Positions 1-63,358 of a stretch of DNA of 63,358 nucleotides are shown here, piece after piece. The translations under genes were made by a program, and so were the position numbers. How positions within the stretch are numbered: the first letter of the stretch is position 1; each line of letters starts with the position of its first letter. The notes beneath the pieces are model-generated. The model was not told where the DNA came from. It made no database searches and saw nothing but the letters and a program-made list of their open reading frames with translations. Source of the stretch: a virus (lineage: Duplodnaviria; Caudoviricetes); IMG/VR virus record IMGVR_UViG_3300044728_000197, positions 1-63,358 of that record, one strand, 5' to 3'.

Positions 1-106
1 CTGCCGAGCCGGATCAGTTTTTCAAACGAAGATAGCCCCCCCGGGTCCCCCCGATGCCCTATCCCCCGGGCGGGCGGGCGAGCGCGATTCGTGCTGATCT
101 GGGGCG

Positions 107-448
107 TCATCGAGCGATCGGAGGGGCTGCAAGCATGCGGCGCCGATTCTCCTCTGCCGTCTTGCTTGCGTGGTGCGCCCTGCAGAGGAGTTCTTGGTTC
201 TCCTTGGCATTCGTGCCGAAATCGTCGAGGGAGACGATGTGGTCGACGTCGTAACCTGCCCGGACGATGCCCTCGCGCTTGCACGCCTGGCAGAGGAAGC
301 CGTCCCGCTCTCGGATCTCCTTCCTCATCTGCTCGCCCTGCCATCCGGAGAGGCGCTCGGTCTTGGCGGGGCCTGTGACCTTGGGAGGGAGGGAGCCGAG
401 AGCCCTGGGCTGGAGGGCTCGGAGGGGGTGGCGCTTGGGGGCTGCCAT
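107..448 (-). CDS. HNH endonuclease, terminase-associated (HK97 gp74-like)
   Basis: RDGFLCQAC...DVDHIVSL...GTNAKENQELLCRAHH; sits at the genome end. Confidence 0.9.
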   Translation of the reverse strand: MAAPKRHPLRALQPRALGSLPPKVTGPAKTERLSGWQGEQMRKEIRERDGFLCQACKREGIVRAGYDVDHIVSLDDFGTNAKENQELLCRAHHASKTAEENRRRMLAAPPIAR

Positions 449-699
449 CAGAGCGGGGCCTCGCTGGGCTGGGCCCTGGGTCGATAGCCGCCGAGCACCC
501 TGACCCGCAGCCCCTGGCCGAGCACGACCGCTTTACCGCTGGCTCGCGCCTCCTCCCATTGTCGGGACAGACGCTCGGCCTGCTCTGCGCTCATGGACTG
601 ATCGGCCTCGAGCACGACCATGTCGTCTGGGCCCACCTCATGGAACCACGCCTCCCTTGATAGGAGGCCCTGCCACCAACGTCTGAGCGCACTCGCCAT
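448..699 (-). CDS. hypothetical protein
   Basis: 83-aa ORF abutting the HNH gene in the same operon. Confidence 0.6.
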   Translation of the reverse strand: MASALRRWWQGLLSREAWFHEVGPDDMVVLEADQSMSAEQAERLSRQWEEARASGKAVVLGQGLRVRVLGGYRPRAQPSEAPL

Positions 700-711
700 G
701 TGGGGATGCCC

Positions 712-987
712 TCAGGGCTTGCCGATGTTGACGCTGACCGAGGGGGCAGGCGCCGGGGTCGGTGCTGGTTCGGGGGCAGGGGCCGGCGTGGTTGCCGGTG
801 CTGGTGCCGGGCCGGGCGCGTGGGCAGGGGTGCCGACCACGACCTTCGGGCCGGGCTGGGTCGAGGCGGCGACCGCATCGGCGACCTCATGGCTGAGCCG
901 GTCGACCTTGTCCGGATCGACCGCGGGGGTGGGGATGATCGTGGTCACGGGTGGCCTTTCGTGGGGGAAAGTGGGAGCGGCGAGCAT
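712..987 (-). CDS. Pro/Ala-rich hypothetical protein
   Basis: PAPAP repeats; co-oriented with neighbours. Confidence 0.5.
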   Translation of the reverse strand: MLAAPTFPHERPPVTTIIPTPAVDPDKVDRLSHEVADAVAASTQPGPKVVVGTPAHAPGPAPAPATTPAPAPEPAPTPAPAPSVSVNIGKP

Positions 988-996
988 AGCCCGCGC

Positions 997-1233
997 TCAG
1001 GAGTAGCGCATCCAGAACCATGCGTCAACGGGCGACGGCTGCGGGGTCGTCCGCGCACCGCGCCATTGGCAGACCCATGCGCCACCGCTCCGGTAGAGCA
1101 GCGGCTTCCGCGCCGCCAAGCGCCGGCGTCTCAGCCACTGGCCGATCGCGCTGAAAACGCAGAGATCGACGAGCCTGCGCTCGCCGCAGTGCCAGACGCG
1201 GGCCCGATGGCCGAGGGCGGCGTCGAGCCTCAC
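997..1233 (-). CDS. hypothetical protein
   Basis: Overlaps the upstream stop by 4 nt. Confidence 0.4.
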   Translation of the reverse strand: MRLDAALGHRARVWHCGERRLVDLCVFSAIGQWLRRRRLAARKPLLYRSGGAWVCQWRGARTTPQPSPVDAWFWMRYS

Positions 1234-1580
1234 TTCGGACGCCAGCGGAACGCCGCCTGCGTGAACTCCTCATTCGCGAGCTGGTGCCGATTCATTCGCT
1301 CGAAGATTTCGTCGCCGGGCTGTTGCTTCTCGTCGCCGACGCGCCGCCTGTAGGTGAGTTGGCTCTCGGCCATGTCGAGGCCCGGGAGCGGGGCGAACTG
1401 CTCGGCCGCGATGAGGGCGACCGCCTGCGCGATCTCCTGCCACTGCGCAGGGCAGATCGCCGCGGAGCTCGGCGGCATGATCGCGCCCTGGCGCTCGGCG
1501 ACGGCGATGAAGACGCGGCGGAAGAGGAGGGCCTGCTCGAGGTTCAGGCGCGGCGGCGGGTCTGGGATCTGGGCGGTCAT
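1230..1580 (-). CDS. hypothetical protein
   Basis: Start re-called at MTAQIPDP, which overlaps the upstream stop (ATGA). Confidence 0.55.
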   Translation of the reverse strand: MTAQIPDPPPRLNLEQALLFRRVFIAVAERQGAIMPPSSAAICPAQWQEIAQAVALIAAEQFAPLPGLDMAESQLTYRRRVGDEKQQPGDEIFERMNRHQLANEEFTQAAFRWRPK

Positions 1581-1819
1581 GGGGCGATCTCCTTCGGCCT
1601 GAGCCAGTGAACGACGAAGCCTCTCCACCATCCCCAGGCATAGAGCAGGCTCAGGGCGAAGATGCCCCACTGCTCCGCCGCATAGGTCTCGGCGAACCAG
1701 AAGGGCTGCGAGCACAGCCCGAAGATGCAGGCCCAGCGGCGGCGCTCGGCGCTCTCGCTCTGGGTCAGCCATATCGCGGTGACGCCGCAGACGGCGATTC
1801 CGACCTGGGTGGCGATCAA
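1577..1819 (-). CDS. small membrane protein
   Basis: About three hydrophobic segments; coupled to the MTase stop. Confidence 0.65.
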   Translation of the reverse strand: MIATQVGIAVCGVTAIWLTQSESAERRRWACIFGLCSQPFWFAETYAAEQWGIFALSLLYAWGWWRGFVVHWLRPKEIAP

Positions 1820-2682
1820 TTCATGGCTCCGTCGGCTGCTCGGATGAAAGCCGCCGCTGCCTGAGGGACGATGCAGTTTCCGTAGGCGCGCAGTCGTCCC
1901 ACTCGGGCGGTAGCCCCATGAGCCAGCGGGAATGTGCCGGGTTCAACTGGCCGACGGCGCCCGTCTTTGCCTTCGACCCACTCGCTAGCGGACCAAAAAG
2001 ATGAGCCGCGTTCGTCAGCTCTTCCCAGACCTTGCCCGGCCGCGCTCCAGCAGAACCTCTCGCATCGCTCGCCTTCGGCGTCGGCCACGCACAGAGTCGA
2101 GCCGCATCGAGCAATGTCGTCCCCTGATTGCCGGTCATCATGTAGCCGTGACGCGCCGAGTTCCTCGCGTCTTCCTTGACCGGCGTCGGCCCCGAAGTAG
2201 ACGCGGGGTCTGCCGTGGGGCGCGCCAACGCCTGCAGCTGGCAGATTCGCCGCCGCGACGGCGTAATCTGCTGCTTCCAGGTCAGCGCATACAGCATCGA
2301 GCCACGCGAGGCCGTCGCCTCCTGCAACTTGCTCCCCAAAGACAATTGCAGGCGCGCACTCGCGGACGAGCCGCTGCCATGCCGGCCATAGGTGGCGCTC
2401 GTCTTCATGCCCTTTGCCTTTCCCGGCAGTGCTGAAGGGCTGGCAGGGGCAAGAGCCTGTCCAAACAGGTCGGTCATCTGGCCATCCGGCCAGGCGCAGG
2501 GCGTAGCTCCAGACGCCGATGCCGGCGAAGAAATGGCACTGCTGGTATCGGCGCAGCTCGTCAGGCTCGAGGTCGACGATGCTTCGGCGATCGACGACTC
2601 CGGGGGCGATGTGTCCAGCATGAATGAGGTTCTCCAGCCATGTCGCGGCGTAGTCGTCGATCTCGTTGTAGAACGCGGTCAC
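1816..2682 (-). CDS. DNA (cytosine-5) methyltransferase, large subunit
   Basis: Motif I FFAGIG, motif [11 protein letters not shown], motif VI GEQV, motif VIII PHGRPR, motif [12 protein letters not shown]. Confidence 0.9.
1821..2621 (-). CDS. overlapping alternative-frame ORF, putative small subunit of the C5 MTase (true start uncertain)
   Basis: Fully nested, same strand, different frame; carries the motif-IX-like [18 protein letters not shown] that the main frame lacks. Confidence 0.6.
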
Positions 2683-3242
2683 GGCGCGCCCTTCTCGAGC
2701 GCCTTCAGCCGCGCCCGATAGTCGTCCCGGATCGCCTTCAGCTCCTCGGCCCGGTAGCGCTTCGGCTCATGCGGGCCCTCGAGCCAGGCGACATTGACGA
2801 CGCCGATGCGGCGGATCAGCTCGATGCGGAAGCGGATCAGGTTGCCGCTCAGGAAGTCGTTACAGCGTGAACATTGTTTGTGCACGTTCAGCGGCTCGAA
2901 GCGAAGCTCCGGCCGTGCGCCCACGGTGAGGTAGTGGCCAGCGTCCCACTGCGGCGCCGTCAACGTGCCGCAGGAGATGCAGGGCTGGTTCGCATCGCGC
3001 GCGCGGCACCAGGCGTTGAACGCCGTCTGCGCCTGCTTCGTCCAGTAGCTGAGCGGGCGCATCTCCTCGATCCGCTCCCGGATCCGCTTCTTCTCGGCTC
3101 GGGCCTGCTGACGGGCCAGGATCGGGACGCGGCGGGCGCAGCTCAGACCGCAGACGCGCTGCAGGGGCTGGCGCTGGTCGAAGGCGTCGCCGCAGACCAT
3201 GCAGGCCCGACGGCGCGGATCGGATATCGACGAGGCGATCAT
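2679..3242 (-). CDS. ninG: NinG/Rap-family recombination endonuclease
   Basis: CxxC...VC...AQTAFNAWCRARD..PCISCG...WDAGHY...LRF...NVHKQCSRCN..LSGNL. Confidence 0.88.
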   Translation of the reverse strand: MIASSISDPRRRACMVCGDAFDQRQPLQRVCGLSCARRVPILARQQARAEKKRIRERIEEMRPLSYWTKQAQTAFNAWCRARDANQPCISCGTLTAPQWDAGHYLTVGARPELRFEPLNVHKQCSRCNDFLSGNLIRFRIELIRRIGVVNVAWLEGPHEPKRYRAEELKAIRDDYRARLKALEKGAP

Positions 3243-3562
3243 TGACTGGCGCCGAGGACGAACCGGCGATCCTCATCATCGATCGTCGTCGCATCGATGA
3301 ATGTCGGGGGCTCGATTGTGATGATGCCGCCCGGGCGCATCGAAGAATAGCGCCCCTCCCATTTATCGCGAAGCGCTCTGCATTCGGCCGCGCTGAGAGT
3401 GCGATTGGTGGCCAAGACTGCGACGGGCCTCCCGACCTCAGGCGCAGCGCGCCGGCAGTAGCTGCAGCGCAGCGCCTGGCGCTCAAGCGGGGCGCCGCAG
3501 CCCTCGCAGCTCGTCGCAGCGGCGCGCGCGATCGCCGGAGCAGGAGGCGGGCTCCAGCCCAT
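3239..3562 (-). CDS. Zn-ribbon hypothetical protein
   Basis: Start re-called at MGWSPP; CEGCGAPL...CSYC. Confidence 0.6.
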   Translation of the reverse strand: MGWSPPPAPAIARAAATSCEGCGAPLERQALRCSYCRRAAPEVGRPVAVLATNRTLSAAECRALRDKWEGRYSSMRPGGIITIEPPTFIDATTIDDEDRRFVLGASQ

Positions 3563-3810
3563 CACTCGTCCACCAGCCTCGACGCCTCGAAGTCGCGCCG
3601 CTTCTTGTCGGCCCGCTGCGCCTTCGCCCTGTCGGCCGCCTCGATCCGCTTCGTCACCGCAGTCCACTCGGGGCGCGGAACGAGGCAGAAGTCGCCGAGC
3701 TCCTGGAAGGGCATGTCCCGGAACTTGGCTACCCCGCCGATCATGTCGAACTTCTGCAGGATGGCCTTGCCGAAGAGGCGGTCCCGGCGGACGCGGAAGA
3801 CGGCGCTCAC
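3562..3810 (-). CDS. hypothetical protein
   Basis: Coupled ORF in the minus-strand operon. Confidence 0.55.
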   Translation of the reverse strand: MSAVFRVRRDRLFGKAILQKFDMIGGVAKFRDMPFQELGDFCLVPRPEWTAVTKRIEAADRAKAQRADKKRRDFEASRLVDE

Positions 3811-4007
3811 CGGAACTCCCCGGGCGCCGTGTCGCGGTCGAGCGCGGGATGGTATTCGCGCACCTTCCGCTCTTGCGCGCTCGCCTGGCGCCGGCCGATC
3901 TCGAGCCCGGCCCGGAAGAACCGACGGCAGATGTCTCGCTGCCGGTCGCTGAGGTTGTGCTCGTGCGCCAGGGCGTCAAAGCTCGTCGGGGTGTCGTCGT
4001 CAGGCAT
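3807..4007 (-). CDS. hypothetical protein
   Basis: Coupled ORF. Confidence 0.55.
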   Translation of the reverse strand: MPDDDTPTSFDALAHEHNLSDRQRDICRRFFRAGLEIGRRQASAQERKVREYHPALDRDTAPGEFR

Positions 4008-4185
4008 GCGCGGGCTCCTCGTGCGCGTTCAGGTAGTCGATCTGTTCCGGGGTCAGCTGCTCGTTCTGCGCCAGCGTCTTCCTCGCCCAATGCAGCAGCG
4101 GGATCGTCAGCGGCGCGCCCTCGCGCTGGAAGCAGCAGAGCATGAAGGCGATCTCGATCGTCTCGCTGGCCAGGGCGGTTCTCAT
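4000..4185 (-). CDS. hypothetical protein
   Basis: Coupled ORF. Confidence 0.55.
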   Translation of the reverse strand: MRTALASETIEIAFMLCCFQREGAPLTIPLLHWARKTLAQNEQLTPEQIDYLNAHEEPAHA

Positions 4186-4433
4186 GGCGAAGGCCCGTCG
4201 AGGCGCTCGAAGTAGGCCCGGCCTTCCTGCTCGGTCTCGAAGAACTCAAAGGGGATGCCATCGTCGCCCTCGGCCATCTCCAGGAGCACCGGGACAGTCT
4301 CGCCCTTCTCGACCGCAGCCGCTCCGAGCAGCTCGCGGGCGAAGGCGATGACCTCCTCGTCCCGCGGGCGCATGTCGAAGGGGTCGAGGACTTGGTGCCG
4401 CTTCGCCATCGTGAGGATGTCGTCGTCGGTCAT
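4182..4433 (-). CDS. hypothetical protein
   Basis: Start re-called at MTDDDIL (ATGA overlap). Confidence 0.55.
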   Translation of the reverse strand: MTDDDILTMAKRHQVLDPFDMRPRDEEVIAFARELLGAAAVEKGETVPVLLEMAEGDDGIPFEFFETEQEGRAYFERLDGPSP

Positions 4434-4753
4434 ACCCGCACCGTTGCTTTCGGATGCGCGAGGCATGCCCCATGCAGCCATTCGAGGGTCTCGACAGCCC
4501 CGTCGTAGTCGCCCCAGCCGTTCGGCGGATTCAGGGCCTCATGGCCCGCCTTGTCGACTCGCATCCGCTCCAGGCCTGTCGCGACAATCGGCGCCGCTTG
4601 CGCCCCGGTCATGCCATCGAGATCGCGGAGCGGGCATCCGAGCGCACGCTGGAACATCGGCGCTAGGTTGTAGGTTGGATTGCGGTAATCGCCGGTGACG
4701 CAGGCCGGATACTCGCCGCCAGTGTCGATCACGAGACGCATGTCGTAGCTCAT
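4430..4753 (-). CDS. conserved phage hypothetical protein
   Basis: MSYDMRL...NPTYNLAPMF...LNPPNGWGDYDGA...HPKA is a motif set recurrent in phage proteins. Confidence 0.7.
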   Translation of the reverse strand: MSYDMRLVIDTGGEYPACVTGDYRNPTYNLAPMFQRALGCPLRDLDGMTGAQAAPIVATGLERMRVDKAGHEALNPPNGWGDYDGAVETLEWLHGACLAHPKATVRV

Positions 4754-4784
4754 GCCGCCCCCGCTGGCTTGCGCTTCGGGACGC

Positions 4785-4970
4785 TCATTGCAGCACCTGG
4801 GACGGAAGGAGCCAGTCGTAGGGCCCCGGCGCCGGAACATGATCCGCCGGCCTGCCGATCCGGCTCGAGATGTCGCCGGTGCTTCGCAGGGCGCGAGCGA
4901 TCAGCGCGCCCGAAATGTCCTCCCCGTCACGCGCGAGAGCGAGGAGGCGGTTCGCCTCGGCCTTACTCAT
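4785..4970 (-). CDS. hypothetical protein
   Basis: [10 protein letters not shown]...ALRSTGDI. Confidence 0.5.
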   Translation of the reverse strand: MSKAEANRLLALARDGEDISGALIARALRSTGDISSRIGRPADHVPAPGPYDWLLPSQVLQ

Positions 4971-5127
4971 GGCCGCCCGCCGCCAGATCGTGGCAGGCCG
5001 CAACCACGCCCGGGTCGGTCGTCGTGCCGCAGACGCTCGGCACCGACAGGCTCGGGAGCGCCGAAGCCCCGAAGACTGCCGCTGCCAGGAGAGCGCCGAT
5101 CGCGATGTAGGCCTGCCACAGCTTCAT
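4963..5127 (-). CDS. small exported/membrane protein with a Cys pair
   Basis: [23 protein letters not shown] is signal-like; its ATG overlaps the pilin stop (ATGA). Confidence 0.6.
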
Positions 5128-6035
5128 GGCCGGCACTGCGCAGGGCGGAACTTCGGCGCCAGCGTCCCGCCCGAGCAGGACCAATCGACCGACGACGGAG
5201 GAACCGTGCCCGCGGCAAGAGGAGCCGATGCCGAGCTGGGCGCCAGGATGATCGTATTCGCTCCCGTCGCGCCGCCGGCCTTGGGCGTGTAGGTGATCTC
5301 GACCTGCCCTGTCGTCGGCGCGATCGTGACGCTTGCGACGTTCGTGGTCGCGCCTGGCGCAGACCAGCCCGAGCCGAGATCGCTGGACCCGCTCGAGGCG
5401 TTCTCGGAGACGGCGACCTTCGCAGCTGCTGCGAGGGATAGGCCCTCGGTTACTCGGGCTCGGACGGTGTAGTCCTGATACGCAGGGAGCGCGACGGCGG
5501 CGAGGATGCCAATAATTGCCACCACAATCATGAGCTCGATGAGCGTGAACCCGAGCTGGACGGTCTTCCAGGATTTGTTGCGGACGATGCGATAGACGTG
5601 GTCGTTGGTCATGTTCATTTCCTTTGCGATATCGGACTGACGATGCCCCTGCGCGAAGAGGCGGCGGACTAGAAGGACGAGATCGTTCGTCAAGATTGCG
5701 TTGGGGTGCTTCTCTCCTCGCAACTTGATCTCCTTGTTCACACGACCCTTGCTGCTCGCGTCCCGCAGGTTGTCGCGCTGCGTCCCGATAAAGATGTGCG
5801 CCGGATTTACGCAGCCCGGGTTATCGCATCGGTGGCAGGCGTTCATCTCCGCAGGAATGGGGCCAACGGTTTGCTCGTAGAGCCAGCGATGCGCCAAGAC
5901 ATCGCGCGTTCCGTCGTAGAAGCCTCCGTAGCCGTACTGGTTTTTCCAGCCGGTCCACTCGATGCAGCCCGAAGGGTCGGGGCGACACTTCTCGTCGAAT
6001 CTGTCACGAACTGTCGTCGGTTTGCGCCCGCTCAT
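5124..6035 (-). CDS. HNH homing endonuclease fused to a type IVa major pilin (303 aa)
   Basis: Residues 1-~158: [33 protein letters not shown] plus an HTH. Residues 163-303: G|[36 protein letters not shown]...WSC...C. The start overlaps the upstream stop (ATGA). Confidence 0.9.
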
Positions 6036-6559
6036 AGATGCTCGCTCAGGTAGTCGGCGACCCGCTTGGCCGTCATCCGCATCGACCCCTCGAGCTTCGC
6101 GCGATCGGCGGCGGAGTCCGGAGGAGGATTCGCCTGGGCGTGCGCGATCGCCTGCAGCTGCGCCGCGCTGAGGCGCTCGCCGGCAGCCCGCTTCGCGAGG
6201 AGATCGTCCAGCCATGCGCGGGGCGTCCGGTCCTTCTGCATGTCGTGCAGGCGCTGGAGCTCGGCAGCGAGGCGGCGACGGTCTGGGACGACCGGCTTGC
6301 TTTTGAGGAGCGGCAGCGTCTCCGGCGCGGGCGGCGCGCGGCGGCAGATCTCCCGGAACTGGCCCGCCGTCGGCGGGAAGTCGAGCGGCAGGTTTTCGAG
6401 CGCGTAGTCGATCGAGTGCGCCGGGCAATAGGTCAGCTCCTTCTGCCAGTCCTTCTGAACGACCTCGGCGTCGACGCCGGCCCACTTTGCCCGCCAGGCC
6501 GAGCCATAGCGCGCGAGGAGGCGGGCGTGGATGATCTCAATCGTGGTCAAGTCGGCCAT
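6032..6559 (-). CDS. replication protein, lambda P-like (helicase loader)
   Basis: YGSAWRAKW...W..EL...[13 protein letters not shown]; lies downstream of the O-like gene. Confidence 0.65.
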
Positions 6560-6917
6560 GAGTCGGCTCCATGTCGATGATCTCTGCGCTGGGCTTCTCA
6601 GCAGCCCGGCCTCCGCCCCATCGGGCAGCGTCGGCGCGGACCAGGGCGGCGTCGCGCTCGCGGAAGGACAGGACGACGCCGTTCGCCTTGCGCTCCTGCG
6701 GCTTCGGATCGAATACGCCGGCCCAGCCCCACTCGACGGAATTGTCCAGCGCCTGGTTCGGATCGAGCCCGCGGAGCTTCATGTCCAGGAGCTTCTGCCG
6801 GATGATCTTCTCGGCGCGCGGCGTCATCGGCTTCTTGAGAATCTTACGAGAGGCGACGAAGCCGGCCCAGGCCTCGGCGTCGAGCCAGTCTCCGAAGAGG
6901 TCGAGGGTCTCGCTCAT
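6537..6917 (-). CDS. replication protein resembling the C-terminal domain of lambda O-like initiators
   Basis: WLDAEAWAGFVASRK..KKPMT...LDNSVEWGWAGVF. Confidence 0.65.
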   Translation of the reverse strand: MSETLDLFGDWLDAEAWAGFVASRKILKKPMTPRAEKIIRQKLLDMKLRGLDPNQALDNSVEWGWAGVFDPKPQERKANGVVLSFRERDAALVRADAARWGGGRAAEKPSAEIIDMEPTHGRLDHD

Positions 6918-7204
6918 TCGGCGCCGCGCGTGACGCGCAGGACCCACTGGCAGAGGAAGCGGATCTGGTAGGTCTCGATCTCGCCGTGGCCGGTCTTGGC
7001 CCACTCGTTGATCTCGATGGCCACTGCCCGAGCCTCTGCTGCGCTGATCGGGATAACGTCGAGCGGGGGCGGCGGAGGGTCTGGCGCGCGCTTCTCAGGC
7101 GGAGGCGTCATGTCCGTCGGCCGCCACGCCGGAATCGACTCGCCTCGATTCATCCGACGAGAGATATCCGTCTCGAATCGAGGACCCTTGAAGCCCTTGC
7201 TCAT
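6914..7204 (-). CDS. hypothetical protein
   Basis: Start re-called at MSKGFKG; purine-rich RBS upstream. Confidence 0.5.
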   Translation of the reverse strand: MSKGFKGPRFETDISRRMNRGESIPAWRPTDMTPPPEKRAPDPPPPPLDVIPISAAEARAVAIEINEWAKTGHGEIETYQIRFLCQWVLRVTRGAE

Positions 7205-7431
7205 CTCTTGCTCTCCCCTTTTCCGGGCAGGCTTGAGCGGTCCCAGCCTTAGCCGGGAACCTTCAGAGATCATCCGTTCAGGAATCGCTCGCCCGCCAGC
7301 CGTTCGGGTCGAGGGCGCTAGCTTCGCCACCCCCCTGCGCGCTGTCGCAGACCCTGAGCCACCGGTAGCGCTTCTCGCTGGGGCCGCCGTTGCTTTCATT
7401 GCCCGGCCACCAGCCAGTCCCGGAAAAGCAA

Positions 7432-7526
7432 AGGCCCTCGGTCTCTGCTCTCCCTGCTGGCACAGGCTGCCCATCGAAGGGCTGAGAGCAGAAGCCGAGG
7501 GCCTCGTGCCTCCACCGTGCCAGCAG
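7432..7526 (-). ncRNA. candidate c4/CI-like cloverleaf antisense RNA with adjacent target site
   Basis: 21-bp near-perfect stem (7432-7452/7484-7504) enclosing two hairpins; 7454-7463 is perfectly complementary to 7517-7526; strand inferred from the operon. Confidence 0.55.
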
Positions 7527-7551
7527 CGGACAGATCGGAGCATAGCGCAGG

Positions 7552-7806
7552 TCAGCCCGCGTTGAAAGGGGTCCGCCGCTTCGACAGCGGCCCGGCCTTG
7601 TGCTGCAGGGCGTTTGCGTTGGCTCGGGTGATGGCCAGGGCGGCGATCTGGGCGGGCGATGCCAGATACGGGCGATCGAGCGGGGTCGGGTGCCAGCCCG
7701 GGGGCCACTCGGCGCCTCGGACGGGATCGATCGGGAAGGGATAGAAGCGCCGGCCGGCTTCCCAGCGCTCGAGGATCAGCGCGGCGGCAGCTGCGGCGGC
7801 CGTCAT
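7552..7806 (-). CDS. hypothetical protein
   Basis: Start overlaps the cro stop (ATGA). Confidence 0.45.
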   Translation of the reverse strand: MTAAAAAAALILERWEAGRRFYPFPIDPVRGAEWPPGWHPTPLDRPYLASPAQIAALAITRANANALQHKAGPLSKRRTPFNAG

Positions 7807-7988
7807 GTCGGCGGCGCCGTGAGCCGCGAGCGCGGGAACCACTCGGGCCGGAGCTTGCGGAGCTCGTCGATGCGAGCCTCTGGCCAGCCGTTCTTCATCC
7901 AGCCCTGGACCGCCTGGCGCTTGAGCCCATAGGCCCGGGCGAGCGCGCTGACGGAGCCGGCCTTCTTCAATGCGGTTTCGATCTTCAT
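7803..7988 (-). CDS. cro: Cro/YdaS-like HTH regulator
   Basis: 61 aa, AGSVSALARAYGLKRQAVQGW...PEARI; first gene of the leftward operon. Confidence 0.85.
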   Translation of the reverse strand: MKIETALKKAGSVSALARAYGLKRQAVQGWMKNGWPEARIDELRKLRPEWFPRSRLTAPPT

Positions 7989-7996
7989 GGCCGGCG

Positions 7997-8025
7997 ATTC
8001 TGCCCGCTAGCTTGCGCCCCTGCAA
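7997..8025 (-). promoter_or_regulatory. sigma70-like promoter for cro (nearly leaderless mRNA)
   Basis: TTGCAG-N17-CAGAAT ending 8 nt before the cro ATG. Confidence 0.6.
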
Positions 8026-8065
8026 GGGGGAGGCGCGAAATAATTCCATAAAATCGTGCGAAAGG

Positions 8066-8096
8066 GCTTGCATGCAAGCGCAGACGGTGGCAAAGT
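8066..8096 (+). promoter_or_regulatory. sigma70-like early promoter overlapped by a palindromic operator
   Basis: TTGCAT-N17-CAAAGT; 14-bp palindrome GCTTGCATGCAAGC at 8066-8079. Confidence 0.65.
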
Positions 8097-8130
8097 CGCT
8101 CCTGTCAACCAGCCCAAACCGGAGCCCGAC

Positions 8131-8481
8131 ATGACCAAGCAACGCACCCAGTTCGACGCGGCCCTCATCGCCGACCCGGCGCGCCGCGCTGCCCTCTTTG
8201 CCGCCGCTCGCAAGATCGATCCGCGCGTTTCCGGGTATACCGGCAGCGACAGCGACGGGAATCACCACATGCAAGTCTGGGGCGACGCGGTCGATGTTGT
8301 CGTCCCCGCCTCGGCGCTGACCGAGTCCCCCCGGTTCGACGTTTCCGACCTCGGCACCTTCTCGCTCGCCGAGATGCTGGAGACGAACTATCACGACGAG
8401 GACTTCTGCGAGTGGGCAAAGTCCTGCCCCATCGGCGCAGCCTACGACGGTGGAGGCGAGCCCTGCGTCCGCATCGCCTGA
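8131..8481 (+). CDS. hypothetical protein (first early gene)
   Basis: GGAG RBS then ATG at 8131; no HTH or S24 motif. Confidence 0.65.
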   Translation: MTKQRTQFDAALIADPARRAALFAAARKIDPRVSGYTGSDSDGNHHMQVWGDAVDVVVPASALTESPRFDVSDLGTFSLAEMLETNYHDEDFCEWAKSCPIGAAYDGGGEPCVRIA

Positions 8482-8531
8482 ATCGATCAACAACCATTTG
8501 GGTCGCTAGTCAGTGGCCCGGGAGAGCAGAG

Positions 8532-8699
8532 ATGAACGCAGCAGAGACGGTCGCCCTCTACGTCGGCGCCGACCCGAAGTACATCAAGGGCCGCATTGGT
8601 GCCGCGCTCATCCACATGAATGACGCGCGTCTAAGCGCCGAACAAGTCGCCTATTGGCAAGCCGTGGCCGATGGCTGCGCGCGTTTGCTCGCCGCGTGA
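8532..8699 (+). CDS. hypothetical protein
   Basis: GGAGAG RBS, MNAAETVAL. Confidence 0.5.
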   Translation: MNAAETVALYVGADPKYIKGRIGAALIHMNDARLSAEQVAYWQAVADGCARLLAA

Positions 8700-8706
8700 A
8701 CAGATC

Positions 8707-8964
8707 ATGAGCAGTCGATACGGCAAACGAGCCGCCGCGCATCAAGTCGCTGTCAACGCGATCCTGGCGCCCGCCCCGTTGGGGGGCATCAACCCGAACG
8801 AATCTGACCCGCTGGTGTTGTGGGCGGAGATTGCGCGCCTGCGCGCCGCCACGTGGGGGCCGCATGGCTATTCCTCATGGCAGGAAGCGGCCACAGCCGA
8901 GCGCATCCGTCGCGTCGAGGCAGAGCGCGCCCTCGCAGAAATGAAAAAAGGAGAGTCCGCATGA
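8707..8964 (+). CDS. hypothetical protein
   Basis: MSSRYGK...SWQEAATAERIRRV. Confidence 0.55.
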   Translation: MSSRYGKRAAAHQVAVNAILAPAPLGGINPNESDPLVLWAEIARLRAATWGPHGYSSWQEAATAERIRRVEAERALAEMKKGESA

Positions 8965-9128
8965 GCGCCACCCCCAACCCCCGCATCGGCCTAGATGTCC
9001 TCCTTGCCGCGTGAGCATTCCCGCACGCCCGCCCCTGCGTCCTACATCGCTAAGTGCGCTTGCCCTCAAGACCTGACTGCAAGCGCCGAATACCTTTCGT
9101 CCCCGCAACACTTGACGAGGAAACCCAG

Positions 9129-9413
9129 ATGAACCTTCCCTACTACCTGACCCCCGACGGCATCGCCAGCATCAAGGCAGCCTCGAAGGCCCTCGGCGAT
9201 GACCTCGAAGCCCGCCGCCTGCTGCGCGCAACAGCCCAGCGGCTCGACATCACCGATCGCCGGCACACTGTCGACAAGCGCGGCGCGGTGACGGTGATCT
9301 CCGGCGGCTGGACCGTCATCCGGCCGCGCTCGGATCTGGCGCGCTTCGACAGGCAGCCGGCGGACGTCACGGCGTTTATGCTCGACGACCAGATGCGCGG
9401 CGAGGCGCAATGA
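9129..9413 (+). CDS. hypothetical protein
   Basis: GAGGA RBS, MNLPYYLT. Confidence 0.6.
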   Translation: MNLPYYLTPDGIASIKAASKALGDDLEARRLLRATAQRLDITDRRHTVDKRGAVTVISGGWTVIRPRSDLARFDRQPADVTAFMLDDQMRGEAQ

Positions 9414-9682
9414 ACGCGCCCGAGCACATCGAAGAGCCGGAGGACCGCCCGGCAGACATCCGGCTCGCGCCGCGCTGGGTCTTCGACCTCGGCGTCTCCG
9501 ACAGCCTGCTCGTCCTGAAGGCCCTCGGCGGCCGGCTGGATCCGCGCGGCCGCAGCGGGAACGAGGTCGAGCAGGCGAAGGCGCTCGGCGACAAGCTGAC
9601 CGCGCTGCGAGCTCACCACGGCCGGCGCCTCCTCTCCGCGCTGCAGCGGGCCGAGGACAGGATGCACGAGGCGAAGGCATGA
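9410..9682 (+). CDS. hypothetical protein
   Basis: ATGA-coupled. Confidence 0.55.
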   Translation: MNAPEHIEEPEDRPADIRLAPRWVFDLGVSDSLLVLKALGGRLDPRGRSGNEVEQAKALGDKLTALRAHHGRRLLSALQRAEDRMHEAKA

Positions 9683-10065
9683 GCATCGGCAAACGCTTTC
9701 GCTTCGAGGGGACGCGCGCGTTCCTGGTCGAGAAGAGTCGCCTCCATTGTCTCGGGCCGCTGGGCGGGTTCAGCATGGCCAGCGATAAGGAGATCCGTCC
9801 GACCACAAAGCGATTTAACCCAAAGGAAATCGAGATCGGGCTGCCCGATCCCGGCCTGCTTGGATTCGACCTGCTCGCAGACCCGGAGCAGCCCGGGCAG
9901 GCCCTGCTCCGGCCGCGTCGTGCTGTGACTATCCTGCTCGTCTTCCCTGCTGGCGGCGGCATGGTTCAAATGCGCGGCAAAGTGCGCGCGGTCGACTACA
10001 TCGCGGAGCAGGGCCGGCTCTACTGCGCCCTGCTGCCCCTTGGCTCGCAGGAGGTTTTCCAATGA
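9679..10065 (+). CDS. hypothetical protein
   Basis: ATGA-coupled. Confidence 0.5.
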   Translation: MSIGKRFRFEGTRAFLVEKSRLHCLGPLGGFSMASDKEIRPTTKRFNPKEIEIGLPDPGLLGFDLLADPEQPGQALLRPRRAVTILLVFPAGGGMVQMRGKVRAVDYIAEQGRLYCALLPLGSQEVFQ

Positions 10066-10328
10066 AGGCCCTCGTCTTCATCCTTAGCGCCGCGACGCTA
10101 GCCCTCATCGGCTACCGCCTGCACGACATCGGCTTCCGCCTCGGCGACCTCGTCGCCTGGTGGATCCTCGCCGTCACGCTCGGCCTCGAGGCGCTGATCG
10201 TCATCGGCGGCGCGATCGAGTGGCGGAACGACCCGAGGGTCCGGAAGATCGCCGAGATGCGGATGCTCCTGGAGATGAACAAGGACGCCAAGCGGCGCGG
10301 CCGGCGTGTTCAGGAGCGGGCGATATGA
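10062..10328 (+). CDS. small two-TM membrane protein
   Basis: Two hydrophobic stretches and a basic tail. Confidence 0.6.
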   Translation: MKALVFILSAATLALIGYRLHDIGFRLGDLVAWWILAVTLGLEALIVIGGAIEWRNDPRVRKIAEMRMLLEMNKDAKRRGRRVQERAI

Positions 10329-10516
10329 AGGCGTCAGAGTTGCGTGATGCTCTCGCTGGACTCATGCAGAAGTACGGCGACTTGGACGTTTTTATCGGCA
10401 GTGACGACGGGATTGCGCCCGGCGACGTGGATGGCGTGCATGTGCGACCGCCATACGTAGATGAGTATCACAACGGACGCTATTCCTCGCCGGCGATGAT
10501 CGTCATCGAAGCATGA
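10325..10516 (+). CDS. hypothetical protein
   Basis: MKASELRDALAGLMQKYGDLDV; coupled. Confidence 0.6.
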   Translation: MKASELRDALAGLMQKYGDLDVFIGSDDGIAPGDVDGVHVRPPYVDEYHNGRYSSPAMIVIEA

Positions 10517-10761
10517 GCAGCCAGGAAGACGCCCGCCGCCTCGTCGCTGCCGAGACCGAGCGGCTGAAGGCAGCGCGGATCGCGGCCTACATCGCCGACC
10601 TCAAGCGCATGGATTGGGACTTCGAGTTCAGCGACGACCAGCGCGTCTGGTGGCGCGGAAACGATGCGCTCGCTGCGCTGAAGGCCAAGCAGTTCGACCT
10701 CGACCCGGACCTGCGGATCTGGAACGAGCACGCACCCGAGCAACACCGGAGGACAGAATGA
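10513..10761 (+). CDS. hypothetical protein
   Basis: DWDFEFSDDQRVWWRG motif; coupled. Confidence 0.65.
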   Translation: MSSQEDARRLVAAETERLKAARIAAYIADLKRMDWDFEFSDDQRVWWRGNDALAALKAKQFDLDPDLRIWNEHAPEQHRRTE

Positions 10762-11003
10762 CGACGAAGAAGCGAGCAGCGAAGAAGCCGGACCCGTTCA
10801 AAGCCCCGCGCGAGTTCGCGAAGGCAGTGAAGGCGAAGATCGCCGTCCCGAGCGATCCGTCCCGGCCCTATGTTCCGCTGACGACGACGGCGCCCGACAT
10901 CGCGGCGACCTGGGCGCGCTTCGGCTTCGTCCCGCCCTCGCAGAAGAAGGCGCAGGCCGAGGCAGAGGCAGCGAAGCCGCAGCAGCTGAGGCGGGCGAAA
11001 TGA
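10758..11003 (+). CDS. hypothetical protein
   Basis: GGAGG RBS; DIAATWARFGFVPPS. Confidence 0.6.
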   Translation: MTTKKRAAKKPDPFKAPREFAKAVKAKIAVPSDPSRPYVPLTTTAPDIAATWARFGFVPPSQKKAQAEAEAAKPQQLRRAK

Positions 11004-11234
11004 GCGCCTGGATCGATCGCCTCTGCTGGCTCGCCGTCTTCGCCCTGATCGTCTGGGCGACGGATTGGGCGGTGCGGCACTCGCCCTGGTGGCTGTCGTG
11101 AGCCAGCGCCAGTTCTTCTGCCTCTGCAGCGTGACGCTGCTTGCGCCATATATGGGGCGGCTCCCGGCGTTGATTCTGGGCGCGATCTGCGTCGTCCTGA
11201 TGCTCGTCTCTCCGATGGCCACGGAGCAGCAGCC

Positions 11235-11420
11235 ATGACGCCGCGCGTCCAAATTGGCGAGACGCTTTACTGGCAGATGACCGAGCCGACCATCGGCCAG
11301 CAGATCCAGACCCGCGACGGCCAAGCGATCATCAGAACGGCCGAGCAATCGCCTGAGGACAACGGCTGGCTCTTCACGGTCGAGCACTACACGCTCGACA
11401 ACCCGGCGGAGTCGCCATGA
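11235..11420 (+). CDS. hypothetical protein
   Basis: Coupled to the next gene. Confidence 0.5.
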   Translation: MTPRVQIGETLYWQMTEPTIGQQIQTRDGQAIIRTAEQSPEDNGWLFTVEHYTLDNPAESP

Positions 11421-11779
11421 AGCACAAGGTATCCGACCTCGAAGGGGCGCTGCTCGATGCAGCAGTGGCGAAGGCCGAAGGGCGCGAGTTGCTCGACGTA
11501 GCCGGGAAGCGCGCCGCAGCGACATTCGTAGGCTCCATCGCCTCGGTATTCCTAGAGTGGGCGCCGTCGACGAACTGGCAGCACGGCGGCCCGATCATCG
11601 ATCGCGAGCGGATCGGCACCCACTTCGACAAGTCGCGCGACTGCTGGTTCGCCATGCTGCCGCGAGTCCCTGGCGATTGGAGTCGGCCACTCGTAGACGC
11701 GCAGGGAGCGACTCCTCTCATCGCCGCGATGCGCGCCTACGCCGCCAGCAAGGTCGGCGGGGAGGTCGAGCTGCCATGA
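11417..11779 (+). CDS. DUF2591/NinX-family phage protein (copy 1)
   Basis: LDAAVAKAEG...PSTNWQHGGPII...GATPLIAAMRAYAASKVG. Confidence 0.8.
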   Translation: MKHKVSDLEGALLDAAVAKAEGRELLDVAGKRAAATFVGSIASVFLEWAPSTNWQHGGPIIDRERIGTHFDKSRDCWFAMLPRVPGDWSRPLVDAQGATPLIAAMRAYAASKVGGEVELP

Positions 11780-11867
11780 AACGCGAACCTCGCTCCCGCT
11801 ACATCTACACGGCGATCCTCGTCGCGCTGCCCTGGCTTCTGGGCGGGGCGCTCTGGATGATCTTCCG

Positions 11868-12254
11868 ATGAGCTTCCACTGCCCAGACCGCGGCCGGATC
11901 ATGACGGGAAGGTTCGCCTCGCGAGACGGCGACAACTTCGGCGCATTCTTCATCGCCTCGCCGGACCGTCGCGAACGCGCGCCGCTGAAGATCATCGCCA
12001 GCGACGGTCGCGACGACTCGGGCGAGATCGATATCGCCTGCCTGCCGCATCGTTGCCCGACTTGGGAGGAGATGTGCCACGTCAAAGGCATCTTCTGGGC
12101 TGCCGAGGACGCTGTCATGCAACTGCACCCGCCGGCGAGCGAGAACATATCGAACCACTCCTACTGTCTGCACCTATGGCGCCCCACGCAGCAGGCGATT
12201 CCGATGCCGCCTGCGTGGACGGTCGGCGACAAATCGCTAGGGACGCTGGTATGA
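11868..12254 (+). CDS. conserved phage protein
   Basis: CPTWEEMCHVKGIFW...QLHPP...NHSYCLHLWRP. Confidence 0.75.
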   Translation: MSFHCPDRGRIMTGRFASRDGDNFGAFFIASPDRRERAPLKIIASDGRDDSGEIDIACLPHRCPTWEEMCHVKGIFWAAEDAVMQLHPPASENISNHSYCLHLWRPTQQAIPMPPAWTVGDKSLGTLV

Positions 12255-12387
12255 GCGCGATCGTCGGCTTTGTCCTGATCGTTGTCGCCTGCATTGCCTC
12301 CGGCACCTATCTGGTCGCCACCGAGCACTACGGGTGGGCCTGGATCCCGTTCCTGCTCTGCGGGTGCTTCAGAGTGACGGACGCGAA

Positions 12388-12534
12388 ATGACCCGCGAGC
12401 TCGACGACCGCCAGGAGATGCTGCACCGCGTCGACACGCACAAGACGCGGCCGGCAGCGCTCGAGCCGAGCCGGATCGTGCGGCGGCTCTCCTGGTGGCA
12501 GCGGTTCCTGCGCGCGATCAGCGGGCGAAAGTAA
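12388..12534 (+). CDS. hypothetical protein
   Basis: Coupled short ORF MTRELDDR. Confidence 0.4.
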   Translation: MTRELDDRQEMLHRVDTHKTRPAALEPSRIVRRLSWWQRFLRAISGRK

Positions 12535-12580
12535 TCGGCGAAGCCGGCGGCCATCCAGCCGGCACAGAAGAAAGCACGAC

Positions 12581-13525
12581 ATGGGAAACGAAGTGACAGA
12601 GGTGCGAATCGGCAGCGAGGGCGGCCGCGATGGGCACCTGCAGCAGGGCGCTATCGCTCAGCGCGGCGAGACGTTCAACCTGACGCCGAGGAACCTGAAC
12701 GAGGCGATGCAGTTGGCCGAGCTGCTCGCATCTAGCGAGTACGTCCCGAAAGACTATCGCGGCAAGCCCGGGAACGTCTTGGTCGCCGTGCAGTGGGGCC
12801 ACGAGATCGGGCTGAAGCCGCTGCAAGCGATGCAGAACCTCTCCGTCATCAATGGCCGCCCGTCGCTCTGGGGCGACGCCATGATCGCGCTCGTTCGCAA
12901 CTCGCCGCTCTGCGAGTACATCGTCGAAACCGAGGACGCCGCAGGGACCGCCTTCTGCCAGGTCAAGCGCCGCGGCGAGGTCGAGCAGGTCCGGAAGTTC
13001 TCGGACGCCGATGCGAAGAAGGCCGACCTGCTCGGCAAGGCCGGCCCCTGGTCGACGAGTCCGAAGCGCATGAAGCAGATGCGGGCCCGCGCCTTCGCGC
13101 TCCGGGACGTCTTCGCCGACGTCCTCAAAGGGATGGCGATGGCCGAGGAGGTCATGGACCTGCCGGCCGAGGGCACCGCGCCGACTCCGCTCGATCAGCT
13201 CGCCGGCGCAGCGCCCGCGGTGCCGAAGGAACTGCTCGACGCCGCGCAGAAAGCCGCAGGCGATGGCCGCGACGCCTTCGCGGCCTGGTTCAAAGACAAG
13301 CAGAACGGCGGCCAGACGACGAAGGTCGAGCGCGAGCTGCTGAAGTTCAGCCTCGACGATCTGAAGGGGATCGCGCTGCGGGCCGACGAGAAGCGCGCGG
13401 AGGCCGCGGCTTCGACGACGGCGGCCGCCGCCTCCGGCGAGCAAGTGGTGATCAATCCGAACACGACGAGCAGCGCCAGCGAGGGGCCGACCTTCGGCGA
13501 CGACTCGCTCGGCGGGCAGGCGTGA
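12581..13525 (+). CDS. RecT/Red-beta-like single-strand annealing recombinase
   Basis: VPKDYRGKPGNVLVAVQWGHEIGLKPLQAMQNLSVINGRPSLWGD...PKRMKQMRARAFALRDVFADVL; next to an exonuclease. Confidence 0.85.
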   Translation: MGNEVTEVRIGSEGGRDGHLQQGAIAQRGETFNLTPRNLNEAMQLAELLASSEYVPKDYRGKPGNVLVAVQWGHEIGLKPLQAMQNLSVINGRPSLWGDAMIALVRNSPLCEYIVETEDAAGTAFCQVKRRGEVEQVRKFSDADAKKADLLGKAGPWSTSPKRMKQMRARAFALRDVFADVLKGMAMAEEVMDLPAEGTAPTPLDQLAGAAPAVPKELLDAAQKAAGDGRDAFAAWFKDKQNGGQTTKVERELLKFSLDDLKGIALRADEKRAEAAASTTAAAASGEQVVINPNTTSSASEGPTFGDDSLGGQA

Positions 13526-13947
13526 GGCGATACGTCATCGAGACGGACGGCCGCGGCAACTGCAACGTGCTCGACGAGTACGGGCGCGAGACGAAGCAGC
13601 TGACGCTCGGCGAGATGCTCGAGCAAATGGTCTCGCTCTGCCACCGCGGCCTCGGCGAGCCGCAGTTCGGGATGATGACGCCCGAGGCCTGGGACGCGCG
13701 CTGGGAGGCTTCGGCTGAGCGCGGGCGACTGAACGAATCGCCGCGCGATCTTTTCCTGCGGGCCATCGTGGCCGGCGTCGCTCGCTGGATTCCGAGCCCG
13801 GACGATCCGACGATCGGAAACATGGCGATCAAAGAAGGTGGGGGCCGCACGGAGCTGCGCTTGAACGTGCGCGTCGATGATCGCGGGCGCCCAGAGATCG
13901 ACGGGCACGTCGCCGCCTATCTGCGCTCCACGCTAGGCGAGTCGTGA
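13522..13947 (+). CDS. hypothetical protein
   Basis: GTG start overlapping the recombinase stop. Confidence 0.55.
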   Translation: MRRYVIETDGRGNCNVLDEYGRETKQLTLGEMLEQMVSLCHRGLGEPQFGMMTPEAWDARWEASAERGRLNESPRDLFLRAIVAGVARWIPSPDDPTIGNMAIKEGGGRTELRLNVRVDDRGRPEIDGHVAAYLRSTLGES

Positions 13948-14576
13948 AGATCATCGACGTCGAGCAGGGGACCGATGCCTGGATGCAGGCCCGCCTGGGC
14001 CTTGCCACGGCCTCCTGCTTCCAGGACATCATCGCCGAGTCGCGCTCGAAGACGCAGGAGAGCACGAGCCGGCGCAATCTGCGGCTGAAGCTGGTGCTCG
14101 AGCGGATCACGGGCCGGAAGGCGCAGAGCTTCGAGTCCTTCGCGACGAGGCAAGGAACAGAGCGGGAGCCTGCGGCGCGCCTCGCCTACGAGATCGAGAC
14201 GGGCGAGACGGTGACGCAGGTCGGCTTCGTTCGCCATGCGGTACTAGAGGCTGGCGCGAGCCCAGACGGATTGACCGTCGACGGCGGGCTCGAGATCAAG
14301 TCACCGCAGCCCGCCGCGCACCTGTTCGTCCTGCGCTCAGGCAAGGTCCCGGCCGAGTACGTCGCGCAGGTGCAGGGTGGGCTCTGGCTCTGCCAGCGCA
14401 AGGTCTGGAGCTTCTGCTCGTACAACCCGGAGTTCTCCGAGCGCTTGCAGTTGAAGATCATCCGCGTCCCGCGCGACCAGGCCTACATCGACCGCCTCGC
14501 CGCAGAGGTCACCGTCTTCCTCGACGAGGTTCGCGAGGAAGTGGCAGAGCTCGTCCGAATGGAGGCAGCAGCATGA
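13944..14576 (+). CDS. YqaJ-like (lambda exonuclease family) exonuclease
   Basis: EQGTDAWMQARLGLATAS...GASPDGL...LEIKSP...Y.AQVQG. Confidence 0.92.
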   Translation: MKIIDVEQGTDAWMQARLGLATASCFQDIIAESRSKTQESTSRRNLRLKLVLERITGRKAQSFESFATRQGTEREPAARLAYEIETGETVTQVGFVRHAVLEAGASPDGLTVDGGLEIKSPQPAAHLFVLRSGKVPAEYVAQVQGGLWLCQRKVWSFCSYNPEFSERLQLKIIRVPRDQAYIDRLAAEVTVFLDEVREEVAELVRMEAAA

Positions 14577-14824
14577 GCATGGAATACAAGCAATGGCGGG
14601 CGCTGAGCGAGGCGCTCGCTGTCGAACTCTGGGCGCAGGCCGGCGCAGACATGATGATCCCGGCAGCGCAAGGACGGGCAGCGGCCCTGCGCGCGAAAGC
14701 CGCCTCCGACGCGAATCAAGCCGATCACGGCGTAAAGCTGTGGCGCGGCTATCGGTACTCCGCCGGAGAGGTGCTGATCGCGCTGGAGCACCTGGGGTAT
14801 TCAGTCGAGGGAGCCAAACCATGA
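14573..14824 (+). CDS. hypothetical protein
   Basis: Coupled ORF. Confidence 0.5.
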   Translation: MSMEYKQWRALSEALAVELWAQAGADMMIPAAQGRAAALRAKAASDANQADHGVKLWRGYRYSAGEVLIALEHLGYSVEGAKP

Positions 14825-15069
14825 GCCAAGGCGGAAAACTCTCCCGCTACTTCAGGGAGCAGATGCTCGCCGGCAACAAGGACGCGCTCCGCGGCGCGGC
14901 GCTGGTGGTCCGGGTCGGATCGATCGTCAACGGAGTTGTCGAGTTGTCGCTCGTCGTGCAGGACAGCGAGGAGCGCGAGCTAGTGACCGCCGCGTCAGCC
15001 CGCCTGTATGAGGGCGATTCGTTCACGGTGACCGAGCTTGACATGGCGTTCGTCGTCACGGTCGCATGA
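14821..15069 (+). CDS. hypothetical protein
   Basis: Start re-called at MSQGGKL (ATGA overlap). Confidence 0.5.
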   Translation: MSQGGKLSRYFREQMLAGNKDALRGAALVVRVGSIVNGVVELSLVVQDSEERELVTAASARLYEGDSFTVTELDMAFVVTVA

Positions 15070-15404
15070 AGCACAAAACCGCCGACCTCTCCGGCCGCAG
15101 GCTCGACGCTGCGGTCGCGCTCGCGTGCAGGACCGCGCCGGTGAGCAGCCAGCCGGAGCGCAAAGCGGACTGGCGGCCGTCGACGGACTGGGCGCAGGGC
15201 GGGCCGATCATCGACGGTGCGCGGATCACGCTGAAGGCGAGCACCACGCCAGATGCTCAGCCCTGGTACGCCTGGACGCTCGCTCCCCTGCCTGGCTCGG
15301 AAGGCGGCTTTCAGACCTGGGGCCACTACGGGCCGACGCTGCTGATCGCAGCGATGCGGGCCTTCGTGGCGTCGAAGCTCGGCGCAGAGGTAGACCTGCC
15401 ATGA
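15066..15404 (+). CDS. DUF2591/NinX-family phage protein (copy 2)
   Basis: LDAAVALA...PSTDWAQGGPII...GPTLLIAAMRAFVASKLG. Confidence 0.8.
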   Translation: MKHKTADLSGRRLDAAVALACRTAPVSSQPERKADWRPSTDWAQGGPIIDGARITLKASTTPDAQPWYAWTLAPLPGSEGGFQTWGHYGPTLLIAAMRAFVASKLGAEVDLP

Positions 15405-15685
15405 TTTCGCGCCGCAATCTCCTCGCCGGCATCCTCGCATCAGGCATTGCGCCTGCGGGATTCTCCAGCGGCATTGGCCGCGTGCTCATGCCGGTGCGCC
15501 CGCTTGCGGATCGAACGCTCTTCACGTTTGGCGTGGACGTGCTACTGGACTTGCCAGCGGTCCCGTTCAGCGGCATCCGGAGAGTCTGGTCAAACGAGCA
15601 GCTTATCTGGATCGATGAGGAGCCCTCTAGCGCGATTAGTTTCCCGCCGCCGAAGGACTGGTCCGAGATCTTGCGGCTTCCATGA
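15401..15685 (+). CDS. small protein with a twin-arginine-like N-terminus
   Basis: MISRRNLLAGILASGIAPA. Confidence 0.55.
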   Translation: MISRRNLLAGILASGIAPAGFSSGIGRVLMPVRPLADRTLFTFGVDVLLDLPAVPFSGIRRVWSNEQLIWIDEEPSSAISFPPPKDWSEILRLP

Positions 15686-15872
15686 GTATGATTCCCGAAT
15701 ACACCCCAAGGGGGGCTAACCGCGCTACTGAGCGCGGGAGTGCAGGTCATGGTTCCGGTCGGCGTGCGAGCCAGCCGGACGAGGGTCAATCGGACACCGC
15801 GCTCGCATGCCTCGTCCCCCGCTTCGCGTCGTCGTCTATAGCGACCCGGCTCTCCCCCTTCGGGGGGCCGCG

Positions 15873-16385
15873 ATGAACGACGAGTTCAGCGCCGTATGCT
15901 TCTCGCCAGACGACGCCCACGCTGCGGCGACGCAGGCCTACGCCCACGCGAAGGCGATCATCGCCAACGGCCAGAACGCGCTGATCGAGTGCCGCCAAGC
16001 GCTCGAGCCGATCACGGTCAAGCAGCGGAAATTCCTCCACGGCGTCGTCCTGGTTCAGGTCAGCGAGCAGGTCGCGATCGAGGGGCACCGCTACACGGTC
16101 GCGATCTGGAAAGACTACTTCCGGAACCTCTTCCTGCCCGACGTCTGGAAGATGGTCGACGTCCCGCCGAAGTGGGACAAGACGCTCGGCCGCCTCGTAC
16201 AGCCGAAGCGCGAGCAGATGCCGAAGCGCATCCGCCAGAGCACCGAGGAATTGGGCGTGCGCGCCTATTCCGAATTCACCGAGAAGATCATCGACTACGC
16301 GACCGTCGAGTGGGGCGTTTCGTTCCACTTCACGAACGAAGACCAGGCGCTGCGGCGCACCAAACCGAAAGGGCAGCCAGCATGA
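15873..16385 (+). CDS. NinB-like recombination accessory protein
   Basis: TVKQRKFLHG...WKDYFRNLFL...RQSTEELGVRAYSEFTEKIIDYA...GVSF. Confidence 0.7.
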   Translation: MNDEFSAVCFSPDDAHAAATQAYAHAKAIIANGQNALIECRQALEPITVKQRKFLHGVVLVQVSEQVAIEGHRYTVAIWKDYFRNLFLPDVWKMVDVPPKWDKTLGRLVQPKREQMPKRIRQSTEELGVRAYSEFTEKIIDYATVEWGVSFHFTNEDQALRRTKPKGQPA

Positions 16386-16735
16386 TCCTCTCCTACATCG
16401 CCGGCGCGATCGCGCTGACCTCCCTCGCCGTCCTGGGGCTGAGCCTGCTCCAGTTGCATCGAACGAAGCGGTATCTGCAGAAGGTGCACGCCTCCGTCGA
16501 GGCCGCGAACGACGCGGCGCCCGCTTGGGACCGGGGGGCGCTCTTTCCAGCGGTCTGGAATGTCATCGAAGCCAGCGACCGGCGCCTGCTGCTCTGCGAT
16601 CACCACCTGTCGATCCGCGACCTCGGCGACCCGGGCTGGATGCTGAAGGGCTGCCCGCTCGAGCCTGCGCCCGCAGGGTCTCAATGCGTGCACTGCCTCG
16701 CCGATTTCTACACCGGAGCCCCCGCCTGCCAATGA
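16382..16735 (+). CDS. membrane-anchored hypothetical protein
   Basis: N-terminal TM segment; C-terminal CVHC. Confidence 0.5.
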   Translation: MILSYIAGAIALTSLAVLGLSLLQLHRTKRYLQKVHASVEAANDAAPAWDRGALFPAVWNVIEASDRRLLLCDHHLSIRDLGDPGWMLKGCPLEPAPAGSQCVHCLADFYTGAPACQ

Positions 16736-17862
16736 GTACCGACATCACCATCAGCCTCGACGCCGTCCGCAGCGAGGTCCTCAAGTTCGACAACATCGAG
16801 GCCGGGATGGCTGACCTCGAGGCGCGCTACCCGAAGGACGTCGTCTGCGAAGTCGCGACGACCGCGGGAATGGATCAAGCAGTCGAGGCCCGGCGCGCCT
16901 GGCGCGATCCCCGCATCGCTGTCGAGAAGGCCCGGAAGGCAGCGAAGGCGCCCGTGCTGGAACTCGGCCGGCGGATCGACTCCTTCGCCGCCTCGCTGGA
17001 GGAGCGCCTGCGCCTCGGCGAGGACGCCTACGACTCGCAGATCAAGGCCGAGGAAGCGCGGAAGGAGGCGATCCGGCAGCAGCGGCTCCAGGAGGAGGCC
17101 GCCCGCATCGCCGCGATCCGCCGCCGCATCGTCGAGGTCTTCTCCGTCCCTCCGTCGGCCCCGGGCGTGCGAATCAGCGCGGCGATGCTGCGCGAGATCC
17201 GGGGCCACCTGGAGAACGAGCCGGTCGACGACTCCTTCGGCGACCTGAAGATCGAGGCGCAGGAGACGAAGTGCGCCATGCTCGAGATGCTGGGAGTGAA
17301 GATCGGCGAGCAGGAGGCGCTCGAGTCAGCCCAGGCCGAGATCGACCGGCAGCGCGCCGCCTTCGCCGAGGAGCAGCGGGTCGAGACCGCACGCCGGGCC
17401 GCAGAACGGGAGGCGGAGAACCGCCGCCTGTCGGCTGTCGCAGAGGAGGCGCTCGCCAATGTGGCCAGGGAGGCGGAGAGGCTCGCCGCCCAGCGCGAAG
17501 AAAACGCCCGCCAGCAGGCCCAGATCGACGCCCAGCGCGCCGAACTGGACCGGCGCGAGGCAGAGGCCGCCGAAGCGGCGCGCGTGCGCCAGGCGGCCGC
17601 AGATGCCGAAGAGAACGCCCGGGTCGACGCCGAGCAGCGGGAGAGGGCTCGGCAGCGGATGGCCGAGGATGCCGCGCTGGCGCGGCTGCATGCCGCGGCA
17701 GAGCCGATGTGGAAGCTGCTGGACGACTGGCGATCCTTTGACCTGGAGGCGGTGAACGGGCCGTGCAAGGTCCTGCTGAACGCCCTGCGCGAGCGCCGCG
17801 ACCGCATCCTCTCCGATCTCCGCGTATCCGACGCACAAGGCGAGGAGCGGGCGAATGGCTGA
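16732..17862 (+). CDS. long coiled-coil phage protein
   Basis: VEKARKAAKAPVLELGRRIDS and an E/R/A-rich heptad region. Confidence 0.75.
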   Translation: MSTDITISLDAVRSEVLKFDNIEAGMADLEARYPKDVVCEVATTAGMDQAVEARRAWRDPRIAVEKARKAAKAPVLELGRRIDSFAASLEERLRLGEDAYDSQIKAEEARKEAIRQQRLQEEAARIAAIRRRIVEVFSVPPSAPGVRISAAMLREIRGHLENEPVDDSFGDLKIEAQETKCAMLEMLGVKIGEQEALESAQAEIDRQRAAFAEEQRVETARRAAEREAENRRLSAVAEEALANVAREAERLAAQREENARQQAQIDAQRAELDRREAEAAEAARVRQAAADAEENARVDAEQRERARQRMAEDAALARLHAAAEPMWKLLDDWRSFDLEAVNGPCKVLLNALRERRDRILSDLRVSDAQGEERANG

Positions 17863-18172
17863 CTACGTTCCGATGGCCGGCCCGCTGCCGGGCGAGCGCT
17901 ACATGCCAAGCAACGGGACCGAGGGCATGTGCTTCCAGGAAGCTTGGTGCTGCGAGTGCGCCAAGGACAATGAGATGAACGGCTCCTGCCACGAAGAAGG
18001 CCGCGACGCCACCGACGAGGACTACTGCCCGATCCTGAACGCCTCCTATCGCGACGAGGCCGAGGAATGGCGCGAACTGCCCGACGGCCGGACCGTCTGC
18101 ATCGCCTTCCAGAAGCGCGCGCCCAGCAACGACGCGCTGCCGCGCTGCGAGCACACGCAAGAATTGTTCTGA
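17855..18172 (+). CDS. Cys-rich conserved phage protein
   Basis: YMPSNGTEGMCF...WCCEC...CPIL...VCIAF. Confidence 0.7.
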   Translation: MADYVPMAGPLPGERYMPSNGTEGMCFQEAWCCECAKDNEMNGSCHEEGRDATDEDYCPILNASYRDEAEEWRELPDGRTVCIAFQKRAPSNDALPRCEHTQELF

Positions 18173-18205
18173 CGCCCTCTCCCCCACGCCCCGAAAGGCC
18201 AAACG

Positions 18206-18778
18206 ATGAAGCAATTCGCCCTCCTCGACCCGACGCCTGCCCTCCTCGTCAACGTCAACCCGCGGAGCGAGAAGCACGGCAAGGCCAAGGTCCCCGCCGT
18301 CGACCTCCGCCTCGAGATAACCGCGCCGAACACGCTGCTCGACCAGCTGAAGCCCGAGCTGCGGCACGCCCTCTATACGGCAGAGCACGAGGACGGGCCG
18401 GAGCAGCCGCTGCTGGACGGCGTCGACGCTGTCTCCCCGACCCCGCTCCTGCGCGTCGAGGGCCTGCAGCCGATCCGTCTGGACGACGAGCTGACCGGCT
18501 ACACGGTCGTCTTCGACATCGGCACGGGCCGGAAGGACTCGATCGTCGAGCTCGACGGTTGCAAGGTGAAGTCCTTCCAGGTCGAGGCGCTGCAGGGCGG
18601 CTCGGTGAAGATCCTGCTCACCGCCCAGGCCAGCAACCTGAAGGAGCGGGACTTCGGCAAGCTCTGCATGCTGATCGACTGCGAGGTCTCGCTCTGCCTG
18701 CTGCCGCCGGACGAGCCGCAGCAGACCCTGGTGGTGGCCCTGGTCGACGGCGCGCCGGCCGATGTGATGCAGCACTGA
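18206..18778 (+). CDS. conserved phage protein
   Basis: NVNPRSEKHG..KVPAVDL; clean ORF with RBS. Confidence 0.7.
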   Translation: MKQFALLDPTPALLVNVNPRSEKHGKAKVPAVDLRLEITAPNTLLDQLKPELRHALYTAEHEDGPEQPLLDGVDAVSPTPLLRVEGLQPIRLDDELTGYTVVFDIGTGRKDSIVELDGCKVKSFQVEALQGGSVKILLTAQASNLKERDFGKLCMLIDCEVSLCLLPPDEPQQTLVVALVDGAPADVMQH

Positions 18779-18779
18779 G

Positions 18780-19655
18780 ATGGCCGACTCGCTTGAGCAG
18801 ATCGGCCGCGACTACGCGATCGACTACGCGATCGACTTCGGGCGCGCGGCAGAAGCGCTGCACGAGGAAGTCTCCCGGCTCGACGCGGACATGCTGGCGC
18901 TGGCCGAAAACCTCGCGAATCACCGAGAAGAGGACCACATGAACGACCCCACCCCCAGGACAGCCGAAGAGGCGCTGACGGACGAGCAGGAGCGCAAAGC
19001 CTTCTACGCGGCTTACGACGAATGCGAGAGGCTGACGGGCCACAAGCCCGCCGCCTATGACGTGTGGATGCTGGCTCGCGGCAAGATGACAACGGACGGC
19101 CGCGCCACCCTATCCCGTACACCGCCTGCCCCCTCGCCCGAGCCGGTGGCGTGGCGGTATCGGCACAAGAGCGTCAAAGGTAAGTGGGGCGTTACCGATC
19201 TGCCGCCCGTGCAGCCGAATGACCGCTTCTACGAATTCGTGCCCATGTACGCCGCTCCCCCTCTAGACGAGGCGCCAGCCGATCCTGATGTTCATCCGAC
19301 CGAGCGCGCCGGCAAGAGTCCCGAGGCGGCTGATGGGGCGGTCCATGACGCCATCATGCGGGCGCTCGATGAGGCGGGCATCTATCAAAGCGTTCTGCGT
19401 GGCATGTGTGTCGAAGTCGGCCTAGAGAGATTCCGCGACTCCATCGAGCGCGCTGGCGAAGCGGTGCAGCGGCCGGCTGATGGAGACCGAGACTATCGCG
19501 CGCTCTACGAGGAATTGCTCTATGCGGTCGGGAACAAGTATCCCGGCGAATCGCGGCATCAGACGGCGCTCCGCTACATCGAACGTGCAGAGCAATCGTC
19601 AGCCGCGTCAGGGAACACCGCCACTGCTCGGTCAGATGAAGGAGAGCCCTCATGA
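18780..19655 (+). CDS. mosaic hypothetical protein
   Basis: EPVAWRY...PMYAAPP and ELLYAVGNKYPGESRHQTALRYI modules. Confidence 0.6.
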   Translation: MADSLEQIGRDYAIDYAIDFGRAAEALHEEVSRLDADMLALAENLANHREEDHMNDPTPRTAEEALTDEQERKAFYAAYDECERLTGHKPAAYDVWMLARGKMTTDGRATLSRTPPAPSPEPVAWRYRHKSVKGKWGVTDLPPVQPNDRFYEFVPMYAAPPLDEAPADPDVHPTERAGKSPEAADGAVHDAIMRALDEAGIYQSVLRGMCVEVGLERFRDSIERAGEAVQRPADGDRDYRALYEELLYAVGNKYPGESRHQTALRYIERAEQSSAASGNTATARSDEGEPS

Positions 19656-19963
19656 CCCCCATCCCCACAGGGAGCGCAGACCCGCGCCTTCAGCACCTTG
19701 TTTACGCATGGCTCGGTCAGCACCGGGACTCGATGCCTATGGCCGCCGTGGAAGCGTTGCAAAGCATCCTTGGCCCGCTGGACACAGGGAGCGGAGCAGC
19801 ACCAGATGCGCTACGGGAGGCGGCGGAAGTTGCTGCCACTTGGGCGGAAGGTCTGCGCGACGACAAGGGCCATCCGGGCGGCTTGCGGGTCGCGGCATCG
19901 GTCGTCGGCAAACGCCTTCGCGCCGCCCTCGCACCCACCGAGCAGGCCACCCCCGGAGACTGA
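19652..19963 (+). CDS. hypothetical protein
   Basis: Coupled ORF. Confidence 0.5.
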   Translation: MTPIPTGSADPRLQHLVYAWLGQHRDSMPMAAVEALQSILGPLDTGSGAAPDALREAAEVAATWAEGLRDDKGHPGGLRVAASVVGKRLRAALAPTEQATPGD

Positions 19964-19964
19964 C

Positions 19965-20234
19965 ATGCGAATCAACGTCTACAGCCAGGAATTGACCGAT
20001 GAGGTCGTGCGCGTCTCGAAGGTGTCGAACACCGGCCGGGCCTACATCGCCGCGCAGTTGATCCTGCACTCGTCGCCCATGCTGCACCACCCGCCCGAAG
20101 ACGACGACCGCTCGGCCGTGACGTTCTGGATCCCCTCATCCGAGACGCGCCGGGAAGCGATGGCACAAGCGTTCGAGCGAATCGCCGCCATCTTCCGGGC
20201 CCCCACCGAGCAGGCCACAGGGGAGAAGAAATGA
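19965..20234 (+). CDS. conserved phage protein
   Basis: GGAG RBS; MRINVYSQELT...DDDRSAVTFW. Confidence 0.65.
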   Translation: MRINVYSQELTDEVVRVSKVSNTGRAYIAAQLILHSSPMLHHPPEDDDRSAVTFWIPSSETRREAMAQAFERIAAIFRAPTEQATGEKK

Positions 20235-20304
20235 GCACGGCCTGCAATCATCCCGACTGCGGCCGCGCGAAGGGCGAGCGCGTTTGTCTCGCCCTCGGGT
20301 GCTG

Positions 20305-20433
20305 CTACCAGTCGATCTGGCCGTCGGTCGTCTGCGACCAGTCGATCTGGCCGGCGCCGCCGGTCGCTTGCGCGAGGTCGGCGTCGGACAGCTCGGCCAC
20401 CGCAGGCGCTTCGGATTCGATGACGTCTTCCAT
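20305..20433 (-). CDS. 42-aa double-glycine-leader precursor peptide
   Basis: AGGAGA RBS 7 nt before the ATG; MEDVIESEAPAVAELSDADLAQATGG|AGQIDWSQTTDGQIDW. Confidence 0.7.
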   Translation of the reverse strand: MEDVIESEAPAVAELSDADLAQATGGAGQIDWSQTTDGQIDW

Positions 20434-20803
20434 CCCGTTGTCTCCTAGCAGCGCCGGATCGGCGCCCGGGGATTCTGGAAGCCGCCCCGATCGCCTGGGC
20501 AACCGCTCATCGTGAAGTGCTGCCGGGAATGCCCTCGCCCGAGGACAAGCGGGTCGCCTGCGTGCAAGGCTGATCCGATGATTCGCGCATGTCGAAGCCG
20601 CTCCCCCGCACATGGCCGCCGGTGCCGGATCCCGGCTACCCACGCGGCTGCGTCTGCGAGACCTGCCGGCTCCTGCGCCTCTGGCGGGCTGGCAGGCTCC
20701 GGTCTGGGTTCGGCGCCCCTGCTGCCGCCCGTCCGGCGCCCTGACTCTGCCGTGATCTATCCCCTCGGCGTTCCGGGCCCTCGGCGCTGACAATCGGCGG
20801 GCC

Positions 20804-21070
20804 ATGAACTGCCCGCAATGCCAGGCCGCGACGGCGGTGATCGAGAAGCGAGACGGCAACCGGCGCCGGCGCGAGTGCACGGACCCCTCCTGCGGACTGC
20901 GCTTCAACACCTTCGAGATATTGGCGACCGAGCTGCACTCCCTGCAGGATGACCGGCGCCTCCTCGAGGACCTCGGCCGCCGCCTGGGCGCGGTGATGGA
21001 GGGCCTCGCTAAGCGCCCCGACGGCGCAGACACGCAACCCGCAAGCCTTGATCTGGAGCTGCCGACATGA
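20804..21070 (+). CDS. Zn-ribbon transcriptional regulator (NrdR N-terminal/Ogr-like)
   Basis: MNCPQC...RRRRECTDPSCGLRFNTFE. Confidence 0.75.
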   Translation: MNCPQCQAATAVIEKRDGNRRRRECTDPSCGLRFNTFEILATELHSLQDDRRLLEDLGRRLGAVMEGLAKRPDGADTQPASLDLELPT

Positions 21071-21588
21071 CCAGCACCGAAGCCCTCGCCTACTGCCAGG
21101 AGCTTGGCTGGCTCGCGAAGGCCATGCTCTCCGGCTGGCAGGGCGCCTGCGGGGTCCTGCTGATCTGCTGCGTCTGGTTCGGCTGCCGCTACTACTTCGG
21201 CGTCGGCATCCGCATGCCGCGGCTGCGCGCGACCGCCAAGCGGCTCGCCCAGGAGCGAGACGCGGCGAAGGCGGAGAACGCGCGTCTGCTTGGCGAGTGC
21301 GCGATGCTGCGCGGCAAGATGGAGACGCTCGGCCTTGAGGCGCAGAAGGAGATCAACGCCGCTGACGCCAAGGCTGCGCGCGAGCGGGCGATCCGCAAGC
21401 GGACCGAGGAGCGCCTGACGGAGCAGAACGCGCTACTGGCGGACGCGAACGATCGCGCGACGTCGCTCGAGCAGCTGCTCCTCGCCGTCAACGACCAGCA
21501 GCAGCGGCCGGCGCCAGGCAGCGCTGAATCGTGGGTGCCTCTGGCCGTCGTCGGCGGGACGGAGGCCGGCGGGCTGTCTGCGAAGTAG
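21067..21588 (+). CDS. membrane-anchored coiled-coil protein
   Basis: One hydrophobic segment followed by heptad repeats. Confidence 0.6.
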   Translation: MTSTEALAYCQELGWLAKAMLSGWQGACGVLLICCVWFGCRYYFGVGIRMPRLRATAKRLAQERDAAKAENARLLGECAMLRGKMETLGLEAQKEINAADAKAARERAIRKRTEERLTEQNALLADANDRATSLEQLLLAVNDQQQRPAPGSAESWVPLAVVGGTEAGGLSAK

Positions 21589-21693
21589 GGGCTGGAGCCG
21601 TCTTTCCGGCTGCCACCCCAGGTGCCTACAGTGGCCGTCGGGCGGGGTTCGCCCTTCCTCTGAGTCCGTCTTAGGCCGGACCCCGTTCGCAGT

Positions 21694-21969
21694 CTATCGC
21701 AGCGCGGCGCAGGCCCGCATCGCGCGGACATGCGGAGCGCGGGCAGTGCAGACCCGCTCGCGCTGCAGGGCGCCACGCTCGACGTCCAGGCGCTGGATCT
21801 CGGCGTTGACCTGCTTCAGCTCGACCTCGATCCGGTCGAGGCGGACCTTCTTCTCGTAGTCGAAGTTCTGCTCCCACTCGCCCTCGTTCGGAGTCGGCAC
21901 GGCGAGCGCCCGGGCGGCGATCATCAGCAGCGCCAGGACGGCGACGCCGATCCAGTTGGCGGCCCTCAC
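21694..21969 (-). CDS. small exported coiled-coil protein
   Basis: GTG start overlapping the upstream stop; signal-like WIGVAVLALLMIAARALA. Confidence 0.5.
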   Translation of the reverse strand: MRAANWIGVAVLALLMIAARALAVPTPNEGEWEQNFDYEKKVRLDRIEVELKQVNAEIQRLDVERGALQRERVCTARAPHVRAMRACAALR

Positions 21970-22220
21970 GACACGCGCCTTCGCGGGAGCAGGGATTTCG
22001 CCGAGTAGGGCGTCGGCGGCCATTGCAGGGAATGGTCGGGGTCGATCTGCTCGCAGAAGGCGCGCCAGGCCGAGTCGCAGAGGGAGCCGGCGGACGACAG
22101 GCTGGCCCGGCCGTGCGGCCCCGTCCAGACGATCCGGCCGTTCCCGTGCTCGAGATGCGCGTAGAAGCGCCGGTCGCCCCCGACACGGATCGTGAACTCG
22201 ACGCGCTTGCCGACGCTCAC
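21966..22220 (-). CDS. hypothetical protein
   Basis: Coupled ORF. Confidence 0.45.
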   Translation of the reverse strand: MSVGKRVEFTIRVGGDRRFYAHLEHGNGRIVWTGPHGRASLSSAGSLCDSAWRAFCEQIDPDHSLQWPPTPYSAKSLLPRRRVS

Positions 22221-22414
22221 GAGATGACCTCCGGCTTCGATGTCGCCTTCTGGGCGACATTTGCTGCGCCGTAGATCGCCATCGCGGCGACGGCGAGCTG
22301 CTTCCAGTCGGAGGCGTCGATCAGGTTCATCCAGCGCAGCCAGGTCGCCAGCAGCAGGACGAGCAGGACGAGGAGGAGCTTGCGCGATGTCCAGCGGCTC
22401 GAGGTCTCGCTCAT
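22217..22414 (-). CDS. holin-like two-TM protein
   Basis: WTSRKLLLVLL...IYGAANVAQK; within the lysis block. Confidence 0.6.
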   Translation of the reverse strand: MSETSSRWTSRKLLLVLLVLLLATWLRWMNLIDASDWKQLAVAAMAIYGAANVAQKATSKPEVIS

Positions 22415-22968
22415 GGCGCGGAGACCACGCCGGCGCGATCCCTCAGCGACTCGACGAACCGCTCGCAGGCCTCGCCGCGGATGCCGCGCTTGTCGGCGAG
22501 CTCAGCCAGGAGGCTCGCTCGAGCGTCAAGTTTTCCGAGCACGTCGGCAAACATTCCGAGGGCGTCAGGGGCTGACGCGCCACCGCCGGCAGCGGCGGGA
22601 TTGCGGCAGGAACGACGACCGGCGGCGGCAAGGGCTTGGGCGCGCTCGCGCAGGCCTGCAGCAGAAGCGACAGCAGCAGAGGCGGCAGATTCAGCCGCGG
22701 CGAGTTTTTCGGTCGTGACATTGGTGATCTCCTCTGAGCGCTTCGCCCAGGCCTGCTCCTTCGCCCGCTCGCGCTGCTCGGCCTCGAGGGCACGCTGCGA
22801 GAGGTCGGCTTCCTTCGCTGCCCAGACGGCTCGCTCCTGTGCGAGGTCGCCCTCGGTTTCGTGAAGGCGCCAAGTCTGCACGCCGATCGCGGAGACCGCC
22901 AGCGCAGCTGCGCCCCCGATCACCCAGAGGCCGGTCGTGCCGCCGCCGAGGATGCCGAGGATGCTCAT
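22411..22968 (-). CDS. Rz-like inner-membrane spanin (DUF2514-like)
   Basis: N-terminal TM segment, coiled coil, C-terminal GEACER. Confidence 0.8.
   Translation of the reverse strand: MSILGILGGGTTGLWVIGGAAALAVSAIGVQTWRLHETEGDLAQERAVWAAKEADLSQRALEAEQRERAKEQAWAKRSEEITNVTTEKLAAAESAASAAVASAAGLRERAQALAAAGRRSCRNPAAAGGGASAPDALGMFADVLGKLDARASLLAELADKRGIRGEACERFVESLRDRAGVVSAP
22443..22721 (-). CDS. Rz1-like outer-membrane lipoprotein spanin, nested in Rz
   Basis: Lipobox LLLQA|C, Pro-rich, embedded out of frame within Rz. Confidence 0.8.
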   Translation of the reverse strand: MSRPKNSPRLNLPPLLLSLLLQACASAPKPLPPPVVVPAAIPPLPAVARQPLTPSECLPTCSENLTLERASWLSSPTSAASAARPASGSSSR

Positions 22969-23174
22969 GCGCCCCACCCTGAAAGGACGCCCCAGGCCGA
23001 GGGCGCGCGCAGCGGCGCGCGTGGAACCAGCAGGACGCGCCCGTCCTCGCCCTCGTAGAGTATCTGGCTCCGGCCATCGAGCGGACGAAAGCCCGGCCCG
23101 GGCGGCAGCGGGACGTTGTCGGTGAGGTCGATGTCGACGAAGCGCACGGGCGGCGGGGGTAACGCGCGAGCCAT
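22965..23174 (-). CDS. hypothetical protein
   Basis: Coupled to the Rz start. Confidence 0.4.
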   Translation of the reverse strand: MARALPPPPVRFVDIDLTDNVPLPPGPGFRPLDGRSQILYEGEDGRVLLVPRAPLRAPSAWGVLSGWGA

Positions 23175-23178
23175 CGGC

Positions 23179-23493
23179 TCAGTCGCGGGCGACCACGAAG
23201 TCGGTCGGTGCGCCACCCGGAGGAACCGGGGACCGGACGAGCTCGGCCCGCGCGATGCGGAGCAGGGCGACGAGCCAGACGAGAACGACTGCCGTAACGA
23301 GCATCAGGCAGGCGCCGACCAGGGCGCCGCCGGAGAAGAGCAGCAGGGCGTAGGCGATCAGGATCGCCGCGAAAGCCCAGCCGGCCATAGTCGCGGCGGT
23401 CGCGTAGGGGCCGAGGACCTGGGCCAGCTTCTTCTCGGCCTCGGTCGTCACCTTTCCGGCCGCGTTCTCGAGATCGTCGAATGTCTTCGCCAT
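23179..23493 (-). CDS. holin-like membrane protein
   Basis: GGGAGA RBS; two TM segments; directly after the endolysin. Confidence 0.55.
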   Translation of the reverse strand: MAKTFDDLENAAGKVTTEAEKKLAQVLGPYATAATMAGWAFAAILIAYALLLFSGGALVGACLMLVTAVVLVWLVALLRIARAELVRSPVPPGGAPTDFVVARD

Positions 23494-23505
23494 GCTTCTC
23501 TCCCG

Positions 23506-24534
23506 TTAAATCAGGTCGGCGCCGAGGGCGGCGATGTATTTTGGGCGGCGCCAGACGAGCGCGTTCTCGACGTGCTCGCGGTTGATCGCGAAGGCGCTCT
23601 TGCCGTAGCCCTGCCACTTCTGCCGGCTCTTGGCGCTGAAGCGCTCGACGTGGCCGAACCAGCGCAGCGGATCGCAGGCCGCGTCGAGGTCGCAGAGGCG
23701 ACGGTCCTGGAGGAGGCCGCCGAGCCCGCCGTTGTAGGCTGCGTCGCAGAAGGCGATCAGCTCGGCCGGCAGCGCGCGCGTCTGCTGCTCGAGCCGGCGG
23801 AAGCAGTCCTTGAACTTGACCAGGATCGCGCGCATCGAGAGGTCGGCCCGGGAATAGACGGACGCCCAGGTGAACTCGCGCAGGCCCTTCGGATCGAGCG
23901 CGCGGACCTCAGCGATCGCGTCGAAGCGCAGGGCCCCGCTCTCGGTGTAGGCGCGGGTGAACTGGCCCAGCCCCGCGCCCTCCTCGCGGGCCGTCTTCAG
24001 CTGCGCGCGCGAATTCCAGCAGCGCGAGTGCGTCAGGCTGATGCAGGACTCCTGCTCGATCAGGGCTCCGAAGTAGGACGGCATCGGGAAGTCCGGCCAG
24101 TAGGCGGCCTGCACCGCCTTGAGCTCGGGCAGGAGGACCCTCGCGTTCTGGGGCACGTAGGTCCGGACGTCCTGCGCCTTGGCGGTCGAGCTGACGACCA
24201 TCAGCAGGGCGGCGAGGACGAGGCAGACGCCCAGGAAGGCGATTCCCGCGCCCGTGGCGGACTCCTGCGCCTTGTCCCAGGCATCGCCGAGATCGGCGTA
24301 GCTGAAGAGCGCCTTGCGGAAGCCATGGGCCGCCGCGACGATGACGCAGACCCAGGACAGCCAGACCAGGCGGGTCAGCGGCTCGCGCCAGCCGTCCGGG
24401 CCGAAGGAGTTGATGGCGATGACCAGGAGCGGGAGCGGCAGGACGACCCACCAGCGGAGTGTCTTGACCGTCCGCGCGGCTCGCGCTGCGATCGGGGGCT
24501 TCGGGTCGGTGTTGCCTTCTGCCTCCGGCATCAT
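23506..24534 (-). CDS. lytic transglycosylase (SLT-family) endolysin with a multi-TM N-terminus
   Basis: LIEQES catalytic Glu, GAGLGQF, AAYNGGLG. Confidence 0.85.
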   Translation of the reverse strand: MMPEAEGNTDPKPPIAARAARTVKTLRWWVVLPLPLLVIAINSFGPDGWREPLTRLVWLSWVCVIVAAAHGFRKALFSYADLGDAWDKAQESATGAGIAFLGVCLVLAALLMVVSSTAKAQDVRTYVPQNARVLLPELKAVQAAYWPDFPMPSYFGALIEQESCISLTHSRCWNSRAQLKTAREEGAGLGQFTRAYTESGALRFDAIAEVRALDPKGLREFTWASVYSRADLSMRAILVKFKDCFRRLEQQTRALPAELIAFCDAAYNGGLGGLLQDRRLCDLDAACDPLRWFGHVERFSAKSRQKWQGYGKSAFAINREHVENALVWRRPKYIAALGADLI

Positions 24535-24544
24535 GGTCCTCCGC

Positions 24545-24976
24545 TCAGTTGATCTCGACCTCGATCGCCTCTCCGCGGTCGAGCGCGGCGCGAATCATCG
24601 CGGACAGGGTCTCGAACGCCAACGCCGTCCGGCAGACGGCCTCGCCCTCCAATGACATCCCGCACAGAATTTCGCCGCCCAGGTCCGGCGAATCGTCCTC
24701 GCCGGGGTGGAAGAACATCCCGAGCCGGTTCGATCCGCGGCGCCGCTCGACGGTCGGCTGGGTCGAGATGATGAGGGGGAGCCGGCGGCAGAAGCGCCGG
24801 CTGTGCGCCAGCGTCAGGTTGTAGAGGCCTGCTGGGAGGGCGGATTCGCCGGGGATGAAGACGTGGTCGCTGCGGACCGGATCCTCGCGGGTGAAGAGGA
24901 CAGGCTCTCCGTCGATGAGGAGGGCGCCGAGCGTCGCGTCCGGAAGGGGCGGTTGGCGCTCGATGCGGATCAGCAT
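24545..24976 (-). CDS. DUF5675-like protein
   Basis: TLGALLIDG..FTREDP...IPGESALPAGLY...SRRF...FHPG. Confidence 0.7.
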   Translation of the reverse strand: MLIRIERQPPLPDATLGALLIDGEPVLFTREDPVRSDHVFIPGESALPAGLYNLTLAHSRRFCRRLPLIISTQPTVERRRGSNRLGMFFHPGEDDSPDLGGEILCGMSLEGEAVCRTALAFETLSAMIRAALDRGEAIEVEIN

Positions 24977-24985
24977 GAGCCGGAA

Positions 24986-25474
24986 TTATGGTGCGGAGGC
25001 CGCGTTGGCCGCTGGTGGCACGACAAACGGCGCCGAGCTCCACTCGACGCGGCTGGTGCGCCAGAGGCCGTCGACCTTCGAGAGGCCCTGGATGAAGTAG
25101 GTCCCGGGATCGGTGTCATCGGCGAGCCGCGTCGCCTTGCTCGCCTCCTCCATGCAGCCCGGCTGGATGAGGACCGGCGCGCCGGGCAGGACGGCCGGCG
25201 CGGTTGGCGCTGCGGGCGGCGCCGGCTGGTCAAGGCGTATCAGCCGCGCGGCGATCAGGTAGATCTCCTGCTCGTCGGAGGAGTTACAGCGGAAGACCTT
25301 CAGCGTCACGACCTCGCCGGGCCGGAACTCGGCTCGAGTCGGCTCGAAGGTCGAGCCCCTCGGATAGCTGAGCCACGAAGGCTGCAGAAAGCCGTACCAG
25401 GCGACCATCGCGGCGAAGCTGGCGAGACTGATGATCGTCGCGAGGACGCGCAGCATGACGCGGCCGGCGATCAT
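24986..25474 (-). CDS. membrane-anchored hypothetical protein
   Basis: N-terminal TM segment; coupled. Confidence 0.55.
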   Translation of the reverse strand: MIAGRVMLRVLATIISLASFAAMVAWYGFLQPSWLSYPRGSTFEPTRAEFRPGEVVTLKVFRCNSSDEQEIYLIAARLIRLDQPAPPAAPTAPAVLPGAPVLIQPGCMEEASKATRLADDTDPGTYFIQGLSKVDGLWRTSRVEWSSAPFVVPPAANAASAP

Positions 25475-25935
25475 TTCCACGGCCCCGGGAAGCCGGCCTT
25501 CATCCAGGCCACGACCGCCTGCCAGCCGCCGAGCACCATCGCCACCGGCACGGCAACCCATGCCGAGTCCTTCAGGAACGTCGCGACGCGGCCGATCAGC
25601 CCGGTCGTCCCCTCGATGTCCTTCCAGAGCGCGAGAGGCTTCGCGGTTCGCTCGAGCAGCTCGTCGAGCTTCGCCTCGCTCGCGTCGACCTTCGCCTCCG
25701 TCCGCGCAGTGGCCGCCGTGTTCGCTTCGAGCATCGGCGACATGACGTCGATGATGTGCGTCCGTGCCGCGACCTGGCCTTCGACCAGATGCTCGAGATG
25801 CTCTAGCACCTTCACCTCCCGCCGGCGCAGGAGGTCGGCCTTCTCGCCCTCGGTGAGCTTGTTCCAGTTGCTGTCGCGGATCTGGTCGATCGGCTCGAGC
25901 GCCGGCTGGGTGTCATCGAAGCGGCGGTTCGTCAT
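25471..25935 (-). CDS. hypothetical protein with C-terminal TM segment
   Basis: Coiled coil followed by a hydrophobic C-terminus. Confidence 0.6.
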   Translation of the reverse strand: MTNRRFDDTQPALEPIDQIRDSNWNKLTEGEKADLLRRREVKVLEHLEHLVEGQVAARTHIIDVMSPMLEANTAATARTEAKVDASEAKLDELLERTAKPLALWKDIEGTTGLIGRVATFLKDSAWVAVPVAMVLGGWQAVVAWMKAGFPGPWK

Positions 25936-25938
25936 GTC

Positions 25939-26790
25939 TCAGGCGAAGATCGTCGAGAGCGCGGCGATCTCCGCGTCGCTCTTGTCGATTTCGTAGATCG
26001 CGCAGCCGACGAGCTGCAGCGGGGCCGCGAGCGTCGCGCCGTCGTTCCGCGCCCCCATGTTCCACGTCCGCGCCGTGTAGTTCGCAGTCGGAAGCGACCC
26101 GCCGGATATATTGTTGTTCGCCGTCGTGTCCTCGACGCCGGAGACGTAGAGCCGGTTCTTCAGGGGCCCGGTCACGGCCGCCCTGTTGGCGCGAGCTGTG
26201 TGCACCGTGCCGTTGAAGTTAGCGCCGAACTCCACGCCGTAATAGTTGGCGCCCTCCGAGACGATGATCGTCGACTTCGCGGTGACGTTCCCGTTGTAGT
26301 AGACCATCTCGTTCTGCCCGCTGGTCCCGATGCTGATGCCATGCTCCAGCACGATGTAGGTGCCCGACGTGGAGCGCAGCGAGCCATTGACAAAGACCGT
26401 GAACGCGCTCGGCGTGCCGCTGGTGACGACCGAGGTCAGGCAGTCGTCGGTTCCATCCCAGCGAACGAAGGTGTCATAGACGCCGGCATTGACGATGCGG
26501 GGTTGCTTGCCAGTGGCGGTCTGCCCGAAGTCGTGCCCGAGCCCCATCTGGTCGTACCACTTGACGACGAACCCGCTGCCCGCGCCGGTGAACGCGAGGA
26601 GCGCCGTCGTGTCGAGGGCAGTCCCGACAAAACCGATGTCCTGCTCCGCGTTGTCGCTGCTCCGACGGACCCGAAGGGCGGAACCGCCATACAGCGGGTT
26701 CTCCTTCCGGACGTGATAGAGCCCCCACGCTCCCGCGTAGGAGTTCGTCACGGTGCCCAGCATCAGCAGGGCCTGGTGCGGAGCGCCCAT
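25939..26790 (-). CDS. ConA/arabinofuranosidase-B-like lectin-domain virion protein (putative receptor binding)
   Basis: YGGSALRVRRSSDNAEQDIGF...VVKWYDQ...QPRIV. Confidence 0.7.
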   Translation of the reverse strand: MGAPHQALLMLGTVTNSYAGAWGLYHVRKENPLYGGSALRVRRSSDNAEQDIGFVGTALDTTALLAFTGAGSGFVVKWYDQMGLGHDFGQTATGKQPRIVNAGVYDTFVRWDGTDDCLTSVVTSGTPSAFTVFVNGSLRSTSGTYIVLEHGISIGTSGQNEMVYYNGNVTAKSTIIVSEGANYYGVEFGANFNGTVHTARANRAAVTGPLKNRLYVSGVEDTTANNNISGGSLPTANYTARTWNMGARNDGATLAAPLQLVGCAIYEIDKSDAEIAALSTIFA

Positions 26791-27965
26791 CAGGTCAACC
26801 CGGTCCCGCTGATGATCCAGGACGTCGACGCGACCTTGATCGCCGTCGCGACGCCGTTCTGCGCGAGCGAGCGAGTTCCCGTCGTCGTCGATCCCGCGAG
26901 CGTCATCGTGTCGCTCGTGATCGCGATCGACAGGACCTGGGACGTCTGGTTAATGAACGTGATCGCGGTCCCGACCGCATAGGCGACGTTGGCATTGCTG
27001 TCGATCGTGAACGTGCGCGCGTTCGCATCGGAGGAGGGGTGCAGGATGTGCTTGCCCTGGTCCGCGAGGACGGTCGTGTAGGCCGTGCTCTGCGAGTTCT
27101 GCGGGATGTTGATGTAGCCGATCGACGCCGACGCAGGCGGAAAAGTCATCGTCGTCGAATCGGTCCCCGCGAGCGTGAGCGAGTTGCTCCATGCCAGCGT
27201 CTTTCCGGCCGTGCCGGTGAGAGTCGCGGTCCCCGCGGTCCAGGTGTTCCCGTTGTACGTCTTGTTTGTGAACGCCTGCGAGCCGGCGAGGTTCGCGAGC
27301 GTGTCGGTCGCTGCGGGGATCGTGACCGTCACAGTCCCGAGAGCGCCGGTCGGCGGCTGCACGGTGATCGTTCCGCTCGTCGCGTTCGCGAGGACGACCT
27401 TGCCGACAGAGGCGCCTGCGACGCCGAGATTCAGCGCCGAGGTGCCGTCCGTCGTGACTCCCGCAGCGACCTTCGTGTCGGCTGTTCCAGCACCGAGGAC
27501 GACGGCATTCGCGGTGAGGCTGCCGCCCGTATGCGTGACCGTTCCGCTGCCTCCTCCTCCGACGCCTCCTCCGCCGCCAACGCCGCCCGGGCCGGCGCGG
27601 TGATCCTCGACGCCGCCATCGAGAACCTGAAGCGTGCCGGTCTCGATCTTGTAGACCCGGACGTAGTTCGCGTCGTCGTTCCAGTTCGTCGTCGAGACGC
27701 TCATGCTGGGCTCGCCAGTGGCGATCTCGACGACCATGTAGTTCTCGTCGCTCGCCGTCAGCGCGAGGGTGCCGCCTGCGATAGAGAATCCGCCCCAAAG
27801 GACATCGGCACCCGCGCCGCCAGCATCGTCGCTTCCGTAGTAGCCCCAGACGAGTCCCGCGGTCGTGTCTGGGTTCTTGCCGTAGACCGCTACGTGCTGG
27901 ACCGTCTCGGAGTTCTCGTTGATGACGACCTCTGGGTAGGTCTGGCCGATTTCGAGTTGCTGCAT
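26790..27965 (-). CDS. tail fiber protein
   Basis: G/T/S-rich; C-terminal YTTVLADQGKHI...AYAVGTAITFIN...WIISGTGLT. Confidence 0.8.
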   Translation of the reverse strand: MQQLEIGQTYPEVVINENSETVQHVAVYGKNPDTTAGLVWGYYGSDDAGGAGADVLWGGFSIAGGTLALTASDENYMVVEIATGEPSMSVSTTNWNDDANYVRVYKIETGTLQVLDGGVEDHRAGPGGVGGGGGVGGGGSGTVTHTGGSLTANAVVLGAGTADTKVAAGVTTDGTSALNLGVAGASVGKVVLANATSGTITVQPPTGALGTVTVTIPAATDTLANLAGSQAFTNKTYNGNTWTAGTATLTGTAGKTLAWSNSLTLAGTDSTTMTFPPASASIGYINIPQNSQSTAYTTVLADQGKHILHPSSDANARTFTIDSNANVAYAVGTAITFINQTSQVLSIAITSDTMTLAGSTTTGTRSLAQNGVATAIKVASTSWIISGTGLT

Positions 27966-27968
27966 GGT

Positions 27969-30900
27969 TCAGGCTGCCGATTGAGTGACCACGGCCGTCG
28001 CGGTCACGGTGCTGGAAACGACTGTCGCTGCCGTCGTGAACGGCACGTTGGCGACGGCGCCGGTGATGGTGATGACGGCCCCGGTGTTGCTCGCGATGTA
28101 GGCGCCGGCGGCATCGACGACCGGGGCCAGGCCGGCGGCGACGAGCGTCATCGTCGTATCCCCGCCGCCCGCCGTGTAGTCGTAGTTCACCCCGCCGAGC
28201 GTCAGGCGATAGATCCGTCCGGTCGCGGGCGTGCCTGCCAACGTCGCGGTGCTGATCTGGGCCCGCGCGACAGGGACAGCTGCCACGCCGACGCCGCGCC
28301 GGCCGACGCTGCCGATCGCGTTCGGGTCGGTGGAGGACGTCTCGACTGTCCAGTTCGGATCTGTCAGCGGTGAGAAGAAGGTGCTCGAGACGCCAGCAGG
28401 ATCCGCAGCGATATCGACGTCGTAGGCCGCGCGGTCGCCGCGCGAGACGAGCAGCCCGAGGAAGCCGCTGTGGATGTCGGGCATGAAGACCGACGGATTC
28501 GTCGAGCCGCTGGCATCGTTCGCGACCGAGTAGGTCAGCGTCATCCCGTCCGACTCGCGTATAGCTCGGACCGTGTAGACGTGCCCGATCCCGCTGGCGA
28601 CGCCGCCCGTGAAGTTCCAGCCGAAATTGAATTCCTCGCGATGCCCGGCAGTGACCGGAGCGGCGGTCTGCGTCGTCGCGAGCGTGATCGTGTTGTCGCC
28701 GGCGCTCTGCCCTGCCGTCACGGGCTCGCTGACGCTGTCCGGCCCGGTGACAGTGATGACCGGCCCCACCGCGGCCGCAACGTAGTCGGCGTCGGCGTCG
28801 ATCAGGGTCGCCAGGCTGGTCGCGATGCCGGAGAGCGTCGCATCTGGGACCGTGCTCGTGTAGTCGAAGCGCGTCGAGCCGATGGCGACGAAGAGCGTCG
28901 CCCCGCTCGCGTAGGTGCCGCCGATCGTGATCGTCTCGATCTGCGGCAGCGGTGCCCGGCGTCCGTCCGCTCCGACCGTGGCGACGTAGCCCCGGCCGAC
29001 GATGGCGCTCATCTGGTAGACGCTGAAGGTCAGCGCGGTCGCGCTGTCGACGCCGTCAGAGGCCTGCATCGCCTGGGTATAGGTCCACTCGGGGGAGGAG
29101 ACCGAAGCAGTACGGAGAACCGTCGCGCCGTCGAGCACGTCGACCTCGTAGGACTCGACAGCCTCGCCCAGGGGGACGACGGAGCCGCCCGAGCCGAGGA
29201 AGCGGGACGACAGGCGCGAGCGGCGATCCCATGAGAGCGCGACGTCCTGCGGCCCCGATGGGAGGGCTCGGAGGTTGACGACGGCGAATGGCTTCAGCGC
29301 GACGCCGGTATCCGTGAAGGGCGCGCCGTCGACGCTCGCGCGGCTCTTGCCGTGCGTGACCGCCTTGTAGTAGGCCGGCGTCCCGATCTCTGCTGCGTTC
29401 TCCGGGACCTTGCGGATGCCGCTGCTCAGCTTCAGGAGGACGACCCGGTCGCCGACGGCATGCTCGCCCATCGCCCACTCGGTTCCCCTGAGCCCTCGAA
29501 TGAAGCCGGTCAGGGTATAGACGCCCTCGCTGACGTAGGCAGCGTCCCGGAACTGGACGATCTCGCTGCCGATCAGCAGGGCGTTCGTCGTGCCCGCAAG
29601 CAGGGTATCGCGCGTGGAGCTGCTGAGGATCCCGTCTCCGACGTCGACCTCGACCGAGGAGACCTCGTCGAAGACGACCCCGCCAGTGAAGTCCGCCAGC
29701 ACCGTCGTCGCCTCGCCGCGCGTGGCGCGGTCGCCGACGTCGAAGAGCTTCGCGTAGGTGATGTCGTCCGCCGACTTGTCGAACTCCGCCCCTGGCCAGA
29801 CCTCGCTCGTCGCGCTGAAGGCGGCATAGGGGCCCGGCGCGTTGTCCGCGTCGCGGAGGATCGGGATGTCGAGCATCTCGTATTCGGTCGTCGCCGTCAG
29901 CCGGATCAGCGTGCTCGACGAATAGTCCTCGTCCGTCTCGGCGGCTGAGTTGACTACCGTCGCGTCGTCGAGGACGAGCTCGAAGCGGTTCAGGCCCGCC
30001 CCAATCGTGCCCTTGACGATCCGCGTCCGGAACGTGTCGCCCTGGTCGTCCGTCACGGTGATCACGTCGGTCGGCTCCAGGCGCGCGTATTTGCGCGTCA
30101 GGGCGATCGGCCCGATCTGGAGCAGGCCGACAGCTGCGTCGAGCGTGTTCGAGTCTGCGACCTTGGCCGCTTCGGAGGGCGTCCCGCCGATGGCGAACTC
30201 GATCACCGCCTCCGCCGTGCTCTCGGTCACGAGCCGATCCGCGCGCTCGAGCCCGTCCTGGTAGTCGTTCAGGATGTTGGCGAACTTCACGCTGAAGCGC
30301 GCCGGGCTCTCGATGTCGTTCCGGCGCAGCATCGGCAGCGGCTCGTCGCTGCCGCTCGGGCTGGCCGCGAGATCCTCGTAGGGAATGGTCGCGACCGAAG
30401 AACCTCCTCGCAGGACGAACCGGATCACGGGGCCCTCGACCGCCTCGAAGAGATACCAGCCCATCAGGATCTCGAGCGCAGCCCTGGTCGTGCTGACCTG
30501 CGTCACCGCGAAGCCATGCACGACGATTCCCTCGAGGTCGGTGACGTCGATGTCGTCGTCGGTCAGCAGTCCGGTCCTCAGGCAGAGGCGCCGGACGACC
30601 TGGTCGAGCATCACGTCATCGGCCTCGGCTCCAAACGATCCGCGCCAGACGTCGTGCGGATCAGCGCCGCTCCCGGCCAGCGTGTAGAAGACGCCGTCGA
30701 CGACGCCGTGGCTCGAATAGAAGGAATTGATCGCGATCTTCCCGATCCCGGTCGCTCCTCCTGCTCCGGCCGAGTAGAGCTCAAAGGTCGACCCGACCAG
30801 CTTGCGGATCTCACCGCCGGTATTGGTCGACGAGTTCCCTATCGCGTAGACCGTCCCGTCGACAGCGTCGACCAGGATGCGGCCTTTGTCGACCGTGAAC

Positions 30901-32189
30901 GCCGGGATGACGATCGTCCTCAGCCTTACCCCGGTGGCGACATCGAACTCGAAGACCTCCGCCGGGCTGATCCCCTTGCTGATCGCGTAGAGCTTCGTCG
31001 AGTCGAGCGAGATCGCGATATCCCACATGGCGACGCCGACGTCTTCGGTGTCGCGCAGGTGAAGCGTCGAGTTGAAGTCGAAGATCCGGAGCGTCTTGTC
31101 CTGCGTCTCGACGACGTCGTAGGGGATATGCAGCGCGTAGACGAACAGGCTGCCGCGCTTGGCGAAGATCGGGGTGCTGTTCGCCTCTGTCGCGTTCCCC
31201 GTTCGCTCGAAATCTCGAAAGACCCCGTCCTGCGTGCTGTATCGCAGCGCCTCCTCGTCGCTGATGTCCGGCGTGTCGAGGAGCGCGTAGACATAGCAGG
31301 GCTCGTCGCTCTGGCCGCGGATCGAGTTGTGCGTGGTCCCGAGATAGGTCTGGCCGACGTGGGTCGTCGCGATGACCAGGGGGGCGACGCCGGGGTCGAC
31401 GCGCCACCAGAGGACCTCGTCGGTCAGGTAGTAGGCGGTGTCCCACTGCCCGACCGGGACCGTGTAGCCCTCTGCGGTAAATGCCGGCGTTCCGTTGATG
31501 ATGCCGTCCCCATCGGCGATCTCGGCGTCCTGCGTGACGACGAGGTCCTGGCTCGCCTCGCTCGCGACCTCGAAGGTAAACACCGGCAGCTGGCCGCTCT
31601 GCCCGAGGTTCGCGCCCTCGATGAAGATCATCGTCCGGTCGAGATACGCAGGCGCATTGCCCACTCCCACTGCGGCCTCGTAGACCGGGTCGGGCATCTG
31701 GTCCTCGTTCCCGTCGTAGAAGCGGATGTCGCGCCAGGCGTTCGTCGTCGCGCTGGCCGCTACTGTTTCCGCGTCCGCATCGGTTCGATTCGACCAGACC
31801 AGCCTCCCGTTCGACCAGACGCGCAAAAGCGCTTGGCAGCGATTGGTCGAGATGGCGATCAGCAGATCCATCTCGTAGGTGAAGAACGTGTTGTCGACGC
31901 CCGGCCCGCCCTTGCCCCCTTCCGACGAGGTGTTCTCGACCGCCCGCTTCTCGCTCGTCCAGGCGTAGACGCCCGCGACTCGCATCGCGCCCTCTAAGTA
32001 GAGGATCGGCGCCCCCAGGCTTGCAGCAGGCGCCTTCAGGTCGGTCAGCTTCGGGCCGACGATCTTTTTATTCGGATCGAGGAACCCAGTCGCGCCATAA
32101 ACGACAGCGAAGGTCTGGAGCCCGGCCGTCGGGCCGAGGAAGTAGCCGACCGCAACGGCGGCGACCGCAGAAACGACGAGGCGAGCCAT
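27969..32189 (-). CDS. central tail-tip/host-specificity protein (GTA-like megatron type)
   Basis: 1406 aa after the NlpC gene; PAYLDRT, LEPTDVI, GSEIVQF...RGLRGTE. Confidence 0.85.
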   Translation of the reverse strand: MARLVVSAVAAVAVGYFLGPTAGLQTFAVVYGATGFLDPNKKIVGPKLTDLKAPAASLGAPILYLEGAMRVAGVYAWTSEKRAVENTSSEGGKGGPGVDNTFFTYEMDLLIAISTNRCQALLRVWSNGRLVWSNRTDADAETVAASATTNAWRDIRFYDGNEDQMPDPVYEAAVGVGNAPAYLDRTMIFIEGANLGQSGQLPVFTFEVASEASQDLVVTQDAEIADGDGIINGTPAFTAEGYTVPVGQWDTAYYLTDEVLWWRVDPGVAPLVIATTHVGQTYLGTTHNSIRGQSDEPCYVYALLDTPDISDEEALRYSTQDGVFRDFERTGNATEANSTPIFAKRGSLFVYALHIPYDVVETQDKTLRIFDFNSTLHLRDTEDVGVAMWDIAISLDSTKLYAISKGISPAEVFEFDVATGVRLRTIVIPAFTVDKGRILVDAVDGTVYAIGNSSTNTGGEIRKLVGSTFELYSAGAGGATGIGKIAINSFYSSHGVVDGVFYTLAGSGADPHDVWRGSFGAEADDVMLDQVVRRLCLRTGLLTDDDIDVTDLEGIVVHGFAVTQVSTTRAALEILMGWYLFEAVEGPVIRFVLRGGSSVATIPYEDLAASPSGSDEPLPMLRRNDIESPARFSVKFANILNDYQDGLERADRLVTESTAEAVIEFAIGGTPSEAAKVADSNTLDAAVGLLQIGPIALTRKYARLEPTDVITVTDDQGDTFRTRIVKGTIGAGLNRFELVLDDATVVNSAAETDEDYSSSTLIRLTATTEYEMLDIPILRDADNAPGPYAAFSATSEVWPGAEFDKSADDITYAKLFDVGDRATRGEATTVLADFTGGVVFDEVSSVEVDVGDGILSSSTRDTLLAGTTNALLIGSEIVQFRDAAYVSEGVYTLTGFIRGLRGTEWAMGEHAVGDRVVLLKLSSGIRKVPENAAEIGTPAYYKAVTHGKSRASVDGAPFTDTGVALKPFAVVNLRALPSGPQDVALSWDRRSRLSSRFLGSGGSVVPLGEAVESYEVDVLDGATVLRTASVSSPEWTYTQAMQASDGVDSATALTFSVYQMSAIVGRGYVATVGADGRRAPLPQIETITIGGTYASGATLFVAIGSTRFDYTSTVPDATLSGIATSLATLIDADADYVAAAVGPVITVTGPDSVSEPVTAGQSAGDNTITLATTQTAAPVTAGHREEFNFGWNFTGGVASGIGHVYTVRAIRESDGMTLTYSVANDASGSTNPSVFMPDIHSGFLGLLVSRGDRAAYDVDIAADPAGVSSTFFSPLTDPNWTVETSSTDPNAIGSVGRRGVGVAAVPVARAQISTATLAGTPATGRIYRLTLGGVNYDYTAGGGDTTMTLVAAGLAPVVDAAGAYIASNTGAVITITGAVANVPFTTAATVVSSTVTATAVVTQSAA

Positions 32190-32699
32190 CTAGCGGACGC
32201 CCCTCAGCGCATACGCCGCGACAGGGCGCCAGTTCCTGCGCGGGCGCGCGATGTTCCACTCGACGACCCGTCCTCCGCCAGGGGCTGTCGAAAGCGCCTG
32301 GATGACCGTCAGCCCGCCCTCCATGTGATCGCCGACGATGCCCATGTGCTGCGGGCCCAGCCGGGGATCGAACTCATAGACGAGCACGTTCCCAGGGCGG
32401 AGGAGGTGCAGCGCGATCCGATCCATGAAGCGGTCGCAGTTCGCGAGCATCGTCTTCCCGTCAGGCGTTGCCGCGTAGCCGTTGACGTCGAACGTCAGCG
32501 CGACTAGAGCGAGGTTCCTGGCGACGCCGATCACCAGCCCGACGCAGTCGACCCCGTAGCCCTTCGCCCGATGCTGGTGGCGATAGGGCGTGTCGAGCCA
32601 CTCGCGCGCCTCTGCGACGACGTCGTACCGCGTCACGATGCCCTCGATCCCGGGCGCCGAGTCCAGCGGAGCGAACGTGGGTAAATCACCGGACGTCAT
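32190..32699 (-). CDS. NlpC/P60 tail-associated peptidase
   Basis: AREWLDTPYRHQ...GVDCVGL...HMGI. Confidence 0.88.
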   Translation of the reverse strand: MTSGDLPTFAPLDSAPGIEGIVTRYDVVAEAREWLDTPYRHQHRAKGYGVDCVGLVIGVARNLALVALTFDVNGYAATPDGKTMLANCDRFMDRIALHLLRPGNVLVYEFDPRLGPQHMGIVGDHMEGGLTVIQALSTAPGGGRVVEWNIARPRRNWRPVAAYALRGVR

Positions 32700-33604
32700 C
32701 CCTCGGTGGCGACCGGGTCGGCCGTCAGGATGTCGATCCCTCCCATGTGCGCCTCGCCGCGGAAGCGGCGCACGTTGTCGAACTTCGCCTTGCAGTCCTC
32801 CATCAGGCGCTTGCGGCAGCCGGCCTCGAGGAGGAAGGTGTCGCTGACGAGAACCACGAACGGGAACTCCATCGCAAGCGTCACGACTCCCGCCGAGAAG
32901 CTCTTGATCTTTCGGGCGTAGCCGGCGTTGTCGCCGTCGATGGCATACGCGATTCCCTCGCCGTAGAAGTCGTCCGGATCCCCTGCAGCGGAGGAGAACG
33001 CGAGGACGTGGCGCGAGGTGACCGTCGTCACAGGAGCCGTCCTCTGCCAGAGGGGAGGGCTTCCCGCGCTGAGATCGATCCCGCAGCGCGCGTCGCCGAG
33101 GCGGTTCCGGCAGGTCTTGCTCGCGACCTCCCCGACCATCTGCTGCAGCGCCTGCTTCAGGCCGCGAAGCTCGAACTTGCGCGCCGTGCGGACGGTCGAG
33201 GCTTCGCCGGCCGTGCCGCGCTTGAGGAGATTCACGATGCCATCGATCGCCCCCTCTCCGACCGGGCTGCCTGATGCGATGGCGGCGTCGGTGTAGTCGC
33301 ACTCGAAGAGCCAGAAGCGGGCCCCATCCCAGCGGCCCGAGATGATGTCGACCTGAGGGTATGAAACCTCATCCGGCAGGACCGGCAGCTCCATGTTGTC
33401 GACCGCGAGGTTCGCCTGCACCGCGAGGCTCGTGACGTCGAGGCCCGTCGCCGCGAGATAGAGCTCGCCGCCGACCGTCACGTCATGGTCGGCCGACGTA
33501 AATCGAACGACGATGTCGTCGGTCCGATGGACGCGCAGGCAGTTGCAGAGCGTCGTCGAGCCGCTGGCGTAGGCCGCCGTCAGTGCGGCCGAGAACGTCT
33601 TCAC
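32696..33604 (-). CDS. DUF2163/BR0599-family tail hub protein
   Basis: GTG start; CRNRLGDARCG...GCRK...CKAKFDNVRRFRG. Confidence 0.88.
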   Translation of the reverse strand: MKTFSAALTAAYASGSTTLCNCLRVHRTDDIVVRFTSADHDVTVGGELYLAATGLDVTSLAVQANLAVDNMELPVLPDEVSYPQVDIISGRWDGARFWLFECDYTDAAIASGSPVGEGAIDGIVNLLKRGTAGEASTVRTARKFELRGLKQALQQMVGEVASKTCRNRLGDARCGIDLSAGSPPLWQRTAPVTTVTSRHVLAFSSAAGDPDDFYGEGIAYAIDGDNAGYARKIKSFSAGVVTLAMEFPFVVLVSDTFLLEAGCRKRLMEDCKAKFDNVRRFRGEAHMGGIDILTADPVATEG

Positions 33605-34215
33605 TCGCGGATCTCCTCGACCTGGGCAGTCGGCCAGCGGATCAGCAGCTGCCCATCGGGCCGCTTGTTCTCGATGACGACCTCCATGAAGTCGGTCGTG
33701 AATGCGACCGGGATGTCGAACTCGCCGGTCCATGTGTAGGTGTCGGTCAGCGGAGCGTGCCCGCTGATCGCCGTCACCTGCCCTGTCGAGTAGTCGACCG
33801 TCGGCGTGATCGTGGTGATCGTGCCGCTGCGGTTGCGCTTTATGACGATCGTCTGCCGGGGGCGCGTGATCTTGCGGAGGAAGGTCCGCGAGCCCCGCAC
33901 ATATGCGCGATAGGTCTGCCAGGTCGATCCGCTGACGAAGTTCAGGGGCTGCGAGTTGGCCTCGAAGTCGAGGTGGTCCTTGAACCTGAAGCCGTCAGCC
34001 TGGCCCGCGACGTTGTAGAAGAACGCGCGGATCGTCTCGAAGTCCTCCTGCGTCTTGATCCCGTGCGAGATGTCCCAGACGTGCAGCGGGTATGTCCAGT
34101 TCCGATTCGCGAAGCGCTGCCCGCCCTGCGTCCGGTTGACCTCGGTCGAGAACTTCGGCCCGCCCTTCGCGCCGAAGGAGTAGCAGTCGGGGAGGCGGTT
34201 GTCGAAGAGTGCCAT
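33601..34215 (-). CDS. DUF2460-family distal tail protein
   Basis: GGPKFSTEV...GFRFKDHLDF...GEFDIPVAF. Confidence 0.88.
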   Translation of the reverse strand: MALFDNRLPDCYSFGAKGGPKFSTEVNRTQGGQRFANRNWTYPLHVWDISHGIKTQEDFETIRAFFYNVAGQADGFRFKDHLDFEANSQPLNFVSGSTWQTYRAYVRGSRTFLRKITRPRQTIVIKRNRSGTITTITPTVDYSTGQVTAISGHAPLTDTYTWTGEFDIPVAFTTDFMEVVIENKRPDGQLLIRWPTAQVEEIRE

Positions 34216-37200
34216 CAGCTGTTCCTCGCCATCGACTGCTGAATGCCGAGGCCGATCGCGGCCCCCTGCTGGATCGCCGAGTCGCGGCTCTGGTTCGGCG
34301 CGCCCTGCACGGTGACGTAGTTGTTGTGGATGACCGGCGCCGCGCCGCCGCCGGCCGGCTGGATCGTCTGCCCGGTCCTGCCGCCGAAGGCGAGCTCGGG
34401 GCCGTTCTCGCCGACGACGCCCCACTGGCCGGGCATGATCTGGCCACCGCCTGCGAAGAAGCCAGCGAAGCTCGACAGCAGATCAGCCCAATCGACCTCC
34501 CCGGCAGCATCGGCAACGCCGGACACCGCAGACGAGAACAGGTCGCTCTGCGCGAGCTGGCTGAAGAGCGAGCCGAGCAGCGACGTTTCGTCGCCGAGCC
34601 CGTCGAAGGCGTCGGTGGTCTGCGTCACTGCCGCCGTCTGCGCGGCCGTTGCGGTGGTGAACTCTCCAGCGACGTCCATGTAGCGCCGGAAATAGTCGTT
34701 AAGGGCGGCGTCGATGCCGTCGTCCGCCGGCGCCGGCGCCAGGAGCTTGCTCGTGTCGGGCAAGAGCGAAGAGGCAGAGGCCTGCGTGGCGAGCGACGAG
34801 AGCGCAGTGGCTGCCGCCGTCGCCGCGGTCGTGAGGCCGGTCATCGCCCCCGTCGTGGACGCGATCGACGCCGTTTCGGAAGCCTTCGCCCCACTCGACG
34901 AGAACACCTTCGTTAGTTCGTCAATCGCGCTCTGCGTCGGCATTCCACCGGATTCGCCAAGATCGCCGCCGCTGCTACCGCCGAAGGCGCCCTTGATGGC
35001 CGCCACCAGGCCGCCGCTTGAGCCGCTGTTCTTGAAGAGGTCGGAAAGGGCTTTGCCGATGCCGCCTGAGCCGCCGAAGATTTCCTCCGTCAGGCTCTTC
35101 GTGCCCATGCGGAGGATGTCCTTCAGGACGGAGTCGGCGAAGGACTTGAACGCATCCGAGGCGCTCTTCGTGCCGGTGACGAAGTCATCGAGCGCGGAGT
35201 TCAGGTCGTCGCCGAAGACCTTGTTCAGCGACTCCGCCAGAGGATCGGCCGAGGCCTTCAACTGGTCGAGCGCGATACGCGACCGCTCGGCCCTGCGGAC
35301 AAGGTCGTCAGCGCCGAGCGTGCCCCGGGCCTTCTCGATCGCCGCGAGCGCCTCCTCGGCCGCGACCTGGCGTTCGAGGACGGCGATCTGCTGGCGCCGC
35401 GCATCGCCGACGCGGGCCAGGGCCTCGATGCTCGTCAGCGCGCCGGCCTGCCGCGCGATCGCGATCCGGTCCTCCTGGTTCGCGAGGTCCTGGAGAGTCC
35501 GGCTGCTCTCGAGCGTCGCCTTCTGGAAGGCCGCCTGCGCGATCGTTGCCGCGCGCAGGGCGTCGCTGTTGCGGAGGGCCTGGGCGGCATTGGCCGCGAC
35601 CTGCGGGTCGGGGGAATTGACGTTGGCGCTGAACGTCCGGCGCTGCTCGAAGTTCTGGAGATCGAACCGCGCCGCGGCAGCGGCCGCGAAGTTCTCCTGT
35701 AGCTCCAGGACCTGGGCGTTGACGCCCTTGAACGAATCCGCAAGCGCCTTCACGTCGCGGGCGTTCTGCTGGAGGACGAGCTGCTCCTCCTGACCCGCCC
35801 TGACGATGGCCCGGGTCTTCGCCTCCTGCGCTTCCCTGACCCGGTTCAGCGCGTCGATCTGGCTCGCCTTGTTCGTGGTCCGGCGCGCGAACTCCTCCTC
35901 GGCCGCGATGATCTTGTCCTGCTCCTGCAGCTGCGCCCGCAGCGCGGCGTCGCGGATGTTCTTCTGGTCGCCGAAGAACGTCGCCAGCGCGATCAGGCCG
36001 TCCTGATACTCGCCCTTCAGGAACTCGTTCGCGAAGGCGAGCGCGTCCTTCTGCTGGTCGGCAAAGGCGCGGATCTGGCGCAGCTGGCCGTCGAGGATCT
36101 TCTTCAGCGCCGCCTCTGCCTCGGCCGCCTGGGATGCATCGGGAATGCCGGGGATGCGGGCTGTCTTCTTCGGAGCTGCTGGCGTCGCGCCGCCCTCGGT
36201 GATGTGCTTGACGAAGTCGTCGTAGCTCTTCTGCGCCGAGGCGACCCGGGCCTTCGTGTCCTCGTCGACCTTGGCGAACTGCGCCCCGATGGAGGAATCG
36301 AGGACGGCGCTCGAGCCGAAGATATCGAACCCACGGGTCCGCTCGCGCGCCTTGCTGGCCGCCTCGCCGAGGATCTCGCCCTTAGCGATCAGCCCGCTGA
36401 GGCGCGCCCCGATCGCCTCTAGCGAGTTGACGACGAACGACGCCGTCGACGCGATGCCGACGAGCGCGTCCTTGATCCCGGAGGCGACGCCGCGGAATCC
36501 GTCGCCCTTCTCCTTCGCATTCAGGAACGCCTGCGCGATGCCAGTCAGCGGCGTCAGCAGCTCGGCCGCCAGCGAGCGCCCGAACGACTCGGTCAGGAGC
36601 CGGATCTTACCGAGCTCGTCGTTGAACTTGTCGGCCTTCTCTGCCGTGTCGGTCGTAACGCCGCCGAAGCGCTGGTAATAGGCAATGTTGGCGAGGAGGG
36701 CCTGCCCGCCGTCCTCGAGCAGGGGGACGAGTTCCTTGTATTGCTTGCCCAGCGCTCCAGCGGCGGCCCTGAACTTCTCCGGAGACGCGGCGGCCTTCTC
36801 GAAGGTGTTCGCCATCTGGACGAGGGCCTTGTCGACCTCCGTCGTCCTGCCGGTCAGAGGATCGACCGCCTGGACGCCGAGCGCCTTCAGCGCGTCGGAC
36901 GCCTCCTTGCTTCCTGAGGCTGCCTTGGCGAGCGTGAGGTTCAGCTTTCCGATCGCGTCCGATGCGCCGTCCAGGCTGCTCCCGGCCTGCGAGGCGGCGA
37001 AGCCGATCCCGCCGAGCGTCTCGACCGCGACACCGGTCCGCTTCGAGAGGTCGTTCAGGTGATCGGCCGCATCGATCGCTCCCTTCACGATGCCGACGAA
37101 TTGCCCAGGAATCGCCGCGAGGCCGCGGACGAAGTCCTGCGCGAAGCCCGCCGCGAAGTTGCCGGCGAACGACGCCTTGAAGCGCTGCGAGAACTGCTCC

Positions 37201-37289
37201 GCCTGGCGCTGCGCCTTCGTCAGGCCGGCGGTGTATTGGGCGTAATCGAGCCCGAGCCCGACGGTGAGATTGCCGACGCCGCCTGCCAT
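34215..37289 (-). CDS. tape measure protein
   Basis: 1024 aa, Ala-rich helical; C-terminal FAGGG...VGENGPEL. Confidence 0.92.
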   Translation of the reverse strand: MAGGVGNLTVGLGLDYAQYTAGLTKAQRQAEQFSQRFKASFAGNFAAGFAQDFVRGLAAIPGQFVGIVKGAIDAADHLNDLSKRTGVAVETLGGIGFAASQAGSSLDGASDAIGKLNLTLAKAASGSKEASDALKALGVQAVDPLTGRTTEVDKALVQMANTFEKAAASPEKFRAAAGALGKQYKELVPLLEDGGQALLANIAYYQRFGGVTTDTAEKADKFNDELGKIRLLTESFGRSLAAELLTPLTGIAQAFLNAKEKGDGFRGVASGIKDALVGIASTASFVVNSLEAIGARLSGLIAKGEILGEAASKARERTRGFDIFGSSAVLDSSIGAQFAKVDEDTKARVASAQKSYDDFVKHITEGGATPAAPKKTARIPGIPDASQAAEAEAALKKILDGQLRQIRAFADQQKDALAFANEFLKGEYQDGLIALATFFGDQKNIRDAALRAQLQEQDKIIAAEEEFARRTTNKASQIDALNRVREAQEAKTRAIVRAGQEEQLVLQQNARDVKALADSFKGVNAQVLELQENFAAAAAARFDLQNFEQRRTFSANVNSPDPQVAANAAQALRNSDALRAATIAQAAFQKATLESSRTLQDLANQEDRIAIARQAGALTSIEALARVGDARRQQIAVLERQVAAEEALAAIEKARGTLGADDLVRRAERSRIALDQLKASADPLAESLNKVFGDDLNSALDDFVTGTKSASDAFKSFADSVLKDILRMGTKSLTEEIFGGSGGIGKALSDLFKNSGSSGGLVAAIKGAFGGSSGGDLGESGGMPTQSAIDELTKVFSSSGAKASETASIASTTGAMTGLTTAATAAATALSSLATQASASSLLPDTSKLLAPAPADDGIDAALNDYFRRYMDVAGEFTTATAAQTAAVTQTTDAFDGLGDETSLLGSLFSQLAQSDLFSSAVSGVADAAGEVDWADLLSSFAGFFAGGGQIMPGQWGVVGENGPELAFGGRTGQTIQPAGGGAAPVIHNNYVTVQGAPNQSRDSAIQQGAAIGLGIQQSMARNS

Positions 37290-37292
37290 GCC

Positions 37293-37607
37293 CTACCCCT
37301 TCTTGCCTTTGGGCGCGACCGCGCCCGCGAGGCGGGCGAAGTGATCAGCCGAACCCTCGTCCTGCTTCGCCTCGTTCTCGGCCGGGCGGAGCAGATAGGT
37401 CGCGAGATTCCCGCCCCGATGCATCTGGGCAACCTGCGCGAGGTAGAACTCCTGCCGCTTCTGCGGCAGGCCGTGCTTCTTCGCGTAAGCGGCCCAGCCG
37501 TCGAGATCCCGGTCGGTCATCGCGTCGAGCATCCGGGCCACGCTTGGCTGCCCGAGTGCCAGCGCGAGGTCCATCAGGAACTCGTCGTTTGGGCCGAGGC
37601 TTTTGGG
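37293..37607 (-). CDS. tail assembly chaperone, frameshifted C-terminal (T) segment
   Basis: -1 frame opened by the slippery site at 37601-37607. Confidence 0.75.
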   Translation of the reverse strand, partial: PKSLGPNDEFLMDLALALGQPSVARMLDAMTDRDLDGWAAYAKKHGLPQKRQEFYLAQVAQMHRGGNLATYLLRPAENEAKQDEGSADHFARLAGAVAPKGKKG

Positions 37608-37927
37608 CTCGCGCCCTCGGCGAGCGCCCGCGTGATCTGGATCCAGAAGTCCTGATGCTTCTGCGCCGTGATCACTTCGAGGTCCTGCGGGTCGAGCGGG
37701 TCGAGCAGTAGTTCCCCTTCGGAGTCGTAGATGCACCGGACGATGATTCGCGCCTCCGCGGTATCGTCGTCGTCGTCCGGGTTCTCCGCCCTGATCCGCA
37801 TCGCTTGGCGGAAGGGGAGGGCCCGGACGTAGACCTCGACGCCGCCGAGGACGATCTCGGTCCTGACGAGAGGCAAGGGCGTAGCCGCCCGCTCGCGGAG
37901 CGCCGCGCGCGCTGCTTCGTTGGCCAT
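37574..37927 (-). CDS. tail assembly chaperone (G)
   Basis: Between tail tube and tape measure genes, with slippery site. Confidence 0.8.
   Translation of the reverse strand: MANEAARAALRERAATPLPLVRTEIVLGGVEVYVRALPFRQAMRIRAENPDDDDDTAEARIIVRCIYDSEGELLLDPLDPQDLEVITAQKHQDFWIQITRALAEGASPKASAQTTSS
37601..37607 (-). other. -1 programmed ribosomal frameshift site C CCA AAA
   Basis: X XXY YYZ heptamer in the G frame, 8 codons before its stop; the -1 frame stays open to 37293. Confidence 0.8.
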
Positions 37928-37936
37928 GACGGCCTC

Positions 37937-38617
37937 TTAAGCCGCGATGCGGACGACCGGGCCCGACAGCTTGACCGACGCCGACGCCTTGTGCAGGTCC
38001 CCCACGGTCCCGGACAGGCTGGTGCTCTGGACCGAGCCGAACATGATCACGGTCCCGCCGGTGCCGGGGAACACGAGACGGAAGGCGACGCTGGTGCCGG
38101 CCTCCTCCGCAGCGTTGATCGCCAGCTGGACCGGCTGCTGCGGGGCGGCGTTGTAGTCGAGGGTCAGAGTGCCGGTGTCGGCCAGGCCCGTCTCGAATTC
38201 CTTCGCGGCCGAGCAGATCGTCGTCGCGTCGATCGTATCGGCGGTGCCGCCCTGCTGGTTGTAGCCGGTCAGCTCGCAGAAGTTCGTGTAGGTGACCTTC
38301 GAGACGGCGTTGTCGCTCGGGCTGCCCGCGCTGAAGGCGGCGTAGGTGCTCGTGTCGACGCTGCGGGTCGTGCCGTTGTAGAGCGTGAAGGTGTTCGCGG
38401 ACGGGACAGTCTTGACGACGTACTCGCCGGCGACCAGCTCAGGCATGCCGTCCTCGACGTCGAGGTAGACCGTGTCGCCGATGGCTAGGCCGTGGGTCGT
38501 GGCGGTGAAGACCGCCGGGTTCGCTGCCGTGATGGCGGTGATCTTCTTCGAGGTGGCGCGTGCCGTCTCGACTTGGAAAAGGGATCCGTTTACCTTGTAG
38601 CGCTTGCCGATCGACAT
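37937..38617 (-). CDS. major tail tube protein
   Basis: IDATTICSAAKEFETGLADTGTLTL; position in tail module. Confidence 0.85.
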   Translation of the reverse strand: MSIGKRYKVNGSLFQVETARATSKKITAITAANPAVFTATTHGLAIGDTVYLDVEDGMPELVAGEYVVKTVPSANTFTLYNGTTRSVDTSTYAAFSAGSPSDNAVSKVTYTNFCELTGYNQQGGTADTIDATTICSAAKEFETGLADTGTLTLDYNAAPQQPVQLAINAAEEAGTSVAFRLVFPGTGGTVIMFGSVQSTSLSGTVGDLHKASASVKLSGPVVRIAA

Positions 38618-38671
38618 GGTTCGTCCTTTCGAGACGGTCTCCCGCTTTCGGCGGGTGGTTGAGAAAACCTT

Positions 38672-39055
38672 TTAGGGGGCGCTGCTGGGCAGCAGCAGGT
38701 AGTCGAGCCGGGTCCTGTAGCCCTTCGACTCCGTGTCGTAGCTATCCTCGAAATTGTCGCAGAGGCAAGGCGTCGGCAGTGCTGCCATCGCTGCCTGAAT
38801 TGCGTGACGCAGTGCCGTGCGCTCCTTTGCGGTCGCGGTGATGCCGTCGATCTGGATCCGGAAGTCGGTCTCGTTGTCCTGGCCGTTGCCGCAGATCGTC
38901 GCGTCGGGGATGCCGGAGACGAGGGTCGTCCGGAGCGCCGGCCAGGGGCTGGGCTGGCCCGCCTGGGGGAAGACGTTGATGTAGTAGGCCCGCCCGTTGT
39001 CGGTGCTGGCCGCCAGCGGCGAGAGGGCCGCGAAGAGCTCGGTCTCGTAGGTCAT
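38672..39055 (-). CDS. tail terminator (DUF3168-like)
   Basis: RIQID motif; position. Confidence 0.75.
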   Translation of the reverse strand: MTYETELFAALSPLAASTDNGRAYYINVFPQAGQPSPWPALRTTLVSGIPDATICGNGQDNETDFRIQIDGITATAKERTALRHAIQAAMAALPTPCLCDNFEDSYDTESKGYRTRLDYLLLPSSAP

Positions 39056-39510
39056 GGCTTCCCGTCCTGCGCGCGCTGGATCGACTTGGCGAGCGACTTC
39101 TTCATCGCCTCGACCGCCTCCCCCTTGCCGGCATCGAGGGCCGGGCGGAGGAAGGGCTCGGCGGGCATGTGCACCGTGCCGAACTCGACCTTCGATGCGT
39201 GCGGCGCCGAGTCCTGGACGCGGCCGCTCTTGAGCTTCTTCCCGCGACCGCGCACCGTGACGATGTGCTCCGACGTGTCCGGCGGCGTCTGCTGCTTCGG
39301 CAGTCGCTTAACAATGACGGACTTCGAGAGCGCGCCAGTCTCGACCGACGGGCTGCTCTTGATGTTCCTGATTGCCCGCCGCTTGATCGGCGTCGCCGCG
39401 GCGCCGGTGGCCGATCGGCCGGCGCGGATCTGCATGTCGTGGCTGATCCTGCGAAAGGCCTCGCCGAGCTCCTTCAGCCCCTCGACTTTGAAGAGAACCG
39501 CGTCAGCCAT
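39052..39510 (-). CDS. HK97 gp10-like tail completion protein
   Basis: VEGLKEL...TGALSKS...VEFGTVHMPAEPFLRPALD. Confidence 0.88.
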   Translation of the reverse strand: MADAVLFKVEGLKELGEAFRRISHDMQIRAGRSATGAAATPIKRRAIRNIKSSPSVETGALSKSVIVKRLPKQQTPPDTSEHIVTVRGRGKKLKSGRVQDSAPHASKVEFGTVHMPAEPFLRPALDAGKGEAVEAMKKSLAKSIQRAQDGKP

Positions 39511-39512
39511 CG

Positions 39513-39872
39513 CTATCCTCGGTTCAGGCCGGTCGTCGCGTAGAGCGCCGACAGCCGCCCTTCGAGCTGGTTGTGCACGATCGCCTCGACATTGAAGATC
39601 TGCGCGTTCCAGCGGATGCGGTGCGTCGCGCCGATCGCGAAGCGCGAGATCACGTCCGAGCGGATCCAGAAGGTCAGCTGCTGCCCGAGCACGATCCCGT
39701 CCTGCCCTGGGCGCTCGGCCGAGACCTTCTTCGAGTCGACCGCTGCGGGCGTGGTGACGATGTAGACCCAGGTCGGGATGACGTCGCCGATGTCGTCCCG
39801 CGTCTCGACCTTGCGATCGATGGCGATCCGCTGGCTGAGCCGGCGTGCGTCGACGTTTTCTCGGATGCTCAT
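39513..39872 (-). CDS. head closure protein (SPP1 gp16-like)
   Basis: LSQRIAI...HRIRWNAQIFNVEAI. Confidence 0.8.
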   Translation of the reverse strand: MSIRENVDARRLSQRIAIDRKVETRDDIGDVIPTWVYIVTTPAAVDSKKVSAERPGQDGIVLGQQLTFWIRSDVISRFAIGATHRIRWNAQIFNVEAIVHNQLEGRLSALYATTGLNRG

Positions 39873-39873
39873 C

Positions 39874-40524
39874 TCAGACGACTACGAAGGAGGTGTAGGG
39901 CACGAGCAGTTCGGACTGCGCCTTCTCGAGCATCTCGCGCTGGCGCGGGTCGAGCGCCTCGTACTGCAACTCGACGCCGAGCAGGATCGCCGACTTGATC
40001 GGCTCCGGGACGTTCGAGACGAAGTCGTCCTCCGGGGATCCCTCCGGCTGGTAGCCGGCCCAGAAATCGACGCGGAGGGCATCGGCGCGCGGATAGACGC
40101 TCGGCACGATGTAGCCGGTCGAGAAGAAGAGCTGCGCCGGGTCGTCCTCCGTGACCCAGTAGTCGTCCGGATCGACGATGACCAGAACCCCCTCTGCGTC
40201 GTAGTAGCTCGCCTGCACGACCGACAGGAGCGGCGGCCTCGGCAGCTCGATCCCGCGCGGCTGGCCACCCCACCACGATCGATAGGCGGTCGGCCAGGGC
40301 CAGCAGTGGTCGGTCGGGCCGAGGACGGCGCGGAGCTTCTGCTTCACGAAGGCCCGGCGCGTCTTGTTCTCGACGTCGACGCGGGCGCTCTTGATCTGGC
40401 GCTCAAGCATCGCGTCGTCCGGATGGGTGCGCGGGCTGTCCTCAGGCGTCAGCCGGAGATGGTCGTAGCACTGCTGGAGCGTCACGGGCTCGACGCTGGG
40501 CGGGGTCAGGGTGATCACGTTCAT
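39874..40524 (-). CDS. head-tail connector (gp6-like)
   Basis: PPSVEPVTL...HLRL...AGY...VPEPIKSAILL. Confidence 0.85.
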   Translation of the reverse strand: MNVITLTPPSVEPVTLQQCYDHLRLTPEDSPRTHPDDAMLERQIKSARVDVENKTRRAFVKQKLRAVLGPTDHCWPWPTAYRSWWGGQPRGIELPRPPLLSVVQASYYDAEGVLVIVDPDDYWVTEDDPAQLFFSTGYIVPSVYPRADALRVDFWAGYQPEGSPEDDFVSNVPEPIKSAILLGVELQYEALDPRQREMLEKAQSELLVPYTSFVVV

Positions 40525-41210
40525 CGGAGAGCCTCGGTAAGCCAGATGTCGTCGTGCTCCGCCGCCGCCCATCCTGGCAGCCAGGGGCCGCCGCCGGTGA
40601 AGTGAGCGATGGCAGGATTGTCAGGGCGCGGCTGCTCGCCGACCAGCCAGTTCCAGCGGGGCGGGAGCGTGCCTATCTCACAGTCGTTGAGCCAATAGAA
40701 GGCATGCAGATCCCGGCCGGGCCGGTGGTTGACGTCGTCGAGCGTCAGCCTGCGGTTCGCCGGGTGGTCGCAATTCCAGAGGCAGACGCTGCTCCAGTTC
40801 TTTCGCGAGTAGCGCGTCTGCACCTGGTCGACCATCTTGGTCTCGGCGCTCGGCTGGTGCTGGTGCTTCACGACGAGGACTGCGTACTTCGGGTCGGCGA
40901 TCGCGAGCAGCTTCGCGACGTCTTCGAGGAAGACGACGTCGCAGTCGACGAAGAGCGCCCAGCCATGCAGCGCAAGCATCGGGACCAGGAAGCGCGAGAT
41001 CGCAAACTGGGTTGATGCGGGCGCCTGGCTCGGCAGGTCGTAGAGCCCGCCGCGGGCATCGGTCGGACGGCGCAGGAGCCCCGCCGCGGCGAGCCGGTCT
41101 AGGTGCAGGCTCGTGACTGAGATCGGGATCGAGGCCCGGCGCTTGAGCGACGCGGCGGCGACGACGCCGGCGGCCTTCTCCTGCGGGTCCTCGCCGATGA
41201 AGCACTTCAC
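40521..41210 (-). CDS. GT-A fold (GT8-like) glycosyltransferase
   Basis: GTG start; STQFAISRFLVP...ALFVDCD (DxD)...RKNWSSV...WNWLVG...HFTGGGPW. Confidence 0.85.
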   Translation of the reverse strand: MKCFIGEDPQEKAAGVVAAASLKRRASIPISVTSLHLDRLAAAGLLRRPTDARGGLYDLPSQAPASTQFAISRFLVPMLALHGWALFVDCDVVFLEDVAKLLAIADPKYAVLVVKHQHQPSAETKMVDQVQTRYSRKNWSSVCLWNCDHPANRRLTLDDVNHRPGRDLHAFYWLNDCEIGTLPPRWNWLVGEQPRPDNPAIAHFTGGGPWLPGWAAAEHDDIWLTEALR

Positions 41211-41716
41211 GCCGCAGCCTTCTCGGCGACGATCCGCATGTCGCGCCACTGCCGCCCGACCGGATGGAACATCGTCCGCTCCTCGCCCGTCTTGTCGAAG
41301 CCGTTCGCCTCGAGCAGCGCGCGCAGGGTCTGCGGCGTCCAGCCCCAGCGGTGCGTCATGAACGGGTCCTCGTCGCGCGGGTCGCCATAGAGGCCCCACA
41401 TGCCGAGCTGGCCTGGGAACTTCTCCCCCTCTCGCCCCTTCAGGACGTTCGCGCAGCACTTGGCGAGGTCGGGCAGCTCCAGGACCAGCCGGCCGCGCGG
41501 CTTGAGGAGCCGGCGCCATTCGGCGAGGACCTTCTCGCACTCCCAGCGGTAGAAGTGCTCGAAGAGATGGATCGCCATGATCTCCTCGCACGACTCGTCG
41601 GCGAGCGGGATCTTCCAGGCCGGGGCGACGATGTCGGCGCCCGAGCGCTTGACGGCATCGACGCCGGTGTATCCCTCGATCCGGCGCGCGCCGCATCCGA
41701 TGTTGAGGCGAGTCAT
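41207..41716 (-). CDS. class I SAM-dependent methyltransferase
   Basis: RLNIGCG...VD...HLFEH...RLLKPRG. Confidence 0.85.
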   Translation of the reverse strand: MTRLNIGCGARRIEGYTGVDAVKRSGADIVAPAWKIPLADESCEEIMAIHLFEHFYRWECEKVLAEWRRLLKPRGRLVLELPDLAKCCANVLKGREGEKFPGQLGMWGLYGDPRDEDPFMTHRWGWTPQTLRALLEANGFDKTGEERTMFHPVGRQWRDMRIVAEKAAA

Positions 41717-41919
41717 CGCGCACTGTCCTCCCAGCGCTGCGCGAAGATCGCGGCGTCTTCGCAGGCTTCGTCCGCAAGTTCGTGCCGGCCCATCGATGCG
41801 ATCGGGTCCGTCGAACCCGATGGCAGCGAGTCATGCCGTCGCACCAGATCCCTGAAGAGTTGCGCAGCGAGCCGCTTCTCTTCTTCCTCGGCGAAGAGTC
41901 GTCCGTCTTTCTTGGCCAT
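41713..41919 (-). CDS. hypothetical protein
   Basis: Coupled ORF. Confidence 0.5.
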   Translation of the reverse strand: MAKKDGRLFAEEEEKRLAAQLFRDLVRRHDSLPSGSTDPIASMGRHELADEACEDAAIFAQRWEDSAR

Positions 41920-42587
41920 CAGACATTCCTCCGGTAGACCGTCGTCGGGCGCTGGTCCGGCCCATCATCGGCGGCGTAGTAGTAGAGCGCCAGGGAGCGG
42001 CGCGCCCGACCGGCCGGGCAGCGCAGCGGCTCCGGATGGCCGTGCCAGCTGTCGGCCGTCGTTCGGAAGAGGACGGCGCGGCCGGCGCGCGGCTGGATCG
42101 CCCTAACCTCGTCGCCGTGGAGCTCGAGCGCGCCGCCCCATTCCCGCCGCCAATCCTCATTCAGGTAGATCAGGAGGTTCGCGACGCGGCGCAGGCCGGA
42201 GGGATGGCGTTCGAAGTCGATATGGACGCCCAGCATCCCGCCGGCGTGGATCTCGTGCAGGCCGCCGCCGAGCCGCGGCACGTCGGGGCCGTACTCGAAC
42301 CACGGGTCGGGCAGGAGCGGCAAGCCGACCAGGGCCGAAAGCGCGTCGCAGATCCAGGGCGAATAAAGCACGACCGCAATGCCGTGAGCCTCCGCCGGCA
42401 GCATCTGAGGGAAGAGCATCGACGCCTTCCGCGCGACGGTGGCGCCGCCCTCGACGCGCCAGCGCGGGTCGTCTGCGGCAGGCCATGCCGCATTGATCCG
42501 CCGCACGTCCTCGGAGCCGAGGAAGCTGTCGCCGACCCAGTGCGGGAAGGGCGCGGCGCGGCGCTGCAGGCAGGCGAGATCGATCAT
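41919..42587 (-). CDS. 2OG-Fe(II) oxygenase (prolyl-hydroxylase-like)
   Basis: HID...LIYLN..W...GGALEL...SWHGHP...RRSLALYYY (HxD...H...R). Confidence 0.9.
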   Translation of the reverse strand: MIDLACLQRRAAPFPHWVGDSFLGSEDVRRINAAWPAADDPRWRVEGGATVARKASMLFPQMLPAEAHGIAVVLYSPWICDALSALVGLPLLPDPWFEYGPDVPRLGGGLHEIHAGGMLGVHIDFERHPSGLRRVANLLIYLNEDWRREWGGALELHGDEVRAIQPRAGRAVLFRTTADSWHGHPEPLRCPAGRARRSLALYYYAADDGPDQRPTTVYRRNV

Positions 42588-43372
42588 GCTGCGGTCATCT
42601 CCTCCATGAACCGCCAAGCCTCGGTCGCCTCGTGCTCGCCCCAATTCCACCAGGCCAGCCGATCGAGGAAGAGGTGCCGCTGCGCCTCGCTCGGGCTCGG
42701 GTTGCCGTCGTAGAGCGCGAATGCCGCCCCGTCCTCGCACTCGACCGGAACGCCGGCGATGCAGGCGTCGATCGCGACGTTGGAATGCCGGCAGACGACG
42801 AGCGAGCAGCCCCGGAGGGCGTCCTCGATGGATCCCGTCGAGATCAGCTTCGTCCCGTTGATCGGCCGCGCGCCGTTGCCCGGCTTCGGCCGATAGATGA
42901 TCGTCCGGCCGGGATGCTGGATCGCCAACTCCTCGGCCTTCTGCCGCTCCCAGGAATGCCCCGGCAGACGGAGGTGGATGTGCGACTTCGGCCCCATGCC
43001 GCAGAGCAGGATCGGCCCCGCCGGATCGAACGACTCGTACCGCGCGAGGTCGGGGCGCGCGCGCGGCGGGCGCCCGTCGCAGGAGGCGAGCTGCTCTGCC
43101 GTCGGGTGGTTGCGGTCGATCGAGAGCCGCATCGAGGCGTCCCGATTCCAGTAGCCCAGGTCCCACATCGCCACCCTGCCGCCCGCCTTCAGGTGCTGGC
43201 GCGCCGCCTTGCCTCGCGCCGGCTTGCCGATGCCGTAGAGGACGAGGAGGCGGTTCTTGCCCAGGTAGAACGAGGAGGTCTTCGCCTTCGGGTTCGCCTT
43301 CTCCAGCGCGCGCATCCAGCGCGCGGCGCGGCTGATGAAGGGCGGGTCGATCAGGATCTCCGCGCCGCGCAT
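42584..43372 (-). CDS. KpsS/Capsule_synth-like GT-B protein
   Basis: DLGYW...YRPKP...SNVAIDACIAGVPV. Confidence 0.65.
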   Translation of the reverse strand: MRGAEILIDPPFISRAARWMRALEKANPKAKTSSFYLGKNRLLVLYGIGKPARGKAARQHLKAGGRVAMWDLGYWNRDASMRLSIDRNHPTAEQLASCDGRPPRARPDLARYESFDPAGPILLCGMGPKSHIHLRLPGHSWERQKAEELAIQHPGRTIIYRPKPGNGARPINGTKLISTGSIEDALRGCSLVVCRHSNVAIDACIAGVPVECEDGAAFALYDGNPSPSEAQRHLFLDRLAWWNWGEHEATEAWRFMEEMTAA

Positions 43373-44208
43373 GCCGCCTCCAGGAACGCCCGGTATTGCT
43401 TGGCGACGGCCGCGATCTTGATCCGCTCGGCATAGAGCCCGTCCGAGTAGGCCTGCCGCGTTTCACGTGGAGCCAGATGGTCGAGCGCGTCGCCCAGGTC
43501 GGCCTCGCTCTCGGCCCAGAGCGGAAAGGTCGCGCCGGCCGTCTCGAGGTAGCCCGCCTCGCGGACGCAGATCGCCGGCGTGCCGGTCGCCTGGGCGTTG
43601 GCGAGCTTCACGTTGCTCTTCCAGTTCCGCGCTGCGTATCCGTCCGCCTCGCGCAGAGCGACGACGACATCGGCATCGTTCAGGCTCGGCGGGTTCAGGA
43701 GCAGATCGATCCCGCGCGCGCGGCAGGCGCGGAGCAGGCGGTCCTGCCAGGCGCCGAGGTAAGCGACGCCGCCCTCGTAGGCGACGACGCGCAGCGCGTC
43801 CCGGATCTCGGTTCGCTGCGCGCCGGGGCGGCCGTGATGCGGGATTGCCTGCACCGGGACCTTCGAGACCTCGGCGACGTCGGCCGCCATCTGCTGCGTG
43901 GCTGCGATGATGGCGCGCGGGCGCATCCTCCGGATCTGGTCGCGCAGCCAGGCGAGGCATTCGGCGCGGTCCCAGCGATTCCCCTCCGGCTGCGGCCAGG
44001 CGTCGACGACATCCCAGACGAGCGCCGCGCCGCCGGCGTGGATTCGAGCGACCAGATCGCCCCGCCCGCGCTTGACGAGGACCGCGACGTCGTAGCAGGC
44101 GACGTCGCGCGCCATCGGAATCGCGTCGGCGCCGATCGCGCGGCCGAGTTGCTCGCCCCTGATCTTCCAGGAGCCAGAGGTGCCGCGGCCGGTGAGGAGG
44201 ACGTTCAT
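43351..44208 (-). CDS. GT-B fold glycosyltransferase
   Basis: GSWKIRGEQLG...WDVVD...KSNVKLANAQATGTPAI. Confidence 0.7.
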   Translation of the reverse strand: MNVLLTGRGTSGSWKIRGEQLGRAIGADAIPMARDVACYDVAVLVKRGRGDLVARIHAGGAALVWDVVDAWPQPEGNRWDRAECLAWLRDQIRRMRPRAIIAATQQMAADVAEVSKVPVQAIPHHGRPGAQRTEIRDALRVVAYEGGVAYLGAWQDRLLRACRARGIDLLLNPPSLNDADVVVALREADGYAARNWKSNVKLANAQATGTPAICVREAGYLETAGATFPLWAESEADLGDALDHLAPRETRQAYSDGLYAERIKIAAVAKQYRAFLEAACAARRS

Positions 44209-44296
44209 GCGATCCCCTCCAGGACCTTCCGCCACCCGTACCAGACGAGAAGCACCACGAAGGCCGAGAGGGGGAGCCACGCGAGGCGAGCGGCGC

Positions 44297-45049
44297 TCAT
44301 GCCAGCACGCTCCGGATCGCCTCGCCGGAGGCGATCTCCTCCGGCCGCCAGATCGCCCAGGCGATGCGGCGGAAGACCGCCAAGCGCAGCCCGTCGTGGC
44401 GCGCTGCCGGCTGGCCCCATTCGCTGAGCGGCCGCGCCGCCTCCCGGCCGACCCATTGCGGGAAGCCGTACCAGGCCGGCACGCCATGAAGGAGCGAGAG
44501 CAGGGCCGCTGCCGAGTGCCAGGTCAGCACCTGCCCCATGCCGGCGAGGTCCTCCTCGAGCGGGCAGGTCGGCTCCTCGGCCGGGTGGGGGCGGATCCTG
44601 CCGCCGAACCGGCTGCGCGCGCTCTCGGCCCAGCGGTCAGGCGCCCGGACGTTCGGATGCCCGTAGCCACGCTGCGCGAAGATCAGGGAGGGGCCCGGCT
44701 CGGTCCGCCACTCGGCGAGATCGACGCCCCATCCGTCCCAGCGGCTGCGCCCATGATTCGCCCAGGATCCCGCCCCGGCGTGCTGCCCGATGCCGAGCGA
44801 GAGCCAGGTCTGGCCCTGCCAGTTCTTGCCGAGGTAGCCGTTCTCCGCGACCAGGACGCGGGCGCCGTGGCTCTCGAAGTGGCGCCCCTGCTCGTCGCCC
44901 GCCGTGTAGCGGTTCCAGATGACGAGGAGGTCGTCCCGCTTGGGCTTCGCGATGCTCTGGACGACCTCGTAGCCCGCTGCAACGAGGCCGGCGTCGAAGT
45001 CCTGCCGCTTCCAGCCTGGCGTCGGCCGGAGCGCGTTCACTGCTCGCAC
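44297..45049 (-). CDS. KpsS/Capsule_synth-like GT-B protein (second copy; start 45049 or 45040)
   Basis: ENGYL...IRPHP...TWHSAAALLSLLHGVP...WRPEEIASG. Confidence 0.65.
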   Translation of the reverse strand: MRAVNALRPTPGWKRQDFDAGLVAAGYEVVQSIAKPKRDDLLVIWNRYTAGDEQGRHFESHGARVLVAENGYLGKNWQGQTWLSLGIGQHAGAGSWANHGRSRWDGWGVDLAEWRTEPGPSLIFAQRGYGHPNVRAPDRWAESARSRFGGRIRPHPAEEPTCPLEEDLAGMGQVLTWHSAAALLSLLHGVPAWYGFPQWVGREAARPLSEWGQPAARHDGLRLAVFRRIAWAIWRPEEIASGEAIRSVLA

Positions 45050-45657
45050 AGCGCCTCCTCGGGCGTCTGCTTGCGGAAGCAGTCGAGCGCGCTTGTCGGC
45101 GAGCAGTTGACGACGTCGATCCGGCGCGCCAGGAGCAGGGGGGCGAGCTCGCGGAATCGCTCGATCCACTTCGCGAACTGGTCCGGGTGCGTATTCCTGA
45201 GCGGCGCCGGGTATTCGCCGTGCCAGTGCGTCCCGCCCATGTCGAAGCCGAAAAGGAGGATCTTGGCTGCTCCCGCATGAACCGCGATCGAGAGCGCCTG
45301 GTAGCCGGAGTTGCCTCCTGTTCGAAGTCTCGAAGGGTCCGGGTCGAATCCGTTGTGCCGGTCCTCTCCTCGAGCCTCGGTGCGCCGGCTGATCGCCAGC
45401 TCGAGGACGCCCGGATAGGAGCACATCCCTACCTTCATGCCCGGAAGATCGAAGGCCCAGCGGTTGATCCGCCAGAAGTCCTCGTCGGCCGCATAGATCA
45501 TGTCCGCCCAGGGGGCCAGAGGGGCGGCGCTGGTGACGGCGATCGTCGGCAGCCCGCGAGCCTGGACGAGATCGGCCGTCGCCTTCTTCAGCGATGGGCC
45601 CGGGGCCAGGATCGCGACCGTCTTCCCGGGCCAGAGGCGCGGGATCGTCCAACTCAC
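45037..45657 (-). CDS. DUF115/Maf-like (sialyltransferase-type fold) protein
   Basis: GTG start; AILAPGPSL...AV...D...GGNSGYQAL..A...GA.KILLFGFDM. Confidence 0.7.
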   Translation of the reverse strand: MSWTIPRLWPGKTVAILAPGPSLKKATADLVQARGLPTIAVTSAAPLAPWADMIYAADEDFWRINRWAFDLPGMKVGMCSYPGVLELAISRRTEARGEDRHNGFDPDPSRLRTGGNSGYQALSIAVHAGAAKILLFGFDMGGTHWHGEYPAPLRNTHPDQFAKWIERFRELAPLLLARRIDVVNCSPTSALDCFRKQTPEEALCEQ

Positions 45658-46775
45658 GACGGCAGTCTCACGGGCGAGAGCGCTGCAGCGCGGACGTCGT
45701 CCTTTCCATCGCGCCCGCGGCGGACCGCGAGCTGCCACATCTTCGAGGTCCCCGGCTCGTCCGCCGCGTCAGGCGCGCCGGTTGCGATCCAGAGGTGGCC
45801 GTCCTTCTGGACCGTGTCGCCCGGGGCATACGCCTTCTGCTTCCAGACGCCGCGGTGCACGAGCGACGGCAGCTGGAAGGTCTTCTCGACCATCGCGCCG
45901 GAGGAGCGCGTCAGCTTGACCGTCGCGGTTCGAACGTCGTCGCCGTAGTCGATCTCGGCGCCCTGGAAGCCCTCGACGACGCACTCCCAGCCCCGCAGGC
46001 CGGCCGTCTTCTCGAAGGCGCGCCAGAGGCCGCCGTTGTGCGTCGCCCAGGTTCCGCGGCGGTAGACCGTCTCGGGATCGATCGCCGACAGGATGTCGAT
46101 GTGCAGCGCGTCCTTCCCGGGCAGCCCCTCCAGACCGTCTCGGCCGGCGTCTCCCGGCTCGCCCTTCTCGCCGCGCTCCGGCTTCGGGATCGCCTTGATC
46201 GCCTGGTCGAGCGTCTCGCGAATCTGGATGCGCGCCTGCGCCATCGCCTTCTCGACGAGCGGCTCGATCGCCTTGGCGATCAGATCGGGCAGCGCGCGGA
46301 GGACGAGCGCCTCGACCTCCGCCATGTCGACGTCCTTCCCGCTCTGGCCCGGCTCGCCCTTTTCGCCCGGCTCGCCGCGCGGGCCGAGATCGCCAGCTGG
46401 CCCCGGATCGCCACGGTCGCCCTGCATCCCCTTCTCGCCGATGGCGCCGCGCTCGCCCGGCTGGCCAGGCTCGCCGATGGGCCCCGGGTCGCCCTGCATT
46501 CCTTTTTCGCCTTGCAGCCCCGGGTCGCCCTTCTCGCCGCGGTCGCCCGCGTCGCCCTTGGGGCCCGGCTCGCCCTGGATGCCGCGCTCGCCCGGCGGCC
46601 CCTGCTCTCCTGGGGCGCCACTCTCGCCAGCCGGCCCCGGCTCGCCCTTGATCGGCTCGCGCGCCTCGATCCCCTTCAGTCGCTTATCGATCGGGCCGAG
46701 GTTGCCGCGGAGGTACTCGCGAACATCGGCGAAGAGCTTGTCGGCGGCTTGGTCTAGATTCATTTCGGCAGGCAT
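45654..46775 (-). CDS. collagen-like (Gly-X-Y) virion protein
   Basis: Long GEP/GPQ/GDK triplet run; C-terminal RGVWK..Y.PGDTV...WQLAVRRGRDGKD. Confidence 0.85.
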   Translation of the reverse strand: MPAEMNLDQAADKLFADVREYLRGNLGPIDKRLKGIEAREPIKGEPGPAGESGAPGEQGPPGERGIQGEPGPKGDAGDRGEKGDPGLQGEKGMQGDPGPIGEPGQPGERGAIGEKGMQGDRGDPGPAGDLGPRGEPGEKGEPGQSGKDVDMAEVEALVLRALPDLIAKAIEPLVEKAMAQARIQIRETLDQAIKAIPKPERGEKGEPGDAGRDGLEGLPGKDALHIDILSAIDPETVYRRGTWATHNGGLWRAFEKTAGLRGWECVVEGFQGAEIDYGDDVRTATVKLTRSSGAMVEKTFQLPSLVHRGVWKQKAYAPGDTVQKDGHLWIATGAPDAADEPGTSKMWQLAVRRGRDGKDDVRAAALSPVRLPS

Positions 46776-46794
46776 CGTAATGGCCCTCGCGGTT

Positions 46795-49700
46795 TCAAAG
46801 GAGAGGAATAACGGCGGCGAGGAGCAGAAGGATCTCCTCGTCGTCCGATAGTTGGCGGTCGCCCGGCAGCAACGGCCTCGGAATCCGGACGCGGCGGCCG
46901 CCGGGGAATCCGACGATCACATCGGCTCCCGGCGTCGTGTTGACGATCGTCGGCGCCTGGCCCTCGATCGAGATCCGGGCCGGGTCGGGGACGAAGGTCG
47001 GCGAGTCGAGCAGCGTCGTCGGCGCGGCGCCGCTGATCTCGATCGCTCCCGCGCCAGGCTGGGCGACGATGCCGATCAGCGCTGCGGGCGCATGGCCCGA
47101 GATCGCGACAGCGCCCGCGTCCGGCTGGGCATTGGCGCCCTGGATCGCCTGCGGCGCGTGGCCGTCGATCGTGATCGAGCCGGCGGGCAGGGCGATCGCG
47201 GCGTCGCGGACGGAGCTCGGCGCCTGGCCCTCGATAGTGATCTGGCCCGCGCCCGGCTGGGCGGTGATGCTGACGAGCAGCGAGGGCGCGTGGCCCTCGA
47301 TCGCGATGCTGCCGGCGCCCGGGGCGGCCAGCGAGCCGACGAGAGCGGACGGAGCGAGGCCCGCGAGCGAGATCAGCCCCGCGGCGGGCTGGACGACGCT
47401 GCCGATGAGCAGGTCCGGAGCGAGGCCGCTGACGAGGATCGCCCCAGCGCCCGGGGCGAATGCCGCCGAGGTCAGCGCGATCGGCGCCTGGCCGCTGATC
47501 GTGATGCTGCCCGCGCCGGGCGAGACGATGGTGTCGATGACCAGCGCCGGCGCAAGCCCTGACAGCGAAATGGCGCCCGCGCCTGGCTGGGCAATCGTCC
47601 CGAGGACGAGCGTCGGCGCGAGCCCGCTGATCGAGACCAGCCCGCTCGGCGGCGTCGAGATCGCGCTCAGGAGGGCCGACGGCGCGAGCCCTTCGATCGT
47701 GATCAGGCCGGCGTCGGGCGCGACCGTCGTGTTCGAGGCGCTCGAGACGATCGCCGTCGGCGCCTGCCCCGCGATGACGATCGCGCCGTCCGCCGGCGTC
47801 GAAATGCTGCCGCGAATGGCTGCCGGCGCGAGGCCGGAGATGACGACGGCCCCGGCGCCCGGCTGCAGGACCGCGCCGCGAGCGAGCGATGGCGTCTGCC
47901 CGGAGACAAGGATCGAGCCGGCGCCGGGCTGGACGACCGTGGCGGCAAGGAGCGCTGGCGCGTGGCCCGTGATCGCCACCGTGCCGGCGCCGGGGGCGGC
48001 CACAGTGCCGAGGACCAGGGTCGGGCCCCGGCCATCTATCGAGATCGAGCCAGCGCCCGGGGTCGCGATGGTCCCGACAACCGGCGTCGGCGCGTGCCCG
48101 ACAAGGGCGACTGCCCCGGCTCCGGGCTGGACGACGACGCCGAGGCGGAGCGAGGGCGCGTAGCCCGTCAGCGAGACCTGCCCGGCGTCCGGCGCGACCG
48201 TCGTGTTTCCGGCGACCGAAACGACCGCGACGGGCGTCTGGCCGTCGATCGCGATCGAGCCGGCCGCAGGCTGGAAGACGCTCCCCCGCAGAAGCGTCGG
48301 GGCCTGGCCAGCGATGGCGATCGTTCCGGCGCCCGGCGCGGCGACCGTCCCGACTCCAACGGTCGGCGCGCGGCCCTTGATCGTGATGCCCGCGCCGATC
48401 GAACGAGCGAGCCACGAGTCAACCTGTCCGCCGTCGGTGACGAACAGCCCAGGCTGCCCGCCGGCGTAGACGCTGTCGGTGGCGGTGCCGACTAGGGAGC
48501 CTTCGTGATAGACCGAGAGCAGATCGTCGACGATCGTGAGCTTGACCGTCTGGCCGACCGTCCAAGACGGCGGGAACCAGACGCCAAGGACGGCCGAGAT
48601 CGCGCTGTTCGTGATCCGGACAAGCGTCAGCGGCGTGACCGTGTCGCCGTAGACGACATAGCCGTTCAGCGAGGTCCCGGATCCGCTCGCCCGGACCATC
48701 GGGCCCAACGATTTGTTGATCGTCGCGACCCCGATCGCGACCTCCGCCTCCTGATCGGGGGTAAAGCTGTCGGCATTCCAGTAGGCGAACTGGAACGCTC
48801 CGCCCGTGCCTTGCGCCGTGTTGCTGACGACCGAGGGAACGGCGACGCCGTCGGTGCCAGTCGTCCAGTTCGACCCAAGGGCGCCGTCGGGCCGGTTGAA
48901 GAGGTCGAACCTCTCGCTCGAGAAGACGATCCCGAGGTCGTGCTTCGGCGCCTGCCCGTCGACGGTGATCGACCCCGCGCCGGGCGTGATCGTTGTGTCC
49001 GTCGCCGAAGACGTCGAGACCGTCGGCGCCTGGCCGGCGATCGAGACCTGGCCGGCGCCTGGCTGAGCGACGCTGCCGACGACGCCGACTGGCGCGAGGC
49101 CCGCGATCGCGACCGCGCCGGCTCCTGGCGCGAGAACACTGCCGCGGAGCGCGGTCGGCGCGAGGCCGGAGAGATTGATCGAGCCCGCGGGCGGGCTGAT
49201 CGCGGTATCCGAGCTGCCCGTTCCTAGAACGACAGCGGGCGCGTGGCCTGTCAGCGAGACAGCGCCGGCGCCCACCGGGAAGCCGAACAACAGGGTCGGC
49301 GGCGGGCCGGTGATCGTGATCGCACCGCTCGCTGGCTCGAAGACGGAGCCGCGGAGCGCTGTCGGCGCAATGCCGGCGACCGTGATGGCCCCTGCAGGGA
49401 CGGCGATCGGCGTGCCGCGAACCAGAGCGGGCGTTTGCCCGGCGCAGGCAATCGAGCCGGCGCCGACCGCGATGATCGTGTTCTGGACGACCGCCGGCGC
49501 AAGGCCGGTAATCGTGACCGCGCCCGGACTCGGGCTGACCGTCGCGCTTGCGGTCGCGACGAGGATCGGCACGGCACACATGACGTTCGTCGTGCCAGTC
49601 CCCGCCCAGGCCGGTGAAATACTGGCGGTCCTGCCGGCCATGACGCCGCCCGCGAAGAACGCTGTGCTGTTCGTGCTGCCCCGGTGCAAAAGCCCGAAGT

Positions 49701-50862
49701 TTGCGAACCCCGACGACCCTGTTGAGCTCCCGAACGTCGCCATCGACGCCCACAGCAGATCATTCGGAGAGATCGTGGCCGTCAGCGTTGGAGCCGCCGC
49801 CGCCGCGTTACTGACCGACTGAAAGGTGCCGGTGAAGTCGCTCTGATTGACACCGAGTAGAGACGTCGCCACGCTCCGCATGGAGCCAATGGAGCCGGTC
49901 AACGTCACGACGACGTTGTTGGCTCCGGTAGCTGGCGCAATCAGAGAGTGAAGATAGACGTTGGCGACACCACCGCCGTTAACGGAGCCTTCCGACGCCA
50001 TCGACACGGCGTTGTAGGTCGTCCCCGTGACCGACGTGCCGGTGGTTTCGATACTGGACGACACCAGCAGGCCACGGTTACTCGCCGTGCTCGTCGTATG
50101 CGAGTACGTCAGCGACGAGACCGTGTTGCCGCGCGCCCGCGTTACGGCATCGACTCCGACGTCTATCTCAGCAAACCCGATCAGGACCGAGTTGCAATCG
50201 ACCGCCGCGAGCGTGGGGTCGCTGGCCGTGCTGCTCGTCGCGGTCTCGATCTTGAACTCGCCGCGGGCGCAGATGTTCGCCGCCGCGCCGCCCCCTGTTG
50301 AGTTCGAGCTTGTGTGCGTGAACGTCGTATACGCGGCGGTCGCCGTGTACGTCGAGATATTCGTCTCGCCCGCGGTCGCGCGGATGAAAAGGTGCTCCCG
50401 GTTCTCCAGGCTGGTGAGTTGAAGCGAGCCCGGGTCGGTGGCGCTCTGCTCTAGGTGCTTGACCTCCTCGACGACCACGAACTTCGCCGTGTTGCGGCTG
50501 AAGCGATGGCCCGTGCACGCCATCGCCAGCGACGAGGCGGAGTTGGTTTTTGTGACGACGACATTGCTGCCGCTCGTCAGTTGCGCCGTGATCTCGCTGT
50601 ACCAGACGCTGACGCCCGTGTGCGAGACCGTCGTCCCGACGTTCTGCCACTCCGCCGCCATCTTCCAGCTATTGCCGGCGGCGTCGGTAACGGAGTTAAT
50701 GGCCGAGTCGTCTCGGTTCGTCTGAACCGAGTTGTCGATGCCGATGACGAGAACGGCGAGGTCGCCGACGTTGATCGTGGCCGACGTCGCGAACGTCCAT
50801 GACGCGCCAGCGGTCGATCCTTGATTCGCGGTCGCGAACGACCCTATCGCCGCGAAGGCCAT
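46795..50862 (-). CDS. giant repeat-containing virion surface protein (1355 aa)
   Basis: About 31 repeats of PGAGxIxIxGxAP, S/T-rich N-terminal domains, C-terminal DDEEILLLL. Confidence 0.85.
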   Translation of the reverse strand: MAFAAIGSFATANQGSTAGASWTFATSATINVGDLAVLVIGIDNSVQTNRDDSAINSVTDAAGNSWKMAAEWQNVGTTVSHTGVSVWYSEITAQLTSGSNVVVTKTNSASSLAMACTGHRFSRNTAKFVVVEEVKHLEQSATDPGSLQLTSLENREHLFIRATAGETNISTYTATAAYTTFTHTSSNSTGGGAAANICARGEFKIETATSSTASDPTLAAVDCNSVLIGFAEIDVGVDAVTRARGNTVSSLTYSHTTSTASNRGLLVSSSIETTGTSVTGTTYNAVSMASEGSVNGGGVANVYLHSLIAPATGANNVVVTLTGSIGSMRSVATSLLGVNQSDFTGTFQSVSNAAAAAPTLTATISPNDLLWASMATFGSSTGSSGFANFGLLHRGSTNSTAFFAGGVMAGRTASISPAWAGTGTTNVMCAVPILVATASATVSPSPGAVTITGLAPAVVQNTIIAVGAGSIACAGQTPALVRGTPIAVPAGAITVAGIAPTALRGSVFEPASGAITITGPPPTLLFGFPVGAGAVSLTGHAPAVVLGTGSSDTAISPPAGSINLSGLAPTALRGSVLAPGAGAVAIAGLAPVGVVGSVAQPGAGQVSIAGQAPTVSTSSATDTTITPGAGSITVDGQAPKHDLGIVFSSERFDLFNRPDGALGSNWTTGTDGVAVPSVVSNTAQGTGGAFQFAYWNADSFTPDQEAEVAIGVATINKSLGPMVRASGSGTSLNGYVVYGDTVTPLTLVRITNSAISAVLGVWFPPSWTVGQTVKLTIVDDLLSVYHEGSLVGTATDSVYAGGQPGLFVTDGGQVDSWLARSIGAGITIKGRAPTVGVGTVAAPGAGTIAIAGQAPTLLRGSVFQPAAGSIAIDGQTPVAVVSVAGNTTVAPDAGQVSLTGYAPSLRLGVVVQPGAGAVALVGHAPTPVVGTIATPGAGSISIDGRGPTLVLGTVAAPGAGTVAITGHAPALLAATVVQPGAGSILVSGQTPSLARGAVLQPGAGAVVISGLAPAAIRGSISTPADGAIVIAGQAPTAIVSSASNTTVAPDAGLITIEGLAPSALLSAISTPPSGLVSISGLAPTLVLGTIAQPGAGAISLSGLAPALVIDTIVSPGAGSITISGQAPIALTSAAFAPGAGAILVSGLAPDLLIGSVVQPAAGLISLAGLAPSALVGSLAAPGAGSIAIEGHAPSLLVSITAQPGAGQITIEGQAPSSVRDAAIALPAGSITIDGHAPQAIQGANAQPDAGAVAISGHAPAALIGIVAQPGAGAIEISGAAPTTLLDSPTFVPDPARISIEGQAPTIVNTTPGADVIVGFPGGRRVRIPRPLLPGDRQLSDDEEILLLLAAVIPLL

Positions 50863-50863
50863 T

Positions 50864-51211
50864 TCAGTTGACGATCAACTGCGCTTGCGTATTGAGCGTT
50901 GCCAGAAGATTGATCGTGCCCCGCACTCGGCGCAGGGTCGCGCCCCGCTGCGCCGGGATCGAGGTGGATGCCCTGCTCTCCGTGTTCGGCGGCCCGCCCC
51001 ATGTTCCGAAGCCGATCAGCGTCTGCCAATTTACCCCGCCGTCGAGCGAGACGTCGGCGCGGATCTGCACGACCTCGCCGCCGATATTCGGCCACGAGTT
51101 GCGCGTCATCACAATATCGGCGGTCGAGAGCGACTGGACGATCGTCTGTGATGGAAATTCGATCGTCTGCGGCCCGTAGGTGCCGGCCGCGAGCAGGGTC
51201 AGCGTTGGCAC
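50864..51211 (-). CDS. hypothetical (likely structural) protein
   Basis: Beta-rich ORF in the structural operon. Confidence 0.6.
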   Translation of the reverse strand: MPTLTLLAAGTYGPQTIEFPSQTIVQSLSTADIVMTRNSWPNIGGEVVQIRADVSLDGGVNWQTLIGFGTWGGPPNTESRASTSIPAQRGATLRRVRGTINLLATLNTQAQLIVN

Positions 51212-51214
51212 GCC

Positions 51215-51649
51215 TTAGACCATCGTGAAGATGCCGAGCGTGTTGAACTGGATCGTCAACGTGTTCGGCGAGGTAACGGTGAACTGTGCCGTCGACAGCT
51301 TAGACCAGCACAGCGCCTTGCCGCCCGAGACGCCGATAACGGCGAACTTCACGTTGATGAGGCTCGAGCCGGAGGCAGTGAAGACGAGGTCGTCGGCGTC
51401 GAACTTGTAGCTCTTCGCCGAGGCGCCGACCGTCCAGGCCAGCGTCGCGAGCGATCTGCCGCCGGCGACATATCCGCCGCGCGCGCTGATCTCGTTCGAG
51501 ACGGAGGCGAAGGTTGAGAGCGTGAACGTCGAGGCGTTGGACGCGCTCGTCGTGAGCTTCAACTTCATCGCGGTCGTGCCGAGCACGATCGTTCCGTTGC
51601 CGATGTACTTCTTACTTTCGTTGTAGAGGAGAAAGGCTGCGGCTGACAT
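51215..51649 (-). CDS. putative head decoration/structural protein
   Basis: GAGG RBS; NEIS..GGYVAGG...FDADDLVFTASG...GIFT. Confidence 0.7.
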   Translation of the reverse strand: MSAAAFLLYNESKKYIGNGTIVLGTTAMKLKLTTSASNASTFTLSTFASVSNEISARGGYVAGGRSLATLAWTVGASAKSYKFDADDLVFTASGSSLINVKFAVIGVSGGKALCWSKLSTAQFTVTSPNTLTIQFNTLGIFTMV

Positions 51650-51670
51650 GGTTGAGATACCTCGTTTGAG

Positions 51671-52087
51671 TTACTGAATTGCGCCGGTCAGGCGAAGAAT
51701 GGGTCGCGTCGCCACGACCAGCGGAAACTCGGGAAAGAGTTTGCGAAAGAGCCGCGCCTTAGTTTGCGCCCTCTCGTCGAAAGCGACCTCCCACGATGAG
51801 CGCATTCGCACGCCTGCATATTCGACGCGCGGCTTATGGCGCGGCGGCTTGCCGAAGTGGGGGCTGTTCGGCCCGGTGAGTTTCGCGCGCTGCGCCGAAG
51901 ACCATGTCGTTCCCAGCCGCCGCGCACGGATCGCCTCGATCTCTTGCTCGCTCAGGCGACGCCCGGGCCTGCCGCGCTTGCCCTCGCTGATAGCCTTGCG
52001 ATGAGCCTCCGACTTCGGTCGGCCCAAGGCTGCCGCGCGCATCTTCGCGCGCGTCTCTTGAGGAGTCGGTTCGCCTTTACGCGCCAT
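51671..52087 (-). CDS. NUMOD3-repeat homing endonuclease remnant (catalytic core apparently deleted)
   Basis: ETRAKMRAAALGR.KSEAHRKAISE repeats, then MRSSWEVAF with no PD..E.K core. Confidence 0.6.
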   Translation of the reverse strand: MARKGEPTPQETRAKMRAAALGRPKSEAHRKAISEGKRGRPGRRLSEQEIEAIRARRLGTTWSSAQRAKLTGPNSPHFGKPPRHKPRVEYAGVRMRSSWEVAFDERAQTKARLFRKLFPEFPLVVATRPILRLTGAIQ

Positions 52088-53552
52088 GGCCGTCTGCGAT
52101 CCCTTGCGCATTGCGATTGATCGCCGCGCCGGTCTTGAGCATGTGCGCGATGAGTCCATCGCCATAGACGGCGAGATCGAACGAGTCGCCGAGGTACTTC
52201 ACGAGATCGCGGAACTCGGAGGCCTGGCTGATGTGCCAGGGCACGCACCAGAAGACCTTCCCGCCGCACGTGACCGGCGCGGTGACCTGGCTGTCGTTCT
52301 CGGGCTGGGAGTAGGCGTGATGCTCGTCGCCGAAGACGCAGGAGTCCCAGCCGAACACGTGCACCTGCCGGAAGCCGATCAGGCGCAGCAGAGGGATCGC
52401 GCGCAGGACGACGGTCGAGCCGCCGGGGACCGGGAAGAAGAACCCGTCCAGCTTCGAGCGCGCCAGTGCCTCGTTCTCGTCCGACAGGCCCGAGTGCCAG
52501 AGGAACGTGCTCTCCTTCGGCAGGCCCTCGAGCGTCGCCGGGTTGCACTGCGAGGCGATGAGGAAGGACTTCGTCCCCGGATGGATCGGGCGCGTGAATC
52601 GCGCGTTGAACTCGCGCGCGTCGAGCACGATCTGCGAGCCGACCTGGATCCCGTTCTCGTGCGCCCAGTGGTAGGCGCCGTTGACGCTGAAGATCGCCGC
52701 GCCCTCGGCGACGAGCTTCCGGATCTCTTCGGCCTGGCCTTTCATCGAAGGCCCTCCGGCAAGGATCACCGCCTCGCGCGCCTGCGTGTCCCAGGGCGTG
52801 ATCTGCTTCCAGCCCGCCTCGAGGTTCGCGCGCACGTTGGCCTGCAGCGTCTCGTCGCTGACGTTGACGACGCCTGTCTTCACCAGCTCGCCGGCGTCCT
52901 GCCATGACGAGCAGTAGATCAGGCACTCGCGGTCCTCGATGTTCTGCGTCCAGTGGATCACGCCGCCTGCGGCCTTGATCTGCTCGATCCACCAGGCGAG
53001 AGGCCGGACGGTCAGGTGCAGCGTCTCGCCGATCCGCGCGCCCATGACGTCGTCCTCGGTCGAGATGCCGAAGAAGACCTTCTCGGCGCTCGCGAGGATG
53101 TTCCGCAGCACCGTCGGTACGTCCGCGGTCGGGATGTGCTCCATGACGTCGCAGCAGTAGCCGAAGGGCGCCGTCTCCGGGATCATTCGGGTCAGGTCGC
53201 GGCGCTTGAACGAGATCCGCGTCGGCTGGGTCTCGCAGGCCTGATGGACCTCCTGGTCGAGGCAGTTGGCGGTGAAGTCGATCATCGTGACGCGGAGCCC
53301 GCCGACCAGCGCCAGCATGAGAGCTCCACGGCCGGTGCCGCAGCCGAAGTCGATGCACTCGACGTCGCGCGGCGGATTGGCCACGCTCAGGAACGCCGTC
53401 GCGAGCTGCTCGCCTGGCGCGACGGCGCGGTAGTCCGGGATCTCCCAGAGCTTCTCGTACTTGGCCTGCTCCGGATTCGAGCGGAGGATCGCTGGCGTGA
53501 TCTTGACCTTCGGCGCGTGGCCGCGCATTCCTGCTTCGGTGGTGATGCTCAT
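52077..53552 (-). CDS. SAM methyltransferase fused to a DUF115/Maf-like domain
   Basis: N-terminal [10 protein letters not shown]...CCDVMEHIP; C-terminal ILAGGPSM...SVNGA...GGSTV...[12 protein letters not shown]. Confidence 0.8.
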
Positions 53553-53968
53553 AGGGCTACCAGTTCAAAGGAATCGATCAGGCCGTTCTCGCGGCTGAAG
53601 GTCGCGCGCCACTTGGCGCCGGCGTCGGACGTGATCACAGCAGCGACGGCGATCCGGCTCTCGCCCTCGCGGAGGACGCTCGCGAGCCAGCGCTCAGGCT
53701 CGGGCGGGAGGACGGCGTCGCGGCCGGGCTTCCCTGCTGCTCCAGCGCGGCCGGGAACTCCCGGGTCGCCCTTGTCGCCCTTCTCGCCGGGCGGGCCCTG
53801 CAGCCCCTGCTCGCCGGTCGCCCCCGGGTCGCCCTTCGGGCCCTGCGGCCCCGGGTCGCCCTTGGGCCCGGGCTCGCCCTGCTCGCCGCGCAGCCCGCGC
53901 GGGCCCTGGTCGCCCTGCGGCCCTGGCTCGCCCTGCCGCCCGTCGCGGCCGTCGCGCCCGTCACGCAT
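53549..53968 (-). CDS. short collagen-like protein
   Basis: Continuous Gly-X-Y repeats starting at the N-terminus; overlaps the portal stop. Confidence 0.8.
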
Positions 53969-55397
53969 AGTCGAGCAGCGGCGCGGTGCGGAACCGCGCT
54001 GCAGCCTTCTCGAGGAGGGCCTCGACTGCCTTCGCGGCGTCCTCGGCCGATGATCCGTCCGGAGGAGCGGCGGCAGGGGCGGCCGGCGGCGCTGGCGCAG
54101 CGGCGGGCTTTGCGGTCCCGAAGGGATCCTCGCTGCGGTCGCGCTCGTCGAGCGCGGCGAGGCTGTGATCCTGATGCTGCCCGTAGATCGTGTTCCCGCC
54201 CTTGACGCCGCGCCGGTTGACGTCCGCGCGTGCCTCGTTCGGCGTCAGCACCATGCCCTGGACGCCCTTCGTGAGGTAGTCCATCTGCGAGGAGGGATCC
54301 ATCCTCATCAGGCCGCCGAGGTCGAACTCGACCGAATAGCCGTCCGGCACGTTCAGCCCCTCGGTCAGGAGGAGCTCGATCTTCTCGATGTAGGACTGCA
54401 GGGTGCGCGAGTAGTACTGCTGCTCGAGCGCGGCGACGTTGTTCGACGTCGGCATCGGCCCCTGGTTCAGCATGTAGGCCGGCAGCCCGAAGGCCGTTGC
54501 TACATCGACTGCGGAGATGCCGAGCTGCTCGGCCAGCTGCGACGCCTCGGCCGCCATCGACATCGCCTGATAGGTCAGCCCATCGCCGAGGACCGCCGTC
54601 TGGCCGAGCCGGAGTCCGGAGTAGTTCTCCTGCCAGCCCTCCTTAAGGCGCCGCGCCTCGTCGGGCGGGATCGACTTCGGGCCCGTGATCAGGCCCGACG
54701 GCCGGCTCATGTTGCCGAAGAAGGCCGCGCTCTGCTGCTGGATCTTCAGCCCGAGCGTCCCGGACAGGGCGGCGGCGACCATGGGCGAGACGCCGATCAG
54801 CTTGTCCCAGAACGTCGGCCCGCGGTCGTGGATGATGAAGCGGGACGGGATCGAATCCAGCCCGTTCGGCAGCTGGGCGAGCAGCTCGCGCGGGCAGGAG
54901 TAGTAGACCTGGCCGTCGTCGGTGATGCGGTGGCGCACCGAGCGCGGGTCGAGCAGATGCAGGTCCGTGCAGATCCCGCGCTGGTCGAACTGCTTGTAGG
55001 CGTAGGCGTTGCCGTGCAGCAGCTTGCAAAGCAGCCAGTGCTCGATGAACTGGATCCGGTCCTGGTATCGGTTCGGCCGGCGGATGACCTGCCAGTAGGG
55101 CGAATTCTTGGGCGCCTTCTCGAGGATCTCCTCCTCGCCCTCGACTTCCTTCAGCAGGTCGATCCCGAGCTTCGAGACGTCACTGCTGATTCGGGAGCAG
55201 GCCGCGTAGATCGGCGAGTAGCCGGTCAGCGCGAGGTTGCTCTGGATCTCGAGGTTCGCCTGCCAGGCGCCGGGGAACCAGTCGCGCACGACCCCGCCGC
55301 CCCAGAGCGGGCGGGCATCGGTGACAAGGCCCATGCCGGCCGCCTTCGTCCGCAGCCCGGCGGAGAGGATCTTGACGAGGCCGCGGCGGTCAGACAT
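53961..55397 (-). CDS. portal protein (HK97 family)
   Basis: RPNRYQ...LLHGNAY...GVSPM...[10 protein letters not shown]...LTPNEARA. Confidence 0.95.
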
Positions 55398-55605
55398 TCG
55401 GGTCGATGCCTCGGAGGAGGAGGATGGCCAGGGCTAGGCAGAGCGTGCCGGCAGCGAGGAGAGAGGCCGGGGTCCCGGCGAGCATGTAGACCCCGACGAC
55501 GATGCAGGCCGAGCCTGCGATCAGGAGGAGGACGATGACGAGGGCGTCGGCCTTCTGGCCCGCGGTCACGAGGACAGCGATCGCCCGGCGCATCAGCCCC
55601 CGCAC
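55390..55605 (-). CDS. small two-TM protein preceding the portal
   Basis: Hydrophobic; typical pre-portal ORF. Confidence 0.6.
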   Translation of the reverse strand: MRGLMRRAIAVLVTAGQKADALVIVLLLIAGSACIVVGVYMLAGTPASLLAAGTLCLALAILLLRGIDPNV

Positions 55606-55606
55606 G

Positions 55607-56002
55607 TCACCCCTTCGCAGAGGTGTCGGCGTCTCCGTGCGGGACGTCCGACAGCTTGATCGGCTGCGTCACGTCCCAGGCGGTTGAAGAGGGCGCCGGC
55701 TCGGCGGCAGGCGACGAGACCGGAACCGGGGCGGCTTGGCGCGTGAATGACGCGCGCGGCGCGGCGCGCGGCGCGGGGGCGGGCGCTGCCTTCGGGGCGG
55801 GCGCTGCTGCGGCGGGAGCCGGCGCGGCCTTGGCCTTCAGGGGAGCGGCCGGCGCGGCGGTTGCCTCCTTCGCGTGCCCCTTGCGGAGGTAATGCTCGGC
55901 GTCGACCTCCGATGCTTGGAAGGTGTCGCCGGGCTTCAGGAATTTGTCGCCGTGCTGGATCTCGCGTGTCGCCTCGAGGTGGCGGGTTTGATAAGTGGCC
56001 AT
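55607..56002 (-). CDS. small head-associated protein with Pro/Ala linker
   Basis: LKPGDTFQASEVDAEHYLRKGHA. Confidence 0.6.
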   Translation of the reverse strand: MATYQTRHLEATREIQHGDKFLKPGDTFQASEVDAEHYLRKGHAKEATAAPAAPLKAKAAPAPAAAAPAPKAAPAPAPRAAPRASFTRQAAPVPVSSPAAEPAPSSTAWDVTQPIKLSDVPHGDADTSAKG

Positions 56003-56030
56003 GCGGATCGGCTCCGGGTTCGTTTACTTG

Positions 56031-56063
56031 GAAAAGAGCCCCGCCGGCTTGCGCTGGCGGGGC
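56031..56063 (-). terminator. rho-independent terminator after the capsid gene
   Basis: GCCCCGCCAGC-GCAA-GCCGGCGGGGC followed by TCTTTTC. Confidence 0.75.
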
Positions 56064-56090
56064 GAGTGGGACGACAAGAGCGAAAAACGA

Positions 56091-57515
56091 TCAGTAGGCA
56101 ATGTTCTCGAGCAGCGCGATCCCGAGGCTGTTCGGGCGTGCAGGAGACCAGTTGATGTACCGCTCGGCGCGGATGCCGACGAGGTTGTTCTGCCACAGGC
56201 TCACCAGCGAAACCGCACCAGCCGTCGGGGCGTCGTCCATCTGGACCGCCGCCTCCATCGACATGTCGAGCGAGACGCCGCCGTCGTCGGCCATGAGTAC
56301 CTCCGACTGCGTCACCAGCGCGATCTGCAGCTCGGCCGGCGAGCCGGAGGCGATCATCGCGTTGGAGATGATCACCGGCAGGCCCATGAAGGTGCCGCCG
56401 TTCAGCGAGATGCCCGGGAAGGCCGGCTCGTCGTTCGTGTTCAGCTTCATCGCCAGACGCAGGGCCACGGCCGCCGGCATGATCCAGACGGCGGTACCCG
56501 GATCGACGTCGGCGGTAAAGCCGGCCGCGACCATCATGGCGCGGATGTCGGTCTGGATCGCCGCGACGGTCGTGCCGCTCGACTGGACTCGCGGCGCGCC
56601 GTTCGTGATCGAGGCCGGGGAGACGTTGGCCACGCCCGAGTAGGCCGGGTCCATGAAGCGCTTGTCGAGGTAGGTGTTGATCCCCTTGACCATGTCGTCG
56701 CGCGCCAGTGTCTCGGCATTGGGCGAGGAGAAGCGCACCGCCTCATCGGTCAGGACGACGATGATCGCCGCCTTCGCGAAGCCGAGCGTTTTCGAGTCGT
56801 AGGTCTGCTTGCCCACCGGCTTCGGCAGGCCCTCGCCGACGAACGAGCCCGAGACGCCGGTCAGCTGGCGGCCCATGCGCGACATGAACGGGACGCGCTT
56901 GAGGTTCGTCAGGCGGCCGATGATCGACTTCGGGCGCAGGAGCTCGATGAACTCGCGCTCCATGTCGTTGTACTGCACCAGGGGGCCGACGAAGTCGGTG
57001 CTGGTCGTGGTGCCGAAGACGACCGCGGCCTTCTCGTGCAGCTCCTTCGTGCCGCCCATCGAGATTGCGGCCTGGAGGGCGTTGACGACGCGCGGCGTGT
57101 CCTTGTAGCGCGACTTCGCGATCTCCGCGGCCTGCATCACGTTGCCCTTCGCCTGGGCCATGGCCAGGGCGAAGCGCGTGAACTCGATGCCGGGAGCGTG
57201 GTTGCCGCTGACGCGGATCGTGCCGGCGTTGACGATGTCGACACCCTTCGTGCCGAGGTCGCCGGGGCCGTTCTGGCCAGCGTCGGGGTTGACGGTCGCG
57301 GCGCGCGCGAGCATCAGCTGCTCGGTCTGCTTCAGGACGGCGATGTGCTCCTTGACGGCCTTCGCCTCGGAGACGGCGCTCTGGCGGGCCTCCTCTTCGC
57401 TCTTGTCGAGCGTGCGGGCCTCGTCGATCGACTTCTGGACGATGTCGAGGGCGGAGCTTTCGAGGGCGTTGAGCTTCGCCTCGAATGCGGTGATCTGTTC
57501 GGATACGGTCTTCAT
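56091..57515 (-). CDS. major capsid protein (HK97 fold, N-terminal delta domain)
   Basis: Start MKTVSEQ with AAGGGA RBS; FIELLRP..II...FVGEG.PKP...LWQNNLVGIRAERYINW. Confidence 0.95.
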   Translation of the reverse strand: MKTVSEQITAFEAKLNALESSALDIVQKSIDEARTLDKSEEEARQSAVSEAKAVKEHIAVLKQTEQLMLARAATVNPDAGQNGPGDLGTKGVDIVNAGTIRVSGNHAPGIEFTRFALAMAQAKGNVMQAAEIAKSRYKDTPRVVNALQAAISMGGTKELHEKAAVVFGTTTSTDFVGPLVQYNDMEREFIELLRPKSIIGRLTNLKRVPFMSRMGRQLTGVSGSFVGEGLPKPVGKQTYDSKTLGFAKAAIIVVLTDEAVRFSSPNAETLARDDMVKGINTYLDKRFMDPAYSGVANVSPASITNGAPRVQSSGTTVAAIQTDIRAMMVAAGFTADVDPGTAVWIMPAAVALRLAMKLNTNDEPAFPGISLNGGTFMGLPVIISNAMIASGSPAELQIALVTQSEVLMADDGGVSLDMSMEAAVQMDDAPTAGAVSLVSLWQNNLVGIRAERYINWSPARPNSLGIALLENIAY

Positions 57516-57525
57516 GGAATTTCCC

Positions 57526-58122
57526 TTAGGTGTCGAGGTAGGAGACGCCGGGGAGGCGTCGGCTGCCCGCAACGGCGGGAAAGTCTTCGCGATCGAGGCG
57601 GACGATCGGCTGTGCCTTGGCGCCCAACGAGGCGCGGCGCAGTGCATCGTCCGCCGACTTGATCGCGGTGATGGAGCAGTCGGCATTCATGGGGATGGTC
57701 ACGGCCGAAAGCTCGTACCAGCCCCATTTCAGGATGTGGAAGGAGTCGGTGTCCTTGATCCGCGCCTGCTCAAGCGGCTGGAAGCCGATGGAGAGGCCGC
57801 GGACGAGGCCCGCCTTGATGTAGTCCCAAGCCCGGGCGAGGCGCTTCGCCAGTTCGCCGTCGCCCTCGACCTGGGCGATCTCGCCCTTGATCTCGATGCC
57901 GGTCGGCTTAACCGCAGCGGCGGTGACCCAGCCTATCGGATCGTGGGCGTCGTGCTGCCAGAGGAGAGGAATCGGGAGCGTGAAGTCGGCGCCCTTGGGC
58001 TCGACGATGTCGCCACCGCGGTCGGTGTTCGGGGTCGAGGCGATGCCGGAGAAGGTGCGCTTGCCCGACGCGGCCGAGGAGACGTCCTTCAGTTCCAGCG
58101 TCGAATATGCGCGAACCAGCAT
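57526..58122 (-). CDS. prohead protease (HK97 family)
   Basis: FSGIASTP..DR.GDIVEP.GA...LLWQHD...PIG...GLSIGF...ELSAVTIPMN. Confidence 0.93.
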   Translation of the reverse strand: MLVRAYSTLELKDVSSAASGKRTFSGIASTPNTDRGGDIVEPKGADFTLPIPLLWQHDAHDPIGWVTAAAVKPTGIEIKGEIAQVEGDGELAKRLARAWDYIKAGLVRGLSIGFQPLEQARIKDTDSFHILKWGWYELSAVTIPMNADCSITAIKSADDALRRASLGAKAQPIVRLDREDFPAVAGSRRLPGVSYLDT

Positions 58123-58160
58123 GCCGTCGCCTCCCTTATTCATCGCGACGGGCCGAATTC

Positions 58161-59855
58161 TCACATGAAGAAGAACGAAACGCCCTGTTTTCTGGCTGCG
58201 GGGTTCATCGCCATCAGCGAAATTGCGTCAAAAGTAGCCATGAGCGGGTCGATCTTGGCGCTGCCCGAGCGCTGCTTCGTGACGCTGATCGCGTTCCCGA
58301 CCATGTTCGTGCGCGCGTTGCCGACGCTCCAGGCCATCAGCCGCGAGCCGCTGTGCAGCAGCTCGCCGCCGGCGACTTTCCGCTCGGTCGTCTTGATCGC
58401 CGCGTTCAGCTTCCAGCCCTGCGAGATGGCGACGATCTGCTTCTCGTCGAACTTCCGGGCCGGGTCGAAAAGGGCGTCGACGATGTCGCCGATGCCGACG
58501 GCGTCGACGCCGATCGCGTTCTCGTCCGGCAGGAGTCCCGACTCGCGGACCTGGCAGCAGATGTCGGCGACCTCCTCGACGTCCTGCCCGACGCGCTCGA
58601 CCAGTGTCAGGTCGCCGTCGCGCTGGAAGTCGAGCAGCTGCGCCGCGATCTCGCCGCGGCGCTGCAGCACGATCGGGTGCGCCCAGGCATGCGCCCAGAG
58701 CAGCCAGCGCCGCGTCTCGCGCTCCCGGCCCAGGACGGCCACGCCGAGCAGGTCGTCCAGCCCTCCACCGTCGATCCCGACCACGGCGACCTCGCAGCGC
58801 GCGAGCATCGCAGCCAGGGAGCGGTCGGGCAGGGTCGCGTTCGCCGCGTCCTCCCAGAAGTCGGCGCCGGCCCACCGGCCTCCGTGCAGCGAGAGCCCGA
58901 TCTGCAGGTTGATGTGCTGCGACGCCCAGGCGATCAGCTCCTCCTGGCTCGTCTGCTCGGCGGTCCTCATGTCCTCGACCAGCCGGGGGATGCTGATCGA
59001 GCGCCCGGCGTTCGGCGTGACCATCGCCCAGTTGGCCGGATCGCGCCAGCGCACCGGATCCTTCTGGATCGCCTCGGGCAGCTCGTAGAGCACCGGCAGC
59101 ATCGCCCCCTGCTGCCTGCCGTCCCGGATCGCCCGGGCCTTCTCGAGCTCGGCGCCGAAGACGCCCGAGGGCGGCTCCTCGCTCTGGGTCGTGATGAAGG
59201 CGAGGAAGGCCTCGGGGAAGGGCAGCATGCCGCCGCGCATCTGCCGGACGGCGCTGGCCGCCTTGCCCATCTTGGCGATCACGTGCAGCTCGTCGATCAG
59301 GGCGCCGCCGCTGATCTTCTGGCCCGTGACGACCGCCGGGTCGAAGGTCATGATCTGCAGCTCGGCGTTCGTCTGCCGGTGCGTGATCGTCTTCAGGTGG
59401 TCGCGGACGTGGAATTTCGCCGCCAACACCGGATCCAGCTTGATCGCGCCGGCCGCAGCCGAGAAGGCGAGCTCGGCGACGTCCTGGACCGGCGCGGTCA
59501 TGATGAAGCTGGCGTTCGGCCGCTCGTTCAGGAGCAGCGCCGTCAGCATCAGCAGGGCGCCGTTCGTCGTCTTGCTGTTCTTCTTCGGGACGAGGAGGAA
59601 GAGCTCGCGGATCGCGCGCTCGCGCGTCTTCGGGTCGAGCGAGCCGAAGAGGGCGCGGACGATGTCGCGGAACCAGTCGCCGGCCGCCTCGCCCATCGTC
59701 GGGGTTCCGGGGACGTCGGCCAGGCGCAGCTTGTTGAAGACCGCCACCGCTCGAGCGCCGGCGAATTCGTCGATCGGCAGGGAGGAGGGGACGAGGGACT
59801 GCCCGGCCTGGAGCCGCGCCTCCCAATCCTTGCAGGAGAGGTCCCAGCCGCTCAA
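58161..59855 (-). CDS. terL: terminase large subunit
   Basis: TTG start overlapping the terS stop; VPKKNSKTT (Walker A), LIDELH (Walker B), GIDGGGLDDL, KIDPLMA. Confidence 0.95.
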   Translation of the reverse strand: MSGWDLSCKDWEARLQAGQSLVPSSLPIDEFAGARAVAVFNKLRLADVPGTPTMGEAAGDWFRDIVRALFGSLDPKTRERAIRELFLLVPKKNSKTTNGALLMLTALLLNERPNASFIMTAPVQDVAELAFSAAAGAIKLDPVLAAKFHVRDHLKTITHRQTNAELQIMTFDPAVVTGQKISGGALIDELHVIAKMGKAASAVRQMRGGMLPFPEAFLAFITTQSEEPPSGVFGAELEKARAIRDGRQQGAMLPVLYELPEAIQKDPVRWRDPANWAMVTPNAGRSISIPRLVEDMRTAEQTSQEELIAWASQHINLQIGLSLHGGRWAGADFWEDAANATLPDRSLAAMLARCEVAVVGIDGGGLDDLLGVAVLGRERETRRWLLWAHAWAHPIVLQRRGEIAAQLLDFQRDGDLTLVERVGQDVEEVADICCQVRESGLLPDENAIGVDAVGIGDIVDALFDPARKFDEKQIVAISQGWKLNAAIKTTERKVAGGELLHSGSRLMAWSVGNARTNMVGNAISVTKQRSGSAKIDPLMATFDAISLMAMNPAARKQGVSFFFM

Positions 59856-60292
59856 TTCAGCCGGCGCGGATCCGGCCCGAGCAGCGCCTCCCAGGTTGTC
59901 CCGACCTGGGCGGTGACGGCGTTGAGGTTCGCCTCCTCCTTCTTGCCCAGCCGCGGCGGCCGCTCCTCGACGAACGGCGGCGCAGCCTCGGCCTCGCGCC
60001 AGCCCGCGCGCGTCTTGAGCCAGAAGATCGCTGCGGCGACGTTCGGCTTGCTCGAGCTGGTCGCCATCGAATAGAGGGAGGCGGCGACCTTGGCGTTCGC
60101 CTGATGGGCACCGGAGGCGAGCTCCTTCTTGTAGTGCTTGCGGAGCGTCGGGCCGGTCAGCCCGACGACCTGCGCGATCCCGTCCTGCGAGAGCCCGAGC
60201 CCCGCGAGGAGGGTGATCTGCTGGCGCATCTTCTCCGTCGGCTCGTGCTGCGGGCGACCGCCCTTGTTTCTTGCAGGGTCCTCGGAATTCAT
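59852..60292 (-). CDS. terS: terminase small subunit (HTH)
   Basis: GGRPQHEPT...GLSQDGIAQVVG...TLRKHY..EL...AAIFWLKTRAGWRE. Confidence 0.85.
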   Translation of the reverse strand: MNSEDPARNKGGRPQHEPTEKMRQQITLLAGLGLSQDGIAQVVGLTGPTLRKHYKKELASGAHQANAKVAASLYSMATSSSKPNVAAAIFWLKTRAGWREAEAAPPFVEERPPRLGKKEEANLNAVTAQVGTTWEALLGPDPRRLN

Positions 60293-60303
60293 GCGAAATT
60301 TCC

Positions 60304-60333
60304 CTTGCATGCAAGCGCAGTAGCAGGCAAACT
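60304..60333 (+). promoter_or_regulatory. second copy of the early promoter/operator
   Basis: TTGCAT-N17-CAAACT; 17 bp identical to 8067-8083. Confidence 0.65.
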
Positions 60334-60378
60334 GCCCCTCACTCGCTGCAAACCGCAGCGCCTACAGGAGAGCAGAGA

Positions 60379-60642
60379 ATGAGCCAAGCCCGCACGAAGA
60401 TCGAGATCGACGACAGCCCCTTCGTCCGCTCGCACATGAAGGGTCCGAAGGGCTACGGCTCCTGGGCCTTCTCGCTGGAGCGCAACCCGCGCGACGTCTG
60501 CAAGGACGTGGTCTTCACGCCCGCCATGACGTACTCGGACGCGAAGGTCTGGATCAAGGCGTGGTTCCGCGACCAGCAGGCCGCAGGCCAGTTCCCGTCG
60601 CCCGGCAATCTGGGCTACGTCGAAATCTACGCTCAGCCCTGA
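60379..60642 (+). CDS. hypothetical protein
   Basis: AGGAG RBS; SHMKGPKGYGSWAF. Confidence 0.7.
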   Translation: MSQARTKIEIDDSPFVRSHMKGPKGYGSWAFSLERNPRDVCKDVVFTPAMTYSDAKVWIKAWFRDQQAAGQFPSPGNLGYVEIYAQP

Positions 60643-60790
60643 GCCATGAGCCTCGGCCGCCATAGCTACGGGAACGTCCGGCGCCGCCGCTACGGCATCT
60701 TTTGGCGTGACTGGCGCGTCTGCTGCGGGCAGCAGCGCGCGCATGCGGGGCGCTGGATTTTTTTCCGGCGCGACTACTCGGAGGCGACGG

Positions 60791-61033
60791 ATGCCTGAGA
60801 CCAAGCTCTCCCAGATCAAGCGCCTCCTCGCCGCAGGCGACGTCCAGGGCGCGATCCGCATCGCCGCCCGCTTCCCCGACCTCGGCGCCGAGCGGGCCGC
60901 GATCCTCGACGCGCACAGCGCCTTCACGAACCCGGCATTCCTGCGCCAGATCGGCAAGGATCCGGAGGCACTGAAGGCGCTCGGCGTCGCGGCGCTGCAT
61001 CGCCGGTATCCCGAGCGCGCGCCTGCCGCCTGA
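60791..61033 (+). CDS. hypothetical protein
   Basis: GGAGG RBS; TKLSQIK..LAAGD...AARFPDLG...NPAFLRQIGKDP. Confidence 0.65.
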   Translation: MPETKLSQIKRLLAAGDVQGAIRIAARFPDLGAERAAILDAHSAFTNPAFLRQIGKDPEALKALGVAALHRRYPERAPAA

Positions 61034-61036
61034 CGC

Positions 61037-61750
61037 TCAGGCGCCCACATTCCAGAGGAGCGCGCCGTCGCTGGCGTGCCGGCTTGCGAACTGCCAGACC
61101 TTCGCGTCGTAGTTATCGCAGCTCGGAAAGGGCGGCGGCTCGCGCGCAGGCTCCTCGTATCGCTCTGGCGCGCTCCACAGCCTCGCGCGGCCGATGCTCG
61201 GCGCGGCGCCGACGCGGACAGCGTGGAACTCGGCATCCGGCCAGGCGATCTGCAGCCCTCGGATGAGGGCGCCGCTGCCGGCGCAGGCCCAGACCTCGCG
61301 CGGCGGATCGGCGATCGCCCGTGCCGCGGCGGCGAAGTGCTCGAGCGCCTCGGGAACATCGGCGCCCCAGGGGATGAGATGCGCGCCGCGTTCGGCGCAG
61401 AAGAGCCGCGCGCGCGCCTGCACGACGTTGAGCCGGCCGAAGGGAACCTGGAAGACGATCGCGCCGGCGGCCTTGGCTGCCAGGGTTCGGGGATGCGGCG
61501 CGGCGCGCTTGGCCACGAAGACGACTGCCTGGCGCCCCGCCATCCGGCAGCTGTGCGCCAGCGCGATCTGCGCGTAGCCCTGGGCCGGCGATGCGTAGGC
61601 AATCTCGCGCGCGTCGAGCTCGCGGACGAGCGGCAGCAGGTAGCGCATCTTCGAGCCGCCGGGCAGGAGGTCGTCGCGGACGACGCGGAATCGGCCGATG
61701 CGCTCGACGACAGGGGCTGCCAGATCACAGCCGCTCGCCGTATCGCTCAT
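61037..61750 (-). CDS. PLP-dependent enzyme (PALP, fold type II)
   Basis: VVRDDLLPGGSKMR (PLP lysine), ACAGSG phosphate-binding loop, YDAK. Confidence 0.8.
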   Translation of the reverse strand: MSDTASGCDLAAPVVERIGRFRVVRDDLLPGGSKMRYLLPLVRELDAREIAYASPAQGYAQIALAHSCRMAGRQAVVFVAKRAAPHPRTLAAKAAGAIVFQVPFGRLNVVQARARLFCAERGAHLIPWGADVPEALEHFAAAARAIADPPREVWACAGSGALIRGLQIAWPDAEFHAVRVGAAPSIGRARLWSAPERYEEPAREPPPFPSCDNYDAKVWQFASRHASDGALLWNVGA

Positions 61751-63311
61751 CGTCGCCCGCCTCCGGCTCAGGCTCGGCGGGATCGCGCGCGGCGTCGAGC
61801 AGCGCCTCGTCGACCTCGACAGTGCCGCAGGCAGCCACGGCCCTCTTCGCATCGCCCTTCAAGAATACGAGGACATTTTGATGGGTCTTCCCGAGCTTCC
61901 GGGAGGCCGAGAACTGCTTCCCGGCCCGGATCGGGAGGCTGCCGGCGGCGGTGATCAGGATCGCCTCGTTGTAGAACTCGAGCCCGGCGTCGCGGAAGGC
62001 CTGGACGGTGTCGCCGACAAAATCGACGTACATCCCGCGGCGATCGCGGACCTCGCCGACGACGAAGCAGGCGAAGCGATCCGGGCGGAGCAGCGAGCAG
62101 GCGGCGCGGATGCACTCGGAATAGGCGCGCCGGAATTCGGCGTAGGGCATCGTCGAGAGGTCGTCCGGGTGGTCGGAGTAGACCTCGAGATCGGCGTAGG
62201 GCGGGCAGCTGAAGATCATGTCCGCCAGCGGCTCGGGCCCCTTGCCGACGAGCTCGACGGCCCGGCGGCTGTCGCCCTCGATCCAGCAGGCGCGCGGAGC
62301 GTCCTCGCCCAGGATCGAGATCGCCTGGGCGCGGTTCGCCTCGAGTTGGCGGCCGGAGAGATCGATCCCGAGGTAATGCCGCCCGAGCCTGGCGGCGACG
62401 ATGCCGCGGACGGACCCGCCGGCGAAGGGGTCCAGGACCTGCCCGGCCGGCGGCGAGAACCAGCGGTAGGCGATCTCGCAGAGGACCGGGTCGAAGATCG
62501 AGGTGCCTGTCGGCGCGCCGTAGTTCAGCGAGCCATCCGCGTTCTGCGAGACCGTCGGCCCGTGCTGGGTGTGCATGCCGAGCATCTTCCCGGACCGCTC
62601 GCCGGCGACCTTAAGCGCCTCCTGCTCGATCGCCGCGTCGTCCAGGCCGCGCGCGCGCTGCTCGCGGATGAAGACCAGGACCTCGGAGTAGTGCCGATTC
62701 AGCAGGACGGACAGCCTGTCCGGCAGACTGCGCCCGATCAGGGTGCCGTCCCGGCCGACCTCGCTCTGGATCCCGAGCGCCAGCCATGCCTGCTTGCGCT
62801 CCTGCCACCAGCCCTCCCGGGCATTGAGCACGGAGAAGGGCGCCACCATGAACTTCTCGGCTAGGCTGCCCGCGCCGCCCTGGCCTGCGGCCGGCGCGTC
62901 GGCCATCAGCGCCTCGAGCCCCTCGCCGAAGCCGAGGAGCGTCATGTCGAAGTCGATAGCGTCGAGCGCGCGCAGCCCGGCCTTCAGGATGACCTCGTCC
63001 CAGCCGGCCGTCAGGGCGCTCTGGTTGTCGGCGACGACCAGCGCCCACTTTTCCTCCGGCGATAGACCCTCGATCGTCAGCGTCGGGACCTCGGCGTCTC
63101 CCCGCTTCAATGCCGTCAGCTTCCGCCCATGACCCGCCAGGATCATCCCGTCCTCATCGATGAGAAGGGGGTTCGTCCAGCCGTAGGTCTCGATCAGCCC
63201 GTCCAGCAGCTCGATCTGCTCCGGCGAATGGGTCCGCGGGTTCTCGGGATGCGGCCGGAGATCGGCCACGCTGCGCCAGACGATCTCGCGGCGCTCGGCG
63301 ACTTCAGCCAC
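61725..63311 (-). CDS. ParB/Srx-domain DNA amino-methyltransferase fusion
   Basis: N-terminal NPRTHS...GWTNPLLID...ILAGHGR...ADN; C-terminal VLDPFAGGSVRG (motif I) and FSCPPY (motif IV). Confidence 0.88.
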   Translation of the reverse strand: MAEVAERREIVWRSVADLRPHPENPRTHSPEQIELLDGLIETYGWTNPLLIDEDGMILAGHGRKLTALKRGDAEVPTLTIEGLSPEEKWALVVADNQSALTAGWDEVILKAGLRALDAIDFDMTLLGFGEGLEALMADAPAAGQGGAGSLAEKFMVAPFSVLNAREGWWQERKQAWLALGIQSEVGRDGTLIGRSLPDRLSVLLNRHYSEVLVFIREQRARGLDDAAIEQEALKVAGERSGKMLGMHTQHGPTVSQNADGSLNYGAPTGTSIFDPVLCEIAYRWFSPPAGQVLDPFAGGSVRGIVAARLGRHYLGIDLSGRQLEANRAQAISILGEDAPRACWIEGDSRRAVELVGKGPEPLADMIFSCPPYADLEVYSDHPDDLSTMPYAEFRRAYSECIRAACSLLRPDRFACFVVGEVRDRRGMYVDFVGDTVQAFRDAGLEFYNEAILITAAGSLPIRAGKQFSASRKLGKTHQNVLVFLKGDAKRAVAACGTVEVDEALLDAARDPAEPEPEAGDDERYGERL

Positions 63312-63358
63312 TTAGGGGCTCCTCATACGCGCGAGCGCAAAAAAAACCCGCGAATGCG

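Follow-up and report, generated by a model that had tools for sequence, protein, structure and literature searches.

A rare phage gene family joining an HNH endonuclease in frame to a type IVa pilin, with a putative prepilin peptidase site between the halves

Results

The locus

The window analysed here is the whole 63,358-nucleotide stretch of a soil tailed-phage record (IMG/VR IMGVR_UViG_3300044728_000197), whose gene content includes O-like, P-like, NinG/Rap, RecT, TerL, portal, capsid, tape-measure, tail, and endolysin genes. The DNA here is 68% G+C. One reading frame on the minus strand encodes an HNH endonuclease followed by a pilin, and it overlaps the ORF on either side:

6032..6559, minus strand: upstream gene of 175 aa, a P-like helicase loader by a weak match (phrog_109, E 0.004)
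5124..6035, minus strand: whole fusion ORF (P0001), 303 codons plus TGA (stop at 5126-5124), without an internal stop
4963..5127, minus strand: downstream ORF of 54 aa with a hydrophobic N-terminus; its ATG overlaps the TGA of the fusion in a second ATGA

The initial annotation had described a stop-free 303-aa ORF coupled by an ATGA overlap to a P-like gene, and had divided it into an intact HNH endonuclease, a junction resembling both an HNH C-terminus and a prepilin leader, and a complete 141-aa pilin with its F1 codon, E5, and Cys pair; all of these elements stand in the analysis below. At 6035-6032, the TGA of the upstream ORF is overlapped by the ATG of the fusion, and the ORF preceding this P-like gene is O-like (phrog_678, E 1.7e-16). 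The program-made ORF list gives a longer version of the fusion frame, of 453 aa from a GTG at 6485; the start at the ATG at 6035 was fixed by alignment with the N-termini of all relatives. The 54-aa downstream ORF returned no match in a PHROG search and has no counterpart beside the fusion on contig L001, where the fusion gene is instead flanked by a tail collar fibre gene and an endolysin gene. These are the only two copies seen with DNA context, and in both the pilin gene lies inside a tailed-phage genome. Because the locus differs between the two phages, the fusion gene appears to have moved as a unit. No Peptidase_A24 protein is encoded in the 63-kb record.

Within the fusion, residues 1-161 form an HNH_3 endonuclease with a putative helix-turn-helix (HTH). 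G162/F163 follows (the slash marks the predicted prepilin peptidase site, here and below), and the rest is an entire type IVa major pilin of 141 aa:

5553..6035, minus strand: nuclease half, residues 1-161 (Pfam, PHROG, invariant columns, AlphaFold2, Foldseek)
5897-5763, minus strand: HNH_3 core, residues 47-91 (H68, C70, D71, N72, C75, N77, H80, N89)
5687-5583, minus strand: three helices of the putative HTH, residues 117-151 (AlphaFold2 model)
5550..5582, minus strand: junction, residues R152-G162, nuclease C-terminal tail and leader-like segment in one
5127..5549, minus strand: mature type IVa major pilin, residues 163-303, 141 aa (Pfam, PDB sequence matches, Foldseek)
5543-5394, minus strand: pilin alpha1, residues 165-214 (AlphaFold2 model)

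The arrangement is beyond chance, as judged from the domain E-values given below and from the junction pattern, which matches once in the window against 0 expected from 100 shuffles.

The nuclease half

The first part of the fusion matches Pfam HNH_3 (E 3.2e-9; 36.7 bits against a cut-off of 24.8 bits) and HNH families in PHROG (E 3e-30 to 1e-22), and the beta-beta-alpha-metal motif (H-x-C-D-N-x-x-C-x-N-x-x-H ... N) is present in full. In the AlphaFold2 model of the fusion (mean pLDDT 94.4), the HNH_3 strands and helix are modelled at pLDDT >95. Pfam HTH families at 121-160 all score below their cut-offs, the best being HTH_23 (19.5 versus 24.6 bits). The top non-pilin match in Foldseek is I-HmuI (1u3e; E 0.019, probability 0.96), the prototype structure for free-standing phage endonucleases of this type, at a TM of only 0.20/0.33.

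Free-standing phage HNH_3-HTH endonucleases share with this half the HNH_3 motif with all conserved residues and a ...SW-K-x-V tail, and their C-terminal HTH has a putative counterpart in it; it shows 37-42% identity to annotated HNH/homing endonucleases from phages of Ralstonia, Pectobacterium, Mycobacterium, and Gordonia. These relatives usually stop 2-4 residues past the Trp or form tandem repeats, whereas the fusion continues into a pilin. The stop codon of its own that is typical of the free-standing type is absent, and the first stop comes only after the pilin; since no stop codon separates the halves, every translated nuclease carries a pilin. The long nuclease relatives examined were all tandem HNH_3 repeats (10/10), so heterologous fusion is no general habit of this nuclease family.

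The pilin half

The second part matches Pfam N_methyl at residues 160-183 (E 9e-8) and Pilin at 191-302 (E 1.9e-16). PDB sequence matches are to PilA/PilE, the best being 9ime (9.9e-20), and Foldseek aligns the model to Burkholderia PilA structures 9jrv, 9jw7, and 9ime (E 2.6e-11 to 1.3e-9; TM, target, 0.69-0.71), with 9jrv at E 2.6e-11 and TM 0.71. The F163 codon occupies 5549-5547, and E167, C287, and C301 are present. The beta-sheet head spans residues 233-290, and C287 and C301 are predicted to form a disulfide. When genomes of the order that holds Polaromonas were searched, the six pilins that matched this half best shared 62-67% of its residues.

The hallmarks of a type IVa major pilin are all present, namely G-1, F+1, E+5, and an alpha1N made up of some 21 hydrophobic residues; these residues are invariant in 6/6 members of the fusion family described below. 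The short hydrophilic leader beginning at an initiator Met is absent: 162 residues with two folded domains precede G/F. A related phage fragment, whose P-like protein is 61% identical, carries an ordinary stand-alone pilin beginning MKRSVG/FTL.

The junction and predicted topology

The junction reads as both a nuclease tail and a prepilin leader. A Trp occurs in the last 20 residues of 30/32 nuclease relatives inspected, and 20 of the 32 end no more than 4 residues past it, typically in ...TWKHI or ...WKHV. Ordinary pilins from the same searches start MKxxQKG/FTLIELM. In the fusion, W156 (5570-5568) sits at -7, where a usual leader has its Met, and the -1 Gly, G162, lies at 5552-5550. Residues 152-162, the 11 positions that follow the last helix of the putative HTH and lead up to the predicted cleavage site, are assigned neither helix nor strand in the AlphaFold2 model (pLDDT about 86-93 in 10-residue blocks), and residues 140-162 carry a net charge of +3 before the hydrophobic helix. 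Because of this positive flank and the segment with no assigned secondary structure before the site, the topology and peptidase access proposed in the initial annotation are reasonable on the model.

ToxR, CadC, and RodZ, which act as regulators or scaffolds, are likewise bitopic: a single membrane helix links a DNA-binding domain in the cytoplasm to a domain in the periplasm. The predicted topology of an uncleaved fusion would match theirs; there is no sequence relationship, and the roles differ. The fusion could be imagined to function uncut, either as a nuclease held at the cytoplasmic face of the type IV pilus platform that attacks incoming DNA or as an unprocessable 'poison' prepilin that titrates the peptidase or the platform and stops piliation, in each case excluding pilus-dependent rivals. 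Such a protein would have the topology predicted here, a bulky folded domain may hinder the peptidase, and the available text of PMC12952977 puts forward truncated PilA-like proteins of phages as inhibitors of pilus assembly. We nonetheless consider an uncut role distinctly unlikely: G-1, which is needed solely for cleavage, is invariant in 6/6 fusions, and E5 together with the complete, well-folded head and its Cys pair in P0001 exceeds what an anchor needs. In the available parts of PMC4471445 and PMC10191384, G-1 is the sole residue termed absolutely critical for prepilin processing.

Contig support for the junction

A Logan contig of run X1 (9,979 bp) covers 4900-6600 with 0 differences, and one of run X2 covers 4900-5687, including the junction, also with 0 differences. 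X1 and X2 are possibly the source sample, and so represent independent assembly rather than independent sampling. Run X3, a freshwater run from another study, holds two identical 151-base pieces (5783-5933 and 6036-6186), neither of them over the junction. RNA runs containing the stretch: none were listed.

The conserved alpha1N-coding DNA at 5464-5553 is a repeat in the metagenome, since unrelated contigs pile up there, and an assembly chimera at this conserved pilin 5' region could in principle have produced the fusion. The extra pieces differ from the window at 4-9 positions in 35-70 bases, though, the X1 and X2 contigs cross the junction without a difference (the X1 contig spanning the whole gene), and the same architecture comes from five other assemblies. 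A chimera is thus almost certainly not the explanation.

Relatives, conservation, and rarity

Three further proteins, P0002 (314 aa), P0003 (298 aa), and the product of L001:10001-10900 (299 aa), align with P0001 from end to end at 52-54% identity. P0379 (300 aa) is 44% identical and carries HNH_3, N_methyl, and Pilin, and P0284 is a looser variant of the architecture. The initial annotation had proposed reads across the junction and a search for homologous HNH_3, N_methyl, and Pilin proteins as checks, and had stated that it knew of no described system of this kind. The assembled contigs bore out the junction, the search yielded these four proteins at 44-54% identity plus P0284, and our literature searches, which found no description of a nuclease-pilin fusion, agree with the statement.

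In the alignment of the four closest fusions, H68, C70, D71, N72, C75, N77, H80, and N89 of the nuclease are invariant, as are G162, F163, and E167 of the pilin. An active site conserved in a nuclease that always bears a pilin argues, at the level of sequence, that the fused state may be compatible with nuclease function. When the window is compared with L001, the HTH and alpha1 segments give a dN/dS of about 0.28-0.29; synonymous sites of the HNH core are saturated, with pN at 0.27. A value of about 1.15 for the pilin heads of the same pair was left unused; the heads are of different types and their alignment is untrustworthy. The known members number 5-6 and form one clade, so their conservation does not amount to many independent observations.

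The pilin heads in the family are of at least three unrelated types, and two of these resemble ordinary pilins more than they resemble one another. Comparison of the sequences thus shows, within this small set, heads exchanged behind a constant nuclease-alpha1N module. Alpha1N and G-1 could have been kept by repeated recombination with ordinary pilin genes and not by selection on the fusion.

The architecture is rare. A tblastn search of P0001 against 50,697 GenBank phage records matched 1,349, all through the nuclease half and none covering at least 80% of the query, and blastn in distant mode with window positions 4000-8000 found no match among GenBank phages. The specific junction pattern recovered one stretch from viral contigs, L001's own contig, and none from metagenome contigs. 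A loose pattern gave 12 stretches with 13 pilin sites in viral contigs, one of them a true fusion, and an intermediate pattern gave 49 stretches with 58 pilin N-termini in metagenome contigs, none with an in-frame HNH. No fusion was found among 80 loci kept from at least 600 matching stretches of genome contigs, nor among 401 Burkholderiales genomes, 36 of which had a match at E <=1e-25 and none a match across both halves. One of these 36 genomes is unpublished and is used for no more than this count. In a representative library of 1.84 billion proteins, P0002 alone aligns to both halves among the best 150 matches.

Several candidates were set aside. Endonuclease and pilin genes are not generally adjacent: in a tblastn search with residues 1-158 (160 loci), an HNH gene stands directly before a pilin only in L001. 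An ORF of HNH-like appearance, L032:9038-9583, was unconfirmed at E 1e-3. Other pilins preceded by long open frames are no fusions either, 13/13 of those inspected starting with a normal Met leader, and P0004, P0078, and P0091 are all tandem pilins.

These data bear on a neutral origin, in which insertion of a free-standing endonuclease gene directly before a phage pilin gene, followed by loss of its stop codon, would have left a neutral or decaying fusion with one or both halves in the course of being lost. The family is indeed very small, phages commonly carry free-standing HNH genes, which are mobile (the 1,349 matching records above), and stops are rare at this G+C content, so that long open frames persist. 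Against this stand five members at 44-54% identity with both halves open and giving significant Pfam matches, the invariance of catalytic and cleavage residues, the dN/dS values of the HTH and alpha1, and the different loci in two phages, which together leave an accident of this kind very improbable.

A possible internal start

A separate start for the pilin lies inside the nuclease-coding part:

5610..5624, minus strand: candidate internal start, AAGGA (5624-5620), 7 nt, and the ATG of Met142 (5612-5610)

Initiation there would yield a prepilin with a 21-aa leader, to be processed in the usual way, and the long form would be a nuclease with an unavoidable pilin tail, no cut in the long form being needed for a working pilin. 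The AAGGA lies before the ATG at the same 7-nt spacing in L001, and M142 is invariant in the four closest fusions, as opposed to Val or Ile (a G[VI]S motif) at this position in most free-standing relatives. P0379 and P0284 have Val there and retain a Met nearer the site, at -4 ('MQRG/F') and at -10 ('MGQSRRKSLIG/F'), respectively. Leaders of 15-30 aa are known from type IVb and some type IVa pilins in the available text of PMC4471445. On the other side, AAGGA is encoded by conserved K138 and E/D139, and the signal could be no more than a consequence of the conserved peptide AK[ED]xxM. An internal promoter was rejected as a candidate: 0 sigma-70-like sites were found within 4700-7300, and a sigma-54-like motif is no more frequent than chance predicts (42 matches versus 47 expected), both weak negatives. 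Internal initiation also leaves the fate of the long form unexplained; it would still be made, with an intact cleavage site. We regard internal initiation as the sole source of pilin as unlikely, while taking it seriously. Internal initiation and cleavage are not exclusive, because the long form would still be a peptidase substrate.

Discussion

Comparison with known systems

Phage-encoded pilins are known. Described examples become incorporated in host pili and block competing phages, and P-PilA genes are found in prophages (Sztanko et al. 2026, PMC12952977, available parts). The P-FimU and P-PilA genes resemble the present case in being tailed-phage pilin genes whose products are similar to bacterial pilins; they are of ordinary pilin size or truncated, and none is described with an enzyme leader in the available text, whereas the fusion has a nuclease in that place.

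Endonuclease genes within another frame are also known. Those borne by inteins and introns, and the 'ShiLan' HNH, an in-frame insertion in a phage methylase according to the available part of PMC11855218, have this in common with the fusion, and the host product is presumably spared. Inteins and introns are removed by splicing; removal in the fusion, by analogy, would need a host signal peptidase and an extreme N-terminal position. No intein family is found among the 11 Pfam matches of the fusion at E <=1, and the nuclease is N-terminal, not internal.

Long-leader and type IVb prepilins share with the fusion a class III signal peptide, G-1, a hydrophobic alpha1N, and a long leader. As given in the available text of PMC4471445, prepilin leaders run from 6 to 26 aa, with fewer than 10 for most type IVa pilins. 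The fusion leader has 162 aa and two folded domains, compared with at most 26-30 unstructured residues in long-leader prepilins, and the mature part is type IVa by Pfam and fold, not type IVb.

A proposed route from fusion to nuclease and pilin

The architecture is real, conserved, and undescribed, and for its mechanism we infer the following. We propose, at a probability of roughly 45%, that this is a small conserved phage gene family in which an I-HmuI-like HNH-HTH nuclease replaces the leader of a type IVa prepilin and the host prepilin peptidase separates the halves. Prepilins are inserted via SRP/Sec with the leader inside, and the peptidase works on the cytoplasmic face (PMC4471445, PMC10191384, available parts). 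By this route, alpha1N would insert the fusion in the inner membrane, with the basic nuclease cytoplasmic and the pilin head periplasmic. The host prepilin peptidase would cut after G162 on the cytoplasmic face, freeing an 18-kDa nuclease and leaving a mature phage pilin. The latter would become part of the host type IV pilus or perturb it; its most likely use is superinfection exclusion, which has been described for prophage pilins. Cleavage would thereby take the role of splicing: the nuclease gene could sit in the pilin frame with the pilin undamaged. The initial annotation had likewise proposed that one cut would give a soluble nuclease gated by the host piliation machinery and a pilin able to enter or jam the host pilus, a reading that the analysis bears out in part.

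Cleavage of the fusion by the host enzyme is plausible, judged from its residues. Two points speak against cleavage. The longest leader cited in the available text of PMC4471445 has 26 aa, about one-sixth of the 162-aa 'leader' here, and pilin could be supplied without a cut in the long form by starts at M142 in four members, at the M in -4 of P0379, and at the M in -10 of P0284. In the parts of the literature available, no report was found of a prepilin peptidase accepting a folded domain upstream of G-1.

A variant of the proposal concerns what the nuclease is for. It may be a homing endonuclease that has made the 5' end of pilin genes its 'home', living there in frame as a leader that the host prepilin peptidase removes, with the extremely conserved alpha1N-coding DNA as the recombination handle and perhaps the target. 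Such a habit would account both for the constant HNH-HTH-alpha1N module before at least three unrelated heads and for the different loci in different phages; we hold it to be rather unlikely. If it is true, release of the nuclease only in cells with active pilus biogenesis would be a side effect.

Implications

If the long form is cut in the way proposed, it would be, to our knowledge, the first case of a class III signal peptidase releasing a folded cytoplasmic enzyme, would enlarge the accepted leader length about 6-fold, and would add a third route, beside introns and inteins, by which an endonuclease gene can live within another frame. The family would then offer a natural substrate for asking what prepilin peptidase tolerates upstream of G-1. 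Even if the internal-start pilin alone matters, a same-frame overlap of nuclease tail and pilin leader, kept over about 50% divergence, is instructive for phage gene overlap. To the phage-encoded pilins in phage-against-phage competition, the fusion would add a major-pilin example in an unusual form of delivery.

A single reading frame joins an HNH endonuclease to a type IVa pilin

The gene for the fusion protein P0001 lies between two ORFs with ATGA overlaps at both of its ends, an arrangement that suggests translational coupling of all three genes. The second, 54-residue product has a hydrophobic N-terminus, lacks a PHROG match and is absent beside the fusion of contig L001.

Gene layout and domains of P0001
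6559..6032, minus strand: preceding ORF, its stop overlapping the fusion ATG as ATGA
6035..5124, minus strand: fusion ORF, 303 codons, open frame
5127..4963, minus strand: 54-codon ORF, its ATG overlapping the fusion TGA, again as ATGA
Residues 47-91: HNH_3 (Pfam, above curated cut-off)
Residues 160-183: N_methyl (Pfam, above curated cut-off)
Residues 191-302: Pilin (Pfam, above curated cut-off)
Residues 9-95: small beta/alpha nuclease domain (AlphaFold2 model)
Residues 117-151: three helices (model)
Residues 152-164: 13 residues without helix or strand (model)
Residues 165-214: 50-residue helix (model)
Residues 233-290: four-stranded head (model)

The initial annotation had read this gene as a one-frame nuclease–pilin fusion, which the 303-codon ORF, the ATGA overlap and the three domain matches above cut-off bear out; its coordinates and residues (the F163 codon at 5549-5547, G162, E167 and the Cys pair C287/C301) are all correct. 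Several HTH families match residues 121-160, all below their Pfam cut-offs. The AlphaFold2 model, built from a 50-row alignment, is confident (mean pLDDT 94.4); its pTM of 0.57 fits the expectation for a protein with two domains along a long helix. For the C-terminal half, Foldseek found PilA from three Burkholderia species (E 2.6e-11 to 1.3e-9, target TM 0.69-0.71) and PAK pilin, and the best non-pilin matches of P0001 were two homing endonucleases, the HNH enzyme I-HmuI (E 0.019) and I-PpoI; a sequence search of the PDB returned 24 sequences, pilins only (best 9.9e-20). Each half is a typical representative of a well-known family, the one of phage free-standing HNH_3-HTH endonucleases and the other of type IVa major pilins. 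Unlike the former, the nuclease here has no stop codon of its own, and unlike the latter, the pilin has no short Met-initiated leader.

The junction is genuine and recurs in other assemblies

Logan contigs of two runs were compared with window positions 4900-6600: one of 9,979 bp spans the whole interval and the other covers 4900-5687, junction included, each with 0 differences and 0 gaps, and thus neither a stop nor a misassembly appears at the junction. Both runs may be the sample behind the record, and the agreement is therefore that of an independent assembly rather than of an independent sample. Over 5464-5553, the conserved stretch coding for alpha1N, short divergent contigs pile up with 4-9 differences per 35-70 bases, none of which offers an alternative path through the junction. 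Much stronger support comes from other assemblies with the same architecture: P0002 (314 aa, ENA), P0003 (298 aa, Logan), P0379 (300 aa, Logan) and a 299-aa ORF on a separate IMG/VR contig (L001:10001-10900), all of which carry HNH_3, N_methyl and Pilin wherever scanned with Pfam. With homologous fusions thus in hand, the chance that P0001 is an assembly chimera is negligible.

P0284 (276 aa; Logan, contigs up to 10.5 kb) is a looser relative. Its N-terminal part is different, rich in Cys and without any match to HNH_3; next come an HTH resembling that of the HNH family, ...IAMGQSRRKSLIG/FTLIELM and a pilin (the slash marks the predicted cleavage site). Full-length identity to P0001 is 52% for P0002, P0003 and the L001 ORF, 44% for P0379 and 32% for P0284. 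P0001 is thus a member of a small conserved family, which confirms and extends the original observation. Separately, a freshwater metagenome from another study holds two 151-base contigs identical to 5783-5933 and 6036-6186, matching the HNH core and the end of the P-like gene, with the junction outside both, which means that this phage region has a very close relative in another place.

The fusion is rare. It occurred in 1 other contig of viral_contigs and was not found among the matches listed from genome_contigs, in metagenome_contigs with two patterns, in 50,697 GenBank phage records, or in 401 sampled genomes of the order holding the Polaromonas locus. Pilin relatives are common in IMG/VR (258 stretches confirmed, 80 kept). 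Long nuclease relatives proved to be tandem HNH_3 repeats in 10/10 examined, and foreign-domain fusion is not customary in this nuclease family. One phage fragment (L030, a contig shared with L174), which shares 61% identity with the window in its P-like protein, encodes an ordinary stand-alone pilin, MKRSVG/FTL..., at 8506-9036, ~5 kb downstream of the P-like gene; a 100-aa ORF, HNH-like by eye only, lies ~220 bases downstream of this pilin.

Phage setting

The window is an entire IMG/VR virus record, linear, with a CheckV completeness of 81% and a G+C content of 64-73% (2-kb windows), and its gene order is lambdoid-like by PHROG matches, which also include large terminase, portal, major head protein, tape measure, tail protein and an endolysin-like protein.

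Replication and recombination genes of the window (PHROG)
6537-7004: O-like replication protein
6032-6559, minus strand: P-like loader, weak match
2679-3242: NinG/Rap
12581-13525: RecT

The fusion sits in the early region, with replication genes on one side and NinG on the other. No prepilin peptidase was found in the record. In the structural region, a 1,355-aa ORF (46795-50862, minus strand) has no PHROG match at E <=0.001. On L001, the fusion is flanked by genes for a tail collar fibre (phrog_523, E 3e-37) and an endolysin (phrog_7, E 1.6e-47). Both members with visible DNA context thus lie in tailed-phage DNA at differing loci, and so the gene has travelled as one unit. A betaproteobacterial host is loosely suggested by pilin identity, by the fold matches to Burkholderia PilA, by the high G+C and by the origin from soil; among the 401 sampled genomes, ordinary pilins are 65-67% identical to the pilin half of P0001.

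A conserved module precedes different pilin heads

The HNH residues H68, C70, D71, N72, C75, N77, H80 and N89 do not vary among the four closest members, nor do G162, F163, E167 and most of alpha1N; G162, F163 and E167 remain unchanged once P0379 and P0284 are included. For the window and L001, the sole pair with DNA, the HTH and alpha1 segments give a dN/dS of ~0.28-0.29; synonymous sites of the HNH core are saturated, and its pN is 0.27. That the fusion is a decaying accident is highly improbable: both halves are conserved and the gene has changed loci, which contradicts such a reading.

Pairwise identity is 53-65% in the HNH core, 49-72% in the linker and HTH, 59-67% in alpha1 and 21-35% in the pilin head. 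The heads differ in kind and are not simply fast-evolving. Compared with 240 fetched pilins, a set biased towards P0001 relatives, the P0001 head is 59% identical to that of the ordinary pilin P0006 and the P0002 head 48% identical to that of a different one, P0373; a third type is common to P0003, L001 and P0379 (35-49%), with no significant similarity to the P0001 head. The closest pair of HTH segments is that of P0001 and P0002 (72%), yet the heads of these two are unrelated. The simplest reading of these alignments is that a constant HNH-HTH-alpha1N module has been placed before different heads via recombination in the conserved alpha1N DNA. Head swapping would also fit an endonuclease gene homing into pilin genes, with prepilin peptidase providing a protein-level 'splicing', a scenario we regard as rather unlikely.

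Comparison with known systems

Bitopic DNA-binding membrane proteins are one near analogy to the fusion. Others are phage pilins (in the available text of PMC12952977) and in-frame endonuclease elements such as inteins and the 'ShiLan' HNH insertion (PMC11855218). Full-text literature searches yielded no endonuclease–pilin fusion and no prepilin leaders beyond ~30 residues, in agreement with the original view that no such system was known; the supplementary lists of phage PilA-like proteins in PMC12952977 might bear on this novelty.

Several other unusual pilins were noted. P0348 and P0377, known as proteins only, are candidates for a second 'long-leader' family: a common N-terminal region of ~113 aa without a Pfam match leads to ...SKTRG/FTLIELM or ...DKFRG/FTLIELM and a full Pilin domain, the nearest upstream Met lying 49 residues away in P0348 and 20 in P0377. 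Four clusters of 408-411 aa (P0297, P0298, P0331, P0365) combine Peptidase_M48 with Pilin in a precomputed Pfam list; P0297, the sole one rescanned and read, lacks the G/FTLIE site and would therefore be an uncleavable membrane protease–pilin fusion. A pilin ORF on an IMG/VR contig (L038:6056-6811), directly after a 552-aa putative large terminase (by eye), has an acidic extension, ...GDDDAPDEENEPSTKQAG/F, with no Met for 41 residues before G/FTLIELM (ATG starts only considered) and no PHROG match in its first 100 residues. Six proteins (P0004, P0078, P0091, P0269, P0287, P0368) have two pilin N-terminal motifs per frame and are candidate read-through tandem pilins, or gene-calling or assembly effects.

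A proposed role for prepilin peptidase

Free-standing or tandem nuclease relatives terminate at the point matching the fusion junction: 30 of 32 have a Trp within their last 20 residues, 20 of 32 end 2-4 residues past it, and the tails are mostly ...TWKHI or ...WKHV. Ordinary pilins from the same searches begin MKxxQKG/FTLIELM. The P0001 junction, ...SWKTVQLG/FTLIELM, with W156 at -7, the usual Met position, does resemble both, as initially proposed, and its leader-like segment is thus supplied by the nuclease's own tail. Other junctions read SWASVQLG, SWRTVSQSG, TWKTAESG and, in P0379, SWRPLSMQRG.

According to the available text of PMC10191384 and PMC4471445, SRP/Sec handles prepilin targeting, alpha1N crosses the membrane while the hydrophilic leader remains cytoplasmic, prepilin peptidase works at the cytoplasmic face, Gly at -1 is absolutely critical for processing, and leaders of 6-26 residues are described. 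The nuclease half is basic (26 K+R versus 18 D+E; +3 over the 23 residues ahead of the site) and would be kept inside, with alpha1N acting as signal anchor and the head exported. In the model, a stretch of 11 residues lacking assigned secondary structure lies between the last HTH helix and G162. Because this exceeds the usual length of a type IVa leader, access of the peptidase to the bond is plausible.

Should the fusion stay uncleaved, it would be a membrane-tethered nuclease or a poison prepilin; the invariance of Gly at -1 and the completeness of the head speak against a role as anchor alone, and we consider this distinctly unlikely. A concrete, if somewhat improbable, rival is internal initiation at Met142 (5612-5610) to yield the pilin: this Met is invariant in the four closest members, AAGGA lies 7 nt before its codon in both DNAs (window and L001), the start would leave a positively charged 21-residue leader, and a Met occurs at -4 in P0379 and -10 in P0284. 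However, AAGGA may be a by-product of the protein sequence because conserved Lys-Glu/Asp encode it, and internal initiation leaves the long form in place, compatible with its cleavage.

We propose that host prepilin peptidase separates the nuclease leader from the pilin, which is plausible and partly supported (probability roughly 0.45); a single cut would give free nuclease and mature pilin. The nearest published function for the pilin is that of prophage pilins, which, in the available text of PMC12952977, become part of the host's pilus and block competing phages; P-PilA genes are reported there from prophages and lytic phages. As there is no stop codon between the halves, each nuclease molecule emerges joined to a pilin; its active site being conserved, this implies that either the fused or the released state is functional.

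What the first reader, a model, noticed from the sequence alone, without database searches (positions are those of the whole stretch)
20305..20433. Hidden double-glycine-leader peptide with a repeated GQIDW core: candidate phage signalling or RiPP-like peptide
Seen: a 42-aa minus-strand ORF, not listed separately in the ORF track, running against the plus-strand early block. It has a strong RBS (AGGAGA, 7 nt spacing) and a downstream 8-bp hairpin (20271-20295). Sequence: MEDVIESEAPAVA-ELSDADLAQATGG|AGQIDWSQTTDGQIDW. The two GQIDW units match a 17-bp direct repeat (20307-20323 and 20337-20353). Established: ELSxxxLxxxxGG is the leader motif cleaved by C39-peptidase ABC transporters that export bacteriocins, RiPPs and peptide pheromones. 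Seen: no such transporter or adjacent modification enzyme is in the window. Inference: the phage borrows host export machinery to secrete a Trp-terminated peptide. It could mimic or jam host peptide signalling, or act as an arbitrium-like phage message in a Gram-negative host.
Basis: partly seen in the sequence, partly recalled or inferred. Interest (0 to 1): 0.85.

Follow-up and report, generated by a model that had tools for sequence, protein, structure and literature searches.

The report
Phage small gene with export-leader motif
A 42-codon gene in a soil phage probably encodes a small acidic peptide whose front half looks like the tag that bacteria cut off when they export short peptides, but nothing yet shows that it is made or exported.

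Summary
The sequence features are real: a 42-aa minus-strand ORF (20305-20433), AGGAGA 7 nt before the ATG, a 17-nt exact repeat coding GQIDW twice, and an 8-bp hairpin after the stop. Codon usage fits a real gene (+23 bits; the opposite-strand ORF scores -15.6). Public gene callers already list it, so it is not hidden. It has no homologue in 1.84 billion representative proteins or in the viral, genome and metagenome contigs searched.

The double-glycine leader reading holds up better than expected:
- It fits at -15, -12, -8, -7, -4 and GG.
- It gives three sub-threshold RiPP-leader HMM hits, against 0 of 149 control ORFs.
- Its best look-alike in 401 Burkholderiales genomes is a large, unannotated family of 42-46 aa precursors. 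These sit in tandem arrays beside HlyD, a C39-ABC exporter and TPR-HD-GYP genes, and have 6-7-residue cores xGD(V/I)x(F/W/L)x.
- It scores 17-18.6 bits against that family's profiles. Shuffles reach this 0-1 times in 5000, and other true GG peptides score 16.1 bits or less.

This is resemblance, not membership. The phage carries no exporter, receptor or modifying enzyme, the host is unknown, and there is no expression evidence. I put the exported GG-leader peptide reading at about 0.4.

The parts
20305..20433 (-). 42-codon ORF plus TAG stop (P0001); net very acidic (10 D/E, no K/R/H), no hydrophobic signal segment
   Evidence: Translation. Codon-usage LLR is +23.1 bits, 0.55 per codon, against 0.65 +/- 0.10 for 17 training genes. 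It is the only ORF in 20235-20803 with a positive score. It is a called protein in public collections.
20356..20433 (-). Putative double-glycine leader, residues 1-26 (MEDVIESEAPAVAELSDADLAQATGG); the GG codons are 20356-20361
   Evidence: Positions -15 V, -12 L, -8 D, -7 L, -4 A and GG, read. The positional rule comes from passages of PMC7018657. Sub-threshold NCBIfam leader hits cover residues 10-36. The family profile aligns residues 2-31.
20308..20355 (-). Putative core, residues 27-42 (AGQIDWSQTTDGQIDW), with two GQIDW units at 20338-20352 and 20308-20322
   Evidence: Sequence. The first unit aligns with the xGD(V/I)x(F/W)x core of the natural family.
20441..20446 (-). Shine-Dalgarno AGGAGA, 7 nt upstream of the ATG
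   Evidence: Read. A strict SD precedes 91 of 1332 ATGs (6.8%) in the window.
20302..20356 (.). Two copies of a 25-nt direct repeat (20302-20326, 20332-20356; period 30 nt), each holding the near-palindrome CCAGTCGATCTGG
   Evidence: The 13-mer occurs exactly only at these two places. With up to 2 mismatches it matches 13 times, against 3.2 expected.
20271..20295 (.). 8-bp GC-rich hairpin between the convergent gene 19965-20234 (+) and the ORF; possible two-way transcription stop without a T-run
   Evidence: I13. Folding energy. Not reported by the terminator scan.
20434..20803 (.). 370-nt stretch without a credible ORF, between the ORF and the divergent Zn-ribbon gene; would have to hold the ORF's promoter
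   Evidence: All ORFs here score negative. No sigma-70-like promoter was found.
19965..20234 (+). Upstream neighbour, an 89-aa protein of phrog_20753 (unknown function); the only gene of this neighbourhood shared with other phages
   Evidence: 130 viral loci hold a relative. None of the 80 kept shares the DNA next to it.
20804..21070 (+). Divergent neighbour, an 88-aa NrdR-like zinc-ribbon protein
   Evidence: PF22811, E 9.4e-9.

Best explanation
The ORF is most likely a real, lineage-restricted small gene. It looks like a moron-like insert, with its own RBS and a hairpin after the stop, set against the plus-strand early block of a phage whose host is probably a betaproteobacterium.

Inferred mechanism:
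1. Its product is a 42-aa acidic precursor made in the cytoplasm.
2. Residues 1-26 act as a double-glycine leader. This would be an amphipathic helix whose hydrophobic residues at -15, -12, -7 and -4 dock on the C39 peptidase domain of a host PCAT (peptidase-containing ABC transporter).
3. The PCAT cuts after G26 and exports the 16-residue core AGQIDWSQTTDGQIDW through a HlyD-type adaptor and an outer-membrane channel.
4. The phage encodes none of this machinery, so it would depend on the host's.

The closest natural look-alikes are precursors of 6-7-residue peptides xGD(V/I)x(F/W/L)x, encoded beside HlyD, PCAT and TPR-HD-GYP genes. The phage core carries two units of a similar shape (xGQIDW). 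The most likely role is therefore an extracellular, unmodified peptide that resembles, and could compete with, such host peptides.

Shown here: the sequence features, the coding-type codon usage, and the leader and core resemblance with controls.
Inferred, not shown: expression, cleavage, export and any effect on signalling.
For: Real gene:
- Codon LLR is +23.1 bits. True-frame 42-codon windows of 17 training genes average 27.9 (sd 12.1). Wrong frames reach 23.1 in 0 to 1.4% of 7,323 windows each.
- The coding signal switches on at the ATG and off at the stop.
- GC by codon position is 0.71/0.48/0.88.
- The plus-strand ORF scores -15.6, and every other ORF in the gap is negative.
- There is a strong SD, and gene callers list the ORF.

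Leader:
- It fits the -15/-12/-7/-4 plus GG rule, taken from passages of PMC7018657.
- Three RiPP or bacteriocin leader models hit at E 0.026-0.067. None of 149 other small ORFs of the window hits any such model at E <= 0.1.

Natural look-alikes:
- The best of all P0001 matches in 401 Burkholderiales genomes lies in an array of six 44-46 aa GG peptides next to a 707-aa C39-ABC exporter.
- hhalign gives probability 71%, 24 columns, spanning leader, GG and GxIxW.
- The score against family profiles is 18.6 bits (8 sequences), 17.9 (76) and 17.1 (187), so it holds as the family gets more diverse.
- Full shuffles reach it 0 of 3000 and 0 of 5000 times. Shuffles that keep the seven generic leader positions reach it 0 of 3000 and 1 of 5000 times.
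- Leader and core each add about 9 bits.
- It is the top hit among 25,115 six-frame segments. As the long 375-aa open frame holding the ORF it scores 13.2-13.6 bits; the next hit scores 7.0-8.3.
- About 14 true GG peptides from 20 other PCAT loci score 16.1 bits or less, mostly under 10.

Exporters are common in the likely host order: C39 domains occur in 175 of 401 genomes.

Complex test: the C39 domain of the G315 PCAT with P0001 gave weak support.
- Score 0.41 (runs 0.41, 0.43, 0.41); best of 3 controls 0.00.
- The runs agree in at least 84% of contacts; partner pLDDT is at least 52.
- The mark was reached by 51 of 78 solved complexes and 2 of 108 mismatched pairs.
- At 0.60 or under, it was reached by only 5 of those 78 solved complexes and by all 4 mismatches that passed (of 180).
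- PCAT-substrate complexes are solved, so the pass may reflect likeness only.
Against: - No homologue exists anywhere: phmmer against 1.84 billion representatives found only the query itself, as did. There is no conservation or selection evidence for the ORF.
- The family match is far below database-level significance. Members score 52-79 bits; the phage peptide scores 17-18.6.
- I found the family with P0001 as the query, so the reverse scores are not independent.
- Single-sequence hits of equal strength elsewhere in the 401 genomes are noise (85 genomes at E <= 1). The family profile itself gave 4 chance hits of 18.9-20.2 bits in those genomes.
- The core departs from the family at its most conserved residue. 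It has Q where 76 of 84 distinct 7-residue cores have D or E, and it is 16 rather than 6-7 residues long.
- Position -4 is Ala.
- NCBIfam leader hits are all below their cut-offs.
- The phage record holds no C39, ABC, TPR, HD-GYP, LanC, ATP-grasp_3 or radical SAM gene.
- No relative of the phage's terminase (E <= 1e-20) was found in the 143 genomes of the bacterial family that holds the peptide family.
- The peptide family was not found in IMG/VR by its patterns.
- No promoter or canonical terminator was detected.
- The repeat extends past the stop codon, which points to a recent DNA duplication rather than selection on the peptide.
Confidence: 0.4

Rival explanations
1. The ORF is a real small gene, but its acidic 42-aa product stays in the cell. 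It would act by binding a host or phage protein, as many small early or moron proteins do, for example as an acidic decoy with a D-W carboxy terminus. The GG-leader likeness would then be a coincidence of an Ala/Asp/Leu-rich amphipathic helix followed by Gly-Gly.
For: - The evidence for a real gene is the same as above.
- The peptide has 10 acidic and no basic residues.
- No exporter, receptor or immunity gene is in the record.
- It is an orphan, like many phage small proteins.
- All leader-model hits are sub-threshold.
- The family score is below database-level significance.
Against: - Shuffles that keep composition and the seven leader positions almost never reach the observed family score (0 of 3000; 1 of 5000).
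- 0 of 149 control ORFs hit RiPP-leader models.
- The match continues past the GG into the core.
- No family, fold or partner supports any particular intracellular role.
Confidence: 0.28
2. The ORF is not a gene. It is a chance open frame in 68% GC DNA. The functional features would then be at the DNA or RNA level: two copies of the near-palindrome CCAGTCGATCTGG, 30 bp apart, as binding sites for a regulator (such as the neighbouring zinc-ribbon protein), or a slippage duplication; and a hairpin that ends the upstream plus-strand gene.
For: - There is no homologue and no conservation.
- The repeat extends beyond the stop codon, and each copy has dyad symmetry.
- A third, degenerate copy lies at 20486-20498.
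- 3 of 65 spurious ATG-ORFs inside training genes also reach 23.1 bits.
- The first 14 codons carry almost no coding signal (+1.6 bits).
- No promoter was found.
Against: - Three-base periodicity and codon usage are typical of this phage's genes and are bounded by the ATG and the stop.
- A strong SD sits at the ideal distance.
- It is the only positive-scoring ORF in a 570-nt gap.
- The leader and family resemblance would have to be a second coincidence.
- The 13-mer has no further exact copy in the window.
Confidence: 0.2
3. The peptide is exported through a PCAT but acts as an antibacterial peptide (class II microcin-like or bacteriocin), giving a lysogen a competitive edge rather than carrying a signal.
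For: - GG-leader peptides of Gram-negative bacteria exported by PCATs are best known as class II microcins (passages of PMC12219008).
- The leader evidence is as above.
Against: - The core is only 16 residues, strongly acidic, with no Cys and no hydrophobic stretch.
- No immunity gene candidate lies next to it; every other ORF in the gap is negative.
- The closest natural look-alikes have 6-7-residue cores and sit beside TPR-HD-GYP signalling proteins, not immunity genes.
Confidence: 0.05
4. The plus-strand ORF 20231-20515 (94 aa) is the true gene. Its ATG overlaps the stop of the upstream gene (ATGA) and GGAG lies just upstream. The minus-strand ORF would then be its shadow.
For: - The ATGA overlap and the GGGGAGAAG just upstream are read.
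- The two frames share third codon positions, so GC3 alone cannot separate them.
Against: - Codon LLR is -15.6 bits, against +23.1 for the minus ORF.
- GC at its first and second codon positions is inverted relative to real genes.
- It has no Pfam hit beyond noise, and no relative in the 82 loci held at the time (80 of them viral).
- The public collection lists the minus-strand ORF as a called protein. I did not check whether it also lists the plus-strand ORF.
Confidence: 0.04

Closest known systems
Double-glycine (GG) leader peptides cleaved and exported by peptidase-containing ABC transporters (PCATs: ComAB, BlpAB, CvaB, PCAT1, LahT type)
   Same: - An N-terminal leader of 26 residues ends in GG.
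- Hydrophobic residues sit at -15 (V), -12 (L) and -7 (L), an acidic residue at -8, and a small residue at -4.
- There is no Sec-type signal, and a short cargo follows.
- The rule comes from passages of PMC7018657.
   Different: - No PCAT, adaptor, immunity or receptor gene lies nearby or anywhere in the phage record.
- Position -4 is Ala.
- Curated leader models are hit only below their cut-offs.
- Cleavage and export are untested.
Unannotated family of 42-46 aa precursors in one family of Burkholiales-order bacteria, in tandem arrays of up to 9 genes beside HlyD + C39-ABC exporter + TPR-HD-GYP genes. Found in 84 of 143 genomes, with 371 protein clusters, all unnamed or 'hypothetical', and absent from Pfam and NCBIfam.
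   Same: - Similar length, acidic helical leader and the L-[SN]-[DE]-x-x-L-A motif before GG.
- A Gly at core position 2, Ile/Val at position 4 and an aromatic residue at position 6 (AGQIDW against xGD(V/I)x(F/W)).
- 36-45% identity to six G315 members and 30-33% to the G351 and G151 members, over about 32 aligned columns.
- 17-18.6 bits against the family profiles.
   Different: - The score is far below that of members (52-79 bits).
- The first 12 leader residues of the family are lacking.
- Q replaces the near-invariant D/E at core position 3.
- The core is 16 residues with two units, not 6-7.
- It is a single gene in a phage, not an array in the cassette.
- The phage's terminase has no relative in that bacterial family.
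Arbitrium (AimP/AimR) and other RRNPP peptide systems of phages of Gram-positive bacteria
   Same: A phage-encoded short peptide that could act outside the cell. The natural look-alike cassette pairs short peptides with TPR proteins, as RRNPP systems do (my recollection of RRNPP anatomy, plus the abstract of PMC10075063 in the listing).
   Different: - No TPR receptor gene is in the phage.
- The leader is GG-type, not Sec-type.
- The host is probably Gram-negative.
- No link to a lysis-lysogeny switch is seen, and no integrase is in the record.
Class II lanthipeptide and graspetide precursors (NCBIfam TIGR03898, NF000539, TIGR04497)
   Same: The leader ends in an ELSxxxL...GG-like motif, which gives hits at E 0.026-0.067. 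The ESM Atlas lists a type-A lantibiotic cluster at rank 6 with score 0.89.
   Different: - All hits are below the curated cut-offs.
- There is no Cys in the peptide, so no lanthionine is possible.
- No LanC-like, ATP-grasp_3 or radical SAM gene is in the record.

Membership tests
Double-glycine leader peptides (PCAT substrates) | Gly-Gly (or Gly-Ala / Gly-Ser) at -2/-1 of the cleavage site | tested here: met
   G25-G26 followed by A27.
Double-glycine leader peptides (PCAT substrates) | Three or four conserved hydrophobic residues at -4, -7, -12 and -15 (PMC7018657 passages) | tested here: met
   A(-4), L(-7), L(-12), V(-15): three bulky hydrophobic residues and one Ala. The regex for these positions plus [ED](-8) and GG hits only this ORF in 1.07 million six-frame residues (the regex was written post hoc).
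Double-glycine leader peptides (PCAT substrates) | Match to curated leader or precursor models | tested here: inconclusive
   Three NCBIfam models hit at 13.7-14.5 bits, below cut-offs of 23.5-32. 0 of 149 control ORFs hit any such model. No Pfam hit.
Double-glycine leader peptides (PCAT substrates) | Encoded with, or in a genome that has, a C39-peptidase ABC exporter | tested here: not met
   No PF03412 or PF00005 in the phage record. The host genome is unknown. C39 occurs in 175 of 401 Burkholderiales-order genomes, so an exporter in the host is plausible but untested.
Double-glycine leader peptides (PCAT substrates) | Leader is bound and cut by the C39 domain; cargo is exported | not testable with these tools
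   Only a structure-prediction proxy is available: weak support, score 0.41 against a best control of 0.00 (counts are given in the For line).
Burkholderiales tandem hexa/heptapeptide precursor family (unnamed) | Profile score in the range of members | tested here: not met
   P0001 scores 17.1-18.6 bits. The 120 listed members score 52-79 bits. P0001 is not among the 120 listed of the 371 proteins at E <= 0.001.
Burkholderiales tandem hexa/heptapeptide precursor family (unnamed) | Core of 6-7 residues xG[DE][VI]x[FLIVW]x directly before the stop | tested here: not met
   The core is 16 residues. G2, I4 and W6 fit. Position 3 is Q, where 76 of 84 distinct 7-mer cores have D or E.
Burkholderiales tandem hexa/heptapeptide precursor family (unnamed) | Sits beside HlyD, PCAT and TPR-HD-GYP genes, usually as a tandem gene array | tested here: not met
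   The cassette was seen in 3 of 3 loci examined. The phage has none of these genes and only a single copy of the ORF.
Arbitrium / RRNPP phage peptide systems | Propeptide gene next to a TPR-type intracellular receptor gene | tested here: not met
   No TPR_12 match in the record at E <= 1. The neighbours are a phrog_20753 protein and a zinc-ribbon protein.
Arbitrium / RRNPP phage peptide systems | Sec-type signal sequence on the propeptide (recalled feature) | tested here: not met
   There is no basic N-terminus and no hydrophobic stretch in the 42 residues.
RiPP precursors (lanthipeptide, graspetide, radical-SAM types) | Modifying enzyme encoded nearby, and modifiable residues in the core | tested here: not met
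   No LANC_like, ATP-grasp_3 or Radical_SAM in the record. No Cys in the peptide. Other enzyme classes were not searched.

The most novel reading that the evidence does not exclude
A phage of a Gram-negative soil bacterium carries only the precursor gene of a GG-leader peptide and uses the host's PCAT to release a two-headed analogue (AGQIDW...GQIDW) of the host's own exported hexa/heptapeptides. Those host peptides (xGD(V/I)x(F/W)x) would be an undescribed peptide signal of Burkholderiales, sensed through TPR-HD-GYP proteins and so tied to cyclic-di-GMP turnover. The phage peptide would mimic or jam that signal, or use the same channel for phage-to-phage messages. This would be the first peptide-signal interference or arbitrium-like messaging in phages of Gram-negative bacteria.
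Probability: 0.12. Interest if true: 0.9.

Novelty: new variant of a known kind. Interest (0 to 1): 0.55.

Why it matters
Peptide messages encoded by phages are known from phages of Gram-positive bacteria, where they use Sec-type propeptides and TPR receptors. A phage of a Gram-negative host that carries only a double-glycine-leader precursor and relies on a host PCAT would be a different route to the same end. It could be tested directly with a cleavage assay and mass spectrometry.

The work also brought up a large, unannotated family of tandem precursor genes for 6-7-residue peptides. They lie beside HlyD, PCAT and TPR-HD-GYP genes in Burkholderiales (84 of 143 genomes of one family; 371 protein clusters). 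That is a candidate peptide-signalling system in Gram-negative bacteria linked to cyclic-di-GMP, and it deserves study whether or not the phage peptide is related to it.

If the phage ORF proves silent or intracellular, the finding reduces to an ordinary orphan small ORF.

Tried and rejected
Searches for homologues of the peptide all came back empty:
- The word-index protein search found only the query itself.
- phmmer over 1,835,955,588 representatives found only the query itself.
- Pattern scans found none confirmed: viral contigs (47 pattern matches), genome contigs (600) and metagenome contigs (595).
- tblastn against 82 loci, 80 of them viral loci sharing the left neighbour gene, gave a best foreign E of 0.36.

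Synteny led nowhere:
- No locus shares DNA over 20235-20803.
- No locus encodes relatives of seven neighbouring ORFs.
- Scans with the 190-aa, 88-aa and 173-aa neighbours found none, none and one partial match.

Expression: no RNA holder was listed. Only two DNA runs of one soil-metagenome sample hold the stretch, and that sample is possibly its source.

Other negative results:
- Rfam found nothing in the region.
- The promoter and terminator scans found 0 and 0 sites.
- The family alignment found nothing in IMG/VR by its patterns.
- The single family peptide found nothing in the word-index search.
- Small GG ORFs near the C39 loci of the terminase-related genomes: none in the short loci held.
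- Phage terminase in the 143 genomes of the peptide family's bacterial family: no match. The tool notes that an empty answer shows little.

Literature: searches listed no paper describing a phage-borne GG-leader peptide of a Gram-negative host, or a PCAT plus short-peptide plus TPR-HD-GYP cassette. I saw listings and abstracts only, except for passages of PMC7018657, PMC12219008 and 10.1101/2021.11.05.467447. The regex figures of PMC12219008 (its Fig. S1) might bear on how typical this leader is.

Rejected ideas:
- A longer protein starting from an upstream start codon: the frame is open to 21033, but the coding score there is strongly negative.
- A lanthipeptide: there is no Cys.

ESM Atlas hits (0.90 unnamed clusters; 0.89 type-A lantibiotic) are at chance-prone levels and I used them only as a lead.
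Full report
**What the window is.** The window is a complete IMG/VR virus record of 63,358 bases. It is linear, rated 81% complete by CheckV, and about 68% GC.

My rough gene map and PHROG scans show three blocks:
- a minus-strand block at 107-7988;
- a plus-strand early block at 8131-21588, with RecT-like, RecE-like exonuclease and NinB-like genes;
- a long minus-strand late block at 21694-60292, with spanin, tail, portal, major head and large terminase genes.

The host is probably a betaproteobacterium, though this is not shown:
- Rfam finds a Betaproteobacteria-1 RNA at 7291-7414.
- The terminase is 69% identical to two MAG contigs labelled Gammaproteobacteria and Pseudomonadota.
- It is 63% identical to a Variovorax ginsengisoli contig, 58% to a Rhodocyclaceae MAG and 55% to Burkholderiales MAGs. 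It is also 61% identical to an alphaproteobacterium.
- No tyrosine integrase is in the record, so a temperate lifestyle is not established.

**The observation.**
- the 42-aa minus-strand ORF;
- AGGAGA at 20441-20446, 7 nt before the ATG;
- the exact 17-nt repeat inside a 25-nt repeat with a 30-nt period;
- the 8-bp hairpin at 20271-20295.

- The ORF is already a called protein in the large public collection and in the ESM Atlas.
- The hairpin has no T-run and is not reported by the terminator scan. It lies between two convergent genes, so it could serve either or both.
- The DNA repeat runs 5 nt past the stop codon (TGG-TAG-CAG against TGG-TCG-CAG). The second GQIDW unit and the stop therefore arose by a DNA duplication.

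**Is it a gene?** The minus ORF and the plus ORF 20231-20515 share third codon positions, so GC3 cannot tell them apart. I trained a codon model on 17 long ORFs with typical composition (24,111 nt).

Results of the codon model:
- The minus ORF scores +23.1 bits, or 0.55 per codon. The training genes score 0.65 +/- 0.10, with a minimum of 0.40.
- The other five frames over the same interval score -2.7 to -67.6, and the whole plus ORF scores -15.6.
- Forty-two-codon windows in true frames average 27.9 bits (sd 12.1). In the five wrong frames, 0, 0, 0, 0.19% and 1.4% of 7,323 windows each reach 23.1.
- Against this, 3 of 65 spurious ATG-ORFs inside training genes also reach 23.1 bits. Some of these may come from training ORFs that were extended too far.
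- The signal is negative upstream of the ATG, positive inside the ORF and negative after the stop. The first 14 codons contribute only 1.6 bits.
- Every other ORF in the 570-nt gap 20235-20803 is negative.

I put the chance of a real gene at about three in four. What is missing is conservation, because there is no homologue at all. The neighbourhood is mosaic: only the left neighbour (phrog_20753) is shared with other phages. No RNA data exist for this stretch.

**Is the front half a double-glycine leader?** The published rule, from passages of PMC7018657, is GG at the cut site plus three or four hydrophobic residues at -4, -7, -12 and -15. The ORF has A, L, L and V at those positions, D at -8 and GG.

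- A regex for these positions hits only this ORF in 126,716 six-frame residues of the window, and nothing in 946,362 residues of 81 other loci. I wrote the regex after seeing the peptide.
- NCBIfam gives three sub-threshold hits, all to RiPP-type leaders: mersacidin/lichenicidin, an ATP-grasp target and plantaricin C, at E 0.026-0.067.
- As a control I scanned 149 other small ORFs (30-65 aa) drawn at random from the window's 201. Five of them hit some family at E <= 0.1, and none hit a leader or bacteriocin family.
- The peptide has no basic residue and no hydrophobic segment, so Sec or Tat export is unlikely.

**A natural look-alike.** I searched P0001 against 401 genomes of the order that contains the Variovorax genome.
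- 85 genomes gave matches at E <= 1, which is noise level.
- The best match (E 0.0115) fell in genome G315, inside an array of six 44-46 aa ORFs. Each ends ...L(S/N)ELELALVGGG followed by GGDIHWG, CGDVIWG, SGDTVWA and similar.
- The other 11 best places are noise, in large or featureless frames.
- The array is convergent with a 707-aa protein that has Peptidase_C39, ABC_membrane and ABC_tran domains. A HlyD-type adaptor precedes it, and two TPR proteins with an HD_5 domain follow it. All five such proteins examined carry HD...HD...GYP motifs.
- The same cassette appears in G351 (eight identical copies, core IGDVIFL) and in G151 (one copy, core MGNVDIG).

The family is large and unannotated:
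- In the bacterial family of G315, 84 of 143 genomes have matches at E <= 0.001, with up to nine copies in a row.
- The protein collection holds 371 clusters at E <= 0.001. All 120 listed are unnamed or 'hypothetical protein' and have no Pfam domain.
- Five members tested in NCBIfam hit no leader or RiPP family; one gave a chance match at E 0.079 to an ATP synthase model. Four members tested in Pfam hit nothing.
- Cores are mostly 7 residues (144 of 183 sequences), with the pattern xG[DE][VI]x[FLIVW][GA].

**How strong is the resemblance?**
- hhalign aligns P0001 residues 9-32 with profile columns 22-45: probability 71%, 24 columns, 42% identity. The alignment runs through the leader, the GG and the first GQIDW.
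- MAFFT gives 36-45% identity to six G315 members and 30-33% to the G351 and G151 members.
- The HMM score is 18.6 bits with 8 sequences, 17.9 with 76 and 17.1 with 187. A chance match to one subfamily should fade as the family gets more diverse. This one hardly does.
- Full shuffles never reach the score (0 of 3000; 0 of 5000). Shuffles that keep M1 and the seven generic leader positions reach it 0 of 3000 and 1 of 5000 times.
- Shuffling only the core drops the mean to 9.3 bits, and shuffling only the leader drops it to 5.1. Both halves therefore contribute.
- Among 25,115 six-frame segments (1.77 million residues) of the window and 175 other loci, the frame with P0001 is the top hit. As a 375-aa frame it scores 13.2-13.6 bits at E about 0.1; the next hit scores 7.0-8.3 bits.
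- In 20 other PCAT loci from other genomes, a regex finds 18 GG-leader ORF matches, about 14 distinct peptides in 8 loci. The best segments from these loci score 16.1, 9.5, 9.3, 7.0 and 6.5 bits against the family profile, and the rest score 3.4 or less. P0001 is therefore closer to this family than ordinary GG peptides are.

**Limits of that resemblance.**
- I found the family with P0001 as the query, so the reverse scores are not independent.
- The family profile produced 4 chance hits of 18.9-20.2 bits in the 401 genomes.
- About 270 C39 loci exist in those genomes. A rough correction of the shuffle frequency for that many candidate families gives a chance level of a few percent, not a proof.
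- True members score 52-79 bits.
- The phage core has Q where 76 of 84 distinct 7-mer cores have D or E, and D where members mostly have I or V. It is 16 residues long.
- The phage lacks the family's first 12 leader residues.
- The phage's terminase has no relative in the 143 genomes of that bacterial family, and the family was not seen in IMG/VR.

I therefore report resemblance in architecture and local sequence, not membership.

**Binding proxy.** One structure-prediction job paired residues 1-175 of the G315 exporter (the C39 domain) with P0001. The verdict was weak support:
- Score 0.41 (three runs: 0.41, 0.43, 0.41); best of three controls 0.00.
- Contacts agree in at least 84%; partner pLDDT is at least 52.
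- By the tool's calibration, 51 of 78 solved complexes and 2 of 108 mismatched pairs reach the mark.
- At 0.60 or under, only 5 of the 78 solved complexes reach it, and so do all 4 mismatches that passed (of 180).
- Exporter-substrate complexes have been solved, so the pass may reflect likeness to known GG leaders and nothing more.

**What the phage lacks.** At E <= 1 the record holds no Peptidase_C39, ABC_tran, HD_5, TPR_12, LANC_like, ATP-grasp_3 or Radical_SAM. Any export would use host machinery. C39 domains occur in 175 of 401 genomes of the order. No modification enzyme is at hand, so the product would be an unmodified peptide.

**Verdict.**
- Most likely (about 0.4): a real orphan gene for a GG-leader precursor that a host PCAT would cut after G26, releasing AGQIDWSQTTDGQIDW. 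This peptide carries two units shaped like the host-type hexa/heptapeptides.
- Next (about 0.28): a real small acidic protein that acts inside the cell.
- Then (about 0.2): no gene at all, with the repeats and hairpin acting at the DNA or RNA level.
- An exported antibacterial peptide (0.05) and the plus-strand ORF (0.04) are unlikely.

No step of it has been shown.

Noticed in passing
L178 (G315:C1:3452000-3470000), L201 (G351:C4:737000-756000), L202 (G151:C36:32000-44735): An undescribed cassette in Burkholderiales: a HlyD adaptor, a C39-ABC exporter, 1-9 tandem genes for 42-46 aa GG-leader precursors with 6-7-residue cores xGD(V/I)x(F/W/L)x, and one or two cytoplasmic TPR proteins with an HD-GYP domain. 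The peptide family occurs in 84 of 143 genomes of one bacterial family and in 371 unnamed protein clusters, and members tested matched no peptide-leader model in Pfam or NCBIfam. It is a candidate peptide-signalling system tied to cyclic-di-GMP. The count of 84 includes one unpublished genome (G499).
   Followed up: partly
L240 (G191:C20, about 9163-9351 of the locus, - strand) and L248 (G047:C1, about 4506-5398 of the locus, + strand): Other PCAT loci of the order also hold GG-leader precursors with 7-residue cores: DVVQMGG as a single copy, and EAVGTTY/EAVGSTY in about six tandem copies. Very short PCAT cargos may therefore be widespread beyond the family above.
   Followed up: no
window 7291-7414 (-): Betaproteobacteria-1 RNA (RF02932), 69 bits against a gathering score of 49.4, full length. 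It sits inside the left minus-strand block of the phage. It is a hint about the host, and shows a phage carrying this sRNA motif.
   Followed up: no
window 7806-7988 (-): A 61-aa ORF matches the NCBIfam 'carph-isopro' domain (NF046037) at E 3.4e-7, 30.3 bits, below the 38-bit cut-off.
   Followed up: partly
window 61725-63311 (-): A 528-aa protein joins an N-terminal ParB-like nuclease or partition domain to a C-terminal DNA methyltransferase (phrog_498, E 5.8e-117; phrog_15396, E 2.1e-42). No integrase is in the record.
   Followed up: no
window 21067-21588 (+) and 22411-22977 (-): Two Rz-like spanin matches lie on opposite strands around the point where the early and late blocks converge. 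The first is weak (E 2.9e-4) and the second strong (E 6.1e-27).
   Followed up: no
window 20486-20498 (-): A third, degenerate copy (2 mismatches) of the near-palindrome CCAGTCGATCTGG lies 148 nt from the two exact copies, inside the ORF-free stretch upstream of the peptide gene.
   Followed up: no
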